From Patescibacteria group bacterium (GTDB lineage Bacteria; Patescibacteriota; Patescibacteriia; UBA2591; UBA4787), in contig JAQUSN010000002.1 of the NCBI GenBank assembly GCA_028715115.1, positions 4,944 to 68,943 of the forward strand: a DNA stretch of 64,000 nucleotides. Direction: 5' to 3'. Both the position numbers and the translations under genes were made by a program. The notes beneath the pieces were generated by a model that was given only the letters and a program-made list of their open reading frames with translations, was not told where the DNA came from and did no database searches. Shown piece by piece: positions 1 through 64,000 of the stretch. Each line of letters begins with the position of its first letter. Within the stretch, counting starts at the first letter, position 1.

Positions 1-2
1 GC

Positions 3-620
3 TATCATTTGATTACCAACGACGAATGGATGGCCATTGCTCGAGACGCGGAACAAGTCCAAGCAAACTGGGCTAACAATCAAATCGGCTCGACCGTGGC
101 TTCTGGCGGCGGCTTAAAACGAGGCAATGTCGGCATTACCGATTCAGCCAGCTACAATGGCGCTGATCCGGAAAAGGGCCTAGGCAGAAATTCCAAAGCT
201 ATGTTGACCTTAAGTAACGGTTCAACTATTTGGGATATTTCTGGCAATGTCTACGAACACGTGTCTTTTACGCCGTCTGGCGCTGACGCTACCCACCAAG
301 AATTGGACCAACCAGACGATGACGATGTTTCAGGTTGGAATTACTATGAATTTACCGCTTTGAATAATAACGGGGCCAATACTTTTACTACCGGCTACAC
401 TGACGGCAAGGCGGTTTTTCGTCCCTCTGACGATACTTGGAATTCAAATTATGGTGTGGGCAAGATTTATGCCAACTCAAACTCAGCCGCTGTCACCGCT
501 CGCGTGTTCGTTCGTGGCGGCAACTGGCACAATACGTCCCGTGCCGGAGTCTTCGGCTTGGACTTGCATTGGACCGCGTCGGGTTCGAGCTACGATGTTG
601 GTTTTCGCTGCGCCCGGTAG
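3..620 (+). CDS. DGR target protein 1 (5'-truncated at window start); FGE-sulfatase / C-type-lectin-fold C-terminal domain carrying VR1
   Basis: The reading frame is open to the window edge. Motifs GNVYEHV and C-terminal VRGGNWHNTSRAG...VGFRCAR are typical of the FGE/CLec fold used by DGR variable proteins. The last ~120 nt match TR1 except at TR adenines. Confidence 0.8.
   Translation, partial: YHLITNDEWMAIARDAEQVQANWANNQIGSTVASGGGLKRGNVGITDSASYNGADPEKGLGRNSKAMLTLSNGSTIWDISGNVYEHVSFTPSGADATHQELDQPDDDDVSGWNYYEFTALNNNGANTFTTGYTDGKAVFRPSDDTWNSNYGVGKIYANSNSAAVTARVFVRGGNWHNTSRAGVFGLDLHWTASGSSYDVGFRCAR
497..619 (+). repeat. DGR variable repeat VR1 (cognate of TR1)
   Basis: The 123-nt alignment with 1683-1805 has ~17 mismatches. 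Every one lies at a position where TR1 has A, for example TR AAT/VR CGT and TR AACTTGAAC/VR GGCTTGGAC. The 3' ends are identical (...GTTGGTTTTCGCTGCGCCCGGTA). Confidence 0.9.
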
Positions 621-642
621 TCCCCGTAGATATTTGGTATTT

Positions 643-662
643 GGCCCGCCAGCAGGCGGGTT
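643..662 (+). other. GC-rich hairpin with 4-nt loop 24 nt downstream of VR1 (DGR target-site hairpin candidate)
   Basis: cccgcc AGCA ggcggg gives a 6-8 bp stem with a 4-nt loop. Placement and shape resemble the hairpins described downstream of DGR VRs. Confidence 0.55.
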
Positions 663-720
663 GGAAATTTGGCTTTCCGACTTAATCTTGTCTGTTCCGC
701 TTCATTTGTATAATTTTTAG

Positions 721-1207
721 AAAATTTTAGAAAATAATTACGCTTTTATTGATGGAGCCAATTTACACATGGGTGTAAAAAGTTTAGGTTGGAAATTAGA
801 CCATAGAAGATTTAGAATCTGGTTAACCGAGAAGTACTCTGTCAGCAAAGCATATATTTTTATCGGCTTGATTCCGAAGAACAAAGATCTTTATACTAAT
901 CTGCAAGAAGCCGGCTTCACTCTAATTTTTAAGGAAGTTGTTTATGATGGTGACGGCAAAGGGCAATTGCGATGCCGATTTGGTCTTAAAGACAACCCAA
1001 GAAGCTTATGAAAATTTATTTGATAAAGCTGCTATTGTTTCCAGCGACGGCGATTACGCTGGGTTAGTAAAATTTCTTCAAGATAAAAATAAATTGGCGA
1101 TAGTTCTTTCGCCAAATTTAGAAAATAAATGTTCGATTTTATTAAAAAGGACAAATGCGCGCATCGCTTATCTTAACGATCAAAAATCAATTTTAGAACT
1201 AAAATGA
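721..1207 (+). pseudogene. NYN/LabA-like (PIN-like RNase) domain gene, disrupted by a +1 frameshift in a GGG run (~961-963) and lacking an ATG start
   Basis: Frame 1 encodes AFIDGANL...LGWKLDHRRF...IFKEVVYDGDGK. The continuation GNCDADLVLK...IVSSDGDYAGLVKFLQDKNKLAIVLSP lies in frame 2 (ORFs 769-1011 and 938-1207). The only in-frame start after the upstream stop is ATT. Confidence 0.6.
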
Positions 1208-1326
1208 AAAAGCCCCCGATGGAGACGAGCTCCATAAGGGTCTTCTTCGTGGTGATAATGCTAGTACAATAGATTAGAGATTAAAGTCAAATTAAAATCT
1301 GTGGATAACCTTTAAAATTATTCAAA

Positions 1327-1662
1327 ATGCTTCAAAATCTACCGATTTTTCAAAAAATTTACGATTTAATCCTTTGGCTGCATCCGGTAATTAATAAATT
1401 TCCCAAGTCGCAGCGCTTTATCTTGGGCCAGCAGACGGAAAATACAGCCTTGGAAATTATCAAAAACGTCATTGCCGCCAACGCCGAAAGAAACAAGACG
1501 GCCTATCTTAAACAAGCCAGTATTGATTTAGATAAATTAAGAATTTTAATTCGTTTAAGTAAGGACTTGAAATTTATCAGTCTCAAACAATATAGCTTGG
1601 CCGCGGAGAAAATTAATGAAGTCGGCAAAATGCTCGGCGGTTGGCTGAAGAGCAGTTGTTAA
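1327..1662 (+). CDS. avd: DGR accessory variability determinant Avd (copy 1; four-helix-bundle family)
   Basis: 111 aa, helical, ending ...EVGKMLGGWLKSS. It is paralogous to the 3129-3482 ORF and lies immediately upstream of TR1. Size and position match the Avd / 23S-rRNA-IVS four-helix-bundle family. Confidence 0.75.
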   Translation: MLQNLPIFQKIYDLILWLHPVINKFPKSQRFILGQQTENTALEIIKNVIAANAERNKTAYLKQASIDLDKLRILIRLSKDLKFISLKQYSLAAEKINEVGKMLGGWLKSSC

Positions 1663-1682
1663 TCAAAGGGGCAAAGTCAAAG

Positions 1683-1805
1683 CGCTCACGTGTTCATTCG
1701 TGGCGGCAACTGGAACAATACGTCCAATGCCGGAGTCTTCAACTTGAACTTGAATTGGAACACGTCGAATTCGAACAACAATGTTGGTTTTCGCTGCGCC
1801 CGGTA
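1683..1805 (+). repeat. DGR template repeat TR1 (adenine-rich on + strand)
   Basis: Asn/AAC-rich pseudo-ORF (NWNNTSNAGVFNLNLNWNTSNSNNNVGFRCAR). It matches VR1 with all differences at TR adenines, and sits 20 nt downstream of avd1. Confidence 0.9.
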
Positions 1806-2055
1806 CTCTTTTTTCTGGCCAGAGCAAAATGTCTATGGACATGAGCCAGCGTCAGAAGACTACGGATTTTGTTCCTCTCCTTAGTAGGTCAAAGCAGTGG
1901 CAGCTAGAGGTTTGACCGAACAGGGAAACCAAAAAGCTCGTACCCTTGAGGAATCAAAGTAGTTTTTTTCGAAATCTTTCCTTAAGGCCAATGGGCTTTG
2001 GCTAAAAATAACAGGACTATTTGTGTTGTCTTGTTGTTTTTAGTCTCCGACCTTT

Positions 2056-3105
2056 TTAATCTTTCAACCACCACCAAAATTGATTTTTGAGATATTGGCC
2101 TAATTTGTAAGTATTAGCATGTGACAATACACCGAGATATGATTGGAGCGATTGTTCGAGCGTCTTCTCGCTAATTATACCATTTTTATATTCTTTAATT
2201 CGGCCCCTTAACTTTCGCATTATTCTTTGTTTCGTTTTAGTTTTGATTAGGCGGTAATAGGGTAGGAGTAGGTGGCCTAGAAAATCAATGCCCTGATCAA
2301 ATTTACGAATGATAATTTTCTTCGGATGAATTTTTAAGAATAATTTTTGCTCTAAAAGTTTTTTCATCGCTTTTAATATTTTTCTTAGATATTTTTTATC
2401 ATTAGCCACGACAATAAAATCATCTGTATAGCGCAAATATTTTTTAATTTGTAATTCATGCTTTACAAATTGGTCAAACTCGTTAAGATAGATATTCGCA
2501 AATAATTGAGAGGTCAAATTACCAATCGGGAGGCCTCTCTTTTTAAATAGATCGGATTGATTAGAGCAAAAACTTTCAATAATTTCCTTAATTAACCACA
2601 TTGCCTTGTCGTCTTTTATCTTTCTGCTGACAATTTCTAATAGAGTATCATGATCCACGCTGGCAAAGAATTTACTGATATCGCATTTGAGGATAAAACA
2701 AGGTTTGGTGTGATTAGCACTAGTAGCTCGTAGAATTTTGGTTAGACAATTCACGGCCTTGTGTGCTCCTTTGTTAATTCGACAAGAGAAAGAATGGCCG
2801 ATAAAGGTTGGTTCAAAAATTGGATTCAAAACAGTAAAAACCGCATGATGCAGTACGCGGTCACGAACCAAGGCTTTGTGAATGTGCCGTTGTTTGGGAT
2901 CGGTAATAAAGAAAGATGTGTATGGGCCATGCTTGTAAGCATGGTTTTGTAAGTCCCGGTACAATTGGAAAATATTGGGCTCTAAATTAAATTCAAACTT
3001 CAGGATATCTGATTTTTTCTTTTTATCTTGGCGAAATTCGTCCCAAGCTGAAAACAGATTTTCCAAAGAGATGATCTTTTCAAACAGATGGCTATAGATC
3101 TTCAT
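2056..3105 (-). CDS. DGR reverse transcriptase
   Basis: 349 aa RT with the YTDDF (YxDD) catalytic motif and LPIGNLTSQLFANIYLNEFD. The SQ substitution in motif 4 is the DGR-RT hallmark. Flanked by TRs and avd genes. Confidence 0.9.
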   Translation of the reverse strand: MKIYSHLFEKIISLENLFSAWDEFRQDKKKKSDILKFEFNLEPNIFQLYRDLQNHAYKHGPYTSFFITDPKQRHIHKALVRDRVLHHAVFTVLNPIFEPTFIGHSFSCRINKGAHKAVNCLTKILRATSANHTKPCFILKCDISKFFASVDHDTLLEIVSRKIKDDKAMWLIKEIIESFCSNQSDLFKKRGLPIGNLTSQLFANIYLNEFDQFVKHELQIKKYLRYTDDFIVVANDKKYLRKILKAMKKLLEQKLFLKIHPKKIIIRKFDQGIDFLGHLLLPYYRLIKTKTKQRIMRKLRGRIKEYKNGIISEKTLEQSLQSYLGVLSHANTYKLGQYLKNQFWWWLKD

Positions 3106-3128
3106 TTTAATTTTTAATAAATAAAACT

Positions 3129-3482
3129 ATGCCCAACGAATTCGACGTTCCCATCTTAAAAAACATCTATGATCTCTACAAAATATTCTATGGTTTTCGC
3201 CACGGTGTTTCCAAACAGGATCGCTACACTATTTGGCAAAAATCAGAGAACCTGATTTTAGAGATTATTGAAGCCATTCTTTTGGCTAGCCAGCAGAGCA
3301 AGATTAATAAAGTGCCAACCCTTGAGCGAGCTAGCGCTAAACTTAACTTCTTGCGAGTTTTTATACGCTTGATGAAAGAAGTCAAAATCATTGACCAGAA
3401 AAAGTATCTAACCTTGCAAGAAGCTGTTGATGAAATTGGCCGGATGCTTGGTGGTTGGTTAAAATCTAGTAAAGATTTTTAA
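3129..3482 (+). CDS. avd: DGR accessory variability determinant Avd (copy 2)
   Basis: 117 aa paralog of 1327-1662 with the same C-terminal ...EIGRMLGGWLKSS. Its start lies 23 bp from the divergently oriented RT start. Confidence 0.75.
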   Translation: MPNEFDVPILKNIYDLYKIFYGFRHGVSKQDRYTIWQKSENLILEIIEAILLASQQSKINKVPTLERASAKLNFLRVFIRLMKEVKIIDQKKYLTLQEAVDEIGRMLGGWLKSSKDF

Positions 3483-3492
3483 GACTTCAATC

Positions 3493-3517
3493 AAAGGGCC
3501 CCTTATGGGGGCCCTTT
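3493..3517. terminator. Perfect 10-bp GC-rich hairpin between avd2 (+) and TR2 (-); candidate bidirectional terminator / DGR RNA structural element
   Basis: The stem aaagggcccc pairs with ggggcccttt across loop ttatg. A T-rich run follows on the minus strand. Confidence 0.55.
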
Positions 3518-3535
3518 GGCTTAGACAGAGAAATG

Positions 3536-3654
3536 ACTTCCGGGCCGCGGACAGACCGATGTTGTCGTTGCGGTTGTCATCCCAGTTGTTGTTGACGTTG
3601 AGACCATTCGCATCGAAGTTGCCGACGTTGACGCGGTTACCGTCCGAAGTGAGA
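3536..3654 (-). repeat. DGR template repeat TR2 (adenine-rich on - strand)
   Basis: The plus strand is T-rich (ttgttgttgacgttg...), so the minus strand encodes an Asn-rich stretch (GNRVNVGNFDANGLNVNNNWDDNRNDNIGLSAARK). It matches VR2 and VR3 with differences only at plus-strand T, i.e. minus-strand A. Confidence 0.85.
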
Positions 3655-3985
3655 AAACTGTCTGTTTTCATCCAAATCTTCAGAAGTTGAGGTTTGCCGT
3701 TCCGTTAAGAATCTATATCCTCTTCTTCTTGTTTACCCTGAGTCGTGGGAAGGGTAGTTTATTCGAGAGTACTCCGATTAAATCAGAGATCTCCACTAAA
3801 AACAGACAAGAAGTTCTGCCTCCATCTTTTTTCACGCGCTATCGCAATCCGTAGAAAGGCGATACTCTGGTGAAGTCTCCCGCTTCCGCCGAAGCTTCGA
3901 CAGGTAGGCAAAAGAAGAGACGTTCGGCGAGGTTAAACCTTGATCTAGCCTTCATTAGCCGAACATTATTATAATATATCAATTT

Positions 3986-4046
3986 TAACAAAAAAGAAAG
4001 AGCCTCCACACAGAGCTACCGGTTGTGGTAGATGTAACGGAGGCTC
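3986..4046 (-). terminator. Rho-independent terminator / conserved 3' element downstream of target gene 2
   Basis: gagcctcc...ggaggctc forms an 8-bp outer stem enclosing an inner hairpin (ctacc ggttgt ggtag). On the minus strand a T-run follows. The block is conserved with 5135-5210. Confidence 0.6.
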
Positions 4047-4085
4047 AAGGATTCAAGAAGTGTCTAGGTCTCGATGACTCAAGAC

Positions 4086-4913
4086 TCAGAACTTCCGGGC
4101 CGCGGACAGACCGATGTGGTCGTAGCGGTAGCCATCCCAGTCGTCGACGACGAGACCATTCGCATCGAAGTAGCCGACGTAGACGCGGTAACCGCCCGAA
4201 GTGAGATCGGAGCAGCGGCCATATCTGGTCGGATTGACGTACTGACCGCTCTTCTTGAAGTACAGCATGGCCTTGGTAACTTCGGTCACAGCCGGCGGTA
4301 CCTCATAGTTGGTCGGCAGCATACTCTGTTGGTCAGCGAAGGTCTTGTCTTCGGAATTCGGTACGATCTCGAGGGGCATCAGCCGCCAACGCAACTTGCC
4401 GGTCGTTCTGACGGCGAAACGCTGGTTGCTGTACCAGGCCTCGGAACTGTACTTGTAGAACCTGGGTTGGCCCGGGGCCGGCTGCAACTGCTGCCACTTC
4501 ATGATGGTCAGCGGAGTGCCGTTGATCCGATCGAGCTCGAGGAAGGCGATGTGCGTTTCGCGAATCGTCTTGCCGGGCACGAAGGGGCACGGGCTGTTGA
4601 GCACTGTCTCGTTCCAGGGGAATCGGGCAATCTCTCGGAGCTGCTTCTTGGTGAAGCGTGCTCCGTAAAGCGCGGCCCAATCGTCAGGACCGAAGAAGCG
4701 TTCGTTACCCATCAGCTCACGGACGAGTTCCAGCGAGATCGGACTCTCGACTTCGCCGCTCAGGAAAGCTTCCGCCACCTTGCGGGCATAGTCAGGGTCG
4801 GTTCGCACACGATCCCAGTGGACCTTCGTCACTCCTCGATCTTGGAGTGCCTTGAGGGTCGATCCGATTTCTCCGAACTCCAGAGTCCAGAGACCATTTT
4901 GGTTTGTACCCAT
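4086..4913 (-). CDS. DGR target protein 2 (C-terminal CLec-like VR2); paralog of target 3
   Basis: 275 aa with C-terminus ...YRVYVGYFDANGLVVDDWDGYRYDHIGLSAARKF. The last ~116 nt match TR2 with A-site substitutions. GC-rich gene (~60%). Confidence 0.8.
   Translation of the reverse strand: MGTNQNGLWTLEFGEIGSTLKALQDRGVTKVHWDRVRTDPDYARKVAEAFLSGEVESPISLELVRELMGNERFFGPDDWAALYGARFTKKQLREIARFPWNETVLNSPCPFVPGKTIRETHIAFLELDRINGTPLTIMKWQQLQPAPGQPRFYKYSSEAWYSNQRFAVRTTGKLRWRLMPLEIVPNSEDKTFADQQSMLPTNYEVPPAVTEVTKAMLYFKKSGQYVNPTRYGRCSDLTSGGYRVYVGYFDANGLVVDDWDGYRYDHIGLSAARKF
4091..4206 (-). repeat. DGR variable repeat VR2 (cognate of TR2; one 3-nt deletion relative to TR2)
   Basis: The 3' end (acttccgggccgcggacagaccgatg) is identical to TR2. 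Internal differences are T to C/A/G on the plus strand. One CAA triplet of the TR CAA-repeat is missing. Confidence 0.85.
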
Positions 4914-5134
4914 GGTACTTACCTCCTGTTGTGTTTGTATTCTCTTTGTCCTTTAGAGACTTTAGAGAATTTGACCTAGGCCGTAGGTCGCGGTCTCATC
5001 TTGGAATAAGACGAGCGTTTTAAAAATCAATTATCTTGATGCCCAAAACGCTCGTCTTATTGTCATCCCCTTACTTATTCTGATTATATTTTATCACATT
5101 TTTCCAAAAAAGTCAAGTTCTAGCTTGATCTTTA

Positions 5135-5197
5135 AGATTAAAAGAAAAGAGCCCTCACCACATGACCCGCCAAGTTTGGCGGATGTAGCGAAGGCTC
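5135..5197 (-). terminator. Rho-independent terminator / conserved 3' element downstream of target gene 3
   Basis: gagccctc...gaaggctc forms the outer stem (7 of 8 bp) with an inner hairpin (ccgcc aagttt ggcgg), followed by a T-run on the minus strand. It shares the motif GATGTARCGRAGGCTCAAGGAWTCAA with 4031-4060. Confidence 0.55.
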
Positions 5198-5228
5198 AAG
5201 GAATCAAAAGGCTCGAGTGTTCGAGGTT

Positions 5229-5993
5229 TTAAGCTTCGAACTTCTGGGCCGCGGACAGACCGATGCCGTCGTCGCGGTAGTCATCCCAGTCGTCGCTGAC
5301 GAGGAGACCATCCGCACCGAAGTAGCCGACGTAGACGCGGTTACCGTCCGAAGCGAGATCACTGCAACGAACGTAGACGCTTTCGAACAAGCGCTTGCCG
5401 GTGGCCAGGAAGTACAGCACCATGGTGTAGATCACCGTCTGAGCGGTGGGTGTGTATTCGTTCTCGGCCAGCAGCGCCTGCTGCTCGGAGTAGGTCTTGC
5501 CGATGGAGTTGTCCACCGGTGTCTTCCGAATCAGTTCCCAGCCGACTTTGCCGGGTTGCGAAGCGAACTTCTGGTTGTTGTACCAGTCCTGACCATAGAA
5601 GACTTTGCCCTTGCCGGCAACCAGGCGACGGATCTCGATGATCGAGGTGCCGAGGTTGGCTACCAGCAGGTGGGTGTTCTTGCAGGCTTCGAGTTCACCC
5701 TCGGTGAACGGCACTTCGGCCAGGGCCTTGATGATTTCGGGGCTCGGAGTGAGTCCGAGATGCTTGGCCGCCTCTTCGATGCCGAGCATGTTCGTGCCCA
5801 TGATGGCACGGGCACGTTCCTGCGATGTCGTCGGCGTAAAGCCGCCGGCGGTTGCGAATGTGGCCAGGCGATCGACGAAGGCGGGGTCGGCGTTGATTCG
5901 ATTGACGATCTGATCGGCGTTGTCTCCGAAAGCAACCCGGAGACGCTGTTCCGCGGCATTGAGATCGCCGGCGGGGACTTGTGTCCATTTCAT
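5229..5993 (-). CDS. DGR target protein 3 (C-terminal CLec-like VR3); paralog of target 2
   Basis: 254 aa ending ...GNRVYVGYFGADGLLVSDDWDDYRDDGIGLSAAQKFEA. The last ~119 nt match TR2 with A-site substitutions. GC-rich. Confidence 0.8.
   Translation of the reverse strand: MKWTQVPAGDLNAAEQRLRVAFGDNADQIVNRINADPAFVDRLATFATAGGFTPTTSQERARAIMGTNMLGIEEAAKHLGLTPSPEIIKALAEVPFTEGELEACKNTHLLVANLGTSIIEIRRLVAGKGKVFYGQDWYNNQKFASQPGKVGWELIRKTPVDNSIGKTYSEQQALLAENEYTPTAQTVIYTMVLYFLATGKRLFESVYVRCSDLASDGNRVYVGYFGADGLLVSDDWDDYRDDGIGLSAAQKFEA
5240..5358 (-). repeat. DGR variable repeat VR3 (cognate of TR2)
   Basis: Same length as TR2 (119 nt). Differences sit at plus-strand T positions (ttg to ccg/tcg/ctg/agg etc.), plus a single C/T difference near the 3' (IMH-like) end. 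Confidence 0.85.
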
Positions 5994-6087
5994 GGCAGAC
6001 TCCTTTCTCTGTTGACCCTTTGAGATTATTGCTGGGCGACTAGATGAGGATTTTGGGCTTACGATCCCTGTTTACGACCTGTCTCGG

Positions 6088-6150
6088 GAATGAGGCAAGT
6101 TATCTAAAGACCATTGTTTAATGATTTCCAGATAACTTGTCTCATTTTTT
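6088..6150. repeat. Palindromic repeat copy C of the AAATGAGACA(C)...TGTCTCATTT family
   Basis: gAATGAGgCAAGTTATC - 26 nt - GATAACTTGTCTCATTTT is an inverted repeat of 17 bp with 2 mismatches. Related elements occur at 14807-14858 and 56692-56826. Confidence 0.5.
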
Positions 6151-6283
6151 CTCTTGAATTCCTAATATATTTTGAGTTGTAAAGAACCTCCTTTGATTCT
6201 TATGCATATATTATAGCACAAAATAGGAAAAAGTCAAGAGCAAATTTTTGGCTTAAAATAAGTAGGGTTTGATGATTTTACGG

Positions 6284-7618
6284 TTATTTATTCTCTTCCA
6301 TTACGGTAATCTTTTTATCTTTGTATTTTAATTTGCTTTTTAGATTAGCCAGTAGCTCCCGTTTGTCTGAGATACCGCCTTCTTTTAAGAGATACTTAGC
6401 ATATTCGCGGATATTAACTTCACTTTCTTCAACCAAGGTTGGCGCGGTTTTGGTATTGCTGTCAACGATTTTTCTTAATTTATTAAATCTTTTAATTTCA
6501 TCTTGGAGCTTAACTCTTATCCCCAGTTCATTGATACTTACAATATCTATAATCTTAAACAATTCGTCAATTAATTCCTCTTCCCTAATATATTTATTTT
6601 TACAGTTTCTATCTTTGGCCCTTGAGCAGCCGTAATAAATATAATGAGCCGAGCTGCCATCTTTGAGGGTTTTCCATTTTTCTTCAGCCGATATTCCTGA
6701 CCCGCAATAGCCGCAAGTGAATAGTTTAGTGAAGGCGAACTCCTTGTTTTCTCGGACGATCTGATCTCTTTTTAATTGTGCTTTGGCCTTTTCAAATAAT
6801 TCCTGAGTGATAATTGGCTGATGTTTGCCGGTATACCAGTTGCCGCTGCCTCGGGGATGTTCAAAAGCTCCATAATAGAACGAATTGTCTAGAATGCGAT
6901 AAATCCCGCTTAGGGTTAGCGGCTTATTGCCTCGAGTATAGAAGTTCAGCTCGAATCTTAGCCAGTTGTACAGCTTAATGCCGGAACAATATTCGTAAGC
7001 AACCTTTTCGAACATTTTTTTAATTATTGGAGCCCTAGCCGGATCAACGACGATCTGGCATTTTTTATCCATCAATTTTTGGTTTAGATATCCAAGGGGA
7101 GCTAGTCCGGGCCATAAGCCCATTTCTACCCTAGTGCGCAATCCTCGTTTAACGTTAATACTGCGATTATCATTTTCCAGTTTAGCTTGCGAACCCAATA
7201 TCATTAACAGAAATTTCTCGTTAGGGTTATTGGTAAATTTTTGGCCAAACGTACGAATCTCTATTAAAAGCTTGGCATCCATTAAATCAACTATTTTACC
7301 CAGATCGCCGGCATTTCTTGAAATTCTATCTGGCGCCCAAGTCAAAATAGCGTTATATTTTCCCTGTTTGATTTCTTCGATAATCTCATTGAAGATCGGC
7401 CTCTGTCCTGCTTCTTTGGCTGAATGCGACTCACGCTTCACGGCCGTGACCTCCAAGTTTTCCTTTTCGGCCAATTGAAACATTTCTTTAATCTGGCTAT
7501 CAATCGACAGTACCTGTCTTTCTTCACTTTCAGTGCTTTTTCTAGCATAAAGGCAATATTTAGCCTTAATTACTTGATTAAGTCCTTGATTTTTTGCTAA
7601 GGTTTTTGTTTGTTCCAT
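6284..7618 (-). CDS. Large serine recombinase (resolvase/invertase N-domain + recombinase domain + zinc ribbon)
   Basis: The N-terminus YCLYARKSTESEERQVLSIDSQ carries the catalytic Ser context. A recombinase domain follows, with a Cys cluster CGYCGSG...YYGCS. It is ~60% identical to 48535-49896. Confidence 0.85.
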   Translation of the reverse strand: MEQTKTLAKNQGLNQVIKAKYCLYARKSTESEERQVLSIDSQIKEMFQLAEKENLEVTAVKRESHSAKEAGQRPIFNEIIEEIKQGKYNAILTWAPDRISRNAGDLGKIVDLMDAKLLIEIRTFGQKFTNNPNEKFLLMILGSQAKLENDNRSINVKRGLRTRVEMGLWPGLAPLGYLNQKLMDKKCQIVVDPARAPIIKKMFEKVAYEYCSGIKLYNWLRFELNFYTRGNKPLTLSGIYRILDNSFYYGAFEHPRGSGNWYTGKHQPIITQELFEKAKAQLKRDQIVRENKEFAFTKLFTCGYCGSGISAEEKWKTLKDGSSAHYIYYGCSRAKDRNCKNKYIREEELIDELFKIIDIVSINELGIRVKLQDEIKRFNKLRKIVDSNTKTAPTLVEESEVNIREYAKYLLKEGGISDKRELLANLKSKLKYKDKKITVMEENK

Positions 7619-7923
7619 AGGTTTTTGTCTTATTGGTTACTATGGAAAGGAATGACAAAACTGCTCAAAGAGTCCAGAGCAGAGGAGTAGACAACCTGTC
7701 GGTAACTAAGCTTCACTTTTTACTTTGTTATGTTAAGATATAAGCACAATTAATTTGCCTAAACCCATGGATTTCTGTGGGCATGGCAATAAAAACCGGT
7801 AAAGGATATTAAGCTCGTCGTCAGAGCTCCTTTACCGGTCATATCCTCGAAAGGGGGTATGGGTAGCGCAAGCTATCGCTGGCGGCGAGCTTTGTGTTTT
7901 CCGCCAAATAGTAATTTTATTTT

Positions 7924-8778
7924 ATGAAAAACAAGGTTATTAATTGGCTATTTATTCTCTGTCTTTTTCTAGTTTCTTTATCTTTGACTGGCTGTTCAAG
8001 CCAGACCACTAATTTAATAAACCAGCCAACAAACAATGTTGTTAATCAAACTAATAGTCCGACAGAAGCAGCAAACGAGGTGGTGCAAAACCTTCAAAAC
8101 AATGTTGTCATTAACAATAAAGATAATAGTGTGGTGGATAATAATCAAATCCCCGACTATTATTCTGTCACTAAGGTGGTTGACGGCGATACTTTTAAGG
8201 TCTCAATCAATGGCTCAGAAAAAAGCATTCGTTTGATCGGCCTTGATACGCCAGAAACTGTTGACCCAAGAAAGCCAGTTCAATGTTTTGGAGTTGCGGC
8301 ATCAAATAAGGCCAAAGAGTTATTGTCTAGCAAAAAAGTAAAACTCGAAGCCGATTCATCTCAAGGCGATCTTGATAAATATGGCCGCTTGCTTCGTTAT
8401 GCTTTTTTGGAAGACGGTACCTTCTTTAACAAGTGGATGATCGCTAACGGTTATGGTCATGAATATACGTACAATTTGCCGTATAAATACCAAACAGAGT
8501 TTAAAGAGGCCGAGAGATCAGCCCAAACCAATAAATTGGGCTTATGGGCCGACGGCGCCTGTGATAGTCAAGCCAATACACAATCCCCAGTTCCGGCCAC
8601 ACCAGCAGCTACGGGGCATGTTTTTTACACCTCATCTTACTACACCTCTAAAACCTATTATTGTGATACAGATTTGGCATGGAAAAATCTTAGCCCAAAA
8701 TACCTGAAACAGTTTTCAAGCGAAGTAGAGCTATCAAAGGTTTATCCTACCAAGACTCTTCACGAACCATGCAAATAG
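7924..8778 (+). CDS. Thermonuclease (staphylococcal nuclease-like, SNase) lipoprotein
   Basis: Lipoprotein signal ...LSLTGCSS. SNase motifs DGDTFKV...IRLIGLDTPE...YGRLLRY. Confidence 0.8.
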   Translation: MKNKVINWLFILCLFLVSLSLTGCSSQTTNLINQPTNNVVNQTNSPTEAANEVVQNLQNNVVINNKDNSVVDNNQIPDYYSVTKVVDGDTFKVSINGSEKSIRLIGLDTPETVDPRKPVQCFGVAASNKAKELLSSKKVKLEADSSQGDLDKYGRLLRYAFLEDGTFFNKWMIANGYGHEYTYNLPYKYQTEFKEAERSAQTNKLGLWADGACDSQANTQSPVPATPAATGHVFYTSSYYTSKTYYCDTDLAWKNLSPKYLKQFSSEVELSKVYPTKTLHEPCK

Positions 8779-9984
8779 TTATCCGTTTGTTGAGCTATTA
8801 TTTTTAGGTGGTGGCCATGGCTTACTAATCATGCCTCCCTCCTTATTATAATCTATAAGATATTCTCGTGTTTTCTCCTTGCTCTCCATGAGCTCAAGGA
8901 AATGGTTCCAGTCTTCTACCGTTACCACCTCTCCATTTGGACCGACGCTTTTTGAGCTATAGGGAGCACTGATGCAAAAATCAGGATGAATATTTCTCTT
9001 TTCTCTCTCTTCAGGACTTAAATATTGACCGAAATATTTTTCATAAAGCGCTGGTGGATAAAATTCGCGAGTTCGAGGGCCGGTTACTAGTAAATATTCC
9101 TGTAGCCAAATTAATTCATCCGAGCAACTGCTTTTTATTCTTTCAATATCTTCGGGTTTGAATTTCTCCGGCCAAAGGTTTCGATCATTATCATCCAAGA
9201 GGGGATAAATGCAGCAGGCAGCATTGGCAATCCGATTCTGAACAATTTCCCTATAAAGCTTCATAATCAATGATGAATTGTCTAATAGATTGCCCAATAC
9301 GACAATGTTGGTTGATTTATCGCCGGCCGGCATAATCTCATTTTTAAACCATTCGCACATCCTTTTGCCTTCTTTGTAATTTTTCGCGGATTGCCTGTCT
9401 TCCAAATCGTCACAAATAATCAGGTCGGGTCGATGCTGTCCGAATTTTATTCCCCTGATATTTTGCCGTAATCCGGCAGCCATAATCATGGCTCCGTATT
9501 TTTTTAGCAAAATATGGTTTGGCCCCCAATCTTCATGATCTTGACGGAAGCCGCCGAAGTCATTATTTAATAGTTCATTGCTTTCCAGTTCGTATTTTAT
9601 ATTTTCCAGATGAAGCTTGGCTTGTTTTTTGTGCTGACTTAGAATCAGCACAAACTTTTTTTGCGGTTTGCCGATGATTGACCAAATAATGTTCGAAAGA
9701 TTCATGATGGTGCTTTTGCCTGAACCGCGAAAAGCGATTATGTTAACCAATCGATATGAGGGATCTTCTGTGATAGTCAGCATCTGTTTGTGGAAAATAG
9801 CCAAAGGATAGCTTAAATGATCAGCCAAGTAAATTTTTGAAAACCAATAGTGACTTTGCTTGGCAAGTTCTTGTCGGAATCGGCGGCTTGTTTTTATCTG
9901 TTCAAAAATGGTCCCAATCGGCTGGGTCTCGTTCCTTCTTGGCACCAGCTCCGTCTGTTTTTGGCGGGATTCCTGATTTGTCAT
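8779..9984 (-). CDS. Phage terminase large subunit (TerL)-like ATPase/nuclease
   Basis: Walker A AFRGSGKST and Walker B LIICDDLED, with C-terminal acidic nuclease-like motifs. It is overlapped upstream by a TerS-like ORF. Confidence 0.75.
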   Translation of the reverse strand: MTNQESRQKQTELVPRRNETQPIGTIFEQIKTSRRFRQELAKQSHYWFSKIYLADHLSYPLAIFHKQMLTITEDPSYRLVNIIAFRGSGKSTIMNLSNIIWSIIGKPQKKFVLILSQHKKQAKLHLENIKYELESNELLNNDFGGFRQDHEDWGPNHILLKKYGAMIMAAGLRQNIRGIKFGQHRPDLIICDDLEDRQSAKNYKEGKRMCEWFKNEIMPAGDKSTNIVVLGNLLDNSSLIMKLYREIVQNRIANAACCIYPLLDDNDRNLWPEKFKPEDIERIKSSCSDELIWLQEYLLVTGPRTREFYPPALYEKYFGQYLSPEEREKRNIHPDFCISAPYSSKSVGPNGEVVTVEDWNHFLELMESKEKTREYLIDYNKEGGMISKPWPPPKNNSSTNG

Positions 9985-10354
9985 ATTCCTCTTTTGCCAC
10001 TTCCGTGGCTATTTTTAACAATTTAATTTGCTCCGGCTTTAATTCTTCATAATACGCTTCTTTTACTGTGTGCAGTTTCTCGGCATATTGCGAATGGTGA
10101 TTCTTAAGCCAATAAATAATGGCCGTGATATTTCCTTTTTTTATCAAGCTGAGCAACTGACTTTCAGCCATATCGTTGATTAGTGACGATCCATCAGAAA
10201 TGGCATCATCGGCTAATCGGGCAAAGGCTTTATCTTCCTTGCGCCAACGATAATAGCTGCTTCTGTTGAGCCCGACCTTTTCACAGGCAAACTGAACTAT
10301 GGGGACCCTCTTTAGTTGCTCAAGCAGATTTCTTTTTATTTCTTTGGTCTTCAT
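9902..10354 (-). CDS. Phage terminase small subunit-like / HTH DNA-binding protein
   Basis: 150 aa with an N-terminal HTH-like segment (FACEKVGLNRSSYYRWRKED). Position immediately upstream of and overlapping TerL. Confidence 0.45.
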   Translation of the reverse strand: MKTKEIKRNLLEQLKRVPIVQFACEKVGLNRSSYYRWRKEDKAFARLADDAISDGSSLINDMAESQLLSLIKKGNITAIIYWLKNHHSQYAEKLHTVKEAYYEELKPEQIKLLKIATEVAKEEYDKSGIPPKTDGAGAKKERDPADWDHF

Positions 10355-11751
10355 AAAACCTTGTGCGCTTTAACTCCGGTTAGCTTTTCCCATCGGTTCC
10401 GAATAACCTCTGCATAGACGGGCGACTTCTCCATTAGATAGCAGCGACGTTTCATCTTCTCGGCAGCGATCAGTGTTGATCCGCTGCCGCCAAACGGCTC
10501 AATAATTAAGTCATTTCTCTTGGTTAAAACCTTGAGATAGGGGATAAGAACTTCAAGCGGTTTGGTTCCGAAGATAATCCCTTGGCCTGAGCTTTTCTCG
10601 TCGGCGGCCGTATATTCGATATAATCGGTGGGGCAATATTTCTTGCCGGCTTCGTAGCTTTCCCAATGCGGTTTGCCGGAAGTGGCGTAAAGAGCGTTTT
10701 CATATTCCTCTTGCAGTAATCCTTCTTCGGGCCCCAAATTCAAATCAACTTTCCCCTGGGTTCCCACGGCGGCAATATCTGTCTTATTGAAGAATTTATA
10801 TTTAGCTGCAAAGCCCTGGCATCTGTTTGGCACATGCCAAGTAATCGTATTTCTGTATTTCCAGTGTTTCTCTAATTCCAACCAAATAGTTTTAAGATTC
10901 TTGGGATTTTCAAAGACAATAATTGAAAAGTCGGACTTTTGAATCTTGGCAACATTAGCCATCCATTTTTCGGTAAAGTCCGGCGGCAATTCATCTGTTT
11001 CCAGATATTTGCGATCTCGCTTTAAACCAAATCCCTCGATTGCTTCGCCGTGCTTCTTTTTGCCTTTTAAATAATCTAAGAGGTAAGGTGGGTCAGTGAA
11101 ACACATATCTGCACTTTCATTGCCCATTAGCCTCAAGACGTCATTTTCAATAGTTGAATCGCCGCACATTAAGCGGTGATTACCTAATTGCCAAACGTCG
11201 CCCCTTTGAATCTCAATTTGAGAAATGTTTAATTTATCCAATTCTTTCTTTAGATCAAATATTTCTGGGCTTTCGTCAATGCCAAAGATGTTATCCATCT
11301 CTTCCGAAGAGAATCCAACGTCGCCCAGCATCTTTTCGCCAAAATCAGCCAAAATGTTCCAATCAAACTCACCGGTGTTTTTATTGAGGCGAAGATTGAT
11401 TTCTTTCTCAAGCTCTAGGCCTGGGATATCAACCCAAACAATGGGCACGGTGGTAAAGCCCAATTCTTTGACAATCTTTAACCGAAAATTCCCGCCTAAC
11501 ACCACCCCTTTGCGGTTTAACGCTGAATTAACAATTAAAGGATCAATTAGTCCGAATTTAGCAATTGATTCTTTTAGATTTTTGCTTGTTTCATCTGACC
11601 AGACTCGTGGATTATATTCACACGGTTTTAGTTGATCAATTGAAACGTACTCGACCTTTAGAATTGACTTCGCGACAGAAGTTTCCATAGGTATTAAATT
11701 AATGATTAATAAATTAAATAAACAAAAGCGACCCAAAAAAGAATTCATCAA
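10351..11751 (-). CDS. ParB-like nuclease domain fused to DNA methyltransferase (N6-adenine/N4-cytosine, beta class)
   Basis: N-terminal ParB-N-like region, a DPPY motif (MCFTDPPYLLDY) and a C-terminal SAM motif I (IIEPFGGSGST). This is the typical phage ParB-MTase architecture. Confidence 0.8.
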   Translation of the reverse strand: MMNSFLGRFCLFNLLIINLIPMETSVAKSILKVEYVSIDQLKPCEYNPRVWSDETSKNLKESIAKFGLIDPLIVNSALNRKGVVLGGNFRLKIVKELGFTTVPIVWVDIPGLELEKEINLRLNKNTGEFDWNILADFGEKMLGDVGFSSEEMDNIFGIDESPEIFDLKKELDKLNISQIEIQRGDVWQLGNHRLMCGDSTIENDVLRLMGNESADMCFTDPPYLLDYLKGKKKHGEAIEGFGLKRDRKYLETDELPPDFTEKWMANVAKIQKSDFSIIVFENPKNLKTIWLELEKHWKYRNTITWHVPNRCQGFAAKYKFFNKTDIAAVGTQGKVDLNLGPEEGLLQEEYENALYATSGKPHWESYEAGKKYCPTDYIEYTAADEKSSGQGIIFGTKPLEVLIPYLKVLTKRNDLIIEPFGGSGSTLIAAEKMKRRCYLMEKSPVYAEVIRNRWEKLTGVKAHKVL

Positions 11752-11961
11752 AAATTGATGTAACCCTTTTTTGGGCCGCGTTGTACATGTTGGAGATCAA
11801 CCTAGGTTGGTGATTATCTTGATTCGATGGCTAATGTTATCGTAGCCTATCGGCGGAATTACGCGGTCTGTATTAAATTGTTATTTATAGTATAAAACAA
11901 GAATATATTTTGGCAAGAAAAGTTATCCACATATCGTGAACCCTGTGAACATAGTATACAC

Positions 11962-11989
11962 TTGACAGTTTTTAAAATGATGTTATGAT
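11962..11989 (+). promoter_or_regulatory. Sigma70-like promoter (TTGACA - 16 nt - TATGAT) for the repressor gene
   Basis: ttgaca at 11962-11967 and tatgat at 11984-11989, directly upstream of the ATG at 11992. It lies in the divergent region between ParB-MTase and the repressor. Confidence 0.4.
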
Positions 11990-11991
11990 AA

Positions 11992-12645
11992 TTGCATATG
12001 ACTATTCATAAAACACAACTTAAATTATTAGAATTAATGAAAACACACAATCTGAATGGCCTGTCTTTGCGTGATATTGGTGAGTTAATTGGGATAAAGG
12101 ATAAACCCCATATAATTAGGCATCATCTTTTACAATTGAAGAAACGAGGACTCATCTATTGGGATCAATCAAAAAAAGAGATTAGAAAAATATCAAAGGG
12201 AATAGAGAGCGATAGCGGTTTAGTTCCCATTCCCATTCTTGGCGCGGCTAATTGTGGCCCGGCCACTCTTTTGGCTGAACAAAATATTCAAGGATATCTT
12301 AGGATATCAAAAAGATTTTTGCCTCGAGTTACAAAAAATATCTTTGCCATTAGAGCCGTTGGTTCATCTTTGAATAGGGCCGATGTTGATCACAAAGGAA
12401 TGCATATTGATGATGGCGATTATGTTTTGATCGATAGTAGTTATCGAAACCCACAAAACAAAGATTATGTTTTATCTGTTATTGATGATGTTGCCAATAT
12501 TAAGAAGTTTATCAGAGAGAAAAATAAAATAACTTTATTATCTGAATCAACAGAAAATATTCCACCCATCTATATACACCGTGATGATAATTATATGATT
12601 AACGGTAAGGTAATCCAAGTAATTAAGAAACCTAAAATAGATTAA
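11992..12645 (+). CDS. LexA/CI-like repressor (N-terminal winged HTH + S24 peptidase domain)
   Basis: An HTH-like N-terminus (LSLRDIGELIGIKDKPHIIRHHLLQLKKRGLI), then an S24-like AIRAVGSSLNRA (Ser) and a later Lys. The divergent orientation from the phage genes is typical of a CI repressor. Confidence 0.65.
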   Translation: MHMTIHKTQLKLLELMKTHNLNGLSLRDIGELIGIKDKPHIIRHHLLQLKKRGLIYWDQSKKEIRKISKGIESDSGLVPIPILGAANCGPATLLAEQNIQGYLRISKRFLPRVTKNIFAIRAVGSSLNRADVDHKGMHIDDGDYVLIDSSYRNPQNKDYVLSVIDDVANIKKFIREKNKITLLSESTENIPPIYIHRDDNYMINGKVIQVIKKPKID

Positions 12646-12806
12646 TAGTATTTATAGTTCTTTAAAAGCTGGCGAGGAAAAACGGCGCCCGATTTATGTT
12701 TCTTTTATCTCAGACTAATCACCTTTACCCCCTCCAAGAGTTATTTTACGATGATTCTTGGAGGGCTGGTTTAAAGGTTGAACAGTCCGAGTTTAATTAA
12801 CAATAA

Positions 12807-12998
12807 TTGACGTACTGTTTTATGAATGAACGAATTTCGGTTAAGACAGGACAGATAGCGCCAATCTCTGGTCAATATAGGCCGGTCGGCACTACTTTTG
12901 AGATCACCCTTTCTAAGGGCGATCGCGTCCCGCCTTATCAAGGCAGAGCCTGGACATTTGTTTTGGTTGATAAAACCAAACATATGATTAGGTACTAA
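12807..12998 (+). CDS. Small hypothetical protein (YjzC-like?)
   Basis: 63 aa. KTGQIAPISGQYRPVGTTFEITLSKGDRVPPYQG resembles the small YjzC family. The ORF overlaps an antisense ORF, so the call is weak. Confidence 0.3.
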   Translation: MTYCFMNERISVKTGQIAPISGQYRPVGTTFEITLSKGDRVPPYQGRAWTFVLVDKTKHMIRY

Positions 12999-13050
12999 TC
13001 TTGCTTTAAGCCTCGTCAGCTTTTAGAGAACTATACGATGTTATAATTTT

Positions 13051-13644
13051 ATGCTGTCTAAGAAATCTATCGAGGAATATAAAAGGATATACAAAGAACA
13101 TTATGGTCAAGAAATATCAGACCAAGAAGCTCTCGAACAGGGGACCAATCTGCTTAATTTTTATAAGATTCTTTATGAGTGCGAACTGAAGGAATTTCGA
13201 TGGAAAGAGAAATTAAAAGACAGCCCCAAGGGGGTTCACATAGATGCTGGGGAATATACTTGTTGTGTGTGCAAAAATCATGTTGATGGTACAGTTTGTT
13301 GGTATGATCAAAATGGTATTAAATGCCCTCTATGCCAGAAAGCTGTTGAGAATAATATCATTCCAGTAGAAGTTTGTAAGGATCGTGATAGTTGGTATGC
13401 TGTTTGGGAATTTGATCATTATTTTAAGATGAAAGCAGCTACCGTTCGTAAGTTCATTCGCAATGGTAAACTTAAAGCAAGAATTATAACAGATGAAAAC
13501 GGGCATACACATTGCGAGGTTTTAATGATTAAAGAAAATTCAGAAGTTTTACCATCCAAGCCAAAGAGTCATATGGTGCAAAATAAAGATGGGTCGTTCC
13601 ACGTAGAGTATGAAGAAGTTAATTTAGATAAGTTATTAAAATAA
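13051..13644 (+). CDS. Hypothetical Cys-rich protein (possible zinc-binding)
   Basis: 197 aa with CCVCKNH...CWYDQNGIKCPLCQK. No family was recognised. Confidence 0.5.
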   Translation: MLSKKSIEEYKRIYKEHYGQEISDQEALEQGTNLLNFYKILYECELKEFRWKEKLKDSPKGVHIDAGEYTCCVCKNHVDGTVCWYDQNGIKCPLCQKAVENNIIPVEVCKDRDSWYAVWEFDHYFKMKAATVRKFIRNGKLKARIITDENGHTHCEVLMIKENSEVLPSKPKSHMVQNKDGSFHVEYEEVNLDKLLK

Positions 13645-13653
13645 AAATATTTT

Positions 13654-14433
13654 ATGGATAATGATGGAATAAATTTAGATTTATGGAATAAATTAAGTGC
13701 TGTTCAAAAGAAGACTCGAATAGAGTTCGCGCTAAAAATTATTATTAATGTTGCGCAGATTCAAAAACAATCACTAAAAAATATTAAAAAATTTGGTAAT
13801 CCAGACGCAGAAAGGTTTCTCTATTTTGAGAAAACATTAGATGATATATGGGAAAACATAAAATTTGCTATTTCATTGGGAAAGGGGAAAAACAGAAAGT
13901 TTGCCTTTTATCCCGCTAGAAGTGTTTTAGAAAATTTTTTTAGATTAGATTATTTTACCCAGCAAAATCCGCAAGAACAAAAAAATATTGCCATGATGGA
14001 GGCTCTTAAAGTTTGTAAGATAATGTATGATCAAGAAAAAACAAACAATCATACAGAGGGGATGAAATCTTTTAATAATCACTATCAGAAAGTAAGCGAT
14101 GGTACCTACCAAGATATTGATAGTATAAATTTAAGTAGTCTTGATGCGTTTCCGTCAATGAAAGAAATGATGAAGCGTTCAAATCTTCTAGATGGGAATG
14201 AATGGTATTTTATATATCGGAGCTTGTCAGAGTCTGCTCATGGAAAATTTATGGCTAGACTGATTAGAGAACTTGATGATAGGGCAGAGTATATTAGATC
14301 ATTAATGTGTTTAAATCGTATAGCAATTGAAACAATTAAAATTACTGATTTCCATTTAAGATTTAAAACTAAAGATGACGTAAAAAGGGTTATTATACAG
14401 GCTAAGTCAATCATTGAGAGACAACAATCATGA
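13654..14433 (+). CDS. Hypothetical protein
   Basis: 259 aa ORF with coding-like composition. No motif was recognised. Confidence 0.5.
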   Translation: MDNDGINLDLWNKLSAVQKKTRIEFALKIIINVAQIQKQSLKNIKKFGNPDAERFLYFEKTLDDIWENIKFAISLGKGKNRKFAFYPARSVLENFFRLDYFTQQNPQEQKNIAMMEALKVCKIMYDQEKTNNHTEGMKSFNNHYQKVSDGTYQDIDSINLSSLDAFPSMKEMMKRSNLLDGNEWYFIYRSLSESAHGKFMARLIRELDDRAEYIRSLMCLNRIAIETIKITDFHLRFKTKDDVKRVIIQAKSIIERQQS

Positions 14434-14768
14434 TTCAATTTATTACACCAAAATTATTTCAGAGCATTGTTGATCAGGGTTATGATATGGCGGCTTTATG
14501 GATGAACGAAGTGGTCAAAATGATTTTAAAATTATATTGGCCATATATTTTAGCTTTTTTGTTTTTCGCTGCATTGGTCAAAATTTGCCAATGGAGAATT
14601 GGCAGTTTAATTTATCATATAATTGCCGGCACCTTTTTAATGGTCCTATTTATAATTGGTGGGGGATTTAAAATATTTTTTAATCCCTTCTTTGATTTAA
14701 TCTGTTTTTTCATATATAAACTTTCATTCTATTTAACGGGCCAAACTTGGCACAGTAGATTAAGGTAG
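14430..14768 (+). CDS. Small membrane protein (3 predicted TM segments)
   Basis: 112 aa with hydrophobic stretches. Overlaps the preceding gene by 4 nt. Confidence 0.5.
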   Translation: MIQFITPKLFQSIVDQGYDMAALWMNEVVKMILKLYWPYILAFLFFAALVKICQWRIGSLIYHIIAGTFLMVLFIIGGGFKIFFNPFFDLICFFIYKLSFYLTGQTWHSRLR

Positions 14769-14806
14769 TTAATGTTCTTCTGGATAGAGAAGAAGGGTAT
14801 CTTAGC

Positions 14807-14858
14807 AAAAAGAGACACAAAGCACTCCTTTTTATAGTGTCTCATTTGTCGCATTTTG
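14807..14858. repeat. Palindromic repeat copy A (AAAAGAGACAC - 18 nt - GTGTCTCATTTGTCGCATTTTG)
   Basis: The right arm is near-identical to 56734-56755 (GTGTCTCATTTGTCTCATTTTG). It lies just after the last gene of island 1. Confidence 0.5.
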
Positions 14859-15084
14859 GGCTGCATAAGGTCGGCCTAGCAACCCACGTGCTTCAAAATT
14901 AGCACTAGACAAGTCGCCAAATAAGCTTTATAATTTCTATATATACGGGGTACTTAACCAGAGTGTCCCGCCAGCAAAAATATTTATTACATAATCAAAA
15001 AGCTCCGCAAGTGGGGCTTTTTGGTTAGTTCAACATGTCCTTGACGTACGCCCCAGCATATTATATTATTTAAATAGTTGGATA

Positions 15085-15693
15085 TTGGAGGTCTTTTCGT
15101 CAGATATAACATTATTTTTTAATGGGTTTATGTCTGTATCGAAGGTGATCATAATATCCGGACCCCCATGTACGGGGAAAACTACTTTAGCGAAAAAAGT
15201 AGCAAGCGTTTTTGGTTTGCCTATAGTTAGTTGTGACTCGATAAGGGAAATACTGTTTGATATATTTAATTGTTCTAATTTAGTGATGTTTAGAAAAGAT
15301 CGAGAAGCCGGCTTTGCCATCATGTTTAATATTTTGAAATTACTTTTTACTTGCAACCAGAATTTAATAATTGATTCGACTTTTTGGAGAAGAGAGGTTA
15401 GGAAAGAATTAAAAAAATTACAGAAACAATATAAGTTTAAATCTTTACAAATCAATCTTAAGTCATCTGGCATTGTTCTTTGGGATAGATATCAAGAGAG
15501 GGTAGCGTCTGGCCATCGGCATAAGGGATATTTAGATCATTTAAGGCAAAGAGAATTAAGGGCTAAGATTATAAAAGGTTTTTCTATTCCGCCTAAATTG
15601 AAGGGCAAAACCATAAAAGTAGATACAACCGATTTTACCAAGGTTGATTATAGGGGGTTAATAAAGAAGATAAAAATTTTTTTAGCAGCATAG
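15085..15693 (+). CDS. P-loop NTPase / kinase (AAA_33 / zeta-toxin-like fold)
   Basis: Walker A ISGPPCTGKTTLAKK. The true start may be the internal Met (MSVSKV, ~15130). Confidence 0.55.
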   Translation: MEVFSSDITLFFNGFMSVSKVIIISGPPCTGKTTLAKKVASVFGLPIVSCDSIREILFDIFNCSNLVMFRKDREAGFAIMFNILKLLFTCNQNLIIDSTFWRREVRKELKKLQKQYKFKSLQINLKSSGIVLWDRYQERVASGHRHKGYLDHLRQRELRAKIIKGFSIPPKLKGKTIKVDTTDFTKVDYRGLIKKIKIFLAA

Positions 15694-15705
15694 ATTATAA
15701 TATAA

Positions 15706-16446
15706 ATGGTCGAGATAAAATTAGTCGCTACTATTTTTATTGGTATTGTCGCCGGATTTCTTGGCGCCGTTGCTGGCGGTGGTGGGTTGATTTCAATACC
15801 TTTTTTAATTTTTCTTGGCGTTCCTCCACAAATAACTTTAGCCACTAATAAATTTGGCGGTCTTGGTCTTAGTCTTGGCGGTTTATACAAATTTATTAAA
15901 GAAAAGCAAATCGTGTGGAAGTACGCCATTTTTTTGTCTATCGCCGGTATTTTGGGCAGCATTATTGGGTCGAAAATATTACTTTCTTCAAATATCGTCT
16001 TCCTTCAGAAATTAATTGGCGCTTCTTTGATTGTTTTGGTTCCGACTATATTTCTTAAAAAAGATTTTGGTATTGTAGAAAAAGAAGTTTCTAGCGCAAG
16101 AAAAATTTTAGGATGCTTTTTGTATTTTATTGTCGCGATAATAGCAAGTTTTTTGGGCGGCTTAGGCGGCATAAGCATGAGTATTGTTATTTTGTTTTTC
16201 GGTCTTTCGATAATTAAAGCCAATGCTACTGAGCTTTTTTCTTATTCGGCCTTTTCTTTGTCGGCAGTAATTATTTTTATTTTTAATAAGATTATTGATT
16301 ATCGAGTTGGCGTTGTGCTTTTTTTGGGCATGCTTATCGGCGGATATATAGGCGCCCATACGGCTATTAAAAAGGGCAATAAATGGGTTAAGGCTGTTTT
16401 TTCTATTGTTGTCGTTGCTTCGGCCGTTAAAATTCTTTTAAGTTAA
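15706..16446 (+). CDS. TauE/SafE family membrane transporter (sulfite exporter-like)
   Basis: Polytopic, with GGGLISIPFLIFLGVPPQITLATNKF. This is the TauE/SafE signature. Confidence 0.7.
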   Translation: MVEIKLVATIFIGIVAGFLGAVAGGGGLISIPFLIFLGVPPQITLATNKFGGLGLSLGGLYKFIKEKQIVWKYAIFLSIAGILGSIIGSKILLSSNIVFLQKLIGASLIVLVPTIFLKKDFGIVEKEVSSARKILGCFLYFIVAIIASFLGGLGGISMSIVILFFGLSIIKANATELFSYSAFSLSAVIIFIFNKIIDYRVGVVLFLGMLIGGYIGAHTAIKKGNKWVKAVFSIVVVASAVKILLS

Positions 16447-16526
16447 AATGTTTATTAATTATTTTTTTAATTAGTTTTTGCATAATAATTAATGGCATAT
16501 ATTTTGTTTATAATAAAGTAATTATT

Positions 16527-16871
16527 ATGATCGCATTAAAAAGAATTTATGAACCATATAAAAAGGATGACGGTTTCCGCGTCCTTGTCGATCGGCTTTG
16601 GCCGAGAGGTATTAGTAAAAGTAGGGCTAAAATTAATTTGTGGTTGAAAGATATCGGACCAAGTAATGAGTTAAGAAAATGGTTTTCTCATCGTGAAGAC
16701 AGGTGGATGGGGTTTAAGAAAAACTACAAGCAAGAACTCAGGGGGAAACAAGATTTACTAATTCAATTAGCGAACCTATCAAAAAAACGAAAGAAATTAA
16801 CCCTGCTTTACGGAGCTAAAGACGAGAAACATAATCAAGCGGTAGTTATAAAAGAAATGTTAAGACAATAA
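16527..16871 (+). CDS. DUF488 family protein
   Basis: RVLVDRLWPRGISK...LWLKDIGPS...LLYGAKDEKHN matches DUF488 (YeaO-like). Confidence 0.65.
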   Translation: MIALKRIYEPYKKDDGFRVLVDRLWPRGISKSRAKINLWLKDIGPSNELRKWFSHREDRWMGFKKNYKQELRGKQDLLIQLANLSKKRKKLTLLYGAKDEKHNQAVVIKEMLRQ

Positions 16872-16885
16872 ACAAAAGATTTTCT

Positions 16886-17770
16886 ATGGTCATGGCACTG
16901 GTGTTTGCCATCTTGGCTCCTTGCATTTGGGCGTTCATGAATGTTTTAGATAAATACGTGATTGTCCACAAAGTACAGAAGCCCTTAAGCTTTGCTGCCG
17001 TAGCCGGACTTGCCAATTTAACCATTGGCGTAGTCTTGGCGATTTTTTTGAACTGGTCTGATATTCAACTAAAAGATACTGTTTTTTCCGTTATTTCTGG
17101 AATTTTGTTTGGCGCGCAATTCTTTTTTTATTATTTGATTTTACAAAAAGAAGACGTTTCGCATTTTGTTGGCTTGTTATACATTTATCCGATTATTATT
17201 GCGATTTTGTCTTTTTTGTTATTGCATGAGCGATTGTCGCTTTTTAGCTATTTAGGCATGATTATTACTTTGAGCGGCATCGTTATTTTGTCAGTTCGTG
17301 TTAGCCAACTTAAATGGCAAACCGGCATCTGGATGCTTATTTCGATGATTGTAGTTGTGTCACTTTATGAATTCAATATAAAAGTATCTACGGAAAAATT
17401 ACCCGAATTAAATGGCGTATCTATTACCGGCATTTTTGCCGGGCTAACTGCTTTAACTATTTTATTCAAAAATGAAAATCGTCGTTGGTTTTGGTCAGAA
17501 TTAAAAAATATAAAATGGGCATATTTAATAGAGACCTTCACTTTTTTGGGAATTTTAACTACTTATTTAGCCATGTCCGGCCTTTCAGCGACAATCGTTT
17601 CTTCAATGGCTTCAATTCAGCCATTAGCAGTTTTGTTATTTGAAAGTGCAATGGAGAGAAAATTTGGTAAAATGACGCGCGATAAATCTTTTAGACATAA
17701 ATTATTGCCACTTAGTCTGGTCGTGGTTGGCATTTTCCTGTTATATTTGCCCGAAGCGCTTAAACGATAG
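16886..17770 (+). CDS. EamA/DMT family transporter
   Basis: 294 aa, ~10 TM, with a two-repeat EamA-like organisation. Confidence 0.65.
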   Translation: MVMALVFAILAPCIWAFMNVLDKYVIVHKVQKPLSFAAVAGLANLTIGVVLAIFLNWSDIQLKDTVFSVISGILFGAQFFFYYLILQKEDVSHFVGLLYIYPIIIAILSFLLLHERLSLFSYLGMIITLSGIVILSVRVSQLKWQTGIWMLISMIVVVSLYEFNIKVSTEKLPELNGVSITGIFAGLTALTILFKNENRRWFWSELKNIKWAYLIETFTFLGILTTYLAMSGLSATIVSSMASIQPLAVLLFESAMERKFGKMTRDKSFRHKLLPLSLVVVGIFLLYLPEALKR

Positions 17771-17908
17771 ATCTGGACTTTTCGTTTATTTTTGCTCTAG
17801 ATATCTCGGTTTTCAGTGTGGTGGGGTGGCAGAGTGCCTGCCTGTCCTGACTGCCGTCAGGTAGGCGGTAGGCAGGGACTATTACACTGGCTTGTCCCGC
17901 AATAGAGC

Positions 17909-17993
17909 GGAAGGGTGGCAGAGTGGACTATTGCACCGGTCTTGAAAACCGGAGTACCGCAAGGTACCGCGAGTTCGAATCTCGCCCCTTCCG
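17909..17993 (+). tRNA. tRNA-Ser (anticodon TGA), long variable arm
   Basis: Acceptor ggaaggg/cccttcc, anticodon loop cTTGAaa, variable hairpin agtaccgcaaggtac, T-arm gcgag-TTCGAAT-ctcgc, discriminator G, no encoded CCA. Confidence 0.75.
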
Positions 17994-18100
17994 CTCTGAT
18001 GCGGGGTCTTGAAAACCATCCGCTTACTGGCGGAAATCCCTGCCTGCCGGTAGGCAGGTCGCCCCCACCGCCAAGATATTTTTCGGTATTTAGATTTATT

Positions 18101-18138
18101 AGAAGTCGGCTCATTGTGAGTCGACTTCTGATGTTTTC
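18101..18138 (+). terminator. Rho-independent terminator after the tRNA-Ser region
   Basis: The stem agaagtcg pairs with cgacttct across a 13-nt loop, followed by tgatgttttct. Confidence 0.6.
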
Positions 18139-18156
18139 TGGCAAATTAATCGGGGA

Positions 18157-19671
18157 TTGACAAAAGAATATTTTTTTGCTTTAATGATATATATGAAGAA
18201 ATTAGTAGTGATTATTGCTTTATTAATTTTATCTCTCTCGAGCGCGAGGGATGTTTTTGCAGTAGCTACGCCGATTACCCAAACTATTTGGACGGCCAAT
18301 TTTACTTCAAAAAATTACGTTAATACCAGCAAAACCACCACTTATTGGCAATCTGGTTTTTATTCTTTACCGACTTCAAATGGGCAATATATTAATTCGG
18401 CTATTTTACAGACAAATGACATTTCTTTTAATCAGGACATTCTTCGTCTAACCATTTCTAATATTTCTAGCTTACCGGCCGGAACATCTATTATACCATA
18501 CGTTAGTTTTGACCAAAATGTAGTTCAGCATACATTAAGTTGGGGCCAAGCCTTTGCGCCGACAAATAGGACTCGAAAGCTGCATTTAACTTTATATTTT
18601 GCCACTAACGACGTTTTGGTTACGCCAAAATTATATACCATTTATTTGCAGGTCGAAATGCAAGATCGTTCGCCAAGCGGCGCGGCTTCAAGGGACAGTA
18701 AGAGAATTTCAAATTTAAAATCAATGGTTAACATAGTTGAACGTTATCATAAAGACTTTCAAGTCTATCCGATAGTTAACGTGGACAAGGACGAAAAAAC
18801 CGTTCAATGGGCTAGTTTAAGAAGCATTTTGGATTCGGCTACCAGTAATGGCTATAAGAAATATAATTCAGGTTTTATCGCCGAACCACAAGGCGTTGAT
18901 TCCGAATATCAATATGGCTATTTAACAGATAGTGGGGGATATAATTATCTTTTCTGGACACAATTAGAAGACAGCGCCAATTCAAAAAATGCTTGGCTGG
19001 GAACCGCTTTTGATGTGGTTTGTTCGCCGCCAATCTTTTGTTTATCCTCAACGAAGGTTACTTCAATATCCGAGGGTGGTAATAGCAGTAATAATTCTTT
19101 TCCTTCGCCTTATGTTCCAATAGTTCCGCTTCCAGAAGAAAATAATCAAAACCAAAACACAACTAATATGCCATCAGAATCAGAGAATAATCAAAACATT
19201 TTTCTCAGACAAGTGGGCGACTCAAGAGTTTGGTTATTTATTAACGACAGAGTTGTTTGGTTAAGAACGCCGCAGGTTTTTCAACGATTGGGCGGTGATT
19301 GGAACGATATTTTGCCGATTAAAAATCTAAATTCAAGGAAACTTTTAAAATTTGTTAAAAGTCAAAGTTCGCCGATGGTTTATTTGATCAATTCTGGCTT
19401 TAAGCGACCGATGCTGAATTTACAAATGCTTGGTTTTTATGGTAAGACAAATGAAATAGTTACGATTAGCGACGACCTAATTAATGCGTTGCCTGATGAT
19501 ACGTTAATTAGAGCAGTTGGCGATGATAAGGTTTATTTGTTTGATCAGGGAATTAAAAGGTGGATAACCACACCCGAAGCCATGGTTAATAATAATTTTA
19601 ATTTTAACGACATTATCCAGGTAAACCCGGCAGAGTTAAATTATTATCCAGACGGCAATCCGATTTTTTAA
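18157..19671 (+). CDS. Secreted hypothetical protein (signal peptide; Asn/Ser-rich)
   Basis: N-terminus MKKLVVIIALLILSLSSARDVFAVA. 504 aa with no recognised domain. Confidence 0.55.
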   Translation: MTKEYFFALMIYMKKLVVIIALLILSLSSARDVFAVATPITQTIWTANFTSKNYVNTSKTTTYWQSGFYSLPTSNGQYINSAILQTNDISFNQDILRLTISNISSLPAGTSIIPYVSFDQNVVQHTLSWGQAFAPTNRTRKLHLTLYFATNDVLVTPKLYTIYLQVEMQDRSPSGAASRDSKRISNLKSMVNIVERYHKDFQVYPIVNVDKDEKTVQWASLRSILDSATSNGYKKYNSGFIAEPQGVDSEYQYGYLTDSGGYNYLFWTQLEDSANSKNAWLGTAFDVVCSPPIFCLSSTKVTSISEGGNSSNNSFPSPYVPIVPLPEENNQNQNTTNMPSESENNQNIFLRQVGDSRVWLFINDRVVWLRTPQVFQRLGGDWNDILPIKNLNSRKLLKFVKSQSSPMVYLINSGFKRPMLNLQMLGFYGKTNEIVTISDDLINALPDDTLIRAVGDDKVYLFDQGIKRWITTPEAMVNNNFNFNDIIQVNPAELNYYPDGNPIF

Positions 19672-19835
19672 GTATTTTATCTATAAAAATAAGATGACGC
19701 CCAAAAGAGCGTCTTTTATTCTAGCCTCAATATCCTTCGGCCTACTTGCCGTTAGGCGGGTCTGTTGCGAGGTAATCGATTAATCTAGACAAAGAAGCAA
19801 GAATAGTTTATAATGGTTATGCAAAATAACAATTT

Positions 19836-20063
19836 ATGAACGAAATTAAAATAGGCAAATATCAACATTATAAAGGTAAGTGTTACGAAGTTATTGGCTT
19901 AGCTTGCCACAGCGAAACATTTAAAGAATTAGTTGTTTATCGGGCGCTTTTCGATTCTCCGGAATTTGGCCATAATGCTTTGTGGGTCAGGCCAGCGAAA
20001 ATGTTTTGCGAAGAGGTTGAGGTTAATGGTCAGAAAGTTCCTAGATTTAAACATCTTGGTTAA
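19836..20063 (+). CDS. DUF1653 family protein
   Basis: 75 aa. YQHYKGKCYEVIGLACHSETFKELVVYRALF matches DUF1653. Confidence 0.55.
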   Translation: MNEIKIGKYQHYKGKCYEVIGLACHSETFKELVVYRALFDSPEFGHNALWVRPAKMFCEEVEVNGQKVPRFKHLG

Positions 20064-20089
20064 AATTATAAATAGTGTAAAATAATTTT

Positions 20090-20536
20090 ATGACCGAAAA
20101 TAGAAAAATTGGCGCTGGGATCGGTATTATGATTTTAAAAGATGGCAAAGTTTTACTTGGTCATCGCCACGAAGACGCGGAAAAAGCTTCAAGCGCTTTA
20201 CATGGTGAAGGCACCTGGACTATGCCTGGTGGAAAACTAGATTTCGGTGAGAGCTTTGAAGATGGTTGCCGGCGCGAGGTAAAAGAAGAAATTGGAGTTA
20301 AAATAAACTCTTTTAATTTAATCAGTGTCACCAACGACGTTCGACCTGATGCGCATTTTGTGACTATGGGCTTTTTGTGTGATGATTTTACCGGTGAGCC
20401 TAAAATTATGGAGCCCGACGAAATCACAGAGTGGCGTTGGTTTGAGCTGGATAAATTGCCTTCGCCGATTTTTCCGCCCAGCATGGCGATTATTAAAAAC
20501 TATTTAGCTAAAAAAGTTTATCAACCCTATTTATAA
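20090..20536 (+). CDS. NUDIX hydrolase
   Basis: Nudix box GGKLDFGESFEDGCRREVKEEIGV. Confidence 0.8.
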   Translation: MTENRKIGAGIGIMILKDGKVLLGHRHEDAEKASSALHGEGTWTMPGGKLDFGESFEDGCRREVKEEIGVKINSFNLISVTNDVRPDAHFVTMGFLCDDFTGEPKIMEPDEITEWRWFELDKLPSPIFPPSMAIIKNYLAKKVYQPYL

Positions 20537-20559
20537 ATAACCATTAAATTTTTAATTTT

Positions 20560-21075
20560 ATGGCCGAAGAAAAACAAACACAAAACGATGCTGAGATGGT
20601 CGATCGCGGTGAAAAATTAGTGGAATGGAACTTTACCGAATATGTTCATTATCAGCGCACTAGAGCTTGGTATGTCTTAATTAGTTTAATCGGCTTGGCT
20701 TTAATCATTTATTCGGTTTTAAGTAATAATTTCTTGTTTGCCTTAATCACGGTTTTAGTTATTATTATTTTGGTTTTACATTCGCGCCGCCAGCCTATGG
20801 ATTTAAGTTGCGCAATATTCGAAGATGGAATTCAGGTCGGCGGGAAATTTTATGAATGGGACAATATCAGAAGTTTTCGCATTGTTTATCGCCCGCCGCA
20901 GGCAAAATTATTATATATTGATTTAAAAAACTTTATGTTGTCGGATTTTTCTATTCCACTTAATGATCAAAATCCCCTTGAACTTCGCGATGCCTTAAAA
21001 CAATATTTAACCGAAGAATTAGATCGCCCGTATGAAAATATTACTGACAGAATTAATCGCTGGCTGAAAATTTAA
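20560..21075 (+). CDS. Hypothetical membrane protein (2 TM)
   Basis: 171 aa with two hydrophobic segments after an acidic N-terminus. Confidence 0.5.
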   Translation: MAEEKQTQNDAEMVDRGEKLVEWNFTEYVHYQRTRAWYVLISLIGLALIIYSVLSNNFLFALITVLVIIILVLHSRRQPMDLSCAIFEDGIQVGGKFYEWDNIRSFRIVYRPPQAKLLYIDLKNFMLSDFSIPLNDQNPLELRDALKQYLTEELDRPYENITDRINRWLKI

Positions 21076-21082
21076 AGATTAG

Positions 21083-21154
21083 GCTCCCATAGCTCAACGG
21101 ATAGAGTACAGGTTTGCGGAACCTGTGATAGAGGTTCGATTCCTCTTGGGAGCA
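21083..21154 (+). tRNA. tRNA-Arg (anticodon read as GCG)
   Basis: Acceptor gctccca/tgggagc, D-arm gctc-aacggata-gagt, anticodon stem caggt/acctg with loop ttGCGga, T-arm agagg-ttcgatt-cctct. Confidence 0.6.
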
Positions 21155-21207
21155 TATAATCAAAAAGAGCCTTTTGGCTCTTTTTGTATTTTAATTTTAT
21201 TTTTATC

Positions 21208-21286
21208 TGGCGGTCCGTACGGGATTTGAACCCGTGATCTTCGCCGTGACAGGGCGACGTGTTAAACCGGGCTACACCAACGGACC
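21208..21286 (-). tRNA. tRNA-Asp (GTC), CCA encoded
   Basis: The reverse complement gives ggtccgt...tcgcc-ctGTCac-ggcga...acggacc-g-cca with T-loop ttcaaat. Confidence 0.8.
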
Positions 21287-21314
21287 ATCGTAATCAATTC
21301 GTAATTCGTAGTAG

Positions 21315-21659
21315 TTATTTTACTGATTCAACTAGTTTTTGGAAAACAGCAGGGCAGTTCATTGCTAGTTCGGCCAAAACCTTGCGGTCAAGTTCAATAT
21401 TATTTTTCTTTAAAGCGTTAATAAGGCTAGAATATTTAGTGCCATTTTCTCGGCAAGCGGCGTTTATTTTAATTTGCCAAAGAGCGCGAGCCGCTCTTTT
21501 TTTGTTACGGCGATCGCGATAGGCATAGCTGCCGGCTTTATAAACGGCGACTTTGGCCAATTTAATTTTGCTTTTTCTGCCCCACCTATAGCCCTTAGTT
21601 TTTTTAAGTAGGTTTTTTCGACGTTTTAAGTGTAGCTTTCCTCTTTTAATTCTAGACAT
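21315..21659 (-). CDS. rplT: 50S ribosomal protein L20
   Basis: MSRIKRGKLHLKRRKNLLKKTKGYRWGRKS... Confidence 0.9.
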   Translation of the reverse strand: MSRIKRGKLHLKRRKNLLKKTKGYRWGRKSKIKLAKVAVYKAGSYAYRDRRNKKRAARALWQIKINAACRENGTKYSSLINALKKNNIELDRKVLAELAMNCPAVFQKLVESVK

Positions 21660-21685
21660 AAAATATTCTGAAATTTTTAAATTAA

Positions 21686-21871
21686 TTAAACAGAACGAAG
21701 AATAGTTTTTTTGAAAGATTTTGACATTTCCAGATTACGGCGTTTGTTTTTAGTAACTCTTGAAGATTCTTTGGCGTTAAAATGATTTTGTCCGCAAGCT
21801 TTGTGAAAAATTTTAGACTTTTTTGTCAGTTTTACTCTTTTACTGATAATGTTTTTTGTTTTCATGGCCAT
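21686..21871 (-). CDS. rpmI: 50S ribosomal protein L35
   Basis: Small basic protein MAMKTKNIISKRVKLTKKSKIFHKACGQNHF. It lies in the conserved infC-rpmI-rplT operon order. Confidence 0.85.
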   Translation of the reverse strand: MAMKTKNIISKRVKLTKKSKIFHKACGQNHFNAKESSRVTKNKRRNLEMSKSFKKTILRSV

Positions 21872-21883
21872 AATATTTTTAGA

Positions 21884-22381
21884 TTACTTACGGGCAATGA
21901 TAATATTTAATTTGTTGCCCAGACGAGCAATGGGTTGCTCTATTATAATATCTTCACCCAATAAGGCAATTAATTCGTTAATATTTTTTTCTCCTATATT
22001 TTGATGCATTCTTTCCCGACCTCGCAAGAACATTTCAATGCGGATTTTATCTCCTTCTTCGAAGAATTTTTTTGCTTGTTTGGCCTTAACTTCAAGATCA
22101 TGCTTGCCGGTGCGCGGCGAAAGGCGAATACACTTTATCTCAGCTTTTTTGGTTTTTTTGACTTTATCTTTTTTGGTTTCTTCGTAACGGAATTGTCCGA
22201 AGTCCATAATTTTAGCAATAGGTGGATTTTGTGTGGGGTTGATTTCCACTAGGTCTAATCCTTTTTCTTTGGCTTTTTCTAGCGCTTCTTCGATGCTGAC
22301 CACGTTCAAAAAATTGCCCTCTTCGTCAATAAGTCGGACTTGTGGAGCCCTGATTCGATTGTTGATGCGATAATACTTCAA
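21884..22381 (-). CDS. infC: Translation initiation factor IF-3
   Basis: INNRIRAPQVRLIDEEGNFLNVV...IAKIMDFGQFRYEETKK. The true start may be a non-ATG codon. Confidence 0.9.
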   Translation of the reverse strand: MKYYRINNRIRAPQVRLIDEEGNFLNVVSIEEALEKAKEKGLDLVEINPTQNPPIAKIMDFGQFRYEETKKDKVKKTKKAEIKCIRLSPRTGKHDLEVKAKQAKKFFEEGDKIRIEMFLRGRERMHQNIGEKNINELIALLGEDIIIEQPIARLGNKLNIIIARK

Positions 22382-22445
22382 AATTAATAGATTACAACTT
22401 AGTAGGAGATTCTATTTTAATAGACAGTTAAATTTTAGTCAATAG

Positions 22446-22694
22446 TTAAGACGCGATAAATGCCTCTTTTCTTTTGCGTCGCCATGATTTGATAAGAATT
22501 TCTTTTTTCAAGGCAGACGATCGATTCGGGTGTTTTTCGTTATAAACCAATTTAACCGGCCCTCTGGTTTTAGTGTAATGAGCGCCAAGTCCTTGGTTAT
22601 GATCTTTAATCCTTTTATCAATATCTATTGTTATCCCGGTATATAGAGAATTGTCGCGGCAACGAACAATATATATAAACCAGGGTTTAGACAT
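22446..22694 (-). CDS. GIY-YIG nuclease family protein
   Basis: WFIYIVRCRDNSLYTGITIDIDKRIKDHNQG. Confidence 0.75.
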   Translation of the reverse strand: MSKPWFIYIVRCRDNSLYTGITIDIDKRIKDHNQGLGAHYTKTRGPVKLVYNEKHPNRSSALKKEILIKSWRRKRKEAFIAS

Positions 22695-22783
22695 ATTAAA
22701 AGCATTAATGCTGCCCTTCTTCGCCTATCGGCGAATCCGGGCACTCAGTTTTCCTAAAAATTTTATGAAAATTTTTGGAAAAC

Positions 22784-23133
22784 TGGTGGAGATGGCGGGT
22801 ATTGCACCCGCGTCCGTAGGTTAAGAAATAAAAACACTTACTTTCATATTCTGGTTTGTTTCTCGATCAGAGCGTAAGAACCAGACAAAAACGCTCCAAC
22901 CAGAGCCCAGATTTTCTAAACTACCTGACCGAGGGCGCAATCAAATAGTCGATCCTGCTGAATAAAGCCGAGAGTACTAGCAGGAGTCACGCTCTCGACT
23001 CACTACCTAACAAAAATTAGGCAGTGGCAAATGCAAAGTTATTGGCATTTGTAATTGCGAGAGAATAACGGTAACTCTCAAACGGAAAGCCGTTTTTATT
23101 TCTTGTGAGCCTCGTCAATTTTTAAACATCCCC
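22784..23133 (-). ncRNA. ssrA: tmRNA (ssrA), ~350 nt, candidate tag (A)NNFAFATA
   Basis: The minus strand reads 5' GGGGATGTTTAAAAATTGACGAGG... (compare GGGG...AUUCGACGGG). Its 3' end is tRNA-like: ...GGACGCGGG-TGCAATA-CCCGCCATCTCCACCA. An internal ORF gcc aat aac ttt gca ttt gcc act gcc TAA is present. It lies adjacent to smpB. Confidence 0.85.
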
Positions 23134-23277
23134 ATATATAAAGAGGGCATTAAGCCCTGTGTTGTCAGCTCCGCTATTCGCCCTTGCCTTCGCTGGTTAG
23201 TGAATGGCGGATCAGAAAAGAAAAAATATTTTTCTTTTCTTCGTTTGCTTGACTATTTAAAGAACTTTTGAGCTGAT

Positions 23278-23727
23278 TTAATAATTTTTTAAGGCTTGCT
23301 GGATTTTGCGGTCAGTATCTCTTTTTTTAAGGTCTTCGCGTTTATCATGTTTTTTCTTGCCCTTGGCTAGACCGATTTCTATCTTTACCAGGCCACCTTT
23401 AGTATACACCTTAATAGGGATGATTGTCAAGCCCTGGGTTTTAGCCTTAGTGCTTAATTTAATTAATTCATGTTTTTTAAGCAATAATTTACGAGACCTA
23501 GTCGGATCATAATTTTGTTGGACTTGTTTGGCCGGCGCATAAGCAGAAATATTAGCGTTAATCAGCCAGGGGGTTAAGGTTTTATCAATGGCAATATAGC
23601 TGCCGCCCAAGTCGAGAGAGCCACGTTTGGCAGATTTAACCTCTGGGCCGGTAAGCAAAAGACCGGCTTCATAAGCCTCTAGAATTTCGTAATCAAAATT
23701 AGCTTTTTTATTATAAACTGGATTCAT
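23278..23727 (-). CDS. smpB: SsrA-binding protein SmpB
   Basis: 149 aa. KKANFDYEILEAYEAGLLLTGPEVKS...KKHELIKL...IIPIKVY. Confidence 0.9.
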   Translation of the reverse strand: MNPVYNKKANFDYEILEAYEAGLLLTGPEVKSAKRGSLDLGGSYIAIDKTLTPWLINANISAYAPAKQVQQNYDPTRSRKLLLKKHELIKLSTKAKTQGLTIIPIKVYTKGGLVKIEIGLAKGKKKHDKREDLKKRDTDRKIQQALKNY

Positions 23728-23868
23728 ATGATGATTTTAGCGCATTTGACAGATTTTATCAAGACAATTACTATAATTATAGTATAGGGCATTTTTGGCT
23801 TTACTTGTTTCGCCGATTTTATTATAATATTACTTGGCCTTATAATATTATTAAAACATTACTCATTT

Positions 23869-25011
23869 ATGCGTATTGGTATAGATTGTCGGACAATTTT
23901 AAATCCTGATCACGGCGAGGGCGCGGGTATTGGTCATTATACTTATCAGTTAGTGCGGCATTTATTAATGATTGATAAAAAAAATGACTATTTTTTGTTT
24001 TTTGATCGTAGTATTGAGAAGCGTCGGTTGGATAAATTTAAAAAAGAAAACGTTTTCATAAAATTTTTCCCATTCAGTCAGTATAAAAGATTTTTACCGA
24101 GCAGTTATAGTAATTTTTTAACCAGCGCAAATTTGATGAAATTTAAGCTAGATGTTTTTCATTCTCCTGCGTTAAATTTGCCCCTAGCTTATCCCGGCAA
24201 CACCATAGTGACTGCTCATGATTTAGCGATTTATAAATTCCCCGAGCTTTATACCAATCGTCAAGCAAGTTCCCTTAAGAATGTTATTCCGCAAATTGTT
24301 CAAAAAGCAAAAAAAATTATTGCTGTTTCTCAAACCACCAAAAAAGATTTAATAGATCTTTTACAGGTAGACAAAGACAAGATAAAAGTCATTTATCACG
24401 GCCTTGATAAAAGATTTTTAAGAAATACTTCACGTCAAGACATTGATCGGGTAAAAAATAAATTAAATATAAAAGGAGAATATTTATTATTTTTGGGCAC
24501 TTTAGAAAAAAGGAAAAATATTATTCGCATTATCGAAGCCTATGAAAGATTAAGAGAAAAAATTAATAATGGTTATAAATTAGTTTTAGCCGGTTCGCCG
24601 GGCTTCGGATTCAAAGAGATTAAGAAAAAGACAAGTCAATCAAAATATAAAAACGACATTATTGTCACGGGTTACATTATGCCAGATGACGTCGATCCTT
24701 TATTTGAAGGAGCCAAAATTTTTATTTTTCCAACTCTTTATGAGGGCTTTGGTTTGCCAGTTATCGAGGCCATGGCTGATCGCGTACCCGTTATCACTAG
24801 TAATATTTCTTCTTTACCAGAGACCAGTGGTGGCAATGCGCTATTAGTTGATCCATACAATGTTTCGGAAATTTATCGGGCAATTTTAGAAATTTTGACT
24901 AAACCAGGGTTGACTCAAGAGTTGCGGCGCGAAGGCATAAAATGGGTTGCGCAATTTGATTGGGAGGCTACGGCCAGAGAAACATTAGATGCCTATCAAC
25001 AAGCAGTTTAA
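23869..25011 (+). CDS. Glycosyltransferase family 4 (GT-B, glycosyl transferase group 1)
   Basis: C-terminal EGFGLPVIEAMA motif. 380 aa. Confidence 0.8.
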   Translation: MRIGIDCRTILNPDHGEGAGIGHYTYQLVRHLLMIDKKNDYFLFFDRSIEKRRLDKFKKENVFIKFFPFSQYKRFLPSSYSNFLTSANLMKFKLDVFHSPALNLPLAYPGNTIVTAHDLAIYKFPELYTNRQASSLKNVIPQIVQKAKKIIAVSQTTKKDLIDLLQVDKDKIKVIYHGLDKRFLRNTSRQDIDRVKNKLNIKGEYLLFLGTLEKRKNIIRIIEAYERLREKINNGYKLVLAGSPGFGFKEIKKKTSQSKYKNDIIVTGYIMPDDVDPLFEGAKIFIFPTLYEGFGLPVIEAMADRVPVITSNISSLPETSGGNALLVDPYNVSEIYRAILEILTKPGLTQELRREGIKWVAQFDWEATARETLDAYQQAV

Positions 25012-25037
25012 TTTATTAATTTTTTAATTTAAAATTT

Positions 25038-25466
25038 ATGGAAAATACAAATCCAATGTTAAATCCAGAAACCGGGAAGACCGCTTCTTGTTGCCGAAAG
25101 CGATTTTGGCCGTGTTTCATCTTTTTGCTGGTCATTATTATTGTAATTTTAATCGGTATTTCCATTTACTTAACCAGTCAAGCTTCTTCTTTGGTTGGCA
25201 ATACCAGATCTTACAAGGCAGTATTTTTAACTAGTGGCCAGGCCTATTTTGGCAAGGTGGTGAGTGAAACCAAAAAGACCATTGTTTTACGCGAAGCACA
25301 TTATCTACAGGCCGCTAATGAGAATGAGGGATATAATTTAATGGCCGTAGGATCGGAAATTTATGGGCCAACCAATGAAGTGAGAATAAATAAAGATCAG
25401 GTGGCTTTTATTGAAACCCTAAGCTCAACTTCTGAGGTGGCGAAGAAAATTCAAGGCGGTAAGTAA
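25038..25466 (+). CDS. Hypothetical membrane-anchored protein
   Basis: One N-terminal TM segment (FWPCFIFLLVIIIVILIGISIYL), 142 aa. Confidence 0.5.
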   Translation: MENTNPMLNPETGKTASCCRKRFWPCFIFLLVIIIVILIGISIYLTSQASSLVGNTRSYKAVFLTSGQAYFGKVVSETKKTIVLREAHYLQAANENEGYNLMAVGSEIYGPTNEVRINKDQVAFIETLSSTSEVAKKIQGGK

Positions 25467-25527
25467 AGGACCGTCGCCCTTATTGCCAGCGCTCGCTCGC
25501 TTGGTAAAAAATTTATTTTTTTAAATA

Positions 25528-26883
25528 TTGCATATGGCTCGAAAGGCCGCTCTTAACAGCTCGGGCACAAGATCATCCCTTTTGCATAAACTGATTATCG
25601 TTATTGTGATATTAATTTTATTAATATCTGGAGCAATTTTAACGAGCGTTTTGATTTTCGGGCGTTCGACTGGCAGCGCGGGAGATAGGTTGGTAGAATT
25701 AGACGTACAAGGAGAAAATATGGTTGATAGTTTAGCTACTAATAGATATAGTTTTTCATTAACCAACAGAGAAATATCAGATCTTAGGTCTGCTGAAATG
25801 AACGTTGTTTTTCCAGATGGTTTTATTCTAACCAATACCGATCAGCCTTGCGAAGAGAAATTAACTTCAGGATGTACCTGGCTGTTAGGGAAAGTTAAAA
25901 GAGGCGAAAGTAAAAATATTTCCATTGAAGGTTATTTTTTGGGAGCCAGTAAAACAGAACAGGATTTCAAGACGATTAAAGGTACAATAAATTTTCAGTT
26001 AGAAGACTTTAGTTCCAACTTCCAAAAGCAGTTTGCTAAAAATATTTTTGTCCGACCAGTTTTAACCATAGGTTTGATAGGTCTGAATGACGCCGTGGTT
26101 GGCCAAAAAAGCGAATGGCAGATCAACTTGTCTAATACTTCTGATAAAACCATTAATCAAGTTAGTGCATCACTTATTGCGCCGAGCGGTTTTAACGTAG
26201 AGTTTAATCAAACAGATTCAGACTTATTTTTTAACCAATCTCGCTTGGTTTGGGCGGTTAAAAATTTAGGCCCACGCGCTGAGCGCATTATTAAGTTTAG
26301 GGGTTATTTTAGCGATTCTAATATAACCACGGCCCAGCTAATTGTTAAAGCCGATTTGCCGGACAATGAAAATAAATTATTTCTGCAGGCCGAAAGTAGC
26401 CAGGAGGTTAGCGTTAGAAATGAAAACGTCGGCTTATCGTTGTTAATAGATGCTAGCGAAGGCGCGCTTGCTCCGAGTCAGGAAATACCCGTTTATATAA
26501 CATATAATAATATACCCGCAGATATAAAAGACTTAACACTAAGATTGTCTTTCTCTGATTCCAGCTTGTTTAATTGGTCAGATTTAACCACTAAGTCTTG
26601 GCAATGGCAAAGCGGCGGAAGCAATTTAAACTCACAGTCATGGCTGATCGAATCATCAGCCGACGCTCGATCGATTGTTTGGGGTAAGGCGCAAATTGGC
26701 GCGCTTGAGAATCTATCATCGGCCGATTCAGGCACGATCGAATTAAACATTAAATCAACAGATGTTTTTATTAGCAACAATTCTTTGGTGGAAATAAAAT
26801 TAACAGCCACCGGTAAATATGCCGACAATAGTCCGTTTTCTATTGCCGGTCCGGTGAAATTATTAACGGTTAAAGCATATTAA
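25528..26883 (+). CDS. Hypothetical membrane-anchored extracellular protein
   Basis: N-terminal TM segment. 451 aa, likely beta-rich, no recognised motif. Confidence 0.5.
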   Translation: MHMARKAALNSSGTRSSLLHKLIIVIVILILLISGAILTSVLIFGRSTGSAGDRLVELDVQGENMVDSLATNRYSFSLTNREISDLRSAEMNVVFPDGFILTNTDQPCEEKLTSGCTWLLGKVKRGESKNISIEGYFLGASKTEQDFKTIKGTINFQLEDFSSNFQKQFAKNIFVRPVLTIGLIGLNDAVVGQKSEWQINLSNTSDKTINQVSASLIAPSGFNVEFNQTDSDLFFNQSRLVWAVKNLGPRAERIIKFRGYFSDSNITTAQLIVKADLPDNENKLFLQAESSQEVSVRNENVGLSLLIDASEGALAPSQEIPVYITYNNIPADIKDLTLRLSFSDSSLFNWSDLTTKSWQWQSGGSNLNSQSWLIESSADARSIVWGKAQIGALENLSSADSGTIELNIKSTDVFISNNSLVEIKLTATGKYADNSPFSIAGPVKLLTVKAY

Positions 26884-26892
26884 AGCGATTCT

Positions 26893-27213
26893 ATGATAGA
26901 TATTTTGTATTTTCCGATTTGGTGGTATACGATTGGGCTTATAAAAAGGCTCAAGGGCTTTATTGACAACTTGAATTATTTAAGCCGTTACTTGGCGATT
27001 AAAATACTTTTAGCCAATTTGTTTAAGCCGATGTTTGGCCAATATAGCTGGCAAGGGAGAATCATCAGCTTTTTTATGAGAATTTTACAACTAGCCTTTT
27101 CGTTGGTTGTTTTTGTTTTAGGTACGATATTTTTCTTGGCAATTTTAATTCTCTGGATTGTAACAATTCCGATAGCAGTTATTCAGATTATTCGTTTAGC
27201 CAGCTTATTTTAA
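26893..27213 (+). CDS. Small membrane protein
   Basis: 106 aa with 2 TM segments. Confidence 0.45.
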   Translation: MIDILYFPIWWYTIGLIKRLKGFIDNLNYLSRYLAIKILLANLFKPMFGQYSWQGRIISFFMRILQLAFSLVVFVLGTIFFLAILILWIVTIPIAVIQIIRLASLF

Positions 27214-27217
27214 TTTT

Positions 27218-29938
27218 ATGGAATACATATATTGTCCGACATGTCGGGGATTTGGTCGGTTAGAAAAGCGGGTTTGCCCAACCTGCCGTGGCCGAGGACT
27301 GTACGCCTGGGTCGGCGGTTATTTGTTGTATTGGTATAAAAGATTCAGCAAAACTGAATTAGCTTGGTTAAAATTAAAAATAGCCGTCATGTTTTTAATT
27401 AATTTGGCTCTTTTTGCCTTTGGCCTTTTGGGTATTTTAGCGTTGGCGCAAAGCATTTTTCATTTATATTATTTTGATAAAGTCTGGAATTTTTTTACTC
27501 AAAGCAAAAATTTTTTACAACTTATTTTTTGGATTTCTGTTATCACAGACGCTTATTTATTTTATCGATTTGAAAAGTTAACGGAAAGGCGCCGCAAAAT
27601 TTGGCCGAAAACTACGCAAAATTTATTACCGCCGACCAGTGACTGGATGACAATTAATCATTTGAGCTCCAAATTTAAAATAAACGTTGCCGATTCTTTA
27701 TCCGACGAAGCCAAAAAATTAATTTTAAACGCTTGGCAATTGGCCGAAAAAATGAGCAGCGCAGAAATTTTGCCGATTCATTTATTGGCTGCTGGGTTGA
27801 CTAGTTCGCAAATTAGTTTGGTAATTAATCGTTTAGGCTTAAACTGGCCCAAGTTAAATGAAAAAGTTGCTCGAGCTTTAGCCGTTACTCCAAAAGTTTC
27901 TGGGCTGATAGACCCCAAAATTTCCAAAGACAGTAAGGCAGTAATTTTAACGGCCTATGAACTTGCTTGCCAAGACAAAATGATTAACGTTGATTGCCTT
28001 AAAATTCTCGAAGCCTTAGCTGCGCCAGAAGGAGTGATTAAAGAAATTTTTTATGACTTAGAAATTGGTTTAGATGAAATAAAAAACGTTTCGGTTTGGG
28101 TGAAGGTTTACGAAGCTTTACAAAAAGAATACCATCGCTTTCGTGGCGCTGCGCGTTTTAAACCCAAGGGCGCTATGAATCGGGCCATGACTGCCATTGC
28201 TACGCCCAATTTGGATTCTTTTAGTCAGGATTTAACTCAGGTGGCTCGTTATGGTTATTTGGGTTATTGTTTAGATCGAGAAAAAGAATATGCGGAAATT
28301 CTGCGAGCCATTGAAGGCGGACACGGCAGCGCGGTTTTAGTCGGCCAACCTGGCGTTGGTAAAACGACCATCATTAATGGTATTGCCAGACGAATGACCA
28401 CTGAAGATGTGCCTTCGGTTTTGCGCGATAAAAGACTAGTTAGTTTGTCGTTGGCGAGCTTAGTGGCCGGTGCTTCACGACCCGGAGAAATTGAACAGAG
28501 ATTACAGCTTTTAATGAGCGAGATAGTTCGTTCTGGCAATATTATTTTATTCATTCCCAATATTCATAATATGATCGGCGTTAAAACCACGGAAGGCGAA
28601 TTGGACATTTCTGAAATTTTAGCTGATGCTTTAAAGAAAAAACTTTTTACAGCTATAGCCACGACAACCACGGCCGATTATCGTAAATACATCGAAAATA
28701 AGAGCTTGGGCGAGGCCTTGCAAAAAATAGAAGTTGAAGAGCCGGGCAAAAATGAAACCATCCAAATTTTGGAGGCCAATGCGGCGTCAATTGAAGGAAA
28801 GGAACAGGTTTACTTTTCTTACGGATCACTCACCAAGGCCATAGAATTATCGGTTCGTTATATTTCGGAAAGATTTTTGCCGGACAAGGCAATTAATTTG
28901 ATGAAAGAAGTGGCTATTTTTGTTCGCAACAAACGCGGTCGGCAAACTGTGGTGCAAACTGAAGACGTGGCTGCGATCGTGGCGGAAAAAACCAACATTC
29001 CGGTGACTAAAATCACCGAACAAGAAAGTCAAAAGTTATTAAACCTTGAGGATGAAATTCACAAAAGAATTATCGGTCAGGATGAAGCAGTCGAAATGGT
29101 GGCTTCGGCCTTGCGTCGAGCTCGCGCGGAGTTGCGCGACAATAAGCGACCAATTGTTAATTTGCTCTTTTTGGGCCCAACCGGCGTTGGTAAAACCGAA
29201 TTAGCTAAAACCGTAGCTGAAGTTTATTTCGGCGATGAGAATAAAATGGTTCGTTTAGATATGAGCGAATATCAGACCGCCGAAAGCATCAATCGTTTAA
29301 TTGGCGCGACAGGCGGCGAAGAGGGCGGACAATTAACCGAGCAAGTTAGGCAAAATCCTTTCACCTTATTATTATTAGATGAAATCGAAAAAGCTCATCC
29401 GGATATTTTAAATCTTTTCTTGCAATTAATGGACGATGGGCGTTTAACTGATGCCATGGGCCGGACCGTGGACTTTACCAATGTAATTTTAATTGCCACC
29501 TCTAATGCCGGCACTGATTTTATACAAGAGCAGATAAAAAATAACGTGGCCGTGGCAACAATTCAGGATGTTTTAGTGCGAGAAAAGCTTAAAACATACT
29601 TTAAGCCAGAATTTATTAATCGTTTTGATGGGGTTATTGTCTTTAAGCCGTTGACAATGGCGGAAATAACCAAAATCGCCCAGTTAATGATTAATAAATT
29701 AGTTAAACAAATGTTAGCCAAGGGAATTATTCTTAGGGCCACTGATGCTGCAATTCAAGAGTTATCACAAAAAGGATTTGATCCTATTTTCGGCGCCAGG
29801 CCCTTACGTCGTGTGATTCAAGAGAACGTTAATAACGCCTTAGCAGATTTTCTATTAAGCGGTAAGATTGGTAGGCGAGATGTGGTAGTTTTAGATAAGG
29901 GCAATCAAATTAGGATAGAAAAGGGCTCTAGCATTTAA
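27218..29938 (+). CDS. Clp/Hsp100-family AAA+ ATPase (ClpC/ClpB-like) with N-terminal zinc ribbon and transmembrane segments
   Basis: CPTCRGFGRLEKRVCPTCRGRG is followed by 2 TM helices and Clp_N-like repeats. D1 Walker A is GQPGVGKTT, D2 Walker A is GPTGVGKTELAK, and D2 sensor/arginine-finger motifs are present. Confidence 0.75.
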   Translation: MEYIYCPTCRGFGRLEKRVCPTCRGRGLYAWVGGYLLYWYKRFSKTELAWLKLKIAVMFLINLALFAFGLLGILALAQSIFHLYYFDKVWNFFTQSKNFLQLIFWISVITDAYLFYRFEKLTERRRKIWPKTTQNLLPPTSDWMTINHLSSKFKINVADSLSDEAKKLILNAWQLAEKMSSAEILPIHLLAAGLTSSQISLVINRLGLNWPKLNEKVARALAVTPKVSGLIDPKISKDSKAVILTAYELACQDKMINVDCLKILEALAAPEGVIKEIFYDLEIGLDEIKNVSVWVKVYEALQKEYHRFRGAARFKPKGAMNRAMTAIATPNLDSFSQDLTQVARYGYLGYCLDREKEYAEILRAIEGGHGSAVLVGQPGVGKTTIINGIARRMTTEDVPSVLRDKRLVSLSLASLVAGASRPGEIEQRLQLLMSEIVRSGNIILFIPNIHNMIGVKTTEGELDISEILADALKKKLFTAIATTTTADYRKYIENKSLGEALQKIEVEEPGKNETIQILEANAASIEGKEQVYFSYGSLTKAIELSVRYISERFLPDKAINLMKEVAIFVRNKRGRQTVVQTEDVAAIVAEKTNIPVTKITEQESQKLLNLEDEIHKRIIGQDEAVEMVASALRRARAELRDNKRPIVNLLFLGPTGVGKTELAKTVAEVYFGDENKMVRLDMSEYQTAESINRLIGATGGEEGGQLTEQVRQNPFTLLLLDEIEKAHPDILNLFLQLMDDGRLTDAMGRTVDFTNVILIATSNAGTDFIQEQIKNNVAVATIQDVLVREKLKTYFKPEFINRFDGVIVFKPLTMAEITKIAQLMINKLVKQMLAKGIILRATDAAIQELSQKGFDPIFGARPLRRVIQENVNNALADFLLSGKIGRRDVVVLDKGNQIRIEKGSSI

Positions 29939-29956
29939 TATTATAATAATTTTGGC

Positions 29957-31066
29957 ATGCTCATCGGCATTGATGCTTCAAGGGCTAATCGCGCCCACAA
30001 AACTGGAGTAGAATGGTATTCTTTTTACCTGATTCAGGAACTAAAGAAAATCCCCGTTAAAGCAGGGGATACTTTTGTCTTATATGGGTCAGGCGAACTA
30101 AAAGGAGAGTTAAGTAATTTACCGGGACACTGGTATGCTAAAATATTAAAATGGCCCTTAAAATATTTTTGGACGCAAATCAGATTGTCGTGGGAAATGA
30201 TGTTTAATCCGCCAGACGTGCTATTTGTGCCTTCACATGCTTTGCCTATTTTTTGCCGAGCTAAGACCGTTATCACCTTGCATGATTTGGGATTTGAAAG
30301 ATTTCCTAAGGCTTATAGTTTTTGCCAGAAAAATTATCTAAAATTTGTTTATAAGTGGGCTGTTAAGCGAGCCAATAAAATAATCGTGCCTTCAGAATTT
30401 ACCCGCCAAGAGCTGATTAATCTTTATAAAGCAGAAGAAAATAAAATAGAAAAAATTTATTTGGCCTATCAGCCCGAGACCTTTCGATTAATAAGCGACC
30501 AAGAAAAAGCAGAATCCGTATTGATAAAATATAAGATTAAAAAACCATATCTTTTATACATCGGCCGCTTAGAAAAAAAGAAAAATACACTTGGCCTATT
30601 AAAAGCCTGGCAAGAGATTTCCCGAGCTGACAATAATTTAAATTTGGTTTTAGTCGGGCCCGAAGGTTATGGCTTTGAAGAAGTAAGGGAGTTGTTAAAT
30701 AAATTGAAAAATAAAATTATTTATTTGCCATATATTGGTCAAGACGAAACGCCTTATTTATATTCTGGAGCTGTTTGTTTTGTGTTTCCAAGTTTTTATG
30801 AAGGATTTGGTTTGCCGATTTTAGAAGCCATGGCCTGTGGTTGTCCGGTAGTTGCTTCTAAGGTCGCCTCCATTCACGAAGTTGGCGGCGAAGCATTAGA
30901 ATATTTTAATCCGCAAGAAATCGACGATATGGTAGGGACGATTAGGAAGATAGTTTATAATTCAGAGATTCGAGAACAAATGATTGCCAGGGGGCTAGCG
31001 CGGGTTAATAATTTTTCTTGGGCTAAATGTGCCCAAGAAACCCTTAGCGTTTTAAAAAATTTGTAA
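29957..31066 (+). CDS. Glycosyltransferase family 4
   Basis: EGFGLPILEAMACGCPVV motif. 369 aa. Confidence 0.8.
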   Translation: MLIGIDASRANRAHKTGVEWYSFYLIQELKKIPVKAGDTFVLYGSGELKGELSNLPGHWYAKILKWPLKYFWTQIRLSWEMMFNPPDVLFVPSHALPIFCRAKTVITLHDLGFERFPKAYSFCQKNYLKFVYKWAVKRANKIIVPSEFTRQELINLYKAEENKIEKIYLAYQPETFRLISDQEKAESVLIKYKIKKPYLLYIGRLEKKKNTLGLLKAWQEISRADNNLNLVLVGPEGYGFEEVRELLNKLKNKIIYLPYIGQDETPYLYSGAVCFVFPSFYEGFGLPILEAMACGCPVVASKVASIHEVGGEALEYFNPQEIDDMVGTIRKIVYNSEIREQMIARGLARVNNFSWAKCAQETLSVLKNL

Positions 31067-31069
31067 TTT

Positions 31070-32020
31070 ATGGTCCAGGTTAATTGGCCGATTGCCGGTC
31101 ATAAAAAAATTGTAGAATTTTTACAAAAAAGCATTGCCAATAATCGATTGGCTCATGCTTATTTGTTTTATGGCTCACAAAATGTCGGAAAAGGTCTGGT
31201 GGCCTTAAATTTTATTTCGGAAATTTTAACTAAAAATTCAATCGGTCGTGATAAAAATTTAATTCAAGAACAAATTAGGCAAAAATCACATCCAGACGTT
31301 TTTTGGATAGAAAAGCTTGAAAATAAAAGGAATATCAGCATTGATCAAGTCAGGGATCTGAGGATAAACCTAAATTTAAGCCCCTTTTCAAATGGCCATA
31401 AAATTGTTATAATCAATAATGCCGAGGAGTTGAGTGAGGCGGCTGCCAACTCTTTTTTAAAAATCCTGGAAGAGACGCCGAGCAAAACGATAATCATTTT
31501 ATTAGTAAATAATCTAAAAAGAATTTTGCCGACCATTACTTCGCGCTGTCAATTGATAAAATTTAATCCGGTTCCACTGGAAGAAATTAAAAAATTTTTG
31601 GTCAATAAACTAAAAGTTAAGGCCGGGGAAGCGGAGATACTGAGTCAATTGTCCTTCGGTCGTCCAGGATTAATCGTTGATTGGTTGGAGCAAAAAGAAA
31701 AATCAAAAGAATATCAGCAACAAATAAAATTTTTTATAAAAATTATTAATGGAACATTGCACGAAAAAATAAATTTTGTGTCGCAAATAGAAGATGTTCC
31801 GTTTTTTGCCTGGCAAATTATTTTAAGAGACATGCTTTTGTTTAAAAATAATTTACCCATCATTAATTCAGAGATAAAAATTTCTATTGAACGACTGATA
31901 GGGAAGTGGTCGGAAGAAAAAATTTACGCCGCAATTAAATCTCTTGAGCGAACAGAAAAATTATTTAGATTCAATATAAATAAGAAACTAGCTTTGGAGA
32001 ATTTTTTTATTAATTTATAA
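31070..32020 (+). CDS. holB: DNA polymerase III delta' subunit (clamp-loader AAA+)
   Basis: AHAYLFYGSQNVGKG P-loop-like region, SRC motif (TSRCQLIKF), ~316 aa. Confidence 0.7.
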   Translation: MVQVNWPIAGHKKIVEFLQKSIANNRLAHAYLFYGSQNVGKGLVALNFISEILTKNSIGRDKNLIQEQIRQKSHPDVFWIEKLENKRNISIDQVRDLRINLNLSPFSNGHKIVIINNAEELSEAAANSFLKILEETPSKTIIILLVNNLKRILPTITSRCQLIKFNPVPLEEIKKFLVNKLKVKAGEAEILSQLSFGRPGLIVDWLEQKEKSKEYQQQIKFFIKIINGTLHEKINFVSQIEDVPFFAWQIILRDMLLFKNNLPIINSEIKISIERLIGKWSEEKIYAAIKSLERTEKLFRFNINKKLALENFFINL

Positions 32021-32025
32021 ACTCT

Positions 32026-33075
32026 ATGAAAAACAAAATTATTTTTCTCGGATTAATTTCGTCTTTGCTTTTAATGGGAGCTGGTTGTAGTAAGGTGCAA
32101 GTTGTTTCTAATGATGGCGGTGTTTATAAATCTTTTGACAACGGCACCAGATGGGAACAGAAGGTCGCAGTTCTAAGTGTGGGTCAGCCCAAGAGCATTG
32201 CCACCATCAATGTGGCTAAATTAGTTTTTGATCCATCAGATGCCAATTTGCTTTATGCCGTATCTAGCGACGGTAGATTATTTACAACTCTTGATGCGGC
32301 TGAATCTTGGCAGGAGCTAACCAAAGTCCCAAAGGGAATTATAAATAGTATTGCTTTTAACCTACAAACTGGCGAAACAGTTTATTTGGCTATTGGCAAT
32401 AAGATATATAAAAGTGACTGTTCTTGCCGTTCTTGGCAAAACGTTTATTTAGAAGCATTGCCGAATATTCAGGTAATGGCCTTGGCGGTTGATGGCGGTG
32501 ATGTAAATAAAGTTTTAGCTGGCCTTTCTGATGGCCGAATCATTAAAAGTAGCGATGGAGGTAACAATTGGTCAACCTTTTATGACTTTAAAAACAAAAT
32601 TGCCCAGATTATGTTTAGCCCCAATAGTACAGGGGTTATTTATGTGAACACAAATGGCGGTGGCTTATGGCGATCGACCGATGCCGGAAATAGCTGGCAA
32701 AATCTAGACCAAAATCTTAAGAGTTTTAGAGGCGGTCGAGACGTTAGTTTAATGGTTGCGGACGCGACTAGGCCGGATTCATTGGTTATTTCAAGTACTT
32801 ATGGTCTTTTGCGCTCAAATGATGGCGGCCAGAGCTGGACCGATTATAAATTATTGTCTCAACCGGGCAAGGCCACTATTTCGGCCTTTGGTTTCAACCC
32901 CAAGAACCCCAATGAAATCTATTATACCACTAACAACACCCTATATCGGTCTTCAGACGGAGGAGCAAAGTGGCAAACCAAGCCCTTACCCAGCAAAAGG
33001 ACTCCGACCGTACTTCTGGTTGACCCGAACAATCCACATGTCCTTTATTTAGGACTTGCCAGAATTGAAAAATAG
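32026..33075 (+). CDS. BNR/Asp-box repeat lipoprotein (Ycf48/sialidase-like beta-propeller)
   Basis: Lipobox LLMGAGCS. Repeated SxDGGxxW motifs: KSSDGGNNWS, RSTDAGNSWQ, RSNDGGQSWT, RSSDGGAKWQ. Confidence 0.7.
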   Translation: MKNKIIFLGLISSLLLMGAGCSKVQVVSNDGGVYKSFDNGTRWEQKVAVLSVGQPKSIATINVAKLVFDPSDANLLYAVSSDGRLFTTLDAAESWQELTKVPKGIINSIAFNLQTGETVYLAIGNKIYKSDCSCRSWQNVYLEALPNIQVMALAVDGGDVNKVLAGLSDGRIIKSSDGGNNWSTFYDFKNKIAQIMFSPNSTGVIYVNTNGGGLWRSTDAGNSWQNLDQNLKSFRGGRDVSLMVADATRPDSLVISSTYGLLRSNDGGQSWTDYKLLSQPGKATISAFGFNPKNPNEIYYTTNNTLYRSSDGGAKWQTKPLPSKRTPTVLLVDPNNPHVLYLGLARIEK

Positions 33076-33155
33076 TTCTAAACTAAAAATCCATTTATTA
33101 TAATTAATTAACGCTGATTGATTTTTTAGAATTAATCGGCCCTAAAGAAATTCTT

Positions 33156-35174
33156 ATGCCCAAAACAGCCAAAACCAAAATCGCCAACATTAAAAAAAGA
33201 GACGGACAACTCGTTGCTTTCGATCAAAGTAAAATTACCAATGCAATTTATCGTGCCGTGACCGCTGTCGAGGGCGAAGACGGAAAATTATCAAAAAAAT
33301 TATCTAAACAAGTGGTAGAAATTCTAAATAGGCGCTTTAAGAAGACCATCCCCAGCGTCGAAGACATCCAAGATATTGTCGAAGAAGTTTTAATCTTATC
33401 TGATTTAGTCGAAATAGCTCGCGCTTATATTCTCTATCGTGAACAGCGCAGAAAAATTCGCGAAAGCAATCTAGCCACGCAAGAGACCGTCTCTTCAGTC
33501 GATCAATATTTAGAAGAATTAGATTGGGAGGTTCACGAAAATGCCAACATGGCTTATTCGCTACAGGGACTAAATCATTATGTAACGACTTCGGTCATCA
33601 AACAATATTGGTTGAATAAATTTTATCCAAAAGAAATTCGCGAAGCGGCTAAGGGTGGCGATTTTCACATCCACAACCTGGATTGTCTCGGACCGTATTG
33701 TATGGGTTGGGATTTATATGATTTTTTGGTTCGTGGTTTTGGCGGAGTTGTCGGCAAAATTGAAACTAAGCCGGCTAAACATTTAAGAACAGCCTTAGGA
33801 CATTTAGTAAATTTATTTTATACACTACAAGGAGAATCAGCTGGTGCGCAAGCTGTTTCTTCATTTGATACTTTACTCGCGCCGTTCATTCGTTTTGATA
33901 ATTTGGATTATAAGGGTATTAAACAGGCCGTGCAAGAGTTTCTGTTTAATTGTTCAGTGCCGACTCGAGTAGGTTTTCAGACTCCGTTTACTAATATCAG
34001 TTTAGACATTAAATCGCCATCAAATCTGGCTAATACGCCAGTAATTATTGGCGGAAAACCACAGAAAGAGACCTATGGTGAATTTCAGGAAGAAATGAAT
34101 ATGTTAAATAAGGCGCTTTTTGAATGTATGACCGAAGGGGATGCCAAGAAAAGGGTTTTTACTTTTCCCATCCCGACCATTAGTATTGGTAAGGACTTTA
34201 ATTGGGAAGATCCGGCGCTCGATACGATGTGGGAGGCGACAGCCAAATATGGCATTAATTATTTCAGCAACTTTATTCAGTCAGATATGAAGCCAGAAGA
34301 TGTGCGTAGTATGTGTTGCCGATTAAGACTTGATAAGCGAGAGTTATATAAAAGAGGCGGTGGTTTATTCGGCGCCAATCCTTTAACCGGCAGCATGGGG
34401 GTGGTAACATTAAATTTGCCGCGTATCGGGTATTTATCTAAAAATGAAAAAGAATTTTTTGCTCGTTTAAGTCATTTAATGGATTTAGCTAAAGAAAGTT
34501 TGGAAATAAAAAGAAAAGGATTGGAAGATTTAATAGAAAAAGGTTTATATCCTTATTCAAAGTTTTATTTATCCAGCATTAAAAAGGTCCGCGGTAGTTA
34601 TTGGGCTAATCATTTTGCTACCATTGGTATTGTTGGGATGAATGAGGCCTTGCTAAATTTTGTTAAAATCAAAAAAGATATCACCACCAAAGAAGGCAAG
34701 GCGTTTGCCATTAAAGTGATGGATTTCATGAGAGATAAATTACTTCAGTATCAAGAAGAAACCAGCAATATCTATAATCTGGAAAGCACGCCGGCAGAAA
34801 GCACTTCGTATCGTTTGGCTGAAAAAGATAAATTAGCCTATCCGGATATTATTACTTCGGGCGAGAAAGTTCCTTATTATACCAACTCAACTCAATTGCC
34901 GGTTAATTTCAGCAATGATATTTTTACTTCACTGAAACTACAAGATGATTTGCAAACAAAATATACGGGTGGAACTGTCTTCCATATCTGGTTAGGAGAA
35001 CGATTGCCGGACGGAAAAACTTGTAAAAAATTGGTTAAGAGAATTTTCGAAAATTTTAAACTACCTTATATTACCTTTACCCCCACCTTTAGTATTTGTC
35101 CTAAGCACGGTTATTTAAGCGGTGAGCATGAATTTTGTCCGATTTGTGACGAAGAAATTGGCTATAAAAAGTAA
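33156..35174 (+). CDS. nrdD: Anaerobic ribonucleoside-triphosphate reductase NrdD (class III), lacking the glycyl-radical C-terminal segment
   Basis: N-terminal ATP-cone (IKKRDGQLVAFDQSKITNAIYRAV), a class III RNR core, and a C-terminal Zn-ribbon CPKHGY...CPICDEE. The ORF stops before the RxxGY glycyl-radical motif. Confidence 0.8.
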   Translation: MPKTAKTKIANIKKRDGQLVAFDQSKITNAIYRAVTAVEGEDGKLSKKLSKQVVEILNRRFKKTIPSVEDIQDIVEEVLILSDLVEIARAYILYREQRRKIRESNLATQETVSSVDQYLEELDWEVHENANMAYSLQGLNHYVTTSVIKQYWLNKFYPKEIREAAKGGDFHIHNLDCLGPYCMGWDLYDFLVRGFGGVVGKIETKPAKHLRTALGHLVNLFYTLQGESAGAQAVSSFDTLLAPFIRFDNLDYKGIKQAVQEFLFNCSVPTRVGFQTPFTNISLDIKSPSNLANTPVIIGGKPQKETYGEFQEEMNMLNKALFECMTEGDAKKRVFTFPIPTISIGKDFNWEDPALDTMWEATAKYGINYFSNFIQSDMKPEDVRSMCCRLRLDKRELYKRGGGLFGANPLTGSMGVVTLNLPRIGYLSKNEKEFFARLSHLMDLAKESLEIKRKGLEDLIEKGLYPYSKFYLSSIKKVRGSYWANHFATIGIVGMNEALLNFVKIKKDITTKEGKAFAIKVMDFMRDKLLQYQEETSNIYNLESTPAESTSYRLAEKDKLAYPDIITSGEKVPYYTNSTQLPVNFSNDIFTSLKLQDDLQTKYTGGTVFHIWLGERLPDGKTCKKLVKRIFENFKLPYITFTPTFSICPKHGYLSGEHEFCPICDEEIGYKK

Positions 35175-35209
35175 AGGGCTAATTAATAATTAATATTTAT
35201 TTAACAAAT

Positions 35210-35362
35210 ATGAATAAATCCGAAAAATCAACCGAAAATTTATCCCGCACGCGTTGTGAAGTTTATTCTCGCGTGGTTGGCTATTTAAGGCCTGTTCAAC
35301 AATGGAACAAAGGCAAGAAAGAGGAATTTCGACAAAGACAGACCTTTAAGGCTAAGATTTAA
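35210..35362 (+). CDS. Stand-alone NrdD-type glycyl-radical domain micro-ORF (50 aa)
   Basis: MNKSEKSTENLSRTRCEVYSRVVGYLRPVQQWNKGKKEEFRQRQTF carries the NrdD C-terminal signature RV(C/V)GY...W N.GK..E..R. It lies 35 nt after the nrdD stop, in a different frame, and is absent from the ORF track. Confidence 0.6.
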   Translation: MNKSEKSTENLSRTRCEVYSRVVGYLRPVQQWNKGKKEEFRQRQTFKAKI

Positions 35363-35390
35363 TAATTTCAGATAATTTGAATTTTAAGAT

Positions 35391-36401
35391 ATGCCCGTTA
35401 AGGCTATAATTATTGGTTATCTTATTTTTGCTGTTTTAGCTGTTTTTTTATATTTTAATTGGCAGGCCATGGCGCCCAAAGCAAAAAACCTGGAGCCGCA
35501 AGCTTTTGTTTTAGAAAATGGACAGGGCGTAAAAGAAATCGCTGCGCAATTAAAAAATGCTGGTTTGATAAAAAATGATACCTTATTTAAAACGCTCGTG
35601 TTTTTAATGAATGCTAAAAATTCTTTCTGGCCAGGAAAATATTATTTAAGTCCGGATATGGACGTAATCAAGGTAATTAAAACCCTAACGGCCAGACAGG
35701 GACCAGACGAAGTGAGTGCTACAATTATTGAAGGATGGAGCAATAAAGAAATTGCCGCTTATTTAGAAAAACTAAACTTAGTTTCTCAGAAAGACTTCCT
35801 GGCAGCTTTGGCTAACGATCAGGATAAATTTAGAACCAGGTATTCTTGGTTAGATGACGTTCCGAAATCAATTAATTTAGAAGGATTCTTATTTCCCGAC
35901 ACTTATCGTTTTTATAAAGAGACAACAGCCGACGATATAATTGATAAAATGTTGGCTAATTTTGATCAAAAAATTACTCCCGACATAATTACCGCGATTA
36001 ATAAAAACCATCGTACGTTATTTCAGACAATCACCATGGCCAGTTTGGTTGAGAAAGAAGCATCGGATGACGTAGAAAGAAGGTTAATCGCCGACGTTTT
36101 CTGGCGCCGGTTAGAAAACAAAATAGCCCTGCAATCTTGCGCTAGCGTTAATTATGTTTTAGGCGAAACCAAAAAAAGATTATCCATTGCCGATACGCAA
36201 ACCAAGTCTCCCTATAATACTTATTTAAATCGGGGTTTGCCGCCCGGGCCGATCGACAATCCAGGCCTGTCTTCAATTAAAGCGGCTGTTTATCCACTAT
36301 CCAATGATTATTGGTTTTTTTTGGCAGCGGATAATGGTAAAACTATTTTTAGTAAAACACTGGAAGAGCACAATCAAAATAAAAAAGTATATTTAAAATA
36401 A
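35391..36401 (+). CDS. mltG: Endolytic murein transglycosylase MltG (YceG-like)
   Basis: N-terminal TM segment and YceG motifs ...LNRGLPPGPIDNPGLSSIKAAVYP. Confidence 0.8.
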   Translation: MPVKAIIIGYLIFAVLAVFLYFNWQAMAPKAKNLEPQAFVLENGQGVKEIAAQLKNAGLIKNDTLFKTLVFLMNAKNSFWPGKYYLSPDMDVIKVIKTLTARQGPDEVSATIIEGWSNKEIAAYLEKLNLVSQKDFLAALANDQDKFRTRYSWLDDVPKSINLEGFLFPDTYRFYKETTADDIIDKMLANFDQKITPDIITAINKNHRTLFQTITMASLVEKEASDDVERRLIADVFWRRLENKIALQSCASVNYVLGETKKRLSIADTQTKSPYNTYLNRGLPPGPIDNPGLSSIKAAVYPLSNDYWFFLAADNGKTIFSKTLEEHNQNKKVYLK

Positions 36402-38629
36402 TGAAAAATAAATTATCAAAAATAAAATTCATTGTTTTTGGCCTTAGTATAATCGCGGCTAGTTTTAATTTTTCCAATTTTAATTTAAAAGCCCAGGCCC
36501 CGTCTCTAAATTATGCCCCTGACGAATTACTAATTAAATTAAAGAAACAAGATACTATTTATAAAGTTCATTATTCCGGCGCTGTTGATATTTTGGCGCA
36601 GCAAAAATCAGTTGCCCAAATGTCCGATGTTGAAGCAGTTGAATTAAATTATTATTTTATTTCGGCTTATATTCCCAGTGATACCTATTTTTCCGAAGAG
36701 TGGTATTTAAACAAAATTCAAGCGCCGCAAGCTTGGGATATTGTTCGCGGTGGATTTGAAGATGTGACTATTGCCGTTTTAGATACAGGAGTAGATATTG
36801 ATAACCCTGACTTAAAAGATAATATTTGGGTTAATAAAAAAGAAATACCCGGTAACGGGATTGATGATGATAAAAATGGTTACGTGGATGATTATTATGG
36901 CTGGGATTTCGTAAAAAACACCTCCGATCCGCGACCTAAGTTTGAAGACATTTTTACCGCTGGTGCGATTAATCATGGAACTATTGTGGCCGGAACTGCG
37001 GCGGCTATGGGTGATAACGGGCAAGGAGTTGCCGGTATAACCTGGAAATCTAAAATTATGCCTTTAAGAGTTTTAAACGGTCAAGGAGTTGGCTCTATTG
37101 ATGCGGTTATTGCCGCGGTTAATTATGCTAAGAATAGTGGAGCTAAGATAATTAATCTAAGTTTTGTCGGGACGAGCCCAAGTGATTTTTTAGCTCAGGC
37201 ACTTAAACAAGCCTGGAGAGAGGGGGTGTTTATTGTCGCGGCCGCTGGAAACGAAGCAACGGGCCAAACTGAAAATCTAAACAATGTTCCCTCATATCCG
37301 GTTTGTTTAGACGCCAACGATACAGATAATTACATTATCGGCGTGGGAGCTACTGATCAGTTTGATCGTAAGGCTAGTTTTTCCAATTATGGTTCGAATT
37401 GCGTTGACATCATGGCGCCGGGCAGTAGAATTTTTAGTACTTTGGCTTATAATCCTAATTTGCCAGATTATAAAGATCGTTTTGGTGGTTATTGGTCTGG
37501 GACTTCAGTGGCCACTCCGCTGGTTTCTGGTGCGGCGGCTTTAATTAAATCACTTAATCCCTTGTTAACCAATCAGCAAGTCAGGGATATTATTTTAACG
37601 CAAGCAGATGATATTTCTTATATTAATCCCGATTATGGAAACGGCTTGGGTCGCGGACGATTAAATCTTTACCGCGCCGTTGATTACGAGTATTCGCAAT
37701 TAGCCGAAGCGCCGCAAACTAGATATATTGTGACAGCCGCTGGCCCGGGTGGCGGGCCCCATGTTCGCGTTATGAAATCCAATGGCTTGCCTGTTAGCGG
37801 ATTTATGGCTTATGATTCCAAATTTCGCGGTGGCGTGAAGATAGCTACTGGTGACGTTGATGGCGATAATCAAGAAGAAATTATAACTGTGCCTGCCACT
37901 TTGGGTTCGGCCCAAGTAAAAATATTCGACATTAACGGTAACATAAAGGGCAGTTTTTTGGCGATTAAAAATTATAATAAAGGATTAAATTTGGCAAGTT
38001 GTGATTTAGATGGCGATCAGCTTTTTGAAATAATCGCTAGTCCGAACGGTCGTGCCGATCCGTATATTTATATCTTCAATGGTCAGGGCCGATTACAATT
38101 AAAATTTTTAGCTTATAGCCCCAGGATTTTCCGAGGAGAAGTAAGGGTTGGCTGCGGCGATGTCGATGGTGATGGAGAAAGCGAAATCGTTACCGCCTTG
38201 GGTTCCGGCGGTTCGCCGCAAATAAAAATTTTTAGCCCCACCGGACAACTTAAAGTCCAGTGGTATGCCTTTTTGCAAAAGTTTACCGGTGGAGTTAATG
38301 TGGCCGTGGGAGATGTTAATGGTGATGGTCGAGCGGAAATAGTCACGAGCATTGCCTCCAAGGCCAGTCCTTATATTAGGGTTTTTGATTACTTCGGTTT
38401 TTTACAAACTCAGTTTTTAGCTTATGACGCGAACAATTTTTACGGCGTAACTTTGGCGGTTAATGATTTAAACGAGGACAATGTTTCAGAAATAATCACT
38501 GGCGTAGGCAAGGGATCTCAGCCACACGTAAGATTATTTGATTATTTAGGCGTCAGTCAAGGCGGATTTTTTGCTTATGACAAAAAGTTTTTGGGCGGCA
38601 TATTTTTGGCGACCATTAAAGGAAAATGA
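36401..38629 (+). CDS. Secreted subtilisin-like serine protease (S8) with C-terminal FG-GAP/VCBS-like repeats
   Basis: Signal peptide. The Asp/His/Ser triad contexts are IAVLDTGVD, HGTIVAG and GTSVATP. FG-GAP-like repeats follow (GDVDGDG..EI). Confidence 0.8.
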   Translation: MKNKLSKIKFIVFGLSIIAASFNFSNFNLKAQAPSLNYAPDELLIKLKKQDTIYKVHYSGAVDILAQQKSVAQMSDVEAVELNYYFISAYIPSDTYFSEEWYLNKIQAPQAWDIVRGGFEDVTIAVLDTGVDIDNPDLKDNIWVNKKEIPGNGIDDDKNGYVDDYYGWDFVKNTSDPRPKFEDIFTAGAINHGTIVAGTAAAMGDNGQGVAGITWKSKIMPLRVLNGQGVGSIDAVIAAVNYAKNSGAKIINLSFVGTSPSDFLAQALKQAWREGVFIVAAAGNEATGQTENLNNVPSYPVCLDANDTDNYIIGVGATDQFDRKASFSNYGSNCVDIMAPGSRIFSTLAYNPNLPDYKDRFGGYWSGTSVATPLVSGAAALIKSLNPLLTNQQVRDIILTQADDISYINPDYGNGLGRGRLNLYRAVDYEYSQLAEAPQTRYIVTAAGPGGGPHVRVMKSNGLPVSGFMAYDSKFRGGVKIATGDVDGDNQEEIITVPATLGSAQVKIFDINGNIKGSFLAIKNYNKGLNLASCDLDGDQLFEIIASPNGRADPYIYIFNGQGRLQLKFLAYSPRIFRGEVRVGCGDVDGDGESEIVTALGSGGSPQIKIFSPTGQLKVQWYAFLQKFTGGVNVAVGDVNGDGRAEIVTSIASKASPYIRVFDYFGFLQTQFLAYDANNFYGVTLAVNDLNEDNVSEIITGVGKGSQPHVRLFDYLGVSQGGFFAYDKKFLGGIFLATIKGK

Positions 38630-39078
38630 TGTTTAAAAATTTATACAACTCGGCGGTTAGCAGGGTAAGGAATAATTTTTGGTTCGAAAAATATCCATGG
38701 ACAAAGCAGTTTATTAAATTTTCTATCGCTGGCGGAGTTTGCGCGATTATAGACTTTTTAGTCTATATAATTTTAACCAGACTTTCTCCCTTTTGGGCTC
38801 AACGTGCAGGTTGGGCTAATTTTTTGGCGATTTCCTTGGCTTCGACTGTTAATTTCGTTTGGAATAAGAAGTGGACCTTTCATAGCAATCAACCGAATCT
38901 ACTTGCGCAATATATAAAATTTTGGGTAGTAGTTATTTTAGGCATAGTCGTTTATCAGTGGATTTTTGTTTTTTCAATTAAACAATTCCATTTTTTCGAT
39001 CTTTTAGGAAAGGCTATCGCGGCCGCTATCGTCTGGATTTTAAGATTTATATTTAATAAATTTTGGAGTTTTAAGTAA
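38626..39078 (+). CDS. GtrA family membrane protein
   Basis: 150 aa with 4 TM segments and GtrA-like W..KF..VG. Confidence 0.6.
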   Translation: MMFKNLYNSAVSRVRNNFWFEKYPWTKQFIKFSIAGGVCAIIDFLVYIILTRLSPFWAQRAGWANFLAISLASTVNFVWNKKWTFHSNQPNLLAQYIKFWVVVILGIVVYQWIFVFSIKQFHFFDLLGKAIAAAIVWILRFIFNKFWSFK

Positions 39079-39083
39079 TTTAT

Positions 39084-39539
39084 ATGATTCAAGGAGTTCA
39101 ATTAAAAAAAATTAACGCCAATTTCGATGATCGGGGTTTTTTGTGTGAAGTTTTTAAAGATTCAGAGATTAGCCCCAACCAGATCAAGCAGACTACTTAT
39201 ACGGAAACTTTGCCCGGAGTTATCAAGGCTTTTCATTGGCACAAAAAACAACGGGACTACTGGTTTGTAGCGGGAGGCTTAGCCCAGGTTGTTTTATATG
39301 ATTTACGTCAAGATTCTTCGACTAAAGGGCAAATAGATGTTTTTTACTTGGGCGAGAAAAATTTAGCCCTATTAATTATTCCGCCAGGAGTGGCGCATGG
39401 TTACCGAGTTTTGGGCAATAAACCGGCTTGCTTATTTTATCATACCAGCGAAGTATATAATCCTCAGCAGCCGGACGAAGAAAGAATATCTTTTGATGAT
39501 CCACAAATTAATTTTAATTGGCAGACAAAAAATCGTTAA
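39084..39539 (+). CDS. dTDP-sugar epimerase/ketoisomerase, RmlC-like cupin
   Basis: NFDDRGFLCEVFK...HWHKKQRDYWFVAGG...PPGVAHGY. Confidence 0.65.
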   Translation: MIQGVQLKKINANFDDRGFLCEVFKDSEISPNQIKQTTYTETLPGVIKAFHWHKKQRDYWFVAGGLAQVVLYDLRQDSSTKGQIDVFYLGEKNLALLIIPPGVAHGYRVLGNKPACLFYHTSEVYNPQQPDEERISFDDPQINFNWQTKNR

Positions 39540-39542
39540 TTT

Positions 39543-40403
39543 ATGAAAATTTTAATCCTTGGAGCCAAGGGGCTTTTAGGTCACGACCTAATGGCCGTGT
39601 TTAAAAATTATCGGCCGATTGGCTACGATATTGAAAATATTAATTTGATCCAGCGGAATAAAATATTCGAAGAAATAAGCCGCTTAAAACCAGACTTAGT
39701 CTTGAATGCCGCTGGCTATACTGACGTTGATTGCGCCGAAAAAGAGTTAAACATGGCAAAATTAATTAATGGTATTGCTGTTGATTATCTTGCCGAAATA
39801 TGTTCCAAGCTTAATATCATTTTAGTTCATTTTAGTACCGATTACGTATTTTCTGGGCGGCAAAAAACCGGTTATTTAGAAAAATATTTTGATCATCAGC
39901 CGGTTAATGCTTATGGCCGTTCCAAATTGCTTGGAGAAGTTGCCATTAAAAAATGGGCCAACAAAGGATTAAAATATTATTTAGTTAGAAGTGCTTGGCT
40001 CTTCGGTCCGTTTAGTCATTCTCATCAGCATAAAAATTTTGTTGATACTATTTTAAGGTTAGCTAAAGAAAAAGACGAAATTAAGGTGGTTAATGATCAA
40101 TTTGGCTGCCCGACTTATAGTTTAGACTTAGCAAAGGCAGTCGAGAGGTTAATCATAGAAAAACACCCTTTCGGTATTTATCATTTAATCAATGATGGAT
40201 TTGCCAGCTGGTGCGATTTTGCCAAAAAAATAGTCCAAATCGCCGAAGAAAAAACAAAGATCATTCCTTGCTCAAGTAAAGAATATCCGCGCCCAGCCAA
40301 GCGACCAAAATATTCGATTTTACTCAACACCAAATGCTTCAAATTAAGAAAATGGGAGGAAGCCCTAAAAGACTATTTAAAAATTAAAAATACTATCTTA
40401 TGA
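39543..40403 (+). CDS. rmlD: dTDP-4-dehydrorhamnose reductase (RmlD-like)
   Basis: MKILILGAKGLLG Rossmann N-terminus, ~286 aa, in an operon with RmlC-like and RmlA-like genes. Confidence 0.7.
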   Translation: MKILILGAKGLLGHDLMAVFKNYRPIGYDIENINLIQRNKIFEEISRLKPDLVLNAAGYTDVDCAEKELNMAKLINGIAVDYLAEICSKLNIILVHFSTDYVFSGRQKTGYLEKYFDHQPVNAYGRSKLLGEVAIKKWANKGLKYYLVRSAWLFGPFSHSHQHKNFVDTILRLAKEKDEIKVVNDQFGCPTYSLDLAKAVERLIIEKHPFGIYHLINDGFASWCDFAKKIVQIAEEKTKIIPCSSKEYPRPAKRPKYSILLNTKCFKLRKWEEALKDYLKIKNTIL

Positions 40404-41122
40404 AGGGAATTATTTTGGCCGGAGGCAATGGCACCAGGATGTTGCCATGTACCCGAATTACCAATAAACATTGTTTGCCGGTTTATGATAAACCGATGAT
40501 CTATCATCCGCTTGAAACCTTGACCAAGGCCGGCATTAAAGAAGTAATGATTGTCACGGGTGGTAATAATCCCGGCGATTTTTTAAAGCTTTTAGAAAAC
40601 GGTAAGGAGTTTGGTTTAAAAGAAATCCGTTATGCATATCAAGAGGGCGCTGGCGGGATTGCCGAAGCCTTAGGCCTAGCTGAAAATTTTGCTAAGGGAG
40701 ACGGAGTGGTGGTTATTTTGGGCGATAATATATTCGAAGACGATATAGCGCCGTATGTTAAAAAATTTATAAATCAAGTCAGGGGTGGCAAGGTTTTTTT
40801 AAAAGAAGTAAGCGACCCAGAAAGATTTGGTGTAGCTGATATAAAAGGCGACAAGATTACTGATATCGAAGAAAAACCCAAAAATCCAAAATCAAATTAC
40901 GCGGTTACTGGTTTATACATGTATGACAGCCAAGTTTGGGATTTAATTAAAAAATTAAAACCCTCCGGAAGGGGAGAGTTAGAGATAACCGACGTTAATA
41001 ATTTTTATATCAGAAACAATTCTTTGACTTATGAGATTGTAAAAGGATTTTGGTCAGATGCTGGAACGTTTGATTCATTATTGCGAGCTGCTAATTTTTT
41101 GGCCGGTAAAAACAAAAATTAA
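40400..41122 (+). CDS. Sugar-phosphate nucleotidyltransferase (glucose-1-phosphate thymidylyltransferase-like, short form)
   Basis: MKGIILAGGNGTRMLPCT...LPVYDKPMIYHPLETL. Confidence 0.75.
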   Translation: MKGIILAGGNGTRMLPCTRITNKHCLPVYDKPMIYHPLETLTKAGIKEVMIVTGGNNPGDFLKLLENGKEFGLKEIRYAYQEGAGGIAEALGLAENFAKGDGVVVILGDNIFEDDIAPYVKKFINQVRGGKVFLKEVSDPERFGVADIKGDKITDIEEKPKNPKSNYAVTGLYMYDSQVWDLIKKLKPSGRGELEITDVNNFYIRNNSLTYEIVKGFWSDAGTFDSLLRAANFLAGKNKN

Positions 41123-41133
41123 GGACATTGAAA

Positions 41134-42621
41134 TTATTGCAATTTTAATCGCCAAATTCCTGATTGTTCGCCAATTTTTCCCAAAACATAAACCAAGTTT
41201 GGATTAGCGTTGTTCCAGATGGTTTGTAGGTTATCAAAACGGAATAGGTTGTATATATTTCGAGAATCTCGGCCGTCCAATTCTATAGCCATCAAATTGT
41301 TGTTTTTATCGGCGTTCAGAATGTAATTATTGCCAGTTCGCCAAAGAACTTGATTGACTTGATTACTACTGCGATTAATTAAGTCATTTTTTATTTGCCA
41401 CAGATCATTTTTTTTATTAATGGCGTAAAGAGAAATTTCAAAATCATTATAAGCTAGAATATTTTTAGCTTCTGGCTGGACAATAATTTTTTTTGCTGGA
41501 TTCCTGGCAATAATATAATTTGTTTTTTGCGATGGATCTATAATGAAAAATTCTTGATTAGCAGTTAAAATCATCAAATCGTCATTTAGTTGTTGGGGGT
41601 TAATCGCAAATAAATAATTAGGCAGAGATAAGCTGTAGACAATTGATTGTTTGGTATATTTTTCGGCAGAAATTGCTAAATTTATTTTATCGAGATAAAT
41701 GTCACCATCTATTTTTTTAATTAAAAATATCGCATCTTTACCAATAAACCAATCTTTAAGCTGCGACCTAGTGGGCGATATGTTTGCCAAATCGAAAAAT
41801 AAATTTACTTTTTGTGTATTCGGATCAAGGGCGTATATTTTTTTGTTTGATTGAACATAAAAAATATTATTAAAGAGCGATATCTTTTGTGGCGATGAAA
41901 CTAAATTATTGATTAAAATAGTTTTAGTGGCGTCATCAAGATTAATTAAATAAAGACCGGTATCAGATTTAACCGCCAAATAATTGTTATTTTTTTCTAG
42001 AGACGAAACCTTTCCTTTTATTTTTGTAATTAATTCAGCCGCGGGCTTAGGCTGTTCTGGTCTGATGATTTTTATTTCAGAAATTTTGGCGCCGGCATCA
42101 TATATAGAATAAAAAATCTGTTTTCCATTATCGGTTGGCAGTAAATATGATATTTTTTCAGCTAAAACTAATTCCGGAGAAATATCTTGCAAGAACAAAT
42201 ATATTCTTCCGGTATTAGTCGTTTGTTCTGGTAAAATCTCGAGACTTTTTTGCCATAAACGATAGCCATCTTTTTGTACAACCAAGTTATACTTATTAGG
42301 AATAAGGTTAGAGACGGCTGTCGGTGTAGTGCCGCTGACCTTTGCTAGTCCAAGCATTTTCTTGTGGATAAATATTTTTTGATACCAGGGCTCAACCGGA
42401 GATTGATCGTTGATTAAAATCGTAGCATCGCGAGGCGTAGAGTCGACATAAAAATTACCGGTTTTACTTAAGCGTTTATTTTGCCAATCATAACGATAGC
42501 CTTCGCCGTAAAGAATCAGGGCTGGTCCGCTGATGACAAAAATTATAACTAGTGGTATAATTATTAATAATCTGTAACGAAAACTCATATGGCTCAATTT
42601 ATTATTAATGGCGGTCAACAT
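41134..42621 (-). CDS. Membrane-anchored extracellular protein with PEGA domain and beta-propeller-like C-terminal region
   Basis: N-terminal TM segment, a PEGA-like FYVDSTPRDATILINDQ...YNLVVQKDGY region, 495 aa. Confidence 0.55.
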   Translation of the reverse strand: MLTAINNKLSHMSFRYRLLIIIPLVIIFVISGPALILYGEGYRYDWQNKRLSKTGNFYVDSTPRDATILINDQSPVEPWYQKIFIHKKMLGLAKVSGTTPTAVSNLIPNKYNLVVQKDGYRLWQKSLEILPEQTTNTGRIYLFLQDISPELVLAEKISYLLPTDNGKQIFYSIYDAGAKISEIKIIRPEQPKPAAELITKIKGKVSSLEKNNNYLAVKSDTGLYLINLDDATKTILINNLVSSPQKISLFNNIFYVQSNKKIYALDPNTQKVNLFFDLANISPTRSQLKDWFIGKDAIFLIKKIDGDIYLDKINLAISAEKYTKQSIVYSLSLPNYLFAINPQQLNDDLMILTANQEFFIIDPSQKTNYIIARNPAKKIIVQPEAKNILAYNDFEISLYAINKKNDLWQIKNDLINRSSNQVNQVLWRTGNNYILNADKNNNLMAIELDGRDSRNIYNLFRFDNLQTIWNNANPNLVYVLGKIGEQSGIWRLKLQ

Positions 42622-43845
42622 CTTAAGGGTGAAATAGAGGTGATGGGCATGAAAAATGCCGCAACGCCGATTTTAGCCGCCACGCTTTTAACCAAACAAA
42701 CTTGTATCTTAAAAAATATTCCCAACATCTCCGACGTGAGAGTGGTGATTGATATTTTAAAAAGTCTAGGTTCACGAATAGAGGCTATTGGCGAACATGC
42801 CTTTAAAATAGATAATTCGCAAATTAACCCCCAACAATTAGATGAAAAATCCGTTCGCCATATTCGCTCTTCGGTTCTTTTTATGGGGCCGCTGTTGGCG
42901 CGATTTGGTCAAGTGGAATTGCCCGAGCCGGGCGGATGTATTATTGGTAACCGGCCGCTTGATACTCACTTGTATGCCTTAGAACACCTTGGGGCGCAAA
43001 TCGCGAAAAAAGATCGTTTTTATGGTTTAAGTGCTAAGCATCTTAAGGGCGCAGTAATTATTCTACCAGAATTTTCAGTTACGGCAACAGAAAATCTGTT
43101 AATGGCCGCCACGTTGGCCGAGGGTCGCACGATTATTAAATTAGCGGCGGCCGAACCGCATGTCCAGGATTTGTGTAATTTTTTACAAAAAATGGGCGCA
43201 AAAATTTCCGGTATCGGTACTCATACTTTAGTAATTGATGGCGTTAAAGAATTGAAAGGCACTGAGCATACGATTATTCCCGATCAAATAGAAGCGGGAA
43301 CATTCGCCGCCATGGCTGTGGCCACGCGCGGAGAAATGAAGATAAAAAATATCAACCCGGAACATTTAGAAATTATTTTGTTAAAGTTAAAACAAATCGG
43401 CGCTGGCTTTGAGGTTGGACCAGACTATCTTAATGTTTTTCCTGCGAACGATTTAAAGGCTTTTAAATTACAGGCCCTGCCTTATCCCGGGTTCCCTACA
43501 GACCTACAGTCGCCATTTGGCGTTTTAGCTACCCAAGGCCAGGGGACAACCTTGATTCAAGATCCATTATTCGAAGGTAGAATGGGTTATGTTAATGAGT
43601 TGATAAAAATGGGCGCTAATGCTATTATTGCTGACCCGCACAGAGTTATTATTACCGGACCGACACCGCTTTATGGACAGGACATTAAGACTTTAGATTT
43701 GCGTGCTGGTGCCACTTTAATTATCGCTAGTTTAATAGCTAACGGTCAGAGCACAATTAATCAGGCCGAAATAATTGACCGCGGTTATGAAAAAATAGAG
43801 GAACGGTTGCTAAAATTAGGAGCTGAAATAAAAAGGGTTAGTTAA
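42589..43845 (+). CDS. murA: UDP-N-acetylglucosamine 1-carboxyvinyltransferase
   Basis: MAQFIINGGQHLKGEIEV..., 418 aa with the EPT fold, Cys...RPLD motifs and the active-site loop. Confidence 0.9.
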   Translation: MAQFIINGGQHLKGEIEVMGMKNAATPILAATLLTKQTCILKNIPNISDVRVVIDILKSLGSRIEAIGEHAFKIDNSQINPQQLDEKSVRHIRSSVLFMGPLLARFGQVELPEPGGCIIGNRPLDTHLYALEHLGAQIAKKDRFYGLSAKHLKGAVIILPEFSVTATENLLMAATLAEGRTIIKLAAAEPHVQDLCNFLQKMGAKISGIGTHTLVIDGVKELKGTEHTIIPDQIEAGTFAAMAVATRGEMKIKNINPEHLEIILLKLKQIGAGFEVGPDYLNVFPANDLKAFKLQALPYPGFPTDLQSPFGVLATQGQGTTLIQDPLFEGRMGYVNELIKMGANAIIADPHRVIITGPTPLYGQDIKTLDLRAGATLIIASLIANGQSTINQAEIIDRGYEKIEERLLKLGAEIKRVS

Positions 43846-43900
43846 ATTATTTTAAAAGATTTTTTAATTTAAAACCGAGCATAGTGCTCGGTTTTAAATT

Positions 43901-43974
43901 TGGTGGACCTAGGCGGAATCGAACCGCCGTCTCGGCAATGCGAATGCCGCGTACTACCGCTGTACTATAGGCCC
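43901..43974 (-). tRNA. tRNA-Ala (CGC), CCA encoded
   Basis: The reverse complement gives gggccta-ta-gtac-agcggta-gtac-g-cggca-ttCGCat-tgccg...ggcgg-ttcgatt-ccgcc-taggtcc-a-cca. Confidence 0.7.
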
Positions 43975-44093
43975 CTCAATTTTTTATCATGCCCTGACGA
44001 GGAGCCTCGAATCTTGACCTTATCCTCCCGCCCGCAGCGCCAAGCCGCAGCTTTGGCGGGCGCGGTAGGACGGATTTATTTTTATAGTATCTA

Positions 44094-44165
44094 TGCCCCC
44101 AGGAGGAATTGAACCTCCATCTAGAGCTTAGGAGTCTCTCGTTCTATCCGTTGAACTATGAGGGC
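44094..44165 (-). tRNA. tRNA-Arg (CCT)
   Basis: The reverse complement gives gccctca...anticodon loop ctCCTaa...T-arm ggagg-ttcaatt-cctcc-tgggggc-a. No CCA is encoded. Confidence 0.65.
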
Positions 44166-44635
44166 TAATTCGTTTAAATTATTCTGGGTGGCTATGGCAA
44201 TTTTTAAAAACAAAACAGAGTTTTTAGAAAGCTCCGCCTAAAGCTGTATTATGAATCTATATTAGTAAATGATTGCTGATGATAAAGTGGTCGTCGTTTA
44301 TTTTTTAATAGCTATTATTTGCGCAAGCTTCATTAAAAATCCGGTTTTATCGTCAACAATTTTAATGACGATCAAAAAAACAACAATAGCCAAAAGCACC
44401 AAAATTAATTTTCTTAAATCTCGGCGGACGTAATCAAGATTATTTTTTTGTACTGGTTGATTGTTTCCGTTCATAAAAATTTCTTTTAAATTTTTAATAA
44501 TTAGTTTAAAAATATTATAGCACCCACTGGCATTTTGTCAATTTTTGTCCACTTCCAAAGATTTGACAAGTGGGCTCTAATTTTCTATAATAATGCTATA
44601 AATTTTAATTTTAACTCGTAATTTTATCAAAAGCT

Positions 44636-45013
44636 ATGGATAAAGATCGCAAGCTTAATTCAGCAGATACCCAGACCGTTATTGGTGCCGGGGTAAAAGT
44701 CGAAGGTAAATTTGACGCCATCGGCGATGTAGTTTTAAAGGGTAGGCTCACCGGAACATTAGATACGCAAAGCGCTTTATTTTTGGAAGAGGGCGCTTTT
44801 ATAGATGGCGACATGACGGCAAAGAACGCCAATTTAGCCGGAGAAATAAAAGGTAACGTGAAGGTTCAAAATCAGGTTGGCCTTACCAAGACCGCCAAGA
44901 TTAAAGGTGATTTAGAATGCCAAATCTTATCAATCGAGGCTGGCGCTATTTTCAACGGCCGCTGTTCCATTGGTCGACAAGTTCCCGAGAAGGCAACTGA
45001 AGAAGGGAAATAA
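44636..45013 (+). CDS. Bactofilin
   Basis: Repetitive beta-helix motifs VIGAGVKVEGKF...VVLKGRLTG...EIKGNVKV...KIKGDLEC match bactofilin (DUF583). Confidence 0.75.
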   Translation: MDKDRKLNSADTQTVIGAGVKVEGKFDAIGDVVLKGRLTGTLDTQSALFLEEGAFIDGDMTAKNANLAGEIKGNVKVQNQVGLTKTAKIKGDLECQILSIEAGAIFNGRCSIGRQVPEKATEEGK

Positions 45014-45061
45014 TTATTTATTTCTCTTTGTTCCCATTTTTAATTTTTAATTAAAAGGGAA

Positions 45062-45841
45062 ATGTATTTGTATTTATACGACTCATTTTTAGTTGACCAG
45101 AAATATCGCCGGCTGATTGATCGCATTGAAACCAGGCTGACCGACTTGGGAATTAATGGTCGGACAATTCGTTTAACTATTTTAAAAAACGCTCGTGAGG
45201 TCATTAAGGATAATCTTAAGGCAGAAATTGATACGGTGGTGGCGATTGGCGGTGATAAACTATTTGCTGAATCGGCAACGGCCCTAGCTGGAACCGATGT
45301 GTCTCTTGGTTTTATCCCGGTAGGCGAGTCAAAACTGGGGCAAATTTTAGATATTCCGGTCAGCGAAGCTGCTTGTGATATTATTTCCGGTCGACGTTTA
45401 GAGCAGATTGACCTAGGGAAAATCAATGGTCAATATTTTTTTAATGCCATAGACATTAATACTTCTAAGGTGAATATTTGGTGCGACGATTCGTACGAAA
45501 TTAAGCCACAAAGGATTAAAGCGGTTAAAATAGTCAACTTAGGTTGGGTTAACTTTCGTCTTAGCGAGCCAGATATTGTTATTGATAGACTGGCCAGCAA
45601 TGCTCGAGATAAGTTTTTAGAAATTGTTTTAGATCAACCAGATAAAGCCAAGTTTTTATTTTTTAAAAAAATAGAAGAAAAAGATAGCTTGTTTTTTGCC
45701 AAAAAAATAAAAATTTCATCGTCGAACGACAAAGAGGTAATGGTTAGGGTTGATGGCGATAGAGTTCTGAAATTACCGGTTATTGTTGAGGTTGTGCCAA
45801 AATGTTTAAAAATTATTGTCGGTCGGGACAGAATGATTTAA
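45062..45841 (+). CDS. Hypothetical protein (weak lipid-kinase/DAGK-catalytic-like features)
   Basis: VVAIGGDKL loosely resembles the GGDG motif. 259 aa. Confidence 0.4.
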   Translation: MYLYLYDSFLVDQKYRRLIDRIETRLTDLGINGRTIRLTILKNAREVIKDNLKAEIDTVVAIGGDKLFAESATALAGTDVSLGFIPVGESKLGQILDIPVSEAACDIISGRRLEQIDLGKINGQYFFNAIDINTSKVNIWCDDSYEIKPQRIKAVKIVNLGWVNFRLSEPDIVIDRLASNARDKFLEIVLDQPDKAKFLFFKKIEEKDSLFFAKKIKISSSNDKEVMVRVDGDRVLKLPVIVEVVPKCLKIIVGRDRMI

Positions 45842-45896
45842 AAATTTTTAAAATTAAGAATAGGCGAGAGGCCTATTTTTTTATTTTTATTTAAAT

Positions 45897-46499
45897 TTAT
45901 TCGATAACCTCGCGCCTTTTTATAGCGTTAGATAAAGTTATTTCATCGGCGTATTCCAAATCGCTGCCAATCGGTAAACCTCTAGCAAGACGGCTGATTT
46001 TTATTTTTAATGGTTTTAGCAAGTTAATTAAGTAAAGAGAAGTGGTTTCGCCTTCCAGATCAGGATTAAGGGCTAGAATTATTTCTTTGACTTTAACGGC
46101 CGATTTGGCGATGCGCTGTAATAATTGGTTGACGCGCAGGTTCTCCGGGCTGGTATTTTGTGTAGTACTGATTAAACCGCCCAAGATATGATAGACGCCC
46201 TTAAAATCTTGAGTTTTTTCCAAGGCCATTAAATCCTGCGGATCGGCGACTACGCAAATGATCGAGTGATCGCGATTTTGGTTGCCGCAAAGAGGGCAAA
46301 TGTTTTTTTCCGCGAAATTATTGCAAAGCGGGCAAAGCGATATTTTTTTTAATTCTTTAATGCTCGTTGAGAGTTTTTCCAGTTGGGCTGGCGATTTTTT
46401 TAATAAATAAAAAATAAACCGTTCGGCGGTTTTAGGCCCAATAGACGGGAATTGGGCAAACTCATTAATCAGATCTTGAAGATTTTTAGGATACGACAT
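45897..46499 (-). CDS. recR: Recombination protein RecR
   Basis: HhH N-terminus, C4 zinc finger CPLCNNFAEKNICPLCGN, and a Toprim domain. Confidence 0.9.
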   Translation of the reverse strand: MSYPKNLQDLINEFAQFPSIGPKTAERFIFYLLKKSPAQLEKLSTSIKELKKISLCPLCNNFAEKNICPLCGNQNRDHSIICVVADPQDLMALEKTQDFKGVYHILGGLISTTQNTSPENLRVNQLLQRIAKSAVKVKEIILALNPDLEGETTSLYLINLLKPLKIKISRLARGLPIGSDLEYADEITLSNAIKRREVIE

Positions 46500-46547
46500 G
46501 ACTGAAATTATTAAATTTTACCAGATAAAATTTTTATAGAAAATTCA

Positions 46548-47978
46548 TTAAAATGGTTCTTCGGTTTGGCTTACTGGTTGTTCGCCCGATTGTTCTTCGT
46601 TATATTCATAACTAAATTCTTCTGAAGGAGCAAACTGCAAATTCTTAAAGCTAGCCGTGTGCTCGTCAAAGAACAATTTAACCATGACGCCAGCTGGGCC
46701 ATGGCGATGTTTGGCAACATGAATTTCGGCTACACCCCGCTCTTCAGGCGGGCAGAATTTAATGCCACGGTCAGTGGCCTTGCGATAAATAAACAAAACC
46801 ACGTCGCTATCTTGTTCTAAACTGCCACTTTCTCTTAAGTCTGCTAATTTAGGAATAGCCGGTGTACGCGCTTCAGTAGCGCGAGATAATTGAGAAAGAG
46901 CGATAACCGGGATGTGCAGTTCTCGAGCAATGGCCTTTAAAGCGCGAGAAATAGCGGAAACCTCTTGAACGCGATTGTCAGCCCCTTCGCCGCCTTCCAT
47001 TAGTTGTAAGTAGTCGATAATAATAAGTCCTAGTCCATGTTCAGCTTGTAGTCTTCGGGCTTTAGTGCGGATTTCCATGATATTAGCCATCGGTGAATCA
47101 TCAATAAAAATCGGCGCTTCAGATAAAATATTAATTGAGTCGCCGATTTTTGAAAAGGCGCCTTCGTCGCTTTTTGATAAGGCGCCGGTTCGCATTTTCC
47201 ATAAGTTAATATTGGCCTGAGAGCAGATCATACGATCAACGATTTGTTCACGAGACATTTCCAGGCTAAATATGCCAACCGGAATTTTATGCAAGACCGC
47301 CACTTGGCGGGCGATATCAATTGCTAAAGCGCTTTTACCAACCGATGGGCGAGCGGCTAAAATAATTAAATCAGAAGCTTGTAAGCCGCCCAAAGCGGCA
47401 TCGAGGTCGGAGAAGCCGCAAGGTAAACCGCGCAACTTACCGCCGCTTTTATGAATTTCTTCGATACGAGTGAAGGCATCGCCAAGTACATCTTGGATGG
47501 GCGTGAAATTTTGTTTTAAAAATCTTTGGGAGACGGCAAAAAGTTTTTGCTCGGAACGATCGAGTATTTTATCAACCTGTTCTTCTTCGTCATAAGCCAT
47601 TTTGGTTATTTCGGTTGAGGCATTAATGAGATTCCTTAGAGTTGCTTTGCGTTGGATTATCTGGGCATAAGAAACTACATGAGTAGCACTGGGTACGCCA
47701 TTAGCTAAATCGGCTAAATGGCTTCGTCCGCCGATTAAGTCCAGCTGTCCCTTTTCCTCTAAACGGTTAGAGATACTTAAAATATCAATTGGTTCACGAT
47801 GCTCAAAAACTTCGAGCATAGCTTCGTAAATAATGCGATGAATGTCTTTATAAAAATCATCTGGGCCGATAATATCAGCGATTTTAATAATCGCATCTTT
47901 GTCTATTAGAAGACAGCCAAGCAACGCCTCTTCAGCTTCGATGTTTTGTGGTGGAAGTTTTTCTAGATTATTTTTCAT
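46548..47978 (-). CDS. dnaB: Replicative DNA helicase DnaB
   Basis: N-terminal domain (LPPQNIEAEEALLGCLL), Walker A GARPSVGKSALA, 476 aa. Confidence 0.9.
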   Translation of the reverse strand: MKNNLEKLPPQNIEAEEALLGCLLIDKDAIIKIADIIGPDDFYKDIHRIIYEAMLEVFEHREPIDILSISNRLEEKGQLDLIGGRSHLADLANGVPSATHVVSYAQIIQRKATLRNLINASTEITKMAYDEEEQVDKILDRSEQKLFAVSQRFLKQNFTPIQDVLGDAFTRIEEIHKSGGKLRGLPCGFSDLDAALGGLQASDLIILAARPSVGKSALAIDIARQVAVLHKIPVGIFSLEMSREQIVDRMICSQANINLWKMRTGALSKSDEGAFSKIGDSINILSEAPIFIDDSPMANIMEIRTKARRLQAEHGLGLIIIDYLQLMEGGEGADNRVQEVSAISRALKAIARELHIPVIALSQLSRATEARTPAIPKLADLRESGSLEQDSDVVLFIYRKATDRGIKFCPPEERGVAEIHVAKHRHGPAGVMVKLFFDEHTASFKNLQFAPSEEFSYEYNEEQSGEQPVSQTEEPF

Positions 47979-48077
47979 GTGAGATTTTCCCCATTAAACC
48001 CTTTACAATTTAATTTCTTTATTCTATAATTTTAGAACGTTTTAGACAACTCTCGTTTACACATTTTATCCCCATTT

Positions 48078-48317
48078 ATGCTTGATCATAAAGAAAACAT
48101 TCATGGTTATTTGGTTTATTATGATGACGAGGCGAAGTTGGGCATAGAACATTTGGCTCATGTTTTGAGTTTTGATGAAGCGCGGTCGATGTTTTTAGCC
48201 GCTCATCGTACTTTAGATAAAATAGATTTCGAAGATCGCCTGGGAAGAAACTTTGTTCTTATAGGCAGAATGGATGGCAATTTCGAACTTTATGCACGCA
48301 AAGAAGGATGGTTCTAA
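48078..48317 (+). CDS. Small hypothetical protein
   Basis: 79 aa ORF upstream of tRNA-Lys. No motif was recognised. Confidence 0.45.
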   Translation: MLDHKENIHGYLVYYDDEAKLGIEHLAHVLSFDEARSMFLAAHRTLDKIDFEDRLGRNFVLIGRMDGNFELYARKEGWF

Positions 48318-48332
48318 GTAAAACCAAAATAC

Positions 48333-48406
48333 GCCCCCTTAGCTCAGTGGTAGAGCAGTAGCCTTTTAAGCTATTGATGAAGGTTCGATTCCTTCAGGGG
48401 GTACCA
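48333..48406 (+). tRNA. tRNA-Lys (TTT), CCA encoded
   Basis: gccccct-ta-gctc-agtggta-gagc-a-gtagc-ctTTTaa-gctat-tgat-gaagg-ttcgatt-ccttc-agggggt-a-cca. Confidence 0.75.
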
Positions 48407-48534
48407 AGTAGTGCTAAGTCAAGTGACCGTGAGGGGTCGGCTAAAAATCGACCAAACATTGCCCTTGACTTAATCACCTTAAAAGAAAAACCACGGAATT
48501 TTATCCGTGATTTTTCTATTTTATCTTTACCTTT

Positions 48535-49896
48535 TTACTCCAGATGTATTTTTCTGTCTAGAAGTATTAACTTGCTTTGCAGACAAGTCAGCAATTCTCT
48601 TTTTTCAATCAGCGTTCCTTCTTTTAAGATGTATTTGGCATAGTTCCGGGTATTAATATCAGTATTCAATTTTACTTTATTACTTACTCCTAAGACCCCA
48701 ATTCTGAATTTGTTATATCTGGTCATCTCGTGTTCAATTTTTGCCTTGATACCCAGATCATCTAGATTAACTTTATTAATCATTTCAATTAATTCTTTAA
48801 TCAGGTTTTCTTCATTAATAGCCGAGTTCTTACAATCAATATTTCTGGCCTTGGTACAGCGGTAGTAGACATGGCGGTTGACTCCGCCATCTTTTAATTT
48901 CTTGAATTTCTCGTCAGCCGTAATGCCCGAGCCACAACAGCCGCACTTAATCAGTTTAGTGAAGGCAAATTCTTTGCTCTCGGTCTTGGGGATATAGTGT
49001 TGGTCTAGGGCTTCTTGAACTTTACCAAACACCTCTTTGTTAATAATCGGCGTGTGTTTGCCGGTATACCATTGACTACTCTTGGCAGGAAACTCGAATT
49101 CGCCGTAGTAGAACGTATTTCTTAGCAGCTCATAGACATTGGCAATTGATAGGGGTTTATTGTTTTTAGTCTTAAACCCTATTTCCTGAAACCAGCGATG
49201 AATTTTTCGGCCACTCCAGTTTTCATAAGCTACTTTTTCAAACATTTGTTTGATAATTACCGATCTTTTGGGGTCTAGCCGGCACTGACCCTTTTTATCA
49301 ACATGGCTTTCCATTAGATAGCCAGTCGGGGCCATGTTTGGTCGCCAGCCCATTTCGCATTTAGCTTTTAGCCCTCGTTTTACATTAACCGACTTATTAT
49401 CGTTCTCCAGTTTGGCATGACTACCTAGAATCATTAATAGAAATTTTTCATTTGGGTTGTTGGTAAATTTCTGGCTGTAGGTTTTAATTTCGAGCAACAC
49501 TCCTTGATCCATCAAATCAACCAAAGTTCCTAGGTCGCCGGCATTCCTACTTAAGCGATCCGGCGCCCAGGTTAGAATGGCATTAAATTTGCCACTTCGT
49601 ATCTCCTCAATCATTTGATTGAAGACAGGTCTTTGGCCAACTGCCTTTGATGAATGCGATTCCTTCTTGATCTCAATCACGTTGAGATTGTCGCGTTTAG
49701 CGATTTCTGACATTTCCTTGATCTGGCTATCAATGGAAAGTGCCTGCATTTCATCTTGCTCGGTCGACTTGCGAGCATAAAGGCAGTACTTGATGATAAC
49801 CGGTGTTTGGATTGCTTGCGGGTGTCTACTTAAAGTTGTTGTTTGTTCCATAGGTCTAAGGTTATTGATTAATCCCATGGAACATTGATGACGCAC
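48535..49896 (-). CDS. Large serine recombinase (paralog of 6284-7618)
   Basis: IIKYCLYARKSTEQDEMQALSIDSQ, a recombinase domain, and a Cys cluster CGCCGSG...YYRCTKA. Confidence 0.85.
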   Translation of the reverse strand: MRHQCSMGLINNLRPMEQTTTLSRHPQAIQTPVIIKYCLYARKSTEQDEMQALSIDSQIKEMSEIAKRDNLNVIEIKKESHSSKAVGQRPVFNQMIEEIRSGKFNAILTWAPDRLSRNAGDLGTLVDLMDQGVLLEIKTYSQKFTNNPNEKFLLMILGSHAKLENDNKSVNVKRGLKAKCEMGWRPNMAPTGYLMESHVDKKGQCRLDPKRSVIIKQMFEKVAYENWSGRKIHRWFQEIGFKTKNNKPLSIANVYELLRNTFYYGEFEFPAKSSQWYTGKHTPIINKEVFGKVQEALDQHYIPKTESKEFAFTKLIKCGCCGSGITADEKFKKLKDGGVNRHVYYRCTKARNIDCKNSAINEENLIKELIEMINKVNLDDLGIKAKIEHEMTRYNKFRIGVLGVSNKVKLNTDINTRNYAKYILKEGTLIEKRELLTCLQSKLILLDRKIHLE

Positions 49897-50039
49897 CTGG
49901 TCAGGGAGTCCAGGCCCTATTGTAGATAACTAATTCTTCATAAAGTTATCCACAAATTTCTATTGATAAAAATTAGTTTTGGTTATATATTCATAATATC
50001 AAGGTCGAATTATTAATTAATAAATAAACATTTAAAATT

Positions 50040-50303
50040 ATGCCAAGATTTAATAGTAGTGGTCCTGCTGGTTATGGCCCTCGGACTGGCTGGGGCTTGG
50101 GTCCTTGTGGCGCCGGAATGGCTTGGCGCAGAGGCGGAAGGTTTAGCCGCGGTTTTGGTTGGAGGAGATTTTGGGGTTATTATCCTACTCCTACTCAGAC
50201 TAAAAAAGAAGAAATAGAAACTCTTTCAGAAGAAGTTATTATTTTAGAAGAGGAACTCAAGACTATTAAAACCAGATTGGCCGAACTCAAAGGACAAAAA
50301 TAA
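50040..50303 (+). CDS. Gly/Arg-rich small protein with C-terminal coiled coil (DUF5320-like)
   Basis: PRFNSSGPAGYGPRTGWGLGPCGAGMAWRRGGRFSRGFGWRR...EELKTIKTRLAELKGQK. Confidence 0.5.
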   Translation: MPRFNSSGPAGYGPRTGWGLGPCGAGMAWRRGGRFSRGFGWRRFWGYYPTPTQTKKEEIETLSEEVIILEEELKTIKTRLAELKGQK

Positions 50304-50322
50304 AATTAAACAAGAAAACTTT

Positions 50323-50658
50323 ATGAAAATAGCAGTAAGTTCGATAAGGGAAACTATTGACAGTAGTGTTTCTGATATTTTTGGAAGATGTCCTTATTTT
50401 ATTATTGCTGAAATTGAAAGCCAGAAAATAGAAAAAACCGAAGCAATAGAAAATAAAAACACAGACCAAATGAGTGGTGTTGGTATTTCAGCTGCTCAAT
50501 TAATGGCAGAAAAAAATATCGATACCGTAATCACAGGTAATGTGGGTCCGAGAGCCTTAGATGTGTTAAGGCAATTTAATATTGATGTTTATTACGGAAA
50601 TGGAACGGTAAAAGAGATTTTACAAGATTTCATAAATGGAAAACTTAAGAAAATTTAA
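50323..50658 (+). CDS. NifB/NifX-family (dinitrogenase FeMo-cofactor-binding domain, PF02579-like) protein
   Basis: MKIAVSS...DIFGRCPYFIIAEIE...VITGNVGPRALDVLRQFNIDVY. Confidence 0.7.
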   Translation: MKIAVSSIRETIDSSVSDIFGRCPYFIIAEIESQKIEKTEAIENKNTDQMSGVGISAAQLMAEKNIDTVITGNVGPRALDVLRQFNIDVYYGNGTVKEILQDFINGKLKKI

Positions 50659-50660
50659 AA

Positions 50661-51008
50661 ATGAAAATTGTAATTCCGACTAATAAGAGAAATGGGCTTG
50701 ACGATAAAGTGGCCGACCATTTTGGTCGTTGCCCGACTTATACCTTTCTTAATGAAGAAGGCGAGATTGTTGAGATAATAGACAATACCAGCGAACATAT
50801 GGACGGCGTTGGTCTGCCGCCGGAATTGATGAAAAAACACGGAGCGAACATTTTACTTTGTAAGGATCTTGGACCGAGGGCTTTAAATTTATGTCAAGAA
50901 TTAGGTATAGATGTATATGTTTGTCGAGCAGAAACAGTAAGAGATGTTTTTGAAATGTGGAAAAATAATATAATTAAAAAAGCAAGTATAGGGGATACCT
51001 GCAAATAA
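50661..51008 (+). CDS. NifB/NifX-family (PF02579-like) protein, second copy
   Basis: MKIVIPT...HFGRCPTYTFLNEEGE...LLCKDLGPRALNLCQELGIDVY. Confidence 0.7.
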   Translation: MKIVIPTNKRNGLDDKVADHFGRCPTYTFLNEEGEIVEIIDNTSEHMDGVGLPPELMKKHGANILLCKDLGPRALNLCQELGIDVYVCRAETVRDVFEMWKNNIIKKASIGDTCK

Positions 51009-51024
51009 TATAAATAGTAAATTT

Positions 51025-51888
51025 ATGAAAATTGCGATTACTGGTGGAAAAGGTGGGGTGGGAAAATCAATGGTAGCGACTTCATTAGCAGTAGAATTTG
51101 CAAAACGAACCAAGACAATGCTGGTAGATGCTGATGCGGAATGTCCAAATGATCATCTCCTACTTTCCGTAAAAAGAAAAAAATATATAACAGTTTTTCA
51201 ACCGATTCCTAAATGGAATTTTAAGAAGTGTACAAAATGCGGTAAATGCGCTTCCGTTTGCAAACAAAATGCCATTGTTTTCACTAAAGGAAAATTTCCC
51301 GCTTTTGTTAAAGATGTTTGTATCGGATGTAAGGCATGTATTGTTACTTGTCCAACTGGCGCGATAACGGAAACTAAAAAAGAAATCGGGAAAATTTATA
51401 CTGGGAAAAATTATAATGTTAATTTAGTTTCTGGAGAGCTTAAATTGGGAGAATTGGCTTCCGGTGAGGTGGTGGCTAAGGTAAGAAAATATGCTGATAA
51501 AATTAATAAAAAAATAAAAGCTGAAATAACGATTATTGATTCTTCGCCGGGAATTGGTTGCCCTGTAATTGCTTCTTTAGTTGGCACTGACTATATTGTC
51601 GGCGTAACAGAACCGACGCCGTCAGCCCTTTTTGATTTGAAAAGGGTTTTATATTTGGCTGAACACTTTGGGATAAAGCGCGGCATAGTTATTAATAAAT
51701 TTGATCTTGAAGAAAGTTTTTATTCTGAGATAGAAAACTTTGCCAGAATAAATAAAATTCTAATCCTAGGAAAAATTCCTTACCGAAAAGATTTTGTTAG
51801 GTCAACCGTTAAAATGAAACCAGTAATTGAAATAAATCCAGTTTATAAAAAGTTATTTCAAGCAATTATTAAAAAGATATTAGAATAA
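51025..51888 (+). CDS. MinD/Mrp-like P-loop ATPase with 4Fe-4S ferredoxin-type Cys motifs
   Basis: Deviant Walker A ITGGKGGVGKS, plus CTKCGKCASVC and CIGCKACIVTCP. Confidence 0.75.
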   Translation: MKIAITGGKGGVGKSMVATSLAVEFAKRTKTMLVDADAECPNDHLLLSVKRKKYITVFQPIPKWNFKKCTKCGKCASVCKQNAIVFTKGKFPAFVKDVCIGCKACIVTCPTGAITETKKEIGKIYTGKNYNVNLVSGELKLGELASGEVVAKVRKYADKINKKIKAEITIIDSSPGIGCPVIASLVGTDYIVGVTEPTPSALFDLKRVLYLAEHFGIKRGIVINKFDLEESFYSEIENFARINKILILGKIPYRKDFVRSTVKMKPVIEINPVYKKLFQAIIKKILE

Positions 51889-51894
51889 ATTATT

Positions 51895-53046
51895 ATGAAT
51901 TTAAAATCTATTTATAAAAAATTTATAATTATTTTTATTTTAACCGTTTTTTGTATTATTTTTTCAATAAAAGTTAATGCTCAAAATAATCTTAATAATC
52001 AAAATGATGTTTCTTTACATATGTTTTACGGTCAGGGATGTCCTCATTGCAGTAAGTTAAAATTATTCTTGGATAACATGAGGAACAAATACTCGTCGTT
52101 GAAAATATATGAACACGAAGTTTATCAGGATCCTGAGGGAAGAAAGTTATTTGAACAAATGTCCCAGGCCTTTAATACTCCCATAAAAGGGGTGCCAACA
52201 GTATTTATTGATGATAAAGTAATTATCGGATTTAGCAATGAAATAGGAGATTCGATAGAAAATGAAATAAAAAGATGTTTGGAAGCCGATTGCATTGATC
52301 CTGAATTAATGGTGAATAAATCATTCCCAGACAATTTTGGTAAAAACGAAATTGTAAAAAAACTTACAATTCCCATTGTTGTTTCTGCGGCGGCAGTAGA
52401 CGCAATTAATCCTTGTGCTTTTGCGGTTTTAATAATTTTGATGACCGCTGTTTTGTCTATAAGCAGTAGGAAAAAGGCTTTAAATTTTGGTTTAGCTTTT
52501 ACAGCATCGGTCTATATTTCATATTTCTTAATAGGTCTTGGTTTATTTTCAGCCTTGCAGATTAGCGGACTTAGTCACAAGTTTTATATAGTAGTAACAA
52601 TTTTAGCTTTTATTGTTGGCTTATTGAATATTAAAGATTATTTTTGGTATGGAAAGGGGTTTTTAATGGAGATTCCACTGAGATGGAGGCCAACTATAAA
52701 AAGAATATTAAACAGCGTGACAACTCCTTTTGGAGCTTTTATTGCTGGTTTTGCCATATCTTTATTTGAATTACCTTGTACGGGCGGACCATATATAGTT
52801 ATCTTGGGCTTATTGGCAAAAGAAGTTACCAGGAGTACGGGAATTTTTTATTTACTTATCTATAATTTGGTTTTTGTATCGCCATTAATAATACTTTCCT
52901 TAATAATTTATAAAGGTTTATCTACTGCCAGCAAGTTAGAAGCAATAAGGCAGAAAAAAATAAAATTGTTGCATTTAATAGCTGGAATACTGATGCTTGG
53001 AGTTGCGACGGCTATGGTCATATCTTTGATCAAAGGTTGGGTCTAA
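51895..53046 (+). CDS. Thioredoxin-fold (CxxC) domain fused to DsbD/CcdA-type thiol:disulfide transmembrane domain
   Basis: Signal/TM segment, then FYGQGCPHCSKL, then a polytopic domain with the conserved Cys in INPCAFAV and ELPCTGGPY. Confidence 0.7.
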   Translation: MNLKSIYKKFIIIFILTVFCIIFSIKVNAQNNLNNQNDVSLHMFYGQGCPHCSKLKLFLDNMRNKYSSLKIYEHEVYQDPEGRKLFEQMSQAFNTPIKGVPTVFIDDKVIIGFSNEIGDSIENEIKRCLEADCIDPELMVNKSFPDNFGKNEIVKKLTIPIVVSAAAVDAINPCAFAVLIILMTAVLSISSRKKALNFGLAFTASVYISYFLIGLGLFSALQISGLSHKFYIVVTILAFIVGLLNIKDYFWYGKGFLMEIPLRWRPTIKRILNSVTTPFGAFIAGFAISLFELPCTGGPYIVILGLLAKEVTRSTGIFYLLIYNLVFVSPLIILSLIIYKGLSTASKLEAIRQKKIKLLHLIAGILMLGVATAMVISLIKGWV

Positions 53047-53071
53047 TTAATAATGAAAAATAATAACCGAA

Positions 53072-54121
53072 ATGAAAGAAAAAATAGCTAAAATTTCAAT
53101 ACTAACTAACGTGTTTTTAGCCGGAAGTAAATTAGCGGTTGGCTTTATAACTGGTTCTGGCGCTATTTTTGCTGAAGGTTTTCATTCGGGAATGGATGTA
53201 TTAACCTCGGCGATAAGTTTTGTCGGCATTAAAATAGCCAAAAAGCCCATCGATCAAAAACATCCTTATGGCCATTATAAATTTGAAGTTTTGGCCGGAT
53301 TAATAATAACTATTGTTCTGTTCGGAACCGGTTTATTTATTATATTTGAGGCGATTCACGAACTTCAGAGCCCTTCTCCCGCTGCAATTGGATACTTGGC
53401 ATTAGGTACGATGTTAATTTCAGCTGTGATTAATGAGATAATGGCGAGATTGAAGATTCATTATGGTAAAGAAGAAAATTCCGTTGCTTTATTATCAGAT
53501 GGATTTCATTCTCGAATAGATGTTTACGCTTCGCTAGTCGTTTTAGCAGGATTATTTTTGACTAAATACTGGGTTTATGTTGATTCAGCTTTGGCCCTAT
53601 TAATCGGTTTATATATTATTAAAGAATCATTTTCAATTGGTAAAGAAGCGGTTGATTCTTTGCTTGATGTTTCAGCTGGCGAAAAGATAGAAGAAAAAAT
53701 AAAAACAATAATTAAGACGCAGAATATTGAGATCTCATCCTTAAAAACTCAAAAAAAGGGTTCAGCCATTACCGCTAATATGGAAATAAAATTACCCAGT
53801 AATTTGAGCGTAGAAGAAGCGGTAAGAACCTCCGACAATTTGAGAGAAGAGTTAATAAAAGAAATTGAAAATCTTTCTTATGTCGCCATTCAGATCAAAG
53901 GTCATGAAGTAGAGACCGGATTTTATAAACCGGCTTTTGGTCAAAGTTTCGGTTGGCAAAGGAAAGGAAAATTTAGGAAAGAAATTAAAGAGGCAAAAGG
54001 AGGTGGACCCGGTGGTTATTGTGTTTGTCCAAAATGTGGTTATAAAATTCTTCATGAACGAGGCATTCCTTGTTTGACATTTGAATGTCCGAAGTGCAAA
54101 ATTAATTTAATTAGAAAATAA
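53072..54121 (+). CDS. Cation diffusion facilitator (CDF) transporter with C-terminal Cys4 zinc ribbon
   Basis: 6 TM. CDF motifs FAEGFHSGMD and HPYGHYKFE. A C-terminal CVCPKCGY...CPKC. Confidence 0.8.
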   Translation: MKEKIAKISILTNVFLAGSKLAVGFITGSGAIFAEGFHSGMDVLTSAISFVGIKIAKKPIDQKHPYGHYKFEVLAGLIITIVLFGTGLFIIFEAIHELQSPSPAAIGYLALGTMLISAVINEIMARLKIHYGKEENSVALLSDGFHSRIDVYASLVVLAGLFLTKYWVYVDSALALLIGLYIIKESFSIGKEAVDSLLDVSAGEKIEEKIKTIIKTQNIEISSLKTQKKGSAITANMEIKLPSNLSVEEAVRTSDNLREELIKEIENLSYVAIQIKGHEVETGFYKPAFGQSFGWQRKGKFRKEIKEAKGGGPGGYCVCPKCGYKILHERGIPCLTFECPKCKINLIRK

Positions 54122-54122
54122 T

Positions 54123-54404
54123 ATGGTTAGACCATTAAAACCAAGAAGAGTATTATTCGACCCCAATGTAACTTATTTTAAACCACAGGCAGTGCCTCTC
54201 TCAATATTAGAAGAAGTAGATTTGGGTGTAGACGAGCTGGAGACTTTACGACTTTGCGATTACAAAAATTTAGAACAAATTGAAGCGGCCAAGAAAATGA
54301 AAGTTTCTCAAAGCACTCTTCAACGAATACTAACATCAGCCCGCAAAAAAGTTGTTGAAGCTTTAATTGAGGGAAAGGCAATAAAAATTAGAAAAAATTT
54401 ATAG
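54123..54404 (+). CDS. DUF134 family DNA-binding protein
   Basis: MVRPLKPRRVLFDPNVTYFKPQAVPL... matches DUF134 (RRV.F.P....FKP). Confidence 0.65.
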   Translation: MVRPLKPRRVLFDPNVTYFKPQAVPLSILEEVDLGVDELETLRLCDYKNLEQIEAAKKMKVSQSTLQRILTSARKKVVEALIEGKAIKIRKNL

Positions 54405-54508
54405 CCAGGTATTCTTGTAAATTTAATTGACCTTTATCACAGAAATAAAAAAGATTTTAATTAATCTTTTTCTTGTTATTATAATTATTTTTTGTTATTA
54501 TTAACAAT

Positions 54509-54760
54509 ATGAAAGAAGAATTGACTCTTATTGATTTAAAAGAAAACCAAGAAGTTGAAATTATTTCTGTTGTCGGTGGACAAATGGTCACTAAAAGATT
54601 GGCTGATTTAGGATTAGTTTTCGGGACTAAAATAAAAATTTTAGGAAAAGCCCCATTTTGGGGACCAATAGAAATTGAGGTTTTGGGTTCAAAATTAGCT
54701 TTAGGCAGAGGGATAGCCTCTAAAATTTTAGTTAAAATTTTAGCCGAGAAACATGGCTAA
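54509..54760 (+). CDS. feoA: Ferrous iron transport protein A
   Basis: 83 aa SH3-like FeoA domain (LKENQEVEIISV...RLADLGLVFGTKIKIL). Confidence 0.8.
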   Translation: MKEELTLIDLKENQEVEIISVVGGQMVTKRLADLGLVFGTKIKILGKAPFWGPIEIEVLGSKLALGRGIASKILVKILAEKHG

Positions 54761-56690
54761 AGAAGGAAAATTAAATATAGTTTTGGCCGGAAACGCTAAT
54801 ACCGGGAAAAGCGTGATTTTTAATTACTTAACCGGTCTCCATCAGCATTTGGGTAATTGGCCAGGGAAAACAGTAGAGAAAGCAGAAGGAACTTTGTGTT
54901 ACAAAGGATACACTATTGATGTTTTAGATTTGCCAGGAATTTATTCTCTCGCCACTTATTCAATGGAAGAGTTAGTTTCAAGAGAATACATTGCCTCTCA
55001 GAAATCAGATTTTGTCGTGAATGTCGTAGACGGTACCAACTTAGAGAGAAACTTAATTTTTACTTTGCAACTTTTAGAATTAGAGCGACCAACCGTTTTA
55101 GCCTTGAATATGGTGAATTTGTTTAAAAAAAAGAGAATAGATATTAATATTGAAAAATTAGAAGAAATCTTAAAAATTCCCGTGGTGCCGGTTGCAGCCA
55201 TTTATGGTAAGGGGATAACAAAAATTTTAGATAGAGGTATTGCTTTAATAGAATCGAAAAGGGTAGGAAATCAGAGCAATCTAAAATACGGAAAAGAAGT
55301 AGAAGAGCAGATTGAAAAACTTATCAGCATGATGTCCAATCTTGAACTTTCCTATTCAAAAAGGTGGTTGGCCATAAAGCTTTTAGAAAAAGATAAAGAA
55401 GTTGAAAAATTAGTCAGAAATAAAGCCCCCGCCATATTAGAAAAGGCAAAAGAATTAATTTCTTATATTGAGAAAATTCATGGGCATGACTCATCTATTG
55501 TCGTCGCCGGCGAGCGTTGCCATTTGGTTTCAGACATAATTCAAAGTGTACTAAGAATAACCAAATTATCGAAAACAAGCTTCACTGAAAAATTAAACTC
55601 GATAACCAGCCATAAAATTTGGGGTTATCCTGTTTTAATTTTAGTCTTATTTTTAATGTTCGGATTCATTTTTAAATTTGGCGACTGGTTTTCCTCGTAT
55701 TTTATAAAGATATTTCCCAACGTTCAGCTATGGTATGAAAACTTTCTCGGTAATTCAGTTTTAGCTTCGTTGATTTGGGCAGGAATTGAAAGTGTTTTGG
55801 GTTTAATCATGATCGCTATTCCTTATATTATTCCCTTTTATTTTGTTTTATATTTTTTAGAAGATTGCGGATATTTGGCCCGCATTGCTTTTTTAATGGA
55901 CAATTTAATGCACAAACTTGGCGTACATGGTAAGGCCTGTATCCCATTGCTTCTTGGTTATGGTTGTAATGTTCCGGCCTGTCTTTCTTGCCGCATTATG
56001 GAGACTAAAAGGGAAAGATTTTTGACAGGATTTTTATCCACCCTTATTCCTTGTAGCGCCATCACGGTTGTTATTTTAGGATTAGTAGGAAAATTTGTCG
56101 GTATAAAATGGGCCCTTGCTTTATATTTATTTAATATTTTAATTATTTTTATTATAGGAAAATTGGCTTCCAAAATTTTACCAGGCGAGCCGACAGGGCT
56201 TATTATGGAAATGCCAGACTATAGAAAACTACATTTTAGAACAATATTTCTACAAACTTGGTTCAGGTTAAAAGATTTTCTTTTTATCGCCGGCCCTTTA
56301 GTGATTATCTCCGGAATAATAATTAAAGGACTTTATTTAGTTGGTTGGCTGGCGGTGATTGCTAATTTTTTAAGCCCCGTCACTGTAAAATGGCTCGGGT
56401 TGCCAGTTCTAACTGGAATTTTATTGATTTTCGGCATTTTGAGAAAAGAATTAATTTTGGTTATGTTAGCTACGCTATTAGGAACCGCTAATTTTGCTCT
56501 AGCTTTGAGTCCTGTCCAAATGATTACCTTGGCGTTAATTACCATGTTTTATATTCCCTGTGTAGCCACCATTGCTGTTCTTCGACGAGAATTTGGCTGG
56601 AAAAGAGCTTTGGGAATTACCATCTTTAAAATATTTTTAGCTATTTTGTTGGGCGGAATAGCTTTTAGATTATTGAGTGCATTTTTATAA
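54753..56690 (+). CDS. feoB: Ferrous iron transport protein B
   Basis: N-terminal G-domain GNANTGKSVIFN and DLPGIYSL, plus a polytopic membrane domain. 645 aa. Confidence 0.9.
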   Translation: MAKEGKLNIVLAGNANTGKSVIFNYLTGLHQHLGNWPGKTVEKAEGTLCYKGYTIDVLDLPGIYSLATYSMEELVSREYIASQKSDFVVNVVDGTNLERNLIFTLQLLELERPTVLALNMVNLFKKKRIDINIEKLEEILKIPVVPVAAIYGKGITKILDRGIALIESKRVGNQSNLKYGKEVEEQIEKLISMMSNLELSYSKRWLAIKLLEKDKEVEKLVRNKAPAILEKAKELISYIEKIHGHDSSIVVAGERCHLVSDIIQSVLRITKLSKTSFTEKLNSITSHKIWGYPVLILVLFLMFGFIFKFGDWFSSYFIKIFPNVQLWYENFLGNSVLASLIWAGIESVLGLIMIAIPYIIPFYFVLYFLEDCGYLARIAFLMDNLMHKLGVHGKACIPLLLGYGCNVPACLSCRIMETKRERFLTGFLSTLIPCSAITVVILGLVGKFVGIKWALALYLFNILIIFIIGKLASKILPGEPTGLIMEMPDYRKLHFRTIFLQTWFRLKDFLFIAGPLVIISGIIIKGLYLVGWLAVIANFLSPVTVKWLGLPVLTGILLIFGILRKELILVMLATLLGTANFALALSPVQMITLALITMFYIPCVATIAVLRREFGWKRALGITIFKIFLAILLGGIAFRLLSAFL

Positions 56691-56691
56691 T

Positions 56692-56755
56692 AAAATGAGA
56701 CATATGATCTGTACCCCAAAAAGTGGACACATCGTGTCTCATTTGTCTCATTTTG
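56692..56755. repeat. Palindromic repeat copy B1 (AAAATGAGACAT - 30 nt - GTGTCTCATTTGTCTCATTTTG)
   Basis: The arms form a perfect 10-bp inverted repeat (aaatgagaca / tgtctcattt). It starts 2 nt after the feoB stop. Confidence 0.55.
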
Positions 56756-56791
56756 CCCGAAACCCTTTATTTTATCTACCTCTCAATTTTT

Positions 56792-56826
56792 AAAATGAGA
56801 CACTACTTTTTTACCGTGTCTCATTT
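56792..56826. repeat. Palindromic repeat copy B2 (AAAATGAGACAC - 12 nt - GTGTCTCATTT)
   Basis: Perfect 11-bp inverted repeat. Same family as B1, A and C. Confidence 0.55.
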
Positions 56827-57014
56827 ATATAACCAGACCGAGAGGGGTCATTTTCGTCCTTGACCGATCCCCAAAGAACCCTTATACTGATTGATAGTTA
56901 TACGTCTCAGACCGACATGGGGTATAGGCCTTCTCCGCCAACTGGCGGATATGGACTACGAGTTAATTTGAAAATCATCAGCTCTCGACTTGTCTTGCAA
57001 AGCTCAATAGAGCG

Positions 57015-57043
57015 AAGCGGGATTCCTTCGGAGGGGTACCAAA
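57015..57043 (+). other. Degenerate partial copy of the tRNA-Lys 3' half (candidate attR remnant)
   Basis: gaagcggGATTCCTTCggaGGGGTACCAAa versus tRNA-Lys gaaggttcGATTCCTTCagGGGGTACCAAg. Two identical blocks of 9-10 nt in the same order. Confidence 0.4.
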
Positions 57044-57133
57044 CAAAGTCATTGGAGGCAATCAAAAGAGTCTTGATATAGAACTCTTTTTAGTATATAA
57101 TAATTTATAGATTAATATCGTAATAAAATTTAT

Positions 57134-57262
57134 ATGGCACAAAGAGCAAAAAGAGATAATGCAGTCGGAAAGCACAAAAAGTCACACTCGCACAAGACCA
57201 AAAAGAGATTAGAGATCAAGCGATTAATGCTTGAAGCAAGAAAGAATAAAAAACACAGATAG
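57134..57262 (+). CDS. Small highly basic protein (42 aa; ribosomal-protein-like composition)
   Basis: MAQRAKRDNAVGKHKKSHSHKTKKRLEIKRLMLEARKNKKHR, followed by a hairpin/T-run. It is below the ORF-track size cutoff. Confidence 0.3.
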   Translation: MAQRAKRDNAVGKHKKSHSHKTKKRLEIKRLMLEARKNKKHR

Positions 57263-57412
57263 AAGCTGATATATCCTTAAGACCTAAGGACATGCAAAAC
57301 AAAAGGACAAGGAGTCTGCATTTTGCCTAAATTAATTATAGTAATATATCTTTAATCTTAAAAAGATTATAATTTATATTATTTATTGTTTTTTTAAGTA
57401 AAAGGGCAGAAG

Positions 57413-58123
57413 TTGATTAAAAAATATTTTATGAAAAAAATATTACTAATCATTATTTTATTTATCATTGCCGCAGTAATTTTATTTTTAGTACGATATT
57501 TTTTAATGCCAAAACAACTCCAGCCGGTTTCAAATACAAATCAGTCACTGGCGATAATCAACAATTCCTCTAATCCTGCGCCTTTGCCGAATCATATTCT
57601 AACGATGTCTAATTTTCAGCCGCCCCTTGATAGAGCAGGTGAGCGGGTTACGAAGAAAAACTTTGGTATTTATATTACTCCGCAAACTTCACCGGTCCAG
57701 CCGGAAAGATTTGCTGGCTATCATACTGGCGCTGACTTTGAAATATTTCCCGAAGAAATCAACATCGACGTGCCGGTTAAAGCAATTTGTTCTGGCGATT
57801 TAAAATTAAAAAAATCGGCTAGTGGTTATGGTGGTGTGGCGGTAGAATCTTGTTCTTTAAACGGCCAGTCATTCACAATAATTTATGGGCATTTAAAATT
57901 AGCGAGCATCAGCTCTAAGGTCGGGAATAGTATTAAAAGCGGCGATATAATCGGCGTTTTGGGTGCCGCTTATAGTCCAGAAACCGACGGCGAAAGAAAA
58001 CATTTGCATTTAGGAATTCACCGAGGAACCGCCATTAATATTTTGGGCTATGTTCAAAATAAGGCCGATTTATCCGCCTGGACTGATCCTTGTTTGTATG
58101 TTTGCCCCGCAGTGAAAATTTAA
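57413..58123 (+). CDS. M23 family metallopeptidase (LytM-like)
   Basis: N-terminal TM segment. HTGADFEI (HxxxD) and HLHLGIH (HxH). Confidence 0.8.
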   Translation: MIKKYFMKKILLIIILFIIAAVILFLVRYFLMPKQLQPVSNTNQSLAIINNSSNPAPLPNHILTMSNFQPPLDRAGERVTKKNFGIYITPQTSPVQPERFAGYHTGADFEIFPEEINIDVPVKAICSGDLKLKKSASGYGGVAVESCSLNGQSFTIIYGHLKLASISSKVGNSIKSGDIIGVLGAAYSPETDGERKHLHLGIHRGTAINILGYVQNKADLSAWTDPCLYVCPAVKI

Positions 58124-58235
58124 TGGTTCTTAAAACTGCGTTTTGCGACCACGACAAGCGTCTAGCTAAAATGTTATCGATATATTAAATTATTATTTAT
58201 TTTTCGAACCCCAAGCAGTATCAAATTTCTACTTC

Positions 58236-58245
58236 GGGGGGGGGG
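58236..58245 (+). repeat. Homopolymeric G10 tract immediately upstream of a TTGCCA -35-like hexamer and the ECF sigma gene
   Basis: acttcGGGGGGGGGGttgccataattaaat lies ~38 nt upstream of the ATG at 58283. Such a run is unusual in a ~35% GC background. Confidence 0.6.
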
Positions 58246-58282
58246 TTGCCATAATTAAATATTTTTATATATTATATTTAGC

Positions 58283-58861
58283 ATGATAGGCCAAGATATA
58301 AATTTAGTGCGGCAATATCTTAATGGCGATGAACAATCGCTAGAGATTTTGATTAAAAAATACCTTAAACAGATTTATGGTTTTGTCTATCGTTATACAA
58401 ATAGCGCTTCAGAGACAGAAGACATAACACAGGAGGTCTTTTTGCGGATGTGGCGAAATATTAAAAAATTTGATCAAAAGAAAAATTTTAAAACCTGGCT
58501 ATTTGCCATTGCTAAAAACGCAGCTATTGATCATTTCCGAAAATACCGCCTGGCAACAGGTGAAAGAAAAGCGGTGCCTTTTTCGAACTTTGAGAATGAA
58601 GACGGCAGCAATTTAATCTTTGATACTTTAGCTGACCTTGGCCCCACGGCTCACGAAATTTTCGAAAGAAAGAATTTAGTCCAAATTATTTCTTTAGCTG
58701 TGGAAAAACTCTCCGAAAAATACCAAACCGTCCTTTCTCTTTATTATCACAAACAATTAAATTTCCGGGAAATTGCCGAGCAACTTAATCAATCTATTAA
58801 TACGGTGAAAAGTAATCACCGCCGAGCTATTATTGCTTTAAAAAATATCCTATTAAAATAA
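58283..58861 (+). CDS. RNA polymerase ECF-type sigma-70 factor
   Basis: Sigma region 2 (ITQEVFLRMWRNIKKFD...FKTWLFAIAKNAAIDHFRK) and region 4 HTH (LNFREIAEQLNQSINTVKSNHRRA). Confidence 0.85.
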   Translation: MIGQDINLVRQYLNGDEQSLEILIKKYLKQIYGFVYRYTNSASETEDITQEVFLRMWRNIKKFDQKKNFKTWLFAIAKNAAIDHFRKYRLATGERKAVPFSNFENEDGSNLIFDTLADLGPTAHEIFERKNLVQIISLAVEKLSEKYQTVLSLYYHKQLNFREIAEQLNQSINTVKSNHRRAIIALKNILLK

Positions 58862-58895
58862 TCTACCAACCGAATGATCGTATAAGTTTTAAAGG

Positions 58896-59351
58896 GTGCA
58901 CCAAGAGGCACCCTTTTGTCGTATTAACAATATTATGAAAGAAAGCCATATTGACAATTTAGCGCCTCAACTGCCGCCAAATCCGCCGGACTATCTTTTT
59001 ATTAAAATTATCAACCGCATTGAGATCGAAAGAAAAATAGCCATAGCTAGGCGCAGGTTTATTTTGTTCTCTATTGGTTTAATTAGTTCGTTAATAGCAC
59101 TTGTTCCTGTTTTTAAAATAATGCAAAGCGGGTTAATTGAATCCGGATTTATTCAATTCTTTTCTTTGCTTTTCTCCGATTCATCGGTCGTTCTTACTTA
59201 TTGGCACGAATTCGTTTTAACACTTCTAGAATCTATGCCGGTCGCAAGTATTTTGGCTTTTTTGACCACTATTTTTGTTTTTCTTTCTTCGCTTAAATTC
59301 GTGGTTCAAGATGCTAAAGTTGCCTTTAAACATAATTTAGCGAGCAATTAA
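58896..59351 (+). CDS. Putative anti-sigma factor (membrane protein)
   Basis: Located immediately downstream of the ECF sigma gene, with several TM segments. The true start may be the internal MKESH codon. Confidence 0.5.
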   Translation: MHQEAPFCRINNIMKESHIDNLAPQLPPNPPDYLFIKIINRIEIERKIAIARRRFILFSIGLISSLIALVPVFKIMQSGLIESGFIQFFSLLFSDSSVVLTYWHEFVLTLLESMPVASILAFLTTIFVFLSSLKFVVQDAKVAFKHNLASN

Positions 59352-59359
59352 TATAAAAC

Positions 59360-59827
59360 ATGAAATTAGATTTTGTTAAAATTTTTCAATCTAAACAATT
59401 TAAGATTATTTTCATTGGCGTGGTGGGAGTGATTATGCTTTTGCTTATTTTCAAGATTGGCATGATGGTGGGATTTAAACAAGCAGATTTTTCTTATCGT
59501 TGGGGAGATAACTACCACACAAACTTTGCCGGTCCCCAGGGTGGATTTTTACTTAGGGATTTTAATGGGCGGGAGTTTATGGATGCTCACGGAGTCTTTG
59601 GTCAAATAATAAAAATTGATAACCCAATGATTATCACCAGGGGGCCTGGCGACATGGAAAAGATAGTTTTAGTAAAAAACAATACCATAATTAACCGCTT
59701 AAGAGACAGAATAGAGATCGACGATTTAAGGCCAGATGATTTTATTGTAGTTATCGGTGCTCCAAATAATATCGGTCAGATAGAGGCGCGTTTAATTAGA
59801 ATGGTTTTGTCGCCGTCATTTCGCTAG
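59360..59827 (+). CDS. Hypothetical membrane-anchored protein
   Basis: N-terminal TM segment, 155 aa. Confidence 0.5.
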   Translation: MKLDFVKIFQSKQFKIIFIGVVGVIMLLLIFKIGMMVGFKQADFSYRWGDNYHTNFAGPQGGFLLRDFNGREFMDAHGVFGQIIKIDNPMIITRGPGDMEKIVLVKNNTIINRLRDRIEIDDLRPDDFIVVIGAPNNIGQIEARLIRMVLSPSFR

Positions 59828-59881
59828 CCTAGCCAGAAGCCATTTATTCTTTAATTATAAGATAATTAAAAAATTATTTTT

Positions 59882-61678
59882 ATGACTGCAAAAATCATTA
59901 AAAGGTTATCAAAGCATAAGGCGATTACTATTTTTAGTGTTGTTGTAATAATTGTAATCGGTTATTTCGGAGTCAAGGCTCTTAAGGGAAGCGGCGTTTC
60001 AATTACCTATGCTTTAGCTTCGGTTGAGAAAGGAACGGTTATAAGTTCTGTTTCCGGCAGTGGCCAGGTTTCTGCCTCTGATCAAATTGAAATTAAATCA
60101 AAGGCCTCAGGAGATGCGCTTTATGTTGGCACTAAGGCGGGACAAAGCGTTAAGTCCGGGACAGTGTTGGTTCAACTTGATTCCAAGAATGCACAAAAGT
60201 CTGTTAGAGACGCGCAGACTAATTTAGATTCAGCTAAGCTATCTTTACAAAAATTACAACAGCCACCAGATTCGCTTTCTCTTTTGCAGGCTCAAGACGC
60301 TCTGGTTCAAGCCAATCAATCCAAACAAAATGCGCTAGATGATTTGGCTAAAACCTATGAAGACGGTTTTAATACAGTCTCTAATGCTTTTTTGGATTTA
60401 CCTACTATTATGACCGGGCTAGATAATATTTTACACAGTTATACCCTTAGCCAAACGCAAATGAATTTGGATTATTATGCTAATGGGGCCCTGAGGTATG
60501 ATAGCGCGGCTACGCAATACAGAAATGACGCCGAAGACAAGTATCAAAAAGCTAAAAAAGAATACGATCAAAATTTTACCGACTATAAGTCCACGACCAG
60601 GTTTTCTTCAACTGAAGCGATTGAGAGTTTAGTCACGGAAACTTATAACACTACAAAAGATTTGGCCGAAGCGGTGAAAAGCACCAATAATTTAATTCAA
60701 TTTTACAAAGATAAACTAACAGAACATAGCATAATTCCTAGTCCAATGGCTGATACGCATCTAACAAATTTAAATACTTATACCAGTAAGACTAATAGTA
60801 GTCTTTCAAGCTTGCTTTCGATTAAAACTTCCATCACGGACGATAAGCAGGCCATTACCAATGCTGATGCAACCATTGCCGAACGAACCGCTTCATTAGC
60901 AAAACTTCAGGCTGGAACCGATCCTTTAGATATTCAATCACAGCAACTCAGTATTAAACAAAAAGAAAATGCTTTACTTGATGCCAAACAAACTTTGACC
61001 GACTATTCAATTCGGGCTCCGATTGACGGCACAATCGCCGAATTAGACGTTAAAAAAGGAGATTCTGTTTCTAGTGGTACGACCGTAGCCATAATCATCT
61101 CCAAACAAAGCATTGCCGAGATTCCTTTAAATGAAGTTGACGTATCAAAAGTAAAAATTGGCCAAAAGGCAACACTTACTTTTGATGCGATTGAAGGGTT
61201 AAATATCTCTGGCCAAGTGGCGGAGATAGACACCATTGGTACTGTTTCGCAGGGAGTAGTTAATTATAATGTGAAAATTACTTTTGATACCGAAGATACT
61301 CGTGTTAAACCGGGTATGAGCGTTTCAGCAGCCATTATTACCGATATACGACAGGATGTTCTGGTCGTATCAAATTCGGCTATAAAATCATCAGGCGATA
61401 CTAGTTATGTTGAAATTCCGTTGGAAAAAGTTTCTGATACTCAGCTAGCTAGCGCCGGCGGCATTAATTTAAGTGAGACACCTAAAAGACAAATAGTTGT
61501 TACCGGCTTGAGCGATGATAGTTTTACGGAAATTACCAGTGGTTTGAATGAAGGCGATCAAATTATCATTAAAACGATCGCTAATGGCGCCAAAACATCT
61601 TCTACTAAAACGCAAAATATTTTTCAAACAACCGGAGCTAATCGCGGCACTGGCGGTGGTATGATTTTTCGGCCATAA
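59882..61678 (+). CDS. Efflux periplasmic adaptor (HlyD/MacA-like membrane fusion protein) with long coiled coil
   Basis: N-terminal TM segment, a lipoyl/beta-barrel motif at both ends (VSGSGQVSASDQIEIKSKASG...; IRAPIDGTIAELDVKKGDSV) and a long Gln/Leu-rich coiled coil. Confidence 0.75.
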   Translation: MTAKIIKRLSKHKAITIFSVVVIIVIGYFGVKALKGSGVSITYALASVEKGTVISSVSGSGQVSASDQIEIKSKASGDALYVGTKAGQSVKSGTVLVQLDSKNAQKSVRDAQTNLDSAKLSLQKLQQPPDSLSLLQAQDALVQANQSKQNALDDLAKTYEDGFNTVSNAFLDLPTIMTGLDNILHSYTLSQTQMNLDYYANGALRYDSAATQYRNDAEDKYQKAKKEYDQNFTDYKSTTRFSSTEAIESLVTETYNTTKDLAEAVKSTNNLIQFYKDKLTEHSIIPSPMADTHLTNLNTYTSKTNSSLSSLLSIKTSITDDKQAITNADATIAERTASLAKLQAGTDPLDIQSQQLSIKQKENALLDAKQTLTDYSIRAPIDGTIAELDVKKGDSVSSGTTVAIIISKQSIAEIPLNEVDVSKVKIGQKATLTFDAIEGLNISGQVAEIDTIGTVSQGVVNYNVKITFDTEDTRVKPGMSVSAAIITDIRQDVLVVSNSAIKSSGDTSYVEIPLEKVSDTQLASAGGINLSETPKRQIVVTGLSDDSFTEITSGLNEGDQIIIKTIANGAKTSSTKTQNIFQTTGANRGTGGGMIFRP

Positions 61679-61689
61679 AAAATTGAATT

Positions 61690-62403
61690 ATGATAGAATG
61701 TAAAAATATAAATAAAATATATAAAAGCGAGGCCTTCGAGACTATCGCCCTAAAAGACATTTCTTTTATTATTAAAGATGGGGAATTTGTGGCTATTATG
61801 GGTCCGTCTGGCTCGGGCAAATCTACTTTGATGCATATTTTAGGCGCGCTGGACACTCCCACCAGCGGTGAATATTTTTTAGACGGCAAAGATGTTTCTA
61901 AACTTTCCGATGATGAATTAGCGGATATTAGAAAACAAAAAATAGGTTTTATTTTTCAGTCATATAATTTATTGCCACGCGCTACGGTTATTCGCAACGT
62001 AGTTTTGCCGTTAATTTATTCCGGAGTTCCAAAAGAAGAACGCGACCAGCGCGCGAAAGAATCACTGAAAAACTCAGGATTAGATGAATCGCACTTTTAT
62101 CATCTTTCCAATCAGCTTTCCGGCGGTCAGATGCAGCGAGTGGCTATTGCCAGAGCGCTGGTTAATAGCCCTTCTTTAATTTTAGCCGATGAACCGACCG
62201 GAAATCTTGATACGAAGACAGGCGAAATTGTTTTAGCTACCTTTCAAGAATTAAACGATAAACAAAAACGAACTATAATTCTAATTACCCATGAGCGTTA
62301 TGTAGCTGAACATGCTGATCGCATTATTACTATTCGCGACGGCGCTATTGTTGAAGACAGTAAAAATATTCAAAAGAGAATTATTAATTTTAATAATTTA
62401 TGA
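61690..62403 (+). CDS. ABC transporter ATP-binding protein (MacB/LolD-like)
   Basis: Walker A GPSGSGKST, signature LSGGQMQRVAIARAL, Walker B ILADEPTGNLD. Confidence 0.9.
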   Translation: MIECKNINKIYKSEAFETIALKDISFIIKDGEFVAIMGPSGSGKSTLMHILGALDTPTSGEYFLDGKDVSKLSDDELADIRKQKIGFIFQSYNLLPRATVIRNVVLPLIYSGVPKEERDQRAKESLKNSGLDESHFYHLSNQLSGGQMQRVAIARALVNSPSLILADEPTGNLDTKTGEIVLATFQELNDKQKRTIILITHERYVAEHADRIITIRDGAIVEDSKNIQKRIINFNNL

Positions 62404-63623
62404 GAATATCGGATTTATTCCAAGAAACATTTTTGGCTCTGTTGGCCAATAAGGCTCGGTCAGGATTAACTGTTCTTGGTATTGTTATTGGCATTGGATC
62501 GGTTATTGCCATGATTTCCATTGGTCAGGGAGCGCAGGGTTCTATTCAATCCAGCATTCAATCGTTAGGATCGAATTTAATTTTAGTTACGCCTGGCATG
62601 CAACGAGGAGTTGGTAATCAAGTCAGCCAAGGTCGCGGCTCGGCTCAGACGTTAACGCTCGAAGATGCTAGTGCTATTTCGCAAAATATTTTTAATATTT
62701 CTGGCGTCGCTCCAGATTTATCAGGCCGTTATCAAGTTACGGCCAAAGGGACCAACACCAACACATCTATTGACGGCGTGACTCCGTTTTATTCTTCTGT
62801 TAGGAATATAGAGATTGCTGATGGAGTATTTATTACGGATCAAAATGTAGCCAACTTAAGTAGGGTGGCGATTCTGGGGTCGGCAGTTAGCGAAGACCTT
62901 TTCGGTACAGACGTAAGTCCGATTGGCCAAACAATTCGCATTAAAAATATAAATTTTACGGTCGTTGGGCTTACCAAAAGCAAGGGTGGGACTGGCTTTG
63001 GCAGCCAGGATGACATGATCTTTATTCCTTTAACTACGGCGCAACAATTTTTAGCCGGCAGTCAAAGGGTTAGTACAATTAGTGTTCAGGCGACCAGTCA
63101 AGCGGTTATGTCGCAAGTTCAAGAAGATATTACTTTTTTATTATTAGAACGTCATCATATTTCTGATTCAGCCTTAGCAGATTTCAGTATTTTAAATCAA
63201 TCTGATATTGTTGCCGCTGCTTCATCGGTAACCAACACCTTTACGATTTTATTAGGTTCAGTCGCGGCTATTTCGCTTTTAGTTGGTGGTATTGGTATTA
63301 TGAATATGATGCTCACTACGGTTACTGAGCGGACGCGCGAAATCGGTCTTCGTAAAGCGATTGGCGCAAAGGGCGGAGATATTAATTTGCAATTTTTAAC
63401 CGAAGCCATAATGCTAACTTTTGTCGGTGGCATTGTCGGCGTTATTTTTGGCTGGCTTATCTCTTGGGGCGTTTACCAGTTTGCTAATATTGCTACAAAA
63501 GTTTCTTTGACTTCGATTTTATTGGCTTTCGGAGTTTCGGCTTTAATTGGCATTATTTTTGGCTATTATCCGGCTCGCCGCGCCTCAAAATTAAATCCGA
63601 TTGAAGCCTTAAGATATGAATAA
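62400..63623 (+). CDS. ABC transporter permease (MacB/FtsX family)
   Basis: MacB_PCD periplasmic domain between TM1 and TM2, and a C-terminal FtsX 3-TM bundle (GGIGIMNMMLTTVTERTREIGLRKA). Confidence 0.85.
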   Translation: MRISDLFQETFLALLANKARSGLTVLGIVIGIGSVIAMISIGQGAQGSIQSSIQSLGSNLILVTPGMQRGVGNQVSQGRGSAQTLTLEDASAISQNIFNISGVAPDLSGRYQVTAKGTNTNTSIDGVTPFYSSVRNIEIADGVFITDQNVANLSRVAILGSAVSEDLFGTDVSPIGQTIRIKNINFTVVGLTKSKGGTGFGSQDDMIFIPLTTAQQFLAGSQRVSTISVQATSQAVMSQVQEDITFLLLERHHISDSALADFSILNQSDIVAAASSVTNTFTILLGSVAAISLLVGGIGIMNMMLTTVTERTREIGLRKAIGAKGGDINLQFLTEAIMLTFVGGIVGVIFGWLISWGVYQFANIATKVSLTSILLAFGVSALIGIIFGYYPARRASKLNPIEALRYE

Positions 63624-63680
63624 TTTTATCAAAAAAATCTCCCCATCAGAAGTTATTATCTTAATTAATAAAATAATTTT

Positions 63681-64000
63681 ATGAAAAAATTTTTACCCTT
63701 AATCATTATAATTGTCGTGGCGATTGCGCTTAGCGCATTTTGGGGCGGCGCTAAATATGCGCAAAGCAAAAGCAGATCAATATCTCAGGCGAATATGCAA
63801 AGGTTTCAACAAATGGGCGGGGCAAGGCCTAGTGCTGGCAGTCGACAGGCAGGAACGGCTTTTATTAACGGACAAATAATTGCTAAAGATGATAAAAGCG
63901 TCACCATCAAACTTCGCGACGGTGGATCTAAAATAATTTTTTACTCTGATAAAACAGAGATAGGCAAATTCGTTGCCGGTACAATTAATGATTTAGTCGT
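63681..64000 (+). CDS. Hypothetical membrane-anchored protein (3'-truncated at window end)
   Basis: MKKFLPLIIIIVVAIALSAFWGG... The ORF is open to the window end. Confidence 0.45.
   Translation, partial: MKKFLPLIIIIVVAIALSAFWGGAKYAQSKSRSISQANMQRFQQMGGARPSAGSRQAGTAFINGQIIAKDDKSVTIKLRDGGSKIIFYSDKTEIGKFVAGTINDLV

Follow-up and report, generated by a model that had tools for sequence, protein, structure and literature searches.

Two distinct DGRs, each with its own reverse transcriptase, probably lie tail to tail in a Patescibacteria genome

Can a single DGR reverse transcriptase (RT) serve two templates? The question was raised by a 64-kb stretch of Patescibacteria DNA (the window, 64,000 nt, all of which was analyzed), near the left end of which one RT gene, RT_A, lies between two avd genes and two template repeats (TRs). 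According to the original prediction, this single RT must serve both templates with two Avd paralogues. The inventory of parts was correct: the RT, two avd genes, two unrelated TRs, and three variable repeats (VRs) are all where they had been placed, or nearly so, and the two Avd-plus-TR modules on opposite strands, converging on RT_A and with three targets among them, are genuine DGR parts. The conclusion that there is only one RT for both modules did not hold. A second DGR RT gene, RT_B, is located directly upstream of target 1, 843 nt to the left of the window (window coordinates -1934 to -843), where it forms an operon with that target in four near-identical assemblies (L001, L002, L003, and L007). 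These are consensus assemblies that are 99.7-99.8% identical to the window; several of the compared assemblies probably share one study site and are not fully independent. We infer the presence and frame of RT_B in the window's own contig from these assemblies. The idea of one enzyme with two templates arose because the cut of the window excludes RT_B, which lies just beyond the left edge. The 64-kb window contains no further RT, avd, or VR. We therefore have high confidence that the locus consists of two complete, phylogenetically distinct DGRs, arranged tail to tail, in a prophage-like region of a Patescibacteria (CPR) genome. Both adjoining elements, DGR-A and DGR-B, are of known kinds.

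The gene order of DGR-B on the plus strand is RT_B (off the window), target 1 with VR1, a broken NYN gene, avd1, TR1, and a spacer RNA. Its features inside the window are the following.

1-620, plus strand: 3' part of target 1 (ORF 9-620; the full gene, of 488 aa, starts at window coordinate -846)
497-622, plus strand: VR1, variable repeat at the 3' end of target 1 (87% identical to TR1)
644-661, plus strand: G+C-rich hairpin with a 7-bp stem and a 4-nt loop, 23 nt past the target 1 stop codon (DNA fold)
769-1207, plus strand: disrupted NYN-domain gene between target 1 and avd1 (ORFs 769-1011 and 938-1207, in different frames)
1327-1662, plus strand: avd1, accessory protein of DGR-B, of the RT_B-clade type (bAvd E=7e-28; pI 9.8)
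1683-1808, plus strand: TR1, template repeat of DGR-B (30 adenines, largely in AAC/AAT codons)
1813-1965, plus strand: conserved spacer RNA element that follows TR1 and is of the RT_B-clade type (nhmmer E=1.6e-11)

RT_B is 363 aa long, has the motifs LPIGNLTSQ and YMDD, and shares 35% identity with RT_A; its stop codon and the start of target 1 overlap by 4 nt. Where the pieces were detected, the usual order in RT_B-clade loci is VR, avd, TR, RT, all on the same strand, and every avd found in these loci scores best against Avd1. DGR-B is the classical target-avd-TR-RT cassette in rearranged order, RT_B having been shifted to a place before the target as an operon. Target 1 had been described as truncated, but it is cut only by the edge of the window. 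At its N terminus, the full protein has a type IV pilin methylation motif (N_methyl, E=2.5e-5), and it ends in GFRCAR, with a C-terminal FGE-sulfatase match that was below threshold (E=0.0011, 19.2 bits versus a cut-off of 23.3). The NYN match (E=5.5e-7) was obtained with the second ORF (938-1207) only. TR1 and VR1 mismatch at 17 positions: in 16 cases the TR base is an adenine at the first or second position of an AAC/AAT codon, and the remaining mismatch affects the final base of the VR stop codon. The spacer RNA element was found with an nhmmer profile built from 12 RT_B-clade loci, the window being left out, and this profile had no match in any RT_A-clade locus. The element is directly 5' of the RT gene in most relatives, and one hairpin in the TR1 spacer shows compensatory changes.

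DGR-A is read from the minus strand in the order target 3, target 2, TR2, inverted avd2, RT_A, and has the following features.

2056-3105, minus strand: RT_A, reverse transcriptase of DGR-A (RVT_1 E=3e-23; LPIGNLTSQ and YTDD motifs)
3129-3482, plus strand: avd2, accessory protein of DGR-A (bAvd E=5e-19; divergent from RT_A, with a 23-nt gap)
3492-3518, minus strand: stem-loop, 11-bp G+C, just 3' of TR2 on the sense strand of the TR (fold z-score -3.7)
3536-3660, minus strand (sense): TR2, template repeat of DGR-A, identical in all assemblies
4068-4085, minus strand: hairpin with a 4-nt loop directly 3' of the target 2 stop codon (fold)
4086-4913, minus strand: target 2, 275 aa (VR2 at about 4088-4209; 34% identical to target 3)
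5116-5088, minus strand: promoter-like site of target 2 (10/12 matches)
5212-5225, minus strand: hairpin with a 4-nt loop directly 3' of the target 3 stop codon (fold)
5229-5993, minus strand: target 3, 254 aa (VR3 at 5240-5364)

Among solved structures, RT_A best matched a 328-aa RT (PDB entries 8ub7-8ube; E=1.4e-44), which we take to be bRT of the Bordetella phage DGR. Matches to other RT structures were weaker: the best group II intron RT reached E=4e-26, a chain deposited under the name "retron-type RT" reached 4e-25, and an authentic retron RT (Ec83) scored only 5.5e-4. This ranking, the LPIGNLTSQ and YTDD motifs, and the adenine-biased TR/VR pairs present at the canonical position in 55 of 80 related loci confirm that RT_A is of the DGR type and is not a group II intron or retron RT. 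The 80 RT_A relatives are 46-66% identical to it, and most are in MAGs titled as Patescibacteria or CPR lineages. In 76 of these loci a divergent avd abuts the RT start, and 75 of the 76 score best against Avd2 (Avd1 and Avd2 are 40% identical and both basic, Avd2 having a pI of 9.5). In the 55 loci with a TR/VR pair, the TR is just past the 3' end of avd and in the same sense, and the VR is upstream. Thus, RT_A with divergent avd2, TR2, and targets 2 and 3 is the standard module of the RT_A clade.

Apart from 3 nt deleted from an (AAC)3 run, TR2 differs from VR2 at adenines only, and it differs from VR3 at 15 positions, 14 of which are TR adenines; the remaining one is a G>A change in the invariant 3' end. 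Along with the 16 of 17 in TR1/VR1, these results agree with the claim that the mismatches are on TR adenines. All three VRs end at the stop codon of their target, their ends are adenine free and G+C rich (IMH-like), and 4-nt-loop hairpins follow 0-23 nt past each stop codon; these ends and hairpins are putative target-site elements. The fold energies of the hairpins at VR1 and VR2 are unexceptional (z = -1.0 and -1.5), and a terminator-like scan match at 640-665 overlaps the hairpin after target 1, which is a candidate for either a DGR target-recognition hairpin or a terminator. That the targets have a CLec fold was upheld for target 3, the structure model of which (pLDDT 89) matches FGE/EgtB, TvpA, Mtd, TaqVP, and C-type lectins, and for target 2 by its 34% paralogy; the case is weakest for target 1, with its subthreshold match.

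Over window positions 1-9449 (9.4 kb), differences between assemblies were confined to VR2 and VR3. VR2 of the window differs from that of four other assemblies by 17 substitutions, all at TR2 adenines, plus one codon deletion; VR3 differs between assemblies by 12 substitutions, also all at TR2 adenines, plus one codon deletion. Given the adenine fraction of TR2 (0.26), the chance that 17 of 17 between-strain changes would be on TR2 adenines is ~1e-10; the variation between assemblies in VR2 and in VR3 represents only one change event each. VR1 was identical in all five assemblies covering it. By this comparison, the predicted hypervariability at TR adenines is present in VR2 and VR3 (29 substitutions) and absent from VR1, which is invariant. 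DGR-A is visibly active in nature, rewriting two target genes. One AAC codon was lost repeatedly, which suggests that the template slips while cDNA is being synthesized. We propose that the TR2 RNA with its 3' stem-loop would be bound by RT_A-Avd2, which would copy it into adenine-mutagenized cDNA, and that this cDNA would replace VR2 or VR3.

DGR-B, in contrast to the active DGR-A, would currently be silent, either reversibly or in early decay, because an (AG)n run puts RT_B out of frame in most assemblies. The run is (AG)10, out of frame, in L001, L003, L007, and the Logan contig of SRR22315507 (L172), and identical split RT_B proteins are listed in one further MAG record; in L002 it is (AG)11, in frame. 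The two alleles are found within 3.5 kb that have no other difference. Such repeats are concentrated in these loci: of 42 long simple repeats, 34 are inside an RT gene or next to one, in a portion that makes up 10.8% of the sequence (P=6.5e-26), an over-representation of about eight-fold. Several relatives have long in-frame repeats at the same loop position, (AG)9 in L091 and (AG)17 in L009, L117, and L131, and other RTs are frameshifted in the same loop at G11 or (AG)14. An in-ORF repeat with frame-switching length alleles in otherwise identical genomes is the mark of a contingency gene, and RT_B has it.

We tentatively suggest, at a little less than an even chance, that Patescibacteria DGRs are under repeat-mediated phase variation, with populations mixing diversifying and frozen subpopulations. 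(AG)n or poly-G runs in tolerated RT loops would switch the mutagenic machinery on and off; another switch site would lie within the 5' end of the divergent avd, shortly before the RT start. The RT_B repeat may act as such a switch; most members of this lineage would then carry the off state, (AG)10, and a minority the on state, (AG)11. Our literature search found no report tying DGRs to repeat-based phase variation.

Alternatively, DGR-B could simply be decaying, with the (AG)10 frameshift an inactivating step toward gene loss and VR1 frozen. The out-of-frame RT_B allele in most assemblies, the disrupted NYN gene within the cassette, the invariance of VR1, and the frameshifts at repeats in the RT genes of L010, L142, and L153 are all compatible with decay. 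However, (AG)10 and (AG)11 alleles coexist in otherwise near-identical genomes, and avd1, TR1, the spacer RNA, and target 1 are all intact. In addition, random decay is not expected to retain in-frame repeats in several relatives or to enrich repeats about eight-fold at RT genes. Decay is a less favored explanation, and we consider it unlikely.

From gene order, clade co-occurrence, and RNA-element homology, each TR probably pairs with its own RT and Avd. The 3' elements are clade specific: TR1 is accompanied by the RT_B-clade spacer RNA, and TR2 is accompanied by the RT_A-clade hairpin. The post-TR2 hairpin is present, with compensatory sequence changes, in 27 RT_A-clade loci, and its profile matches the window only at 3457-3540 on the minus strand (E=6e-5). 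The stem-loop at 3492-3518 is a candidate Avd-binding element of the template RNA. A stem-loop just after the TR occurs in 207 of 278 Avd-containing DGRs, and in Bordetella phage DGR structures the RNA that flanks the template sets its placement on bRT-Avd and restricts mutagenesis to the cognate template (10.1101/2023.10.23.563531).

The original idea can be restated to accommodate RT_B: RT_A alone would act in trans on both template RNAs, each with its own Avd, and on all three targets, RT_B being a relic. Consistent with this, RT_B is frameshifted in at least four assemblies, co-transcription of TR and RT genes is not required (PMC5758913), and L058 and L010 hold more avd or TR copies than RTs. 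VR1 also still differs from TR1 at adenines only, but past RT_B activity accounts equally well for these differences. Several results make the single-RT explanation very improbable: the RNA element that accompanies TR1 is the RT_B-clade spacer and not the RT_A-clade hairpin, Avd1 is of the RT_B-clade type, an in-frame RT_B allele exists, and an Avd1-type avd plus TR past the 3' end of the RT is absent from all 80 RT_A-clade loci. Furthermore, VR1 was unchanged in every covering assembly while VR2 and VR3 changed. This invariance is a weak sign that RT_A cannot use TR1, because the sequences are few and VR2 and VR3 underwent one change event each. The residual idea that RT_A stands in when RT_B is off has no support, because VR1 is constant where VR2 and VR3 vary.

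That the arrangement stems from collapsed repeats, or from a chimeric contig in which two DGRs were joined, is almost inconceivable: DGR repeats and hypervariable regions are frequent causes of breaks and confusion in metagenome assembly, and the contigs of several relatives stop right after the RT, but the order and sequence over at least 9.4 kb recur in four NCBI MAG assemblies, short Logan contigs of up to 7.3 kb give partial confirmation, and TR1 and TR2 are unrelated, so mutual collapse is impossible.

The two elements resemble the DGR of Bordetella phage BPP-1 (mtd-VR, avd, TR, brt) in their components: an RT, an Avd, a TR, and a target of C-type-lectin fold whose 3' end carries a VR. 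They also share with it adenine-specific substitutions, a G+C-rich invariant VR 3' end followed by a short 4-nt-loop hairpin, and a structured RNA after the TR, and most of the wider RT_B clade retains its VR-avd-TR-RT order. Unlike in BPP-1, the RT of DGR-B precedes the target instead of following the TR, the avd of DGR-A is inverted between TR and RT, and two different cassettes abut, in a Patescibacteria genome or prophage and not in a Bordetella phage. CPR/Patescibacteria DGRs were reportedly first described by Paul et al. in 2017. Those of clade 2 (Roux et al. 2021, PMC8144416), to which RT_A and RT_B are assigned by host and architecture only, come from the same host group and likewise have small targets with a C-terminal VR and without a recognizable Pfam domain. 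In the DGR literature examined, we found no description of the inverted-avd layout, the G+C-rich targets, or the repeat runs. The DGR of Stenotrophomonas sp. SKA14, with two TRs and six VRs (PMC6642488), is similar in having more than one TR at the locus and several targets, but here each TR comes with a separate RT and Avd, the two sets belong to different clades, and the elements are two, side by side. With the simple-sequence-repeat contingency loci of Neisseria, Haemophilus, and Campylobacter, RT_B shares an in-gene dinucleotide or homopolymer run whose length alleles set the frame; unlike in those loci, the switched gene would be a mutagenic RT (or avd), in uncultivated Patescibacteria.

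The one-RT, one-template logic of DGRs is thus apparently not challenged by this locus, as each template would have its own cognate enzyme. DGR-A provides a natural example of activity, one DGR rewriting two paralogous targets, that could be seen by plain assembly comparison. Two sets of RT, Avd, and template RNA located 1 kb apart are an ideal pair for studying how DGR ribonucleoproteins discriminate between templates. The concentration of hypermutable repeats in the RT and avd genes of these DGRs is a new lead: if the repeats act as switches, targeted hypermutation would be regulated by a second, stochastic mutation system.

The original prediction described a single reverse transcriptase (RT_A) serving two Avd-plus-template modules on opposite strands, with three targets. 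The parts that it named, an RT, two avd genes and two unrelated families of template repeats (TRs) and variable repeats (VRs), were all recovered by ORF listing, Pfam searches and repeat finding. The genes in the window are as follows.

Positions 1 to 620, plus strand: target 1 (3' part)
Positions 1327-1662, plus strand: avd1, bAvd by ORF listing and Pfam
Positions 2056-3105, minus strand: RT_A, an RVT_1 reverse transcriptase by ORF listing and Pfam, with LPIGNLTSQ and YTDD motifs
Positions 3129-3482, plus strand: avd2, bAvd by ORF listing and Pfam
Positions 4086-4913, minus strand: target 2
Positions 5229-5993, minus strand: target 3

Avd1 and Avd2 are 40% identical. Repeat family 1 pairs 497-622 (VR1) with 1683-1808 (TR1); family 2, which is unrelated to it, pairs 3536-3660 (TR2) with 4088-4212 (VR2) and 5240-5364 (VR3). 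The rest of the 64-kb window holds no further RT, avd, or VR. The expectation that TR/VR mismatches would be confined to TR adenines was borne out on re-alignment almost without exception. Sixteen of the 17 TR1/VR1 mismatches fall on TR adenines, at positions 1 and 2 of AAC or AAT codons, and the remaining one lies in the VR stop codon, at its third base. TR2, read in its minus-strand sense, differs from VR3 at 14 adenines and by one G>A change in the invariant 3' end, and from VR2 at adenines only, apart from a 3-nt deletion within an (AAC)3 run. A short hairpin with a 4-nt loop follows each VR. Plausible promoters were found for targets 2 and 3, and the promoter and terminator scans gave nothing convincing for TR1 or TR2. 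An Rfam scan of the DGR region returned zero family matches, and Avd2 matched no solved structure by sequence. Between target 1 and avd1 lies a disrupted NYN-domain gene (769-1207, plus strand), present as two overlapping ORFs in different frames and identical across all assemblies.

The single RT did not survive comparison with other assemblies. An exact-protein look-up of RT_A found the window locus in four NCBI MAG assemblies and several Logan contigs, 99.7 to 100% identical to the window. In those assemblies target 1 is complete (488 amino acids [aa], with a type IV pilin methylation motif at its N terminus), and directly upstream, overlapping its start by 4 nt, is a second RT gene, RT_B. 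RT_B (363 aa; motifs LPIGNLTSQ and YMDD) shares 35% identity with RT_A. Its gene runs from -1934 to -843 in window coordinates (negative numbers lie to the left of window base 1) and so could not have been seen when the original prediction was made. The fourth MAG has the same arrangement of RT_B and target 1 on a 298-kb contig. We infer the state of RT_B in the window's own genome from these near-identical assemblies. A protein look-up of the window-specific form of target 2 gave one 4.2-kb Logan contig as its sole other carrier. The window's species was absent from a GTDB scan, in which the best match was 66% identical.

To assign the parts to their RTs, we compared the window with loci carrying relatives of each RT, annotating RTs, avds, and adenine-biased repeats with our own script. 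The 80 loci with relatives of RT_A (46 to 66% identity) came mostly from MAGs titled as Patescibacteria lineages, with about a dozen records titled otherwise. An avd gene on the opposite strand abuts the RT start in 76 of the 80, and 75 of these 76 score best against Avd2. In 55 of the 80, a TR in the RT sense lies just past the avd 3' end, with a VR about 400 to 1500 nt further upstream; an Avd1-type gene plus a TR past the RT 3' end occurs in none of the 80. By these counts, the window's order of target 3, target 2, TR2, inverted avd2, and RT_A is the standard, self-contained layout of the RT_A clade. Among 80 loci with relatives of RT_B, all the avds found score best against Avd1. The usual order in that clade is the classical one of VR, avd, TR, and RT on one strand. 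The closest relatives of RT_B (58 to 76% identity; four loci) resemble the window lineage in that the RT leads and neither an avd nor a TR precedes it.

The RNA flanking the TRs divides in the same way. A profile of the 140-nt region after the TR, built for nhmmer from 12 RT_B-clade loci with the window excluded, matches the window at 1813-1965 on the plus strand (E = 1.6e-11) and matches no RT_A-clade locus. One hairpin of this spacer covaries, with compensatory changes, and is the sole covarying hairpin given by RNAalifold. In the RT_A clade, the TR is followed by a covarying, G+C-rich stem-loop, and a profile of this element matches the window only at 3457-3540 on the minus strand, directly after TR2. 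Thus, the RNA handle on each TR in the window is the one that belongs to its RT/Avd type. According to a cryo-EM study of the Bordetella phage element, TR-flanking RNA grips Avd and RT, positions the template, and keeps mutagenesis from templates other than the cognate one; the same study finds post-TR stem-loops to be widespread, CPR bacteria included (bioRxiv 10.1101/2023.10.23.563531). From these sequence comparisons, the best-supported reading is that RT_A would work with Avd2 and TR2 (DGR-A, diversifying targets 2 and 3) and RT_B with Avd1 and TR1 (DGR-B, diversifying target 1).

The original prediction called for read mapping to detect variability in the VRs; we used assembly comparison instead, and the outcome differed between the two elements. 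When window positions 1-9449 were aligned with four other assemblies, all differences were confined to VR2 (4118-4195) or VR3 (5267-5354). The window's VR2 differs from that of the other assemblies at 17 positions, and the VR3 of one assembly (L002) differs from the rest at 12. Without exception, these 29 substitutions sit where TR2 has an adenine; as adenines make up 0.26 of TR2, 17 of 17 changes would hit them by chance with a probability of about 1e-10. TR2 is invariant across assemblies. DGR-A is thus at work in nature. VR1 is identical in every assembly that covers it. The two changed alleles (window VR2 at about 4142; L002 VR3 at the equivalent of window 5295-5297) have each lost one codon, and both losses map to a single (AAC)3 stretch of the template. 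The shared site suggests that the RT slips repeatedly where AAC codons lie in tandem, during cDNA synthesis, so that homing could alter the length as well as the sequence of a VR.

The stillness of VR1 is consistent with the state of RT_B. Within RT_B, at -1515 to -1494 (L002, 14600-14621; L007, another assembly of the locus, 6493-6512), is an (AG)n run that encodes ...LEREREREDK... in a surface loop aligned to a gap in RT_A. L002 has (AG)11 and an intact ORF of 363 aa. The (AG)10 allele, which splits RT_B into 147 and 207 aa, is present in three other assemblies (L001, L003, and L007) and in a Logan contig from SRR22315507; the split proteins are listed at NCBI in three MAGs, one of them on a contig of about 308 kb. 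Assemblies with (AG)10 and (AG)11 show no other difference in 3.5 kb. Metagenome consensus can misreport repeat length, but the identical (AG)10 in four assemblies speaks against error here. Thus, DGR-B is probably off in most of these populations. The frameshift may be a reversible switch or an early stage of decay, and consensus assemblies fit either. The MAG with in-frame RT_B also contains a third DGR RT (L009; GCA_028686935.1, JAQUBC010000008.1), which shares 72% identity with RT_B and has an (AG)17 run that is likewise in frame; this gene is the neighbor of leuS at the end of a contig.

Long simple repeats of this sort are concentrated in or near the RT genes of related loci. We scanned 1.7 Mb of DGR loci (L009 to L170, window excluded), counting as long any run of 7 or more dinucleotide units or of 9 or more G/C. 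This gave 42 long runs, 34 of them inside an RT gene ± 60 nt, which makes up 10.8% of the sequence (binomial P = 6.5e-26); several of the remaining runs were at -63 nt or adjoined another RT. The runs in or just 5' of RT genes were (AG)7-19 and G9-12, in both clades, and had three hot spots: in the RT_B clade, a loop that precedes RT motif 3, (AG)9-17 or G9-11; in the RT_A clade, a loop that precedes the GLPIGNLTSQ motif, (AG)8-19; and, again in the RT_A clade, poly-G 13 to 27 nt upstream of the RT start codon (ATG), which is poly-C on the other strand. In the one locus read through (L084), the divergent avd contains the poly-C within its 5' end. In three relatives (L010, L142, and L153) the RT is frameshifted exactly at the repeat. 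These runs are candidates for phase-variable control of DGRs; in the literature searched, we found no paper tying DGRs to repeat-based phase variation. The window itself has a single long simple repeat, a G10 homopolymer at 58236-58245, between ORFs at 57413-58123 and 58283-58861.

A search with target 3 gave 452 homologues of about 255 aa (E ≤ 1e-5); among the matches listed, all source names are Patescibacteria-group lineages and no protein carries a Pfam domain. Target 1 ends in GFRCAR and shows no more than a sub-threshold match to FGE-sulfatase. Targets 2 and 3 (4086-4913 and 5229-5993) have a G+C content of 58 to 63%, versus 31 to 43% in nearby flanking genes. Recent horizontal gain as a lineage-specific cause can be dismissed, because the excess is common across RT_A-clade loci: in target genes of this type (L011 to L090) the median G+C excess over the locus is +0.10, and the non-VR part shows it too. 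Nor is adenine depletion the cause, as the coding strand has more A than T.

The DGR neighborhood is prophage-like (window 6284-12645; L007 1-6053, to the left of the window). The genes on the right of the DGRs encode a serine recombinase, SNase, the two terminase subunits (small and large), a ParB-methyltransferase, and an S24 repressor; those on the left encode an amidase endolysin and a protein of 1062 aa. Outside this region the window is chromosomal and carries six tRNAs and a tmRNA. A full-length match to LOOT RNA (Rfam RF03000; 93 bits versus a gathering score of 46) lies at 7756-7877 on the plus strand, between the serine recombinase and SNase genes.

Several VRs per TR, parts on different strands, and genes nested among DGR parts are known (PMC5758913), as are a Stenotrophomonas DGR with two TRs (PMC6642488) and CPR-restricted DGRs with domain-less targets (PMC8144416); the literature also yields multi-DGR genomes. 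Among our loci, L084 (9564-19021) likewise has two modules, each a complete RT plus avd, 8 kb apart. Two others are partial duplicates: L058 (3379-6842) has one RT, two avds (the extra one partial), and two TRs matching one VR, and in L010 (690-8020) the one RT is frameshifted, there are two avd genes, and a single TR serves two VRs. Given these precedents, we reject a new composite architecture; the window adds one more case of known kinds, with two different DGRs next to each other. The parts and the activity of the proposed composite are real, but its single RT is not, since RT_B adjoins target 1 in near-identical assemblies. The locus very likely consists of two convergent cognate cassettes, one active and the other switched off by a repeat frameshift. 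Its value rests mainly on the clean natural evidence of DGR activity, on the side-by-side specificity pair, and on the lead offered by the repeats.

Follow-up and report, generated by a model that had tools for sequence, protein, structure and literature searches.

Genes and features of the locus

The left end of the window, by which is meant the whole 64 kb stretch of DNA that was analysed, holds parts of two DGRs in the chromosome of a Patescibacteria (CPR) bacterium (Table 1). The genes of DGR-1 follow the order RT1, target1 (with VR1), NYN, avd1 and TR1. The window does not include RT1 or a second target, which contains VR1', and both are known only from near-identical public contigs; RT1 is located upstream of target1 and ends ~0.85 kb left of the window (contig L082, positions 859-1950). 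DGR-2 is a separate system of another RT/avd clade, which adjoins DGR-1 tail to tail and is visibly active.

Table 1. Coordinates of DGR-1 and DGR-2 features within the window
Feature	Position	Strand	Basis or detail
target1 (DGR-1 target gene), 3' part, 205 codons; start left of window	1..620	+	
VR1, variable repeat, last 41 codons of target1	497..619	+	16/16 mismatches at TR1 A, codon positions 1-2
GC-rich hairpin, 20 nt past VR1; core GGCCCGCC-AGCA-GGCGGGTT	640..665	+	fold and scan
NYN-domain gene, probable pseudogene, two overlapping frames (769-1011, 938-1207)	744..1207	+	Pfam NYN E 5.5e-7, second ORF
avd1, accessory variability determinant of DGR-1	1327..1662	+	NCBIfam DivGenRetAVD, 123.6 bits, E 3.6e-36
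TR1, template repeat; donor for VR1 and VR1'	1683..1805	+	30 A, 12 AAY codons
Structured RNA directly 3' of TR1: stem-loop with UNCG-like tetraloop and second helix	1806..1958	+	covariation, model search
RT2, reverse transcriptase of DGR-2	2056..3105	-	RVT_1 3e-23
avd2 (DGR-2), divergent orientation to RT2	3129..3482	+	bAvd 5e-19
TR2, template of VR2a and VR2b	3536..3660	-	repeat comparison
Structured non-coding RNA domain, ~330 nt, 5' of TR2	3661..4000	-	alignment A2, 12 loci
DGR-2 target 2a (VR2a 4088-4212)	4086..4913	-	GC 58.7%
DGR-2 target 2b (VR2b 5240-5364)	5229..5993	-	GC 60.0%

The avd1 gene scores 123.6 bits against the NF033474 cut-off of 80 and also matches Pfam bAvd (7e-28). It ends 20 nt upstream of TR1, and together avd1, TR1 and the conserved stem-loop RNA 3' of TR1 form one co-oriented unit. 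The alignment of this RNA element (A1) contains 17 invariant columns and compensatory changes in 10 of its 16 pairs, and a model (R2) from whose construction the window was left out matches positions 1796-1958 with 81.6 bits (E 1.8e-17); no Rfam family matches the element at the gathering threshold or at E<=1. Its counterpart in the literature is the structured RNA downstream of TR in Bordetella phage BPP-1, where Avd binds a stem-loop that ends in a tetraloop (Handa et al., bioRxiv 10.1101/2023.10.23.563531), and the element is by analogy a candidate Avd/RT-binding and priming region.

The NYN gene is probably a pseudogene of a recurrent accessory gene, as intact NYN ORFs adjoin the RT in five other loci (L093, L113, L123, L124 and L127). 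The same slot is occupied by a DUF3800 gene in the paralogous cassettes L164 and L165. Past VR1, the GC-rich hairpin is a candidate target-recognition cruciform and/or terminator. The same hairpin, with the loop AGCG, lies downstream of VR1' in L164. A conserved homing signal was considered and rejected, because a comparable post-VR hairpin is present in only 5 of 23 RT1-clade relatives; for this reason the role of the hairpin is presumed and it is retained only as a candidate.

RT2 is 35% identical to RT1, and avd2, which is 40% identical to avd1, groups with the avds of RT2-clade loci in 77 of 78 cases. The canonical layout of that clade is TR(+), avd(-), RT(+). For the RNA domain 5' of TR2, RNAalifold predicts 88 pairs on alignment A2, 52 of them with compensatory changes; as with the element 3' of TR1, Rfam yielded no match for this domain under either of the two cut-offs.

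A repeat pair that differs only at template adenines

When VR1 and TR1 are aligned without gaps (offset 1186), 16 of the 123 nt are mismatched and each mismatch falls on an adenine of TR1 (A>G 11, A>C 4, A>T 1), whereas the 93 non-A positions contain none. VR1 is therefore copied from TR1 with no replacements other than at adenines. An independent repeat search recovered the same direct repeat as 497-622 / 1683-1808 with 87% identity, and the 23-mer GTTGGTTTTCGCTGCGCCCGGTA occurs at only two sites in the window, one in VR1 and the other in TR1. The original prediction had counted about 17 substitutions, all at template adenines, and had proposed an alignment with a tabulation of mismatches by template base. 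That tabulation upholds the adenine restriction, with no mismatch at any non-A template position, and corrects the count to 16. The seventeenth difference (G at 620, C at 1806) is the first base beyond the repeat; it lies at a template C, where the target1 stop codon TAG faces TAC. The identical 3' stretch is likewise shorter than the ~35 nt first proposed, as only the last 25 nt (595-619) are free of mismatches, and this identity alone says little because the stretch includes only two template adenines. In the reading frame of VR1, all 16 changes occur at codon positions 1 or 2, and 10 of the 12 AAY codons of TR1 are altered. The Asn-rich pseudo-ORF that had been noticed over TR1 is indeed present at 1690-1884 (MFIRGGNWNNTSNAGVFNLNLNWNTSNSNNNVGFRCARY...).

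A second variable repeat, VR1', is found ~300 genes away on the same contig (L164 1346-1468). It differs from TR1 at 14 positions, 13 of which are TR1 adenines, leaving a single non-A mismatch. TR1 can be told from TR1', the template adjacent to VR1', by 13 sites, and VR1' has the TR1 base at every one, from which it is evident that VR1' was written by TR1. VR1 and VR1' are not identical at the TR1-A sites, and each therefore stems from its own retrohoming event with TR1 as template. No VR matching the paralogous TR1' was found, and TR1' looks orphaned. A scan of L165 for adenine bias found no TR/VR pair, although the TR-3' element is present there. The sequence P0129 was also considered as a diversified allele of VR1' and rejected, as its contig (L168) places it in other genomic surroundings, as a third paralogue.

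Paralogous target and cassette copies in the genome are the only observation that speaks for an ordinary duplication or gene-conversion tract with normal divergence, whose adenine bias would be due to chance or composition. Given 30 adenines among the 123 nt of TR1, the chance that all 16 mismatches fall on A is ~3e-12 (hypergeometric test). The bias is also directional, because the A-rich copy is the non-coding one, the changes are limited to codon positions 1-2, and VR1' exhibits the same pattern against TR1. A truly diverged paralogue has a very different appearance: the L168 copy is mismatched to TR1 at 41 positions, of which half are non-A, and it lacks the hairpin, which also means it is not a current target. 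The tabulation of mismatches contradicts an ordinary duplication, which is effectively refuted and to which we assign a negligible probability.

The diversified protein

Full-length target1 comprises 488 aa, with an N-terminal prepilin helix (class III signal / N-methylation) and a C-terminal FGE/C-type-lectin-like domain. VR1 forms the extreme C-terminus of the protein and the modelled target1 fold matches DGR variable proteins, so that the repeat occupies the position typical of DGRs, the C-terminal part of a variation-tolerant C-type-lectin/FGE-type fold. According to this model, VR1 makes up the surface, at the C-terminus of a type-IV-pilin-like protein, that binds the ligand. The N-terminal prepilin helix predicts display of target1 on a fibre resembling a type IV pilus. 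The combination of a prepilin helix with a VR domain is common in CPR. The diversified protein would thus be a type-IV-pilin-like fibre subunit of an episymbiotic, ultra-small bacterium, which is consistent with diversified host-attachment specificity.

Evidence for RT1 as the cognate reverse transcriptase

RT1 contains the motifs LPIGNLTSQ and YMDD, which agree with the (I/L/V)GxxxSQ and YxDD motifs of DGR reverse transcriptases. Among solved structures, its best relative is 8ub7, an RT of 328 aa (E 1e-58) that is probably bRT of BPP-1, and group II intron RTs follow at 1e-28. The relatives of RT1 occupy canonical VR-avd-TR-RT loci, the closest all being from CPR MAGs or metagenomes, and the layout of an RT directly followed by a pilin-like target is kept in L085 and L165.

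If one considers the window alone, TR1 might be a satellite cassette that lacks an RT of its own and relies in trans on its convergent neighbour RT2, which is the sole RT in the window, is demonstrably active, and has its 3' end only 250 nt from TR1. Several observations argue against this. The RT and avd clades co-segregate strictly, as the avds of RT1-clade loci are in each of 66 cases nearer to avd1 than to avd2. The RNA element behaves in the same manner: the companion model R1 matches 49 of 80 RT1-clade loci and 0 of 80 RT2-clade loci, the latter having a conserved 5' RNA domain instead. Furthermore, a clade-matched RT1 exists upstream, and VR1 is unchanged in the same samples in which RT2 rewrote VR2a and VR2b. 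Service by RT2 is accordingly very improbable. This model and a further one confined to the window, in which an RT2-avd2 block inverts between the opposed TR1 and TR2, were both dropped because exact-match contigs reveal the upstream RT1 and because the avd and cis-RNA clades separate the two systems. Owing to the grouping of the avds and the restriction of the TR-3' element to the RT1 clade, RT1 is counted as the cognate RT of TR1, and RT2 is not its partner.

It is thus highly probable that TR1 and VR1 are a DGR pair that arose via mutagenic retrohoming with RT1 as cognate RT. The original prediction had reached mutagenic retrohoming from the repeats, and it is now backed by the A-only pattern at codon positions 1 and 2, by avd1, by the RNA 3' of TR1, by the fold of the target and by the clade-matched RT. 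Following the BPP-1 paradigm, the transcript of avd1, TR1 and the 3' element would be bound by an RT1-Avd1 complex via the 3' stem-loop, and cDNA would be cis-primed and made with misincorporation opposite A. Such cDNA could then replace VR1 or VR1' by way of the GC-rich 3' end that the repeats have in common, perhaps with the aid of the downstream hairpin.

DGR-1 appears to be switched off

Variation between strains, which had been suggested as a further check on VR1, does not include this repeat. VR1 is identical in all four near-identical MAGs, and VR1' is identical in the two MAGs that could be compared, such that no ongoing diversification is seen in either repeat. The four MAGs are GCA_028712295.1, GCA_028686935.1, GCA_028713815.1 and the one to which the window belongs, with proteins MDD5396103-112. 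Meanwhile, VR2a of the window differs from that of three MAGs at 17 sites and VR2b differs from that of L082 at 12 sites, every one of them a TR2 adenine, with a 3-nt indel in each repeat. Across 11.6 kb of the four assemblies, which are few, not independent and probably from one study or population, the differences are confined to VR2a and VR2b and the substitutions to TR2 adenines. The invariance of VR1 and VR1' shows inactivity over the sampled interval; it does not signify that they are not DGR repeats.

The likely source of this inactivity is a dinucleotide tract within RT1, 2.0 kb away from VR1. It falls between the motifs CRKGKGTH and GDISRYF, in an insertion of 18 aa that is absent from RT2. 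In the MAG of the window, as well as in L081 and L083, the tract is (AG)10 and places RT1 out of frame, whereas (AG)11 in L082 keeps the gene in frame; as only four assemblies of short-read MAGs are compared, such length differences could be partly assembly artefacts. In the annotation of the MAG of the window, the 2-nt frameshift splits RT1 into MDD5396103.1 and MDD5396104.1. Between L082 and L081, the 2-nt tract difference is the sole difference across 2.8 kb. VR1 of L082, the sole MAG with an in-frame RT1, is the same as in the others. DGR-1 is read as switched off because RT1 is out of frame at (AG)10 and VR1 is invariant among the MAGs. We consider it fairly probable that TR1 and VR1 are the repeats of an intact chromosomal system that is off here due to repeat slippage, probably reversibly.

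Alternatively, DGR-1 could be a decaying relic in which past retrohoming was followed by conversion of RT1 into a pseudogene, with a non-functional cassette and an incidental (AG)n difference. The frameshifted RT1 in three of the four MAGs would agree with this, as would the frameshifted NYN gene, which hints at decay of the cassette, the invariance of VR1 and VR1' while VR2a and VR2b vary, and the paralogous TR1' that has no matching VR. The absence of changes at the non-A positions of VR1 points the other way, since few non-A changes imply little time since the last event. In addition, avd1, TR1 and the RNA element 3' of TR1 are all intact, with scores comparable to those from functional relatives, and RT1 has no lesion beyond the change of one repeat unit and is intact in L082. 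Finally, homologous tracts of other lengths, both in frame and out of frame, recur in the independent relatives L084, L085, L135, L146 and L165, a pattern expected of a switch rather than of random decay. On balance, a relic is unlikely, while being the most serious competitor of an intact system in its off phase.

Repeat tracts as a possible control of CPR DGRs

The tract in RT1 is not an isolated case. Of 161 related CPR DGR loci, 40 carry a tract either in the RT itself or no more than 100 nt away, which suggests phase-variable control. Their density is 1.08/kb upstream of the RT, 0.122/kb inside it and 0.019/kb in the flanks, an enrichment whose P-values ignore shared ancestry, and all 20 tracts inside the RT ORF are on the coding strand in two loop positions. 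Hence, two hallmarks of phase variation are found in RT1 itself (a perfect tract in the ORF and a frame-toggling polymorphism of unit number) and another, tract enrichment with positional conservation, in its homologues. In these respects the gene resembles the contingency loci of Haemophilus, Neisseria and Campylobacter, in which unit number similarly toggles the frame, and the resemblance extends to the relatives of RT1, whose homologous tracts differ in length and occur in frame as well as out of frame. Unlike contingency loci, the switched gene here is a mutagenic reverse transcriptase and not a surface or modification gene, and the host is a CPR bacterium.

Based upon these features, we tentatively propose, with somewhat less than even confidence, that simple-sequence repeats, as in contingency loci, commonly control the DGR reverse transcriptases of CPR bacteria. 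Mutagenic retrohoming would be toggled or tuned as (GA)n or Gn tracts slip, in two indel-tolerant RT loops or in the short divergent avd-RT leader, and the organism would stochastically switch its own targeted hypermutator on and off. TR1/VR1 would then exemplify the OFF phase and the (AG)11 sister population the ON phase. A search of full-text literature and review terms found no link of repeat tracts or phase variation to DGR RT genes, which does not prove that none has been published. Should the phase variation be genuine, a stochastic switch on a targeted mutator would constitute a regulatory layer of DGRs that was not found described in the literature searched.

Comparison with known DGRs

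The parallels between DGR-1 and the BPP-1 DGR (brt, avd, TR, mtd/VR) are numerous. Both exhibit adenine-specific TR/VR substitutions, a VR that ends a ligand-binding protein of C-type-lectin fold, the four-helix-bundle accessory protein Avd encoded directly upstream of TR, a structured RNA downstream of TR, a GC-rich 3' end of the repeat and, downstream of VR, a hairpin whose part in homing is putative in DGR-1. The order of DGR-1 is RT, target, NYN, avd, TR, as opposed to target, avd, TR, RT in BPP-1. DGR-1 is chromosomal in a CPR bacterium, its target is pilin-like and not a phage tail fibre, its RT1 ORF carries an (AG)n microsatellite, and TR1 serves a second VR at a distant locus. In BPP-1, it is the IMH/IMH* asymmetry which fixes directionality. 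No such difference is visible between TR1 and VR1, because the two repeats are identical through the last repeat base.

The DGRs of CPR/Patescibacteria were reportedly treated by Paul et al. in 2017. They correspond to 'DGR clade 2' of Roux et al. 2021 (PMC8144416), and varied cassette architectures, including loci with two RTs or two TRs, have been documented (PMC11661182). DGR-1 shares with them the host group, a cellular rather than phage-borne location, and an FGE-sulfatase/CLec-type VR domain in its target. In comparison, the present locus joins two DGRs of different RT/avd clades, and the cis RNA differs between the clades, being a 3' element in the RT1 clade and a ~330 nt 5' domain in the RT2 clade. 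In contrast to the solved DGR variable proteins TaqVP (Thermus aquaticus), TvpA (Treponema denticola) and AvpA (Nanoarchaeota), target1 has an N-terminal prepilin helix; in the literature, the only prepilin-VR combination found was a rare VR-bearing G-type pilin (PMC11661182).

On its own, the TR1/VR1 pair would add a further DGR to a lineage in which many are already known. The fact that each DGR has its own Avd and cis RNA argues for strict cognate specificity among RT, Avd and RNA. The locus also amounts to a natural experiment, in which DGR-2 rewrites its targets between samples while DGR-1 is silent.

An adenine-specific repeat pair

A repeat search of the window recovered two direct copies of a 123-nt sequence, at 497-619 and at 1683-1805, which differ at 16 positions in an ungapped comparison. 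At all 16, the 1683-1805 copy has A, and given its 30 A among 123 nt, the probability of 16 mismatches all falling at A is ~3e-12. The original prediction that all differences lie at template adenines is therefore borne out. The substitutions comprise 11 A>G, four A>C and one A>T, all at codon positions 1-2 in the frame of the ORF ending at 620, and 10 of the 12 AAY codons in the template are changed in the coding copy. Since the mismatches are confined to A of the 1683-1805 copy and to codon positions 1-2, this copy can be assigned as the template repeat (TR1), with 497-619 as its variable repeat (VR1). Two predicted details require adjustment. The A-specific set numbers 16 rather than ~17, as the seventeenth difference (620/1806) lies beyond the repeat at a template C, where the template reads TAC and the target has its TAG stop codon. 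Likewise, the identical 3' stretch measures 25 nt, not ~35 nt, and contains only two template A. Chance or ordinary divergence as the source of these differences has a negligible probability: the statistics exclude it, as does comparison with a truly diverged target paralogue (locus L168). Mutagenic retrohoming is instead supported by the A-only pattern together with avd1, RT1 and a 3' RNA element. The TR1/VR1 element is a CPR diversity-generating retroelement (DGR) with a pilin-like target, a kind already known; its interest lies in the side findings, namely a putatively microsatellite-gated reverse transcriptase (RT) and strong tract enrichment across CPR DGRs, the action of TR1 on a target in trans, and cis RNAs that are specific to each clade.

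Cognate partners of TR1

TR1 is separated from the nearby RT2 by ~250 nt of non-coding DNA. For RT2, 80 related loci were collected, all from CPR/Patescibacteria MAGs, and loci were annotated by a script finding A-biased repeat pairs as well as Avd and RT ORFs. The canonical layout of this clade is VR ... TR(+), ~50 nt, avd(-), RT(+), with avd antisense between TR and RT. TR2, avd2 and RT2 match it exactly, and because they complete the layout, avd1-TR1 is not part of the RT2 unit. An exact look-up of the avd1 sequence yielded three NCBI MAG contigs, 99.7-99.8% identical to the window and extending further left, in which a second RT (RT1) lies upstream of the 488-aa target1. RT1 is 35% identical to RT2 and shows the motifs LPIGNLTSQ and YMDD, which are of DGR type. 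Among solved structures it is closest to the 328-aa RT 8ub7 (E 1e-58; group II intron RTs, 1e-28), which is probably the BPP-1 bRT.

Features of the two DGRs and of the paralogous cassette (window coordinates unless a contig is named; L082, MAG contig near-identical to the window; L164, contig carrying the paralogous cassette)
Feature	Coordinates	Strand	Remarks
RT1	L082 859-1950		363 aa; ends ~0.85 kb left of window
VR1	497-619	+	last 41 codons of ORF running off left edge of window
GC-rich hairpin	640-665		3' of VR1
NYN-domain gene	744-1207		split over two frames, 769-1011 and 938-1207
avd1	1327-1662	+	NF033474, 123.6 bits (cut-off 80); full-scoring DGR Avd
TR1	1683-1805	+	starts 20 nt 3' of avd1
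RT2	3105..2056	-	reverse transcriptase, strand opposite TR1
avd2	3129-3482	+	second Avd, beyond RT2
TR2	3660..3536	-	second template
VR2a	4088-4212		in minus-strand target 2a, 4086-4913
VR2b	5240-5364		in minus-strand target 2b, 5229-5993
VR1'	L164 1346-1468
TR1'	L164 2830-2952

Among 80 metagenomic loci with relatives of RT1, gene order is mostly the classical colinear VR-avd-TR-RT. Against the Avd proteins of RT1-clade loci, avd1 outscores avd2 in 66 of 66 comparisons, whereas avd2 outscores avd1 in 77 of 78 against those of RT2-clade loci. Furthermore, the ~125-150 nt directly 3' of the TR in the RT1 clade form a conserved structured element (17 invariant columns; compensatory changes at 10 of 16 predicted pairs). 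Even with the window left out of its training set, a covariance model matches 1796-1958 (81.6 bits, E 1.8e-17) and has no other significant match in the rest of the 64 kb, while a companion model matches 49/80 RT1-clade and 0/80 RT2-clade loci; Rfam holds no family for the element. The Avd clade test and this clade-specific element independently tie avd1 and TR1 to RT1. Both the cognate assignment and the part list of DGR-1 are thereby established: the plus strand carries, in this order, RT1, target1 (VR1), NYN, avd1, TR1 and the 3' element. The arrangement is a permutation of the usual RT1-clade order and is not peculiar to this genome, since an RT directly followed by a pilin-like target recurs in two other loci (L085 and L165).

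The counterpart of the 3' element in BPP-1 is a tetraloop stem-loop just downstream of TR, described as Avd-binding and predicted in 207 of 278 DGRs, CPR included (Handa et al., bioRxiv 10.1101/2023.10.23.563531). By analogy with BPP-1, an RT1-Avd1 complex would bind the 3' stem-loop of the avd1-TR1 transcript, prime in cis and misincorporate opposite A, and the cDNA would then replace a VR via the common GC-rich 3' end.

The RT2 clade has a conserved stretch of its own, ~330 nt of non-coding DNA directly 5' of TR2 (3661-4000, minus strand). RNAalifold predicts 88 pairs in it, 52 with compensatory changes, and a search of Rfam relaxed to E<=1 gave no family, making it a candidate large structured RNA domain of RT2-clade DGRs.

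NYN-domain or DUF3800 genes recur in or beside RT1-clade cassettes, either in the target-avd gap or just after the RT (L093, L113, L123, L124, L127; L164 1569-2330; L165 11783-12421), and are possibly accessory genes. In each of the four MAGs, the NYN gene of the window carries a frameshift. Structured RNAs are known to accompany DUF3800 genes (PMC5737381).

A distant second target of TR1

Elsewhere in this genome lies a paralogous cassette consisting of target1' (82% identical), DUF3800, avd1' (89% identical), TR1' and a 3' element of the same kind. According to protein accessions MDD5396408.1 and MDD5396409.1, it is located ~300 genes away on the window's own 308,640-nt contig. VR1' differs from TR1 at 14 positions, 13 of them A, but from its own neighbour TR1' at 27, 11 of them non-A. 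At all 13 sites separating TR1 from TR1', both VR1 and VR1' have the TR1 base, and the same hairpin lies 3' of each. Judged from these sequences, VR1' was written by the window's TR1 and not by TR1', for which no matching VR was found in the data seen. As VR1 and VR1' share only six mutated sites, TR1 wrote them in two separate events; A-specific copying from TR1 into both is thus established. A third target paralogue, on L168, has an unrelated genomic context and shows ordinary divergence.

A silent DGR beside an active one

Four assemblies of one population were compared over ~11.6 kb. Differences between the window and the three other MAGs are confined to VR2a and, in the case of L082, VR2b. 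All 17 VR2a and all 12 VR2b substitutions fall at TR2 adenine positions, and therefore DGR-2 rewrote its targets between samples, providing an internal positive control for VR1. Diversification of VR1 across strains, the further check suggested originally, was not observed: VR1 and the 488-aa target1 protein are identical in all four MAGs, as is VR1' in the two assemblies where it is readable. The element is silent in this genome. Service of TR1 by RT2 in trans is accordingly improbable, as VR1 stayed constant while RT2 was active and the Avd and RNA elements are clade-specific.

It is likely that VR1 is static because RT1 is out of frame. Its ORF contains an (AG)n microsatellite (L082 1278-1299), encoding ...SLEREREREDK...; the tract lies between two RT motifs, in an insertion of 18 residues compared with RT2. 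L082 has (AG)11 and an intact ORF, while (AG)10 and an ORF split into 147 + 207 aa are found in L081, L083 and the MAG of the window itself; this 2-nt change is the only difference between L082 and L081 in 2.8 kb. Both the OFF frame of RT1 and the stasis of VR1 against VR2a/VR2b turnover are established. A decaying relic would also account for the observed stasis, the NYN frameshift and the orphaned TR1', and we consider this conceivable, if rather doubtful: VR1 lacks any mismatch at its 93 non-A positions, and neither avd1 nor TR1 nor the RNA element is damaged, which argues against simple decay, while the intact in-frame allele and the recurrence of such tracts are left unexplained as well. 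Our hypothesis is rather that (AG)n slippage reversibly gates TR1 retrohoming.

The same in-frame 3-nt deletion occurs independently at window 4151 (VR2a) and in VR2b of L082 (window 5296-5298), removing CAA inside the template's CAACAACAAC run, which suggests RT slippage on AAC repeats during retrohoming. Separately, L081 and L083 differ by seven substitutions within ~250 nt (L081 4825-5070; amidase gene end and downstream). These are not A-specific and are the only differences in 4.5 kb, indicating local hypervariability.

Simple-sequence tracts in and near DGR RT genes

Perfect tracts, either (GA)n with 6-19 units or G7-G12, occur at many CPR DGR RT genes, at two loop positions in the ORF or upstream. 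At the site homologous to that of RT1 are (AG)9 in frame (L084), (AG)14 out of frame (L146), G9 in frame (L085), G11 out of frame (L135) and G11 with the RT split (L165). In RT2-clade genes the tracts are (GA)8 to (GA)19 or Gn and occupy another loop, immediately preceding the GLPIGN motif. A third class, in the divergent avd-RT leader, comprises G8 to G12 runs that lie 9-40 nt 5' of the RT start codon (L049, L058, L065-L080). Besides RT1, tract loci include L022, L036, L041, L050, L052, L057, L064, L066, L084, L085, L100, L109, L110, L119-L121, L124, L135, L146 and L165. All 20 tracts inside RT ORFs are purine runs on the coding strand, and an out-of-frame state exactly at the tract is found in L064, L066, L135, L146, L165 and the window's population.

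Across 161 non-redundant loci, 40 (25%) have a tract. Tract density is 1.08/kb in the 100 nt upstream of RT and 0.122/kb inside RT, versus 0.019/kb over 1.09 Mb of flanks, corresponding to 57-fold and 6-fold enrichment (nominal Poisson P 3e-24 and 2e-10, values that ignore shared ancestry). Repeat tracts at DGR RT genes are not reported in the full texts searched, which covered a review but not Paul et al. 2017, the main paper on CPR DGRs. Within the 64 kb of the window, an intergenic G10 run (58236-58245) upstream of the ORF 58283-58861 is the sole strict simple-sequence repeat, possibly a second contingency site.

Genomic surroundings

Phage-like genes flank both DGRs (window 6284-12645; L081 1044-4954), with a holin-like gene and an amidase endolysin upstream, and a large serine recombinase, terminase large and small subunits, a ParB-methyltransferase fusion and a LexA/CI-like repressor downstream. 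The chromosome also has a tmRNA (22784-23133) and six tRNA genes; within it, the DGR region is possibly a prophage remnant or else an island. A LOOT RNA (Rfam RF03000, 93 bits; 7756-7877, +) is located in the gap that separates the large serine recombinase gene (7618..6284) from a secreted thermonuclease-like gene (7924-8778).

G+C content is far higher in DGR target genes than in their genomes: 58.7% for target 2a, 60.0% for target 2b and 48.9% for target1, against 38.1% for the window. Among the RT2-clade loci (L001-L080), median G+C is 56% for the non-VR part of targets and 40% for the RT gene, and targets exceed the RT gene by >8 points in 48 of 56.

Follow-up and report, generated by a model that had tools for sequence, protein, structure and literature searches.

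The canonical diversity-generating retroelement (DGR), that of Bordetella phage BPP-1, is arranged as mtd-VR / avd / TR / brt. The cellular DGRs of Patescibacteria/CPR form DGR clade 2, and the reverse transcriptases (RTs) cluster by phylum (Roux et al. 2021, PMC8144416). In published surveys (PMC5758913, PMC8144416, PMC11661182, PMC10053308), deviation in GC or codon usage of a whole DGR neighbourhood is taken as a sign of transfer, and a split in composition between target and RT within one and the same cassette is not reported in them. Here we describe such a split in a 64-kb stretch of Patescibacteria DNA (hereafter the window; features and coordinates are listed in Table 1).

Judged from its sequence, the locus qualifies as a DGR, since an RT gene, two bAvd genes, adenine-type TR/VR pairs and C-terminal VRs are all present. 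As in BPP-1, the RT is of the I/LGxxxSQ type (its translation carries IGNLTSQ, and YTDD as the YxDD motif), Avd is encoded, TR and VR differ almost exclusively at TR adenines, the VR is C-terminal, TR and VR share an invariant GC-rich 3' segment (IMH-like; GGTCTGTCCGCGGCCCGGAAGT in TR2 and its VRs), and a hairpin follows the VR. Unlike in BPP-1, a single RT gene has an avd gene on either side and is accompanied by two TRs of opposite sense; the three targets that it serves fall into two families that are not related; the TR2-bearing non-coding RNA, whose leader of about 300 nt is conserved, converges with avd, from which the RT gene diverges; the targets have their own promoter and structured leader (both predicted); and their codon usage is opposite to that of RT, Avd and host. 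As in the Patescibacteria/CPR clade 2 (PMC8144416), the system is cellular, restricted to CPR and found in aquatic metagenomes.

Table 1. Features of the DGR locus and its right-hand neighbour, in window positions
Feature	Position	Strand	Remarks
Target 1	9..620	+	C-type-lectin / FGE-sulfatase-type variable protein; GC 51%, GC3 0.53
VR1 (target 1)	497-622	+	from TR1/VR1 alignment
avd1	1327..1662	+	accessory variability determinant; Pfam bAvd E = 7e-28; GC 38%
TR1	1683..1808	+ sense	template repeat of target 1; 87% repeat with 497-622
DGR reverse transcriptase	2056..3105	-	349 aa; Pfam RVT_1 E = 3e-23
avd2	3129..3482	+	Pfam bAvd E = 5e-19; GC 38%
GC hairpin	3492..3518		between avd2 stop codon and TR2 3' end; -22.7 kcal/mol, z = -3.4
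TR2	3536..3660	- sense	template repeat for targets 2 and 3; GC 55%
TR2 RNA leader	3661..3990	-	conserved, non-coding, about 300 nt upstream of TR2; GC 43.5%
Long hairpin 3' of target 2	4000..4046	-	U-run 3990-3999; -33.5 kcal/mol, z = -4.3; conserved
Antisense shadow ORF over target 2	4074..4979	+	301 aa; not a gene
Target 2	4086..4913	-	275 aa; GC 58.7%, GC3 0.75; VR 4088-4212
Target 2 predicted promoter and structured 5' leader	4914..5116	-	TTGACT-17-TAAAAT, 5088-5116; GC about 41%
Terminator-like hairpin and U-run 3' of target 3	5149..5197	-	-40.5 kcal/mol, z = -7.1
Antisense shadow ORF over target 3	5217..6023	+	268 aa; not a gene
Target 3	5229..5993	-	254 aa; GC 60.0%, GC3 0.76; VR 5240-5364
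Target 3 predicted promoter and structured 5' leader	5994..6237	-	TTGACT-16-TATAAT, extended TG, 6210-6237; GC about 39%
Large serine recombinase	6284..7618	-	adjoins DGR; Pfam Resolvase, Recombinase, Zn_ribbon_recom

The RT gene and avd2 are divergent, with 23 nt between their start codons, and avd2 is 40% identical to avd1 by tblastn. The ORF of target 1, whose C-terminus gives a weak Pfam FGE-sulfatase match, may run past the left window edge; in the alignment of TR1 and VR1 the differences fall at TR adenines. Target 3 is a paralogue of target 2 (34% identity, BLASTP E = 8e-33). Read on the minus strand, the mismatches between TR2 and the VR of target 2 are at TR adenines in 14 of 15 positions, and those with the VR of target 3 in 14 of 17; about 28 related loci show the same pattern. 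TR2 exceeds the VR of target 2 by one codon, the VRs of both targets stop 2-11 nt short of the stop codons, and they vary at TR-adenine positions among paralogues and homologues. Target 2 has an exact match to a protein of a Patescibacteria MAG as well as 22 homologues, and its structure was predicted by AlphaFold2 with a pLDDT of 90.5, while target 3 falls in an abundant subfamily of about 255 aa.

From promoter scanning, and from alignment and covariation for the leaders, targets 2 and 3 each make up a self-contained unit of about 1.2 kb, with a predicted sigma-70-like promoter, a conserved structured leader, a CDS with C-terminal VR and a terminator. The hairpin 3' of target 2 looks like an intrinsic terminator; alternatively, it could be a DGR target-site hairpin. 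The conserved non-coding RNA in which TR2 is embedded occurs together with avd and RT. Blocks of its leader are conserved in 14 cassettes with RTs just 51-76% identical to the window RT, and a comparison of the leader with Rfam gave no match. The GC hairpin between avd2 and TR2, also kept in 14 cassettes, is likely to be the terminator for both convergent transcripts. An AT-rich stretch near 3950-3990 is promoter-like by eye, and the TR RNA appears to be transcribed separately. About 25 retrieved loci have the order target / TR / avd(-) / RT(+) in common. Beyond the serine recombinase, genes for SNase, ParB-methylase and S24 peptidase extend up to about position 12645, and related genes surround the cassette of locus L001; together with the recombinase they suggest a mobile-island context.

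A first-pass annotation of this DNA had described a sharp block of about 60% GC. The contrast and the outer limits of this block were confirmed, but not its uniformity, since two GC-rich CDSs and TR2 alternate with AT-richer spacers. GC is 53.8% across 3500-6060, against 37.5% in the remainder of the window. By parts, it is 55.2% in TR2, 43.5% in the non-coding leader (3661-4085), 58.7% in the target 2 CDS, 40.3% in the intergenic segment (4914-5228, with a trough of 28% at 5051-5150) and 60.0% in the target 3 CDS, falling to 28% by 6100. Only the two CDSs and TR2 have high GC, TR2 because it copies the VR. With 1194 other 800-nt windows as reference (mean 0.374, sd 0.034, maximum 0.476), the CDSs of targets 2 and 3 gave z values of 6.2 and 6.6 for GC and of 10.9 and 11.6 for tetranucleotide distance. 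The maximum of the reference set is target 1, at the left window edge. GC3 is 0.75 and 0.76 in targets 2 and 3, compared with 0.24-0.46 in the other ORFs measured; target 1, at 0.53, marks the ceiling for all remaining ORFs of the window. The codon usage of targets 2 and 3 is a complete inversion of that of the host: third-position A is 0.11 and T 0.13-0.15, against 0.29 and 0.35 in the host, and all three codon positions, GC1 and GC2 included, are shifted together with the amino-acid composition. In target 1, A3 alone is depleted (0.14-0.17 vs 0.29) and T3 is unchanged. The RT gene (34.6% GC, GC3 0.36) and both avd genes (38.1% GC) are host-like, in agreement with the first reading.

The GC-rich codon usage is a property of the whole target family in AT-rich Patescibacteria and not of this genome alone. 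The family has at least 1233 members; the phyletic search that had been recommended for targets 2 and 3 returned Patescibacteria for every named homologue, and a search of a viral contig collection gave no hits. Across 60 loci the median GC excess of the target gene over its flanks is 15.6 points, and target GC3 is higher than that of neighbouring genes in 44 of 45 gene/host pairs (means 0.69 vs 0.42, Wilcoxon p = 1e-13). The dichotomy between host-like RT/Avd and targets that had been noticed in the window recurs in 14 cassettes, in which GC3 minus that of the host is -0.02 for RT, 0.00 for avd and +0.29 for the target. L001, L002 and L026, contigs that come independently from ENA, Logan and JGI, have the same layout and composition split, as do many cassettes that are more distant. 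Among 20 GTDB loci, contigs titled 'Gammaproteobacteria' have flanks of 45-49% GC, and two contigs so titled carry the cassette or the two-target layout (L008, L007); a contig labelled Gemmatimonas (68% GC) has one copy of 46% identity.

Target GC3 follows host GC3 with a logit-logit slope of 0.71 +/- 0.12, and a constant-bias model (median B 1.31) was better than a constant-composition model by 21 AIC units. GC3 forms a continuum from 0.32 to 0.84 among family members, the low-GC3 members being clades in the most AT-rich hosts, and of the 33 copies whose hosts have a GC3 of 0.33-0.51, 22 fall in a narrow cluster at 0.74-0.79. Where the host genome has 52-57% GC, target GC3 is 0.78-0.88 and host GC3 about 0.6-0.8; in such GC-richer genomes, too, targets lie above the host (0.88 vs about 0.62, 0.78 vs about 0.60). 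The TR-matched copy in L050 has a host-like body (GC3 0.32, VR 0.58), indicating that GC-richness is not needed for targeting. Since, in addition, FGE-type targets in very AT-rich genomes (L094, L095) show almost no excess, the bias is not universal.

Target units have been swapped between genomes and cassettes more recently than their neighbours diverged. In the syntenic loci L008 and L013, four-fold-site divergence (d4) ranges from 1.2 to saturation for flanking genes and is only 0.18 for the target; between L017 and L020, it is 0.32 for the target vs 0.94 for RT. For the recent vertical pair L017/L022, target d4 is 0.34, within the range of the flanking genes (0.18-1.09, median about 0.47), indicating that the synonymous sites of targets are not intrinsically slow. 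Contexts that are unrelated in other respects have segments of about 1.2 kb in common, at 84-89% identity. The divergence of RT correlates strongly with that of avd (rho 0.82) and weakly with that of the target (rho 0.29). Target 3 of the window and the target-3-like gene of L001 resemble each other less than they resemble the copies in L099 and L096, respectively; members from Patescibacteria of 52-57% GC are as close to window target 3 as the syntenic L001 copy, or closer.

The direction of synonymous change differs between targets and RT. Polarised changes numbered 108 W>S and 221 S>W in targets (per-site rates 0.078 vs 0.063), and the mirror image, 195 and 99, was obtained for RT, though polarisation by parsimony is crude and some of the divergence may have arisen in other hosts. 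A latent-class fit to the high-GC3 clades, based on an equally crude two-state model that left the RT/avd control unconstrained, gave an equilibrium GC3* of 0.66 (0.57-0.75), with host GC3 mostly 0.33-0.51. The fitted equilibrium lies under present GC3 (0.66 vs 0.75, 0.40 vs 0.54), indicating that some decay is under way. Between the window and L001, where four-fold-site divergence is about 0.8 for both RT and target 3, four-fold GC stays at 0.72-0.81 in targets, as against 0.46 in RT. In the L017/L022 target the ratio of S>W to W>S is 23:11, compared with about 5:1 predicted for the host regime, a figure that we estimated ourselves, and did not take from a tool, on the basis of the site counts with host GC3 set at about 0.44.

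Taking these results together, we give a probability of about one half to the reading that the targets belong to a pool exchanged among Patescibacteria and are GC-rich through a gene-specific, GC-favouring bias. Under such a regime, target genes would pass horizontally from lineage to lineage and a fixation bias of about 1.3 on the logit scale (roughly 1.0-1.5), laid over the AT-biased mutation of each host, would maintain their composition. The likeliest source of the bias would be GC-biased gene conversion with unusually frequent recombinational replacement of target alleles; alternatively, it might be selection on synonymous sites. In accord with gene conversion, targets recombine more than their neighbours (0.18 vs at least 1.2 in L008/L013; 0.32 vs 0.94 in L017/L020). 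An effect in the non-coding DNA of the tract was not observed, although functional constraint could mask it: GC is 39-41% in the promoter and leader of the exchanged unit and in its intergenic part, with the trough at 28%, which counts against the proposal because a blind conversion bias should raise them as well unless they are functionally held. We infer that the composition of targets 2 and 3 reflects neither recent foreign capture nor a by-product of adenine mutagenesis.

Several other readings were weighed. The main rival, which we consider possible though rather unlikely, regards the family as native to GC-richer Patescibacteria (about 52-60% GC), where its composition is near that of the host, and supposes that units are repeatedly imported beside the resident RT/Avd/TR-RNA cores of AT-rich lineages, outpacing amelioration, without any gene-specific bias. 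It accommodates the members in hosts of 52-57% GC, their third-position profile, which equals that of FtsZ, FtsA and similar genes in L100, the affinities of window target 3 to L099 and of its L001 counterpart to L096, the clear evidence for target-specific exchange, the GC3 continuum with one fully ameliorated copy, and the excess of S>W changes with a fitted equilibrium under present GC3. Against it speak a target GC3 that scales with host GC3 (logit slope 0.7-0.8) instead of being host-independent, the tight cluster of 22 copies, targets above the host even in GC-richer genomes and the 23:11 ratio in L017/L022; moreover, GC-rich genomes are almost absent from the 45 t2-type hosts sampled. 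There is a small chance that DGR activity itself leaves a footprint on the whole gene, by frequent cDNA- or recombination-mediated rewriting with GC-biased repair or by RT-dependent retro-conversion of target units; this would push targets, and not RT/Avd, to a GC-rich equilibrium, and gene-sized GC islands in AT-rich genomes would then mark past or present DGR targets. Expression-linked codon selection, be it to optimise translation, to employ rare codons deliberately or to obtain a stable GC-rich mRNA, is improbable. It would fit an excess that is limited to the CDS and spares the leader and promoter of the exchanged unit, the GC3 of FtsZ above its neighbours in some Patescibacteria loci, and a four-fold divergence lower in target than in RT in some pairs. 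However, G-ending codons are preferred (Lys AAG 78%, Glu GAG 63%, Gln CAG 72%) though the window encodes tRNA-Lys(UUU), the shift extends to GC1, GC2 and amino-acid composition, and the synonymous rate in L017/L022 is not reduced. Translational selection usually yields GC3 shifts far smaller than the 0.3-0.4 found here.

Another imprint of the retroelement, either adenine-mutagenic reverse transcription that now and then runs over the whole target or adenine-purging selection that protects the scaffold, both of which would leave codons poor in A and rich in GC, is very improbable. All three window targets are GC-elevated and target 1 has lost A3 with T3 unchanged, but in targets 2 and 3 and family-wide T3 is depleted like A3 and no gradient runs away from the VR, so that an adenine-specific depletion is rejected and with it the codon constraint toward A-poor sequence that the first-pass annotation had offered. 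Moreover, a terminator of its own follows each target, the TR RNA is apparently transcribed separately, the TR-matched L050 copy is host-like in its body, and for many GC-rich copies no TR lies within 10 kb. The main reading of that annotation, namely that a TR/target module was captured once and recently from some GC-rich organism not of the host lineage, is hardly credible. Atypical GC, GC3 and tetranucleotides, and the adjacent serine recombinase and other mobile-element genes, would be expected from it, and it was right in that targets are exchanged independently of their neighbours. The recurrence of layout and split in L001, L002, L026 and distant cassettes, homologues that are all Patescibacteria wherever named, and the lack of hits in the viral contig collection speak against a single foreign source. 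A recently acquired foreign island was rejected, as the anomaly is present in 44 of 45 gene/host pairs, the excess scales with host GC, and the named hits include no compositionally matching foreign taxon. Nor is the proposed module a unit: TR2 belongs to the non-coding RNA conserved with avd and RT, and exchange involves one target gene at a time, along with the promoter, leader and terminator that belong to it. Finally, we give practically no credence to real overlapping genes on the plus strand, with two open strands forcing a GC-rich composition. Both antisense ORFs cover the whole gene exactly in register with the minus-strand codons, both strands are stop-free over each target, and antisense stops (sense TTA, CTA or TCA), which average 2.0 in members with GC3 > 0.7, are absent from the two window genes. 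Yet the in-register frame is open in just 6 of 71 family members, a lack of conservation that contradicts overlapping genes and bears out their earlier description as artefacts; TTA, CTA and TCA are depleted no more than other A-ending codons; and the antisense translations look like those of low-complexity shadow ORFs. Conserved protein homologues, the C-terminal VR and A-to-N mismatches in the minus-strand reading all place the real genes on the minus strand.

A DGR whose composition departs from that of its host is routinely taken for a recent arrival by transfer. In the target family described here the departure lies within the cassette, has the size of a gene and persists over deep divergence, and this rule of thumb fails. 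Our results suggest that Patescibacteria DGR targets evolve under a regime of their own, being exchanged as small autonomous units and kept GC-rich against the mutation bias of the host. Gene-sized GC islands, together with the conserved leader RNA, could help to detect remote or orphan DGR targets in CPR genomes. If selection is the cause, it would hint at a requirement on the target DNA or mRNA.

Horizontally acquired genomic islands are said to follow the amelioration model of Lawrence and Ochman. Like such islands, the targets are atypical, lie beside a recombinase and are transferred independently of their neighbours; unlike them, the anomaly is gene-sized, recurs in a family of at least 1233 members within one phylum, scales with host GC and survives large synonymous divergence. 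GC-biased gene conversion in recombining bacterial genes, with GC3 higher in the most-recombining ones, was reportedly described by Lassalle et al. in 2015. The targets resemble those cases in the high GC3 of the most-recombining genes and in the symmetric effect on A and T. They differ in that the effect amounts to about +0.3 GC3, far above any that we know of for bacterial GC-biased gene conversion, and ends at the CDS boundaries. If conversion linked to recombination is indeed the source, the targets would represent, to our knowledge, an unusually strong and well-delimited bacterial case.

The leftmost 6 kb of the window, a Patescibacteria chromosome segment with genes for ClpB-like, DNA polymerase III delta', NrdD, MurA-like, DnaB, FeoB and MacB proteins and six tRNAs, is a DGR. 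It is a Patescibacteria cellular DGR (clade 2 of PMC8144416) and shows the defining DGR features that were tested. A single reverse transcriptase (RT) gene lies between two avd genes (40% identical) and two template repeats (TR) of opposite sense (1327-3660), and RT and avd2 are divergent, with start codons 23 nt apart. This core serves three targets of two unrelated families, the FGE/C-type-lectin type (plus strand) and the t2/t3 type (minus strand). Targets 2 and 3 are paralogues with 34% identity, and target 2 exactly matches a protein encoded on a 308-kb contig of a MAG titled 'Patescibacteria group bacterium'. Between TR2 and the two variable repeats (VR), 14/15 and 14/17 mismatches fall at TR2 adenines (minus strand). 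The VR of target 2 (4088-4212) lacks one codon present in TR2, at an AAC position, and that of target 3 equals TR2 in length; the missing codon could reflect slippage in the AAC run, or target 2 could be a gene no longer faithfully rewritten.

Features of the DGR locus, with strand or sense, GC content and remarks
Feature	Position	Strand	GC	Remark
target 1	9-620	+		VR1 at 497-622
avd1	1327-1662	+		
TR1	1683-1808	plus sense		
RT	2056-3105	-		
avd2	3129-3482	+		
TR2	3536-3660	minus sense	55%	
non-coding leader	3661-4085		43.5%	
target 2 (CDS)	4086-4913	-	58.7%	
intergenic	4914-5228		40.3%	trough 28%
target 3 (CDS)	5229-5993	-	60.0%	

The mean GC content of 3500-6060 is 53.8%, against 37.5% elsewhere in the window, and falls to 28% by position 6100. 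The first-pass annotation described this region as a sharp block of about 60% GC; the contrast is real, but the region is composite, with GC-rich coding sequences separated by AT-richer spacers. Compared with all other 800-nt windows, the two target coding sequences have z scores of 6.2 and 6.6 in GC and of about 11 in tetranucleotide distance; apart from them, only target 1 (51% GC) is elevated. GC at third codon positions (GC3) is 0.75 and 0.76 in targets 2 and 3, and 0.24-0.46 in the other measured ORFs except target 1, including RT (0.36) and the avd genes (0.43-0.46). Target codon usage is inverted throughout, CTC/CTG, AAG, GAG, ATC and TTC being used instead of TTA, AAA, GAA, ATT and TTT. 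The plus-strand ORFs at 4074-4979 and 5217-6023, already described as artefacts, are by-products, exact in-register antisense shadows of the targets. Overlapping antisense genes were rejected, since the frame is not conserved and is open in just 6 of 71 family members.

The GC-rich anomaly belongs to the family as a whole rather than to this locus. Homologues of target 2 in AT-rich contigs show the same split between target and host, and in a related locus with 73% identity (L001) both targets have 60-61% GC and the adjacent avd and RT 35-36%. A further 86 loci came from two collection scans. Target GC exceeded that of the flanks by a median of 15.6 points (60 loci with enough flank), and mean GC3 was 0.69 in targets and 0.42 in hosts, the target being higher in 44 of 45 gene/host pairs (p = 1e-13). 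For 14 cassettes, GC3 of RT and avd equalled that of the host (differences of -0.02 and 0.00; r = 0.71), and the target differed by +0.29. The arrangement target, spacer of about 400 nt, TR, avd (-) and RT (+) is common to about 25 loci, and TR/VR mismatches are A-specific in about 28. Profile search detected at least 1233 family members, all named ones being Patescibacteria, and a scan of a viral contig collection with the target-3 subfamily gave zero matches. With the GC excess family-wide and the named homologues all Patescibacteria, the one-off foreign capture proposed at first does not hold. An assembly artefact was likewise rejected, because the same layout occurs in independent ENA, Logan and JGI contigs. 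Three loci (L007, L008 and L013) are titled 'uncultured Gammaproteobacteria' in GTDB records and carry a Patescibacteria-type cassette; these titles are probably binning or labelling errors. At 68% GC, another locus, titled 'Gemmatimonas sp.' (L025), may represent a true homologue outside the CPR.

The other initial proposal, a codon constraint toward A-poor sequence, and RT read-through over the whole target both fail, because A3 (0.11) and T3 (0.13-0.15) are equally depleted in the targets (host, 0.29 and 0.35), no GC3 gradient away from the VR was found in them, a terminator of its own follows each target, and the TR RNA seems to be transcribed separately. The equality of A3 and T3 also excludes adenine-specific depletion on the coding strand. 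A requirement of GC-richness for DGR targeting is contradicted by a t2-like copy in locus L050, of which the body is host-like (GC3 0.32) and the TR-matched VR is intact (GC3 0.58; TR mismatches at adenines 17/18). This locus is a natural control, in which TR-driven rewriting keeps just the VR GC-rich. In L050 (7231-10828) a target lies on either side of RT and avd, the copy with the host-like body being the downstream one. Many GC-rich copies lack a TR within 10 kb. Nor is GC-richness universal for CPR DGR targets, the FGE-type targets of two loci (L094 and L095) being near host values. These relatives of target 1 vary widely in GC3, reaching 0.70 against 0.44 for the RT in L092, and 0.69 against about 0.55 in L093.

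For many pairs of loci, similarity (84-89% nucleotide identity) is confined to about 1.1-1.3 kb within unrelated flanks. The common piece consists of the target gene with about 100-270 nt upstream and 100-280 nt downstream, including promoter hexamers, conserved leader and terminator; an mRNA-length retro-copy as the mobile unit was rejected, since the promoter hexamers lie inside the segment. In the syntenic loci L008 and L013, four-fold sites are at or near saturation in eight flanking genes (d4 from 1.2 up), against a target d4 of 0.18. The values are 0.32 for target and 0.94 for RT between L017 and L020, and 0.47 for target 2 and 0.83 for RT between the window and L001. In the recent vertical pair L017/L022, target d4 (0.34) matches that of the neighbours (0.18-1.09, median about 0.47), and therefore synonymous sites are not intrinsically slow, so that slow synonymous evolution was rejected as the reason for low target divergence. 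Co-divergence is tight between RT and avd (rho 0.82) and weak between RT and target (rho 0.29, Mantel p = 0.006). Replacement or exchange is therefore more frequent for targets than for the RT/Avd/TR-RNA core. The chimeric nature assigned to this DGR at first thus holds in a refined sense, that of a host-like RT/avd core with exchangeable targets, and not as a single foreign capture. Compared with L008 (7615-9280), L013 (11211-12011) has the target and part of the spacer, without avd and RT, and a search there for a TR detected none; either L013 has recently lost the DGR core or L008 has gained it.

Genes of mobile-island type, for a large serine recombinase, SNase, ParB-methylase and S24 LexA-like peptidase, surround the DGR in the window (6284-12645, 46548-49896) and in L001 (1-9000, 17900-20831), and therefore the cassette seems to ride on an integrative element. 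The L001 island adjoins DnaB and a serine recombinase; a homologous DnaB/tRNA-Lys/recombinase junction is located about 40 kb off in the window.

A structured 5' leader of about 150 nt is conserved upstream of the DGR targets, at 4914-5080 and 5994-6205 (-) in the window and also in L001, L006, L009, L017, L034 and many other loci. Its elements are, in order, a 22-bp hairpin (ATGAGACGAGC...GCTCGTCTCAT), a small GC hairpin and a nested one (CTCTCT/AGAGAG), followed by an A-rich linker and the RBS. Compensatory double changes were found in 13 of the 22 pairs of the first hairpin (21 sequences), the loop of which has large insertions in some members. An Rfam search of 1-7000 gave no match at E up to 1; the leader could be riboswitch-like or a DGR-related cis element.

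Two models remain for the maintenance of GC-rich targets: either a bias that favours GC acts specifically on these genes, or targets are imported repeatedly from Patescibacteria richer in GC. We give the bias a probability of about 0.5. Target GC3 scales with host GC3 (logit-logit slope 0.71 +/- 0.12, or 0.78 once a contig of 68% GC is removed), the model of a constant bias (median B 1.31, IQR 0.99-1.49) beats constant composition by 21 AIC units, the low-GC3 members are clades in the most AT-rich hosts, and the targets of L036 and L011, 83% identical, are 0.15 apart in GC3, tracking their hosts. Polarised synonymous changes number 108 from AT to GC and 221 from GC to AT in targets, with the mirror image in RT (195 and 99); allowing for parsimony bias toward common-to-rare changes, targets and RT each look close to their own equilibrium. 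A latent-class fit for high-GC3 clades placed the equilibrium GC3 at 0.66 (0.57-0.75), above the host values of mostly 0.33-0.51, the RT/avd fits being too poorly constrained as a control. A divergence of about 0.8 per four-fold site separates the window from L001 in both RT and target 3, and four-fold-site GC is still 0.72-0.81 in the targets, compared with 0.46 in RT; by a rough two-state estimate, an ancestral GC3 above 0.9 would be needed if the targets were ameliorating at the host rate.

Repeated import, which we consider rather unlikely, agrees with the near-host composition of family members in 52-57% GC genomes, with copies from such genomes being as close or closer to window target 3 than the syntenic L001 copy, with fitted GC3 equilibria below present values, and with the existence of a fully ameliorated copy. 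As the source of a gene-specific bias, we favour recombination-linked GC-biased conversion, because the targets are demonstrably the genes that recombine, the shift affects all three codon positions, and it is equal for A and T. A genuine problem for such conversion is that the leader and promoter, although part of the unit that is exchanged, are AT-rich; selection on synonymous sites is the alternative source.

The target protein gave no Pfam match and nothing meaningful in a PDB sequence profile search; its AlphaFold2 model is confident (pLDDT 90.5), and Foldseek found no PDB match with E below 1. In the DGR surveys PMC5758913, PMC8144416, PMC11661182 and PMC10053308, a GC or codon deviation of the entire DGR is read as indicating transfer, and a split in composition between target and RT is not described; we found no description in the surveyed literature of a stable gene-sized split inside a cassette together with independent mobility of target units. 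The spacer between target terminator and TR (276-490 nt) contains several conserved blocks in the window (3661-3990, -) and 13 other cassettes, of which the RTs are only 51-76% identical to the window RT. It thus appears that the TR lies at the 3' end of a non-coding RNA of its own, the long leader of which is conserved; this RNA and avd are convergent, in contrast to the canonical avd-TR-RT transcript.
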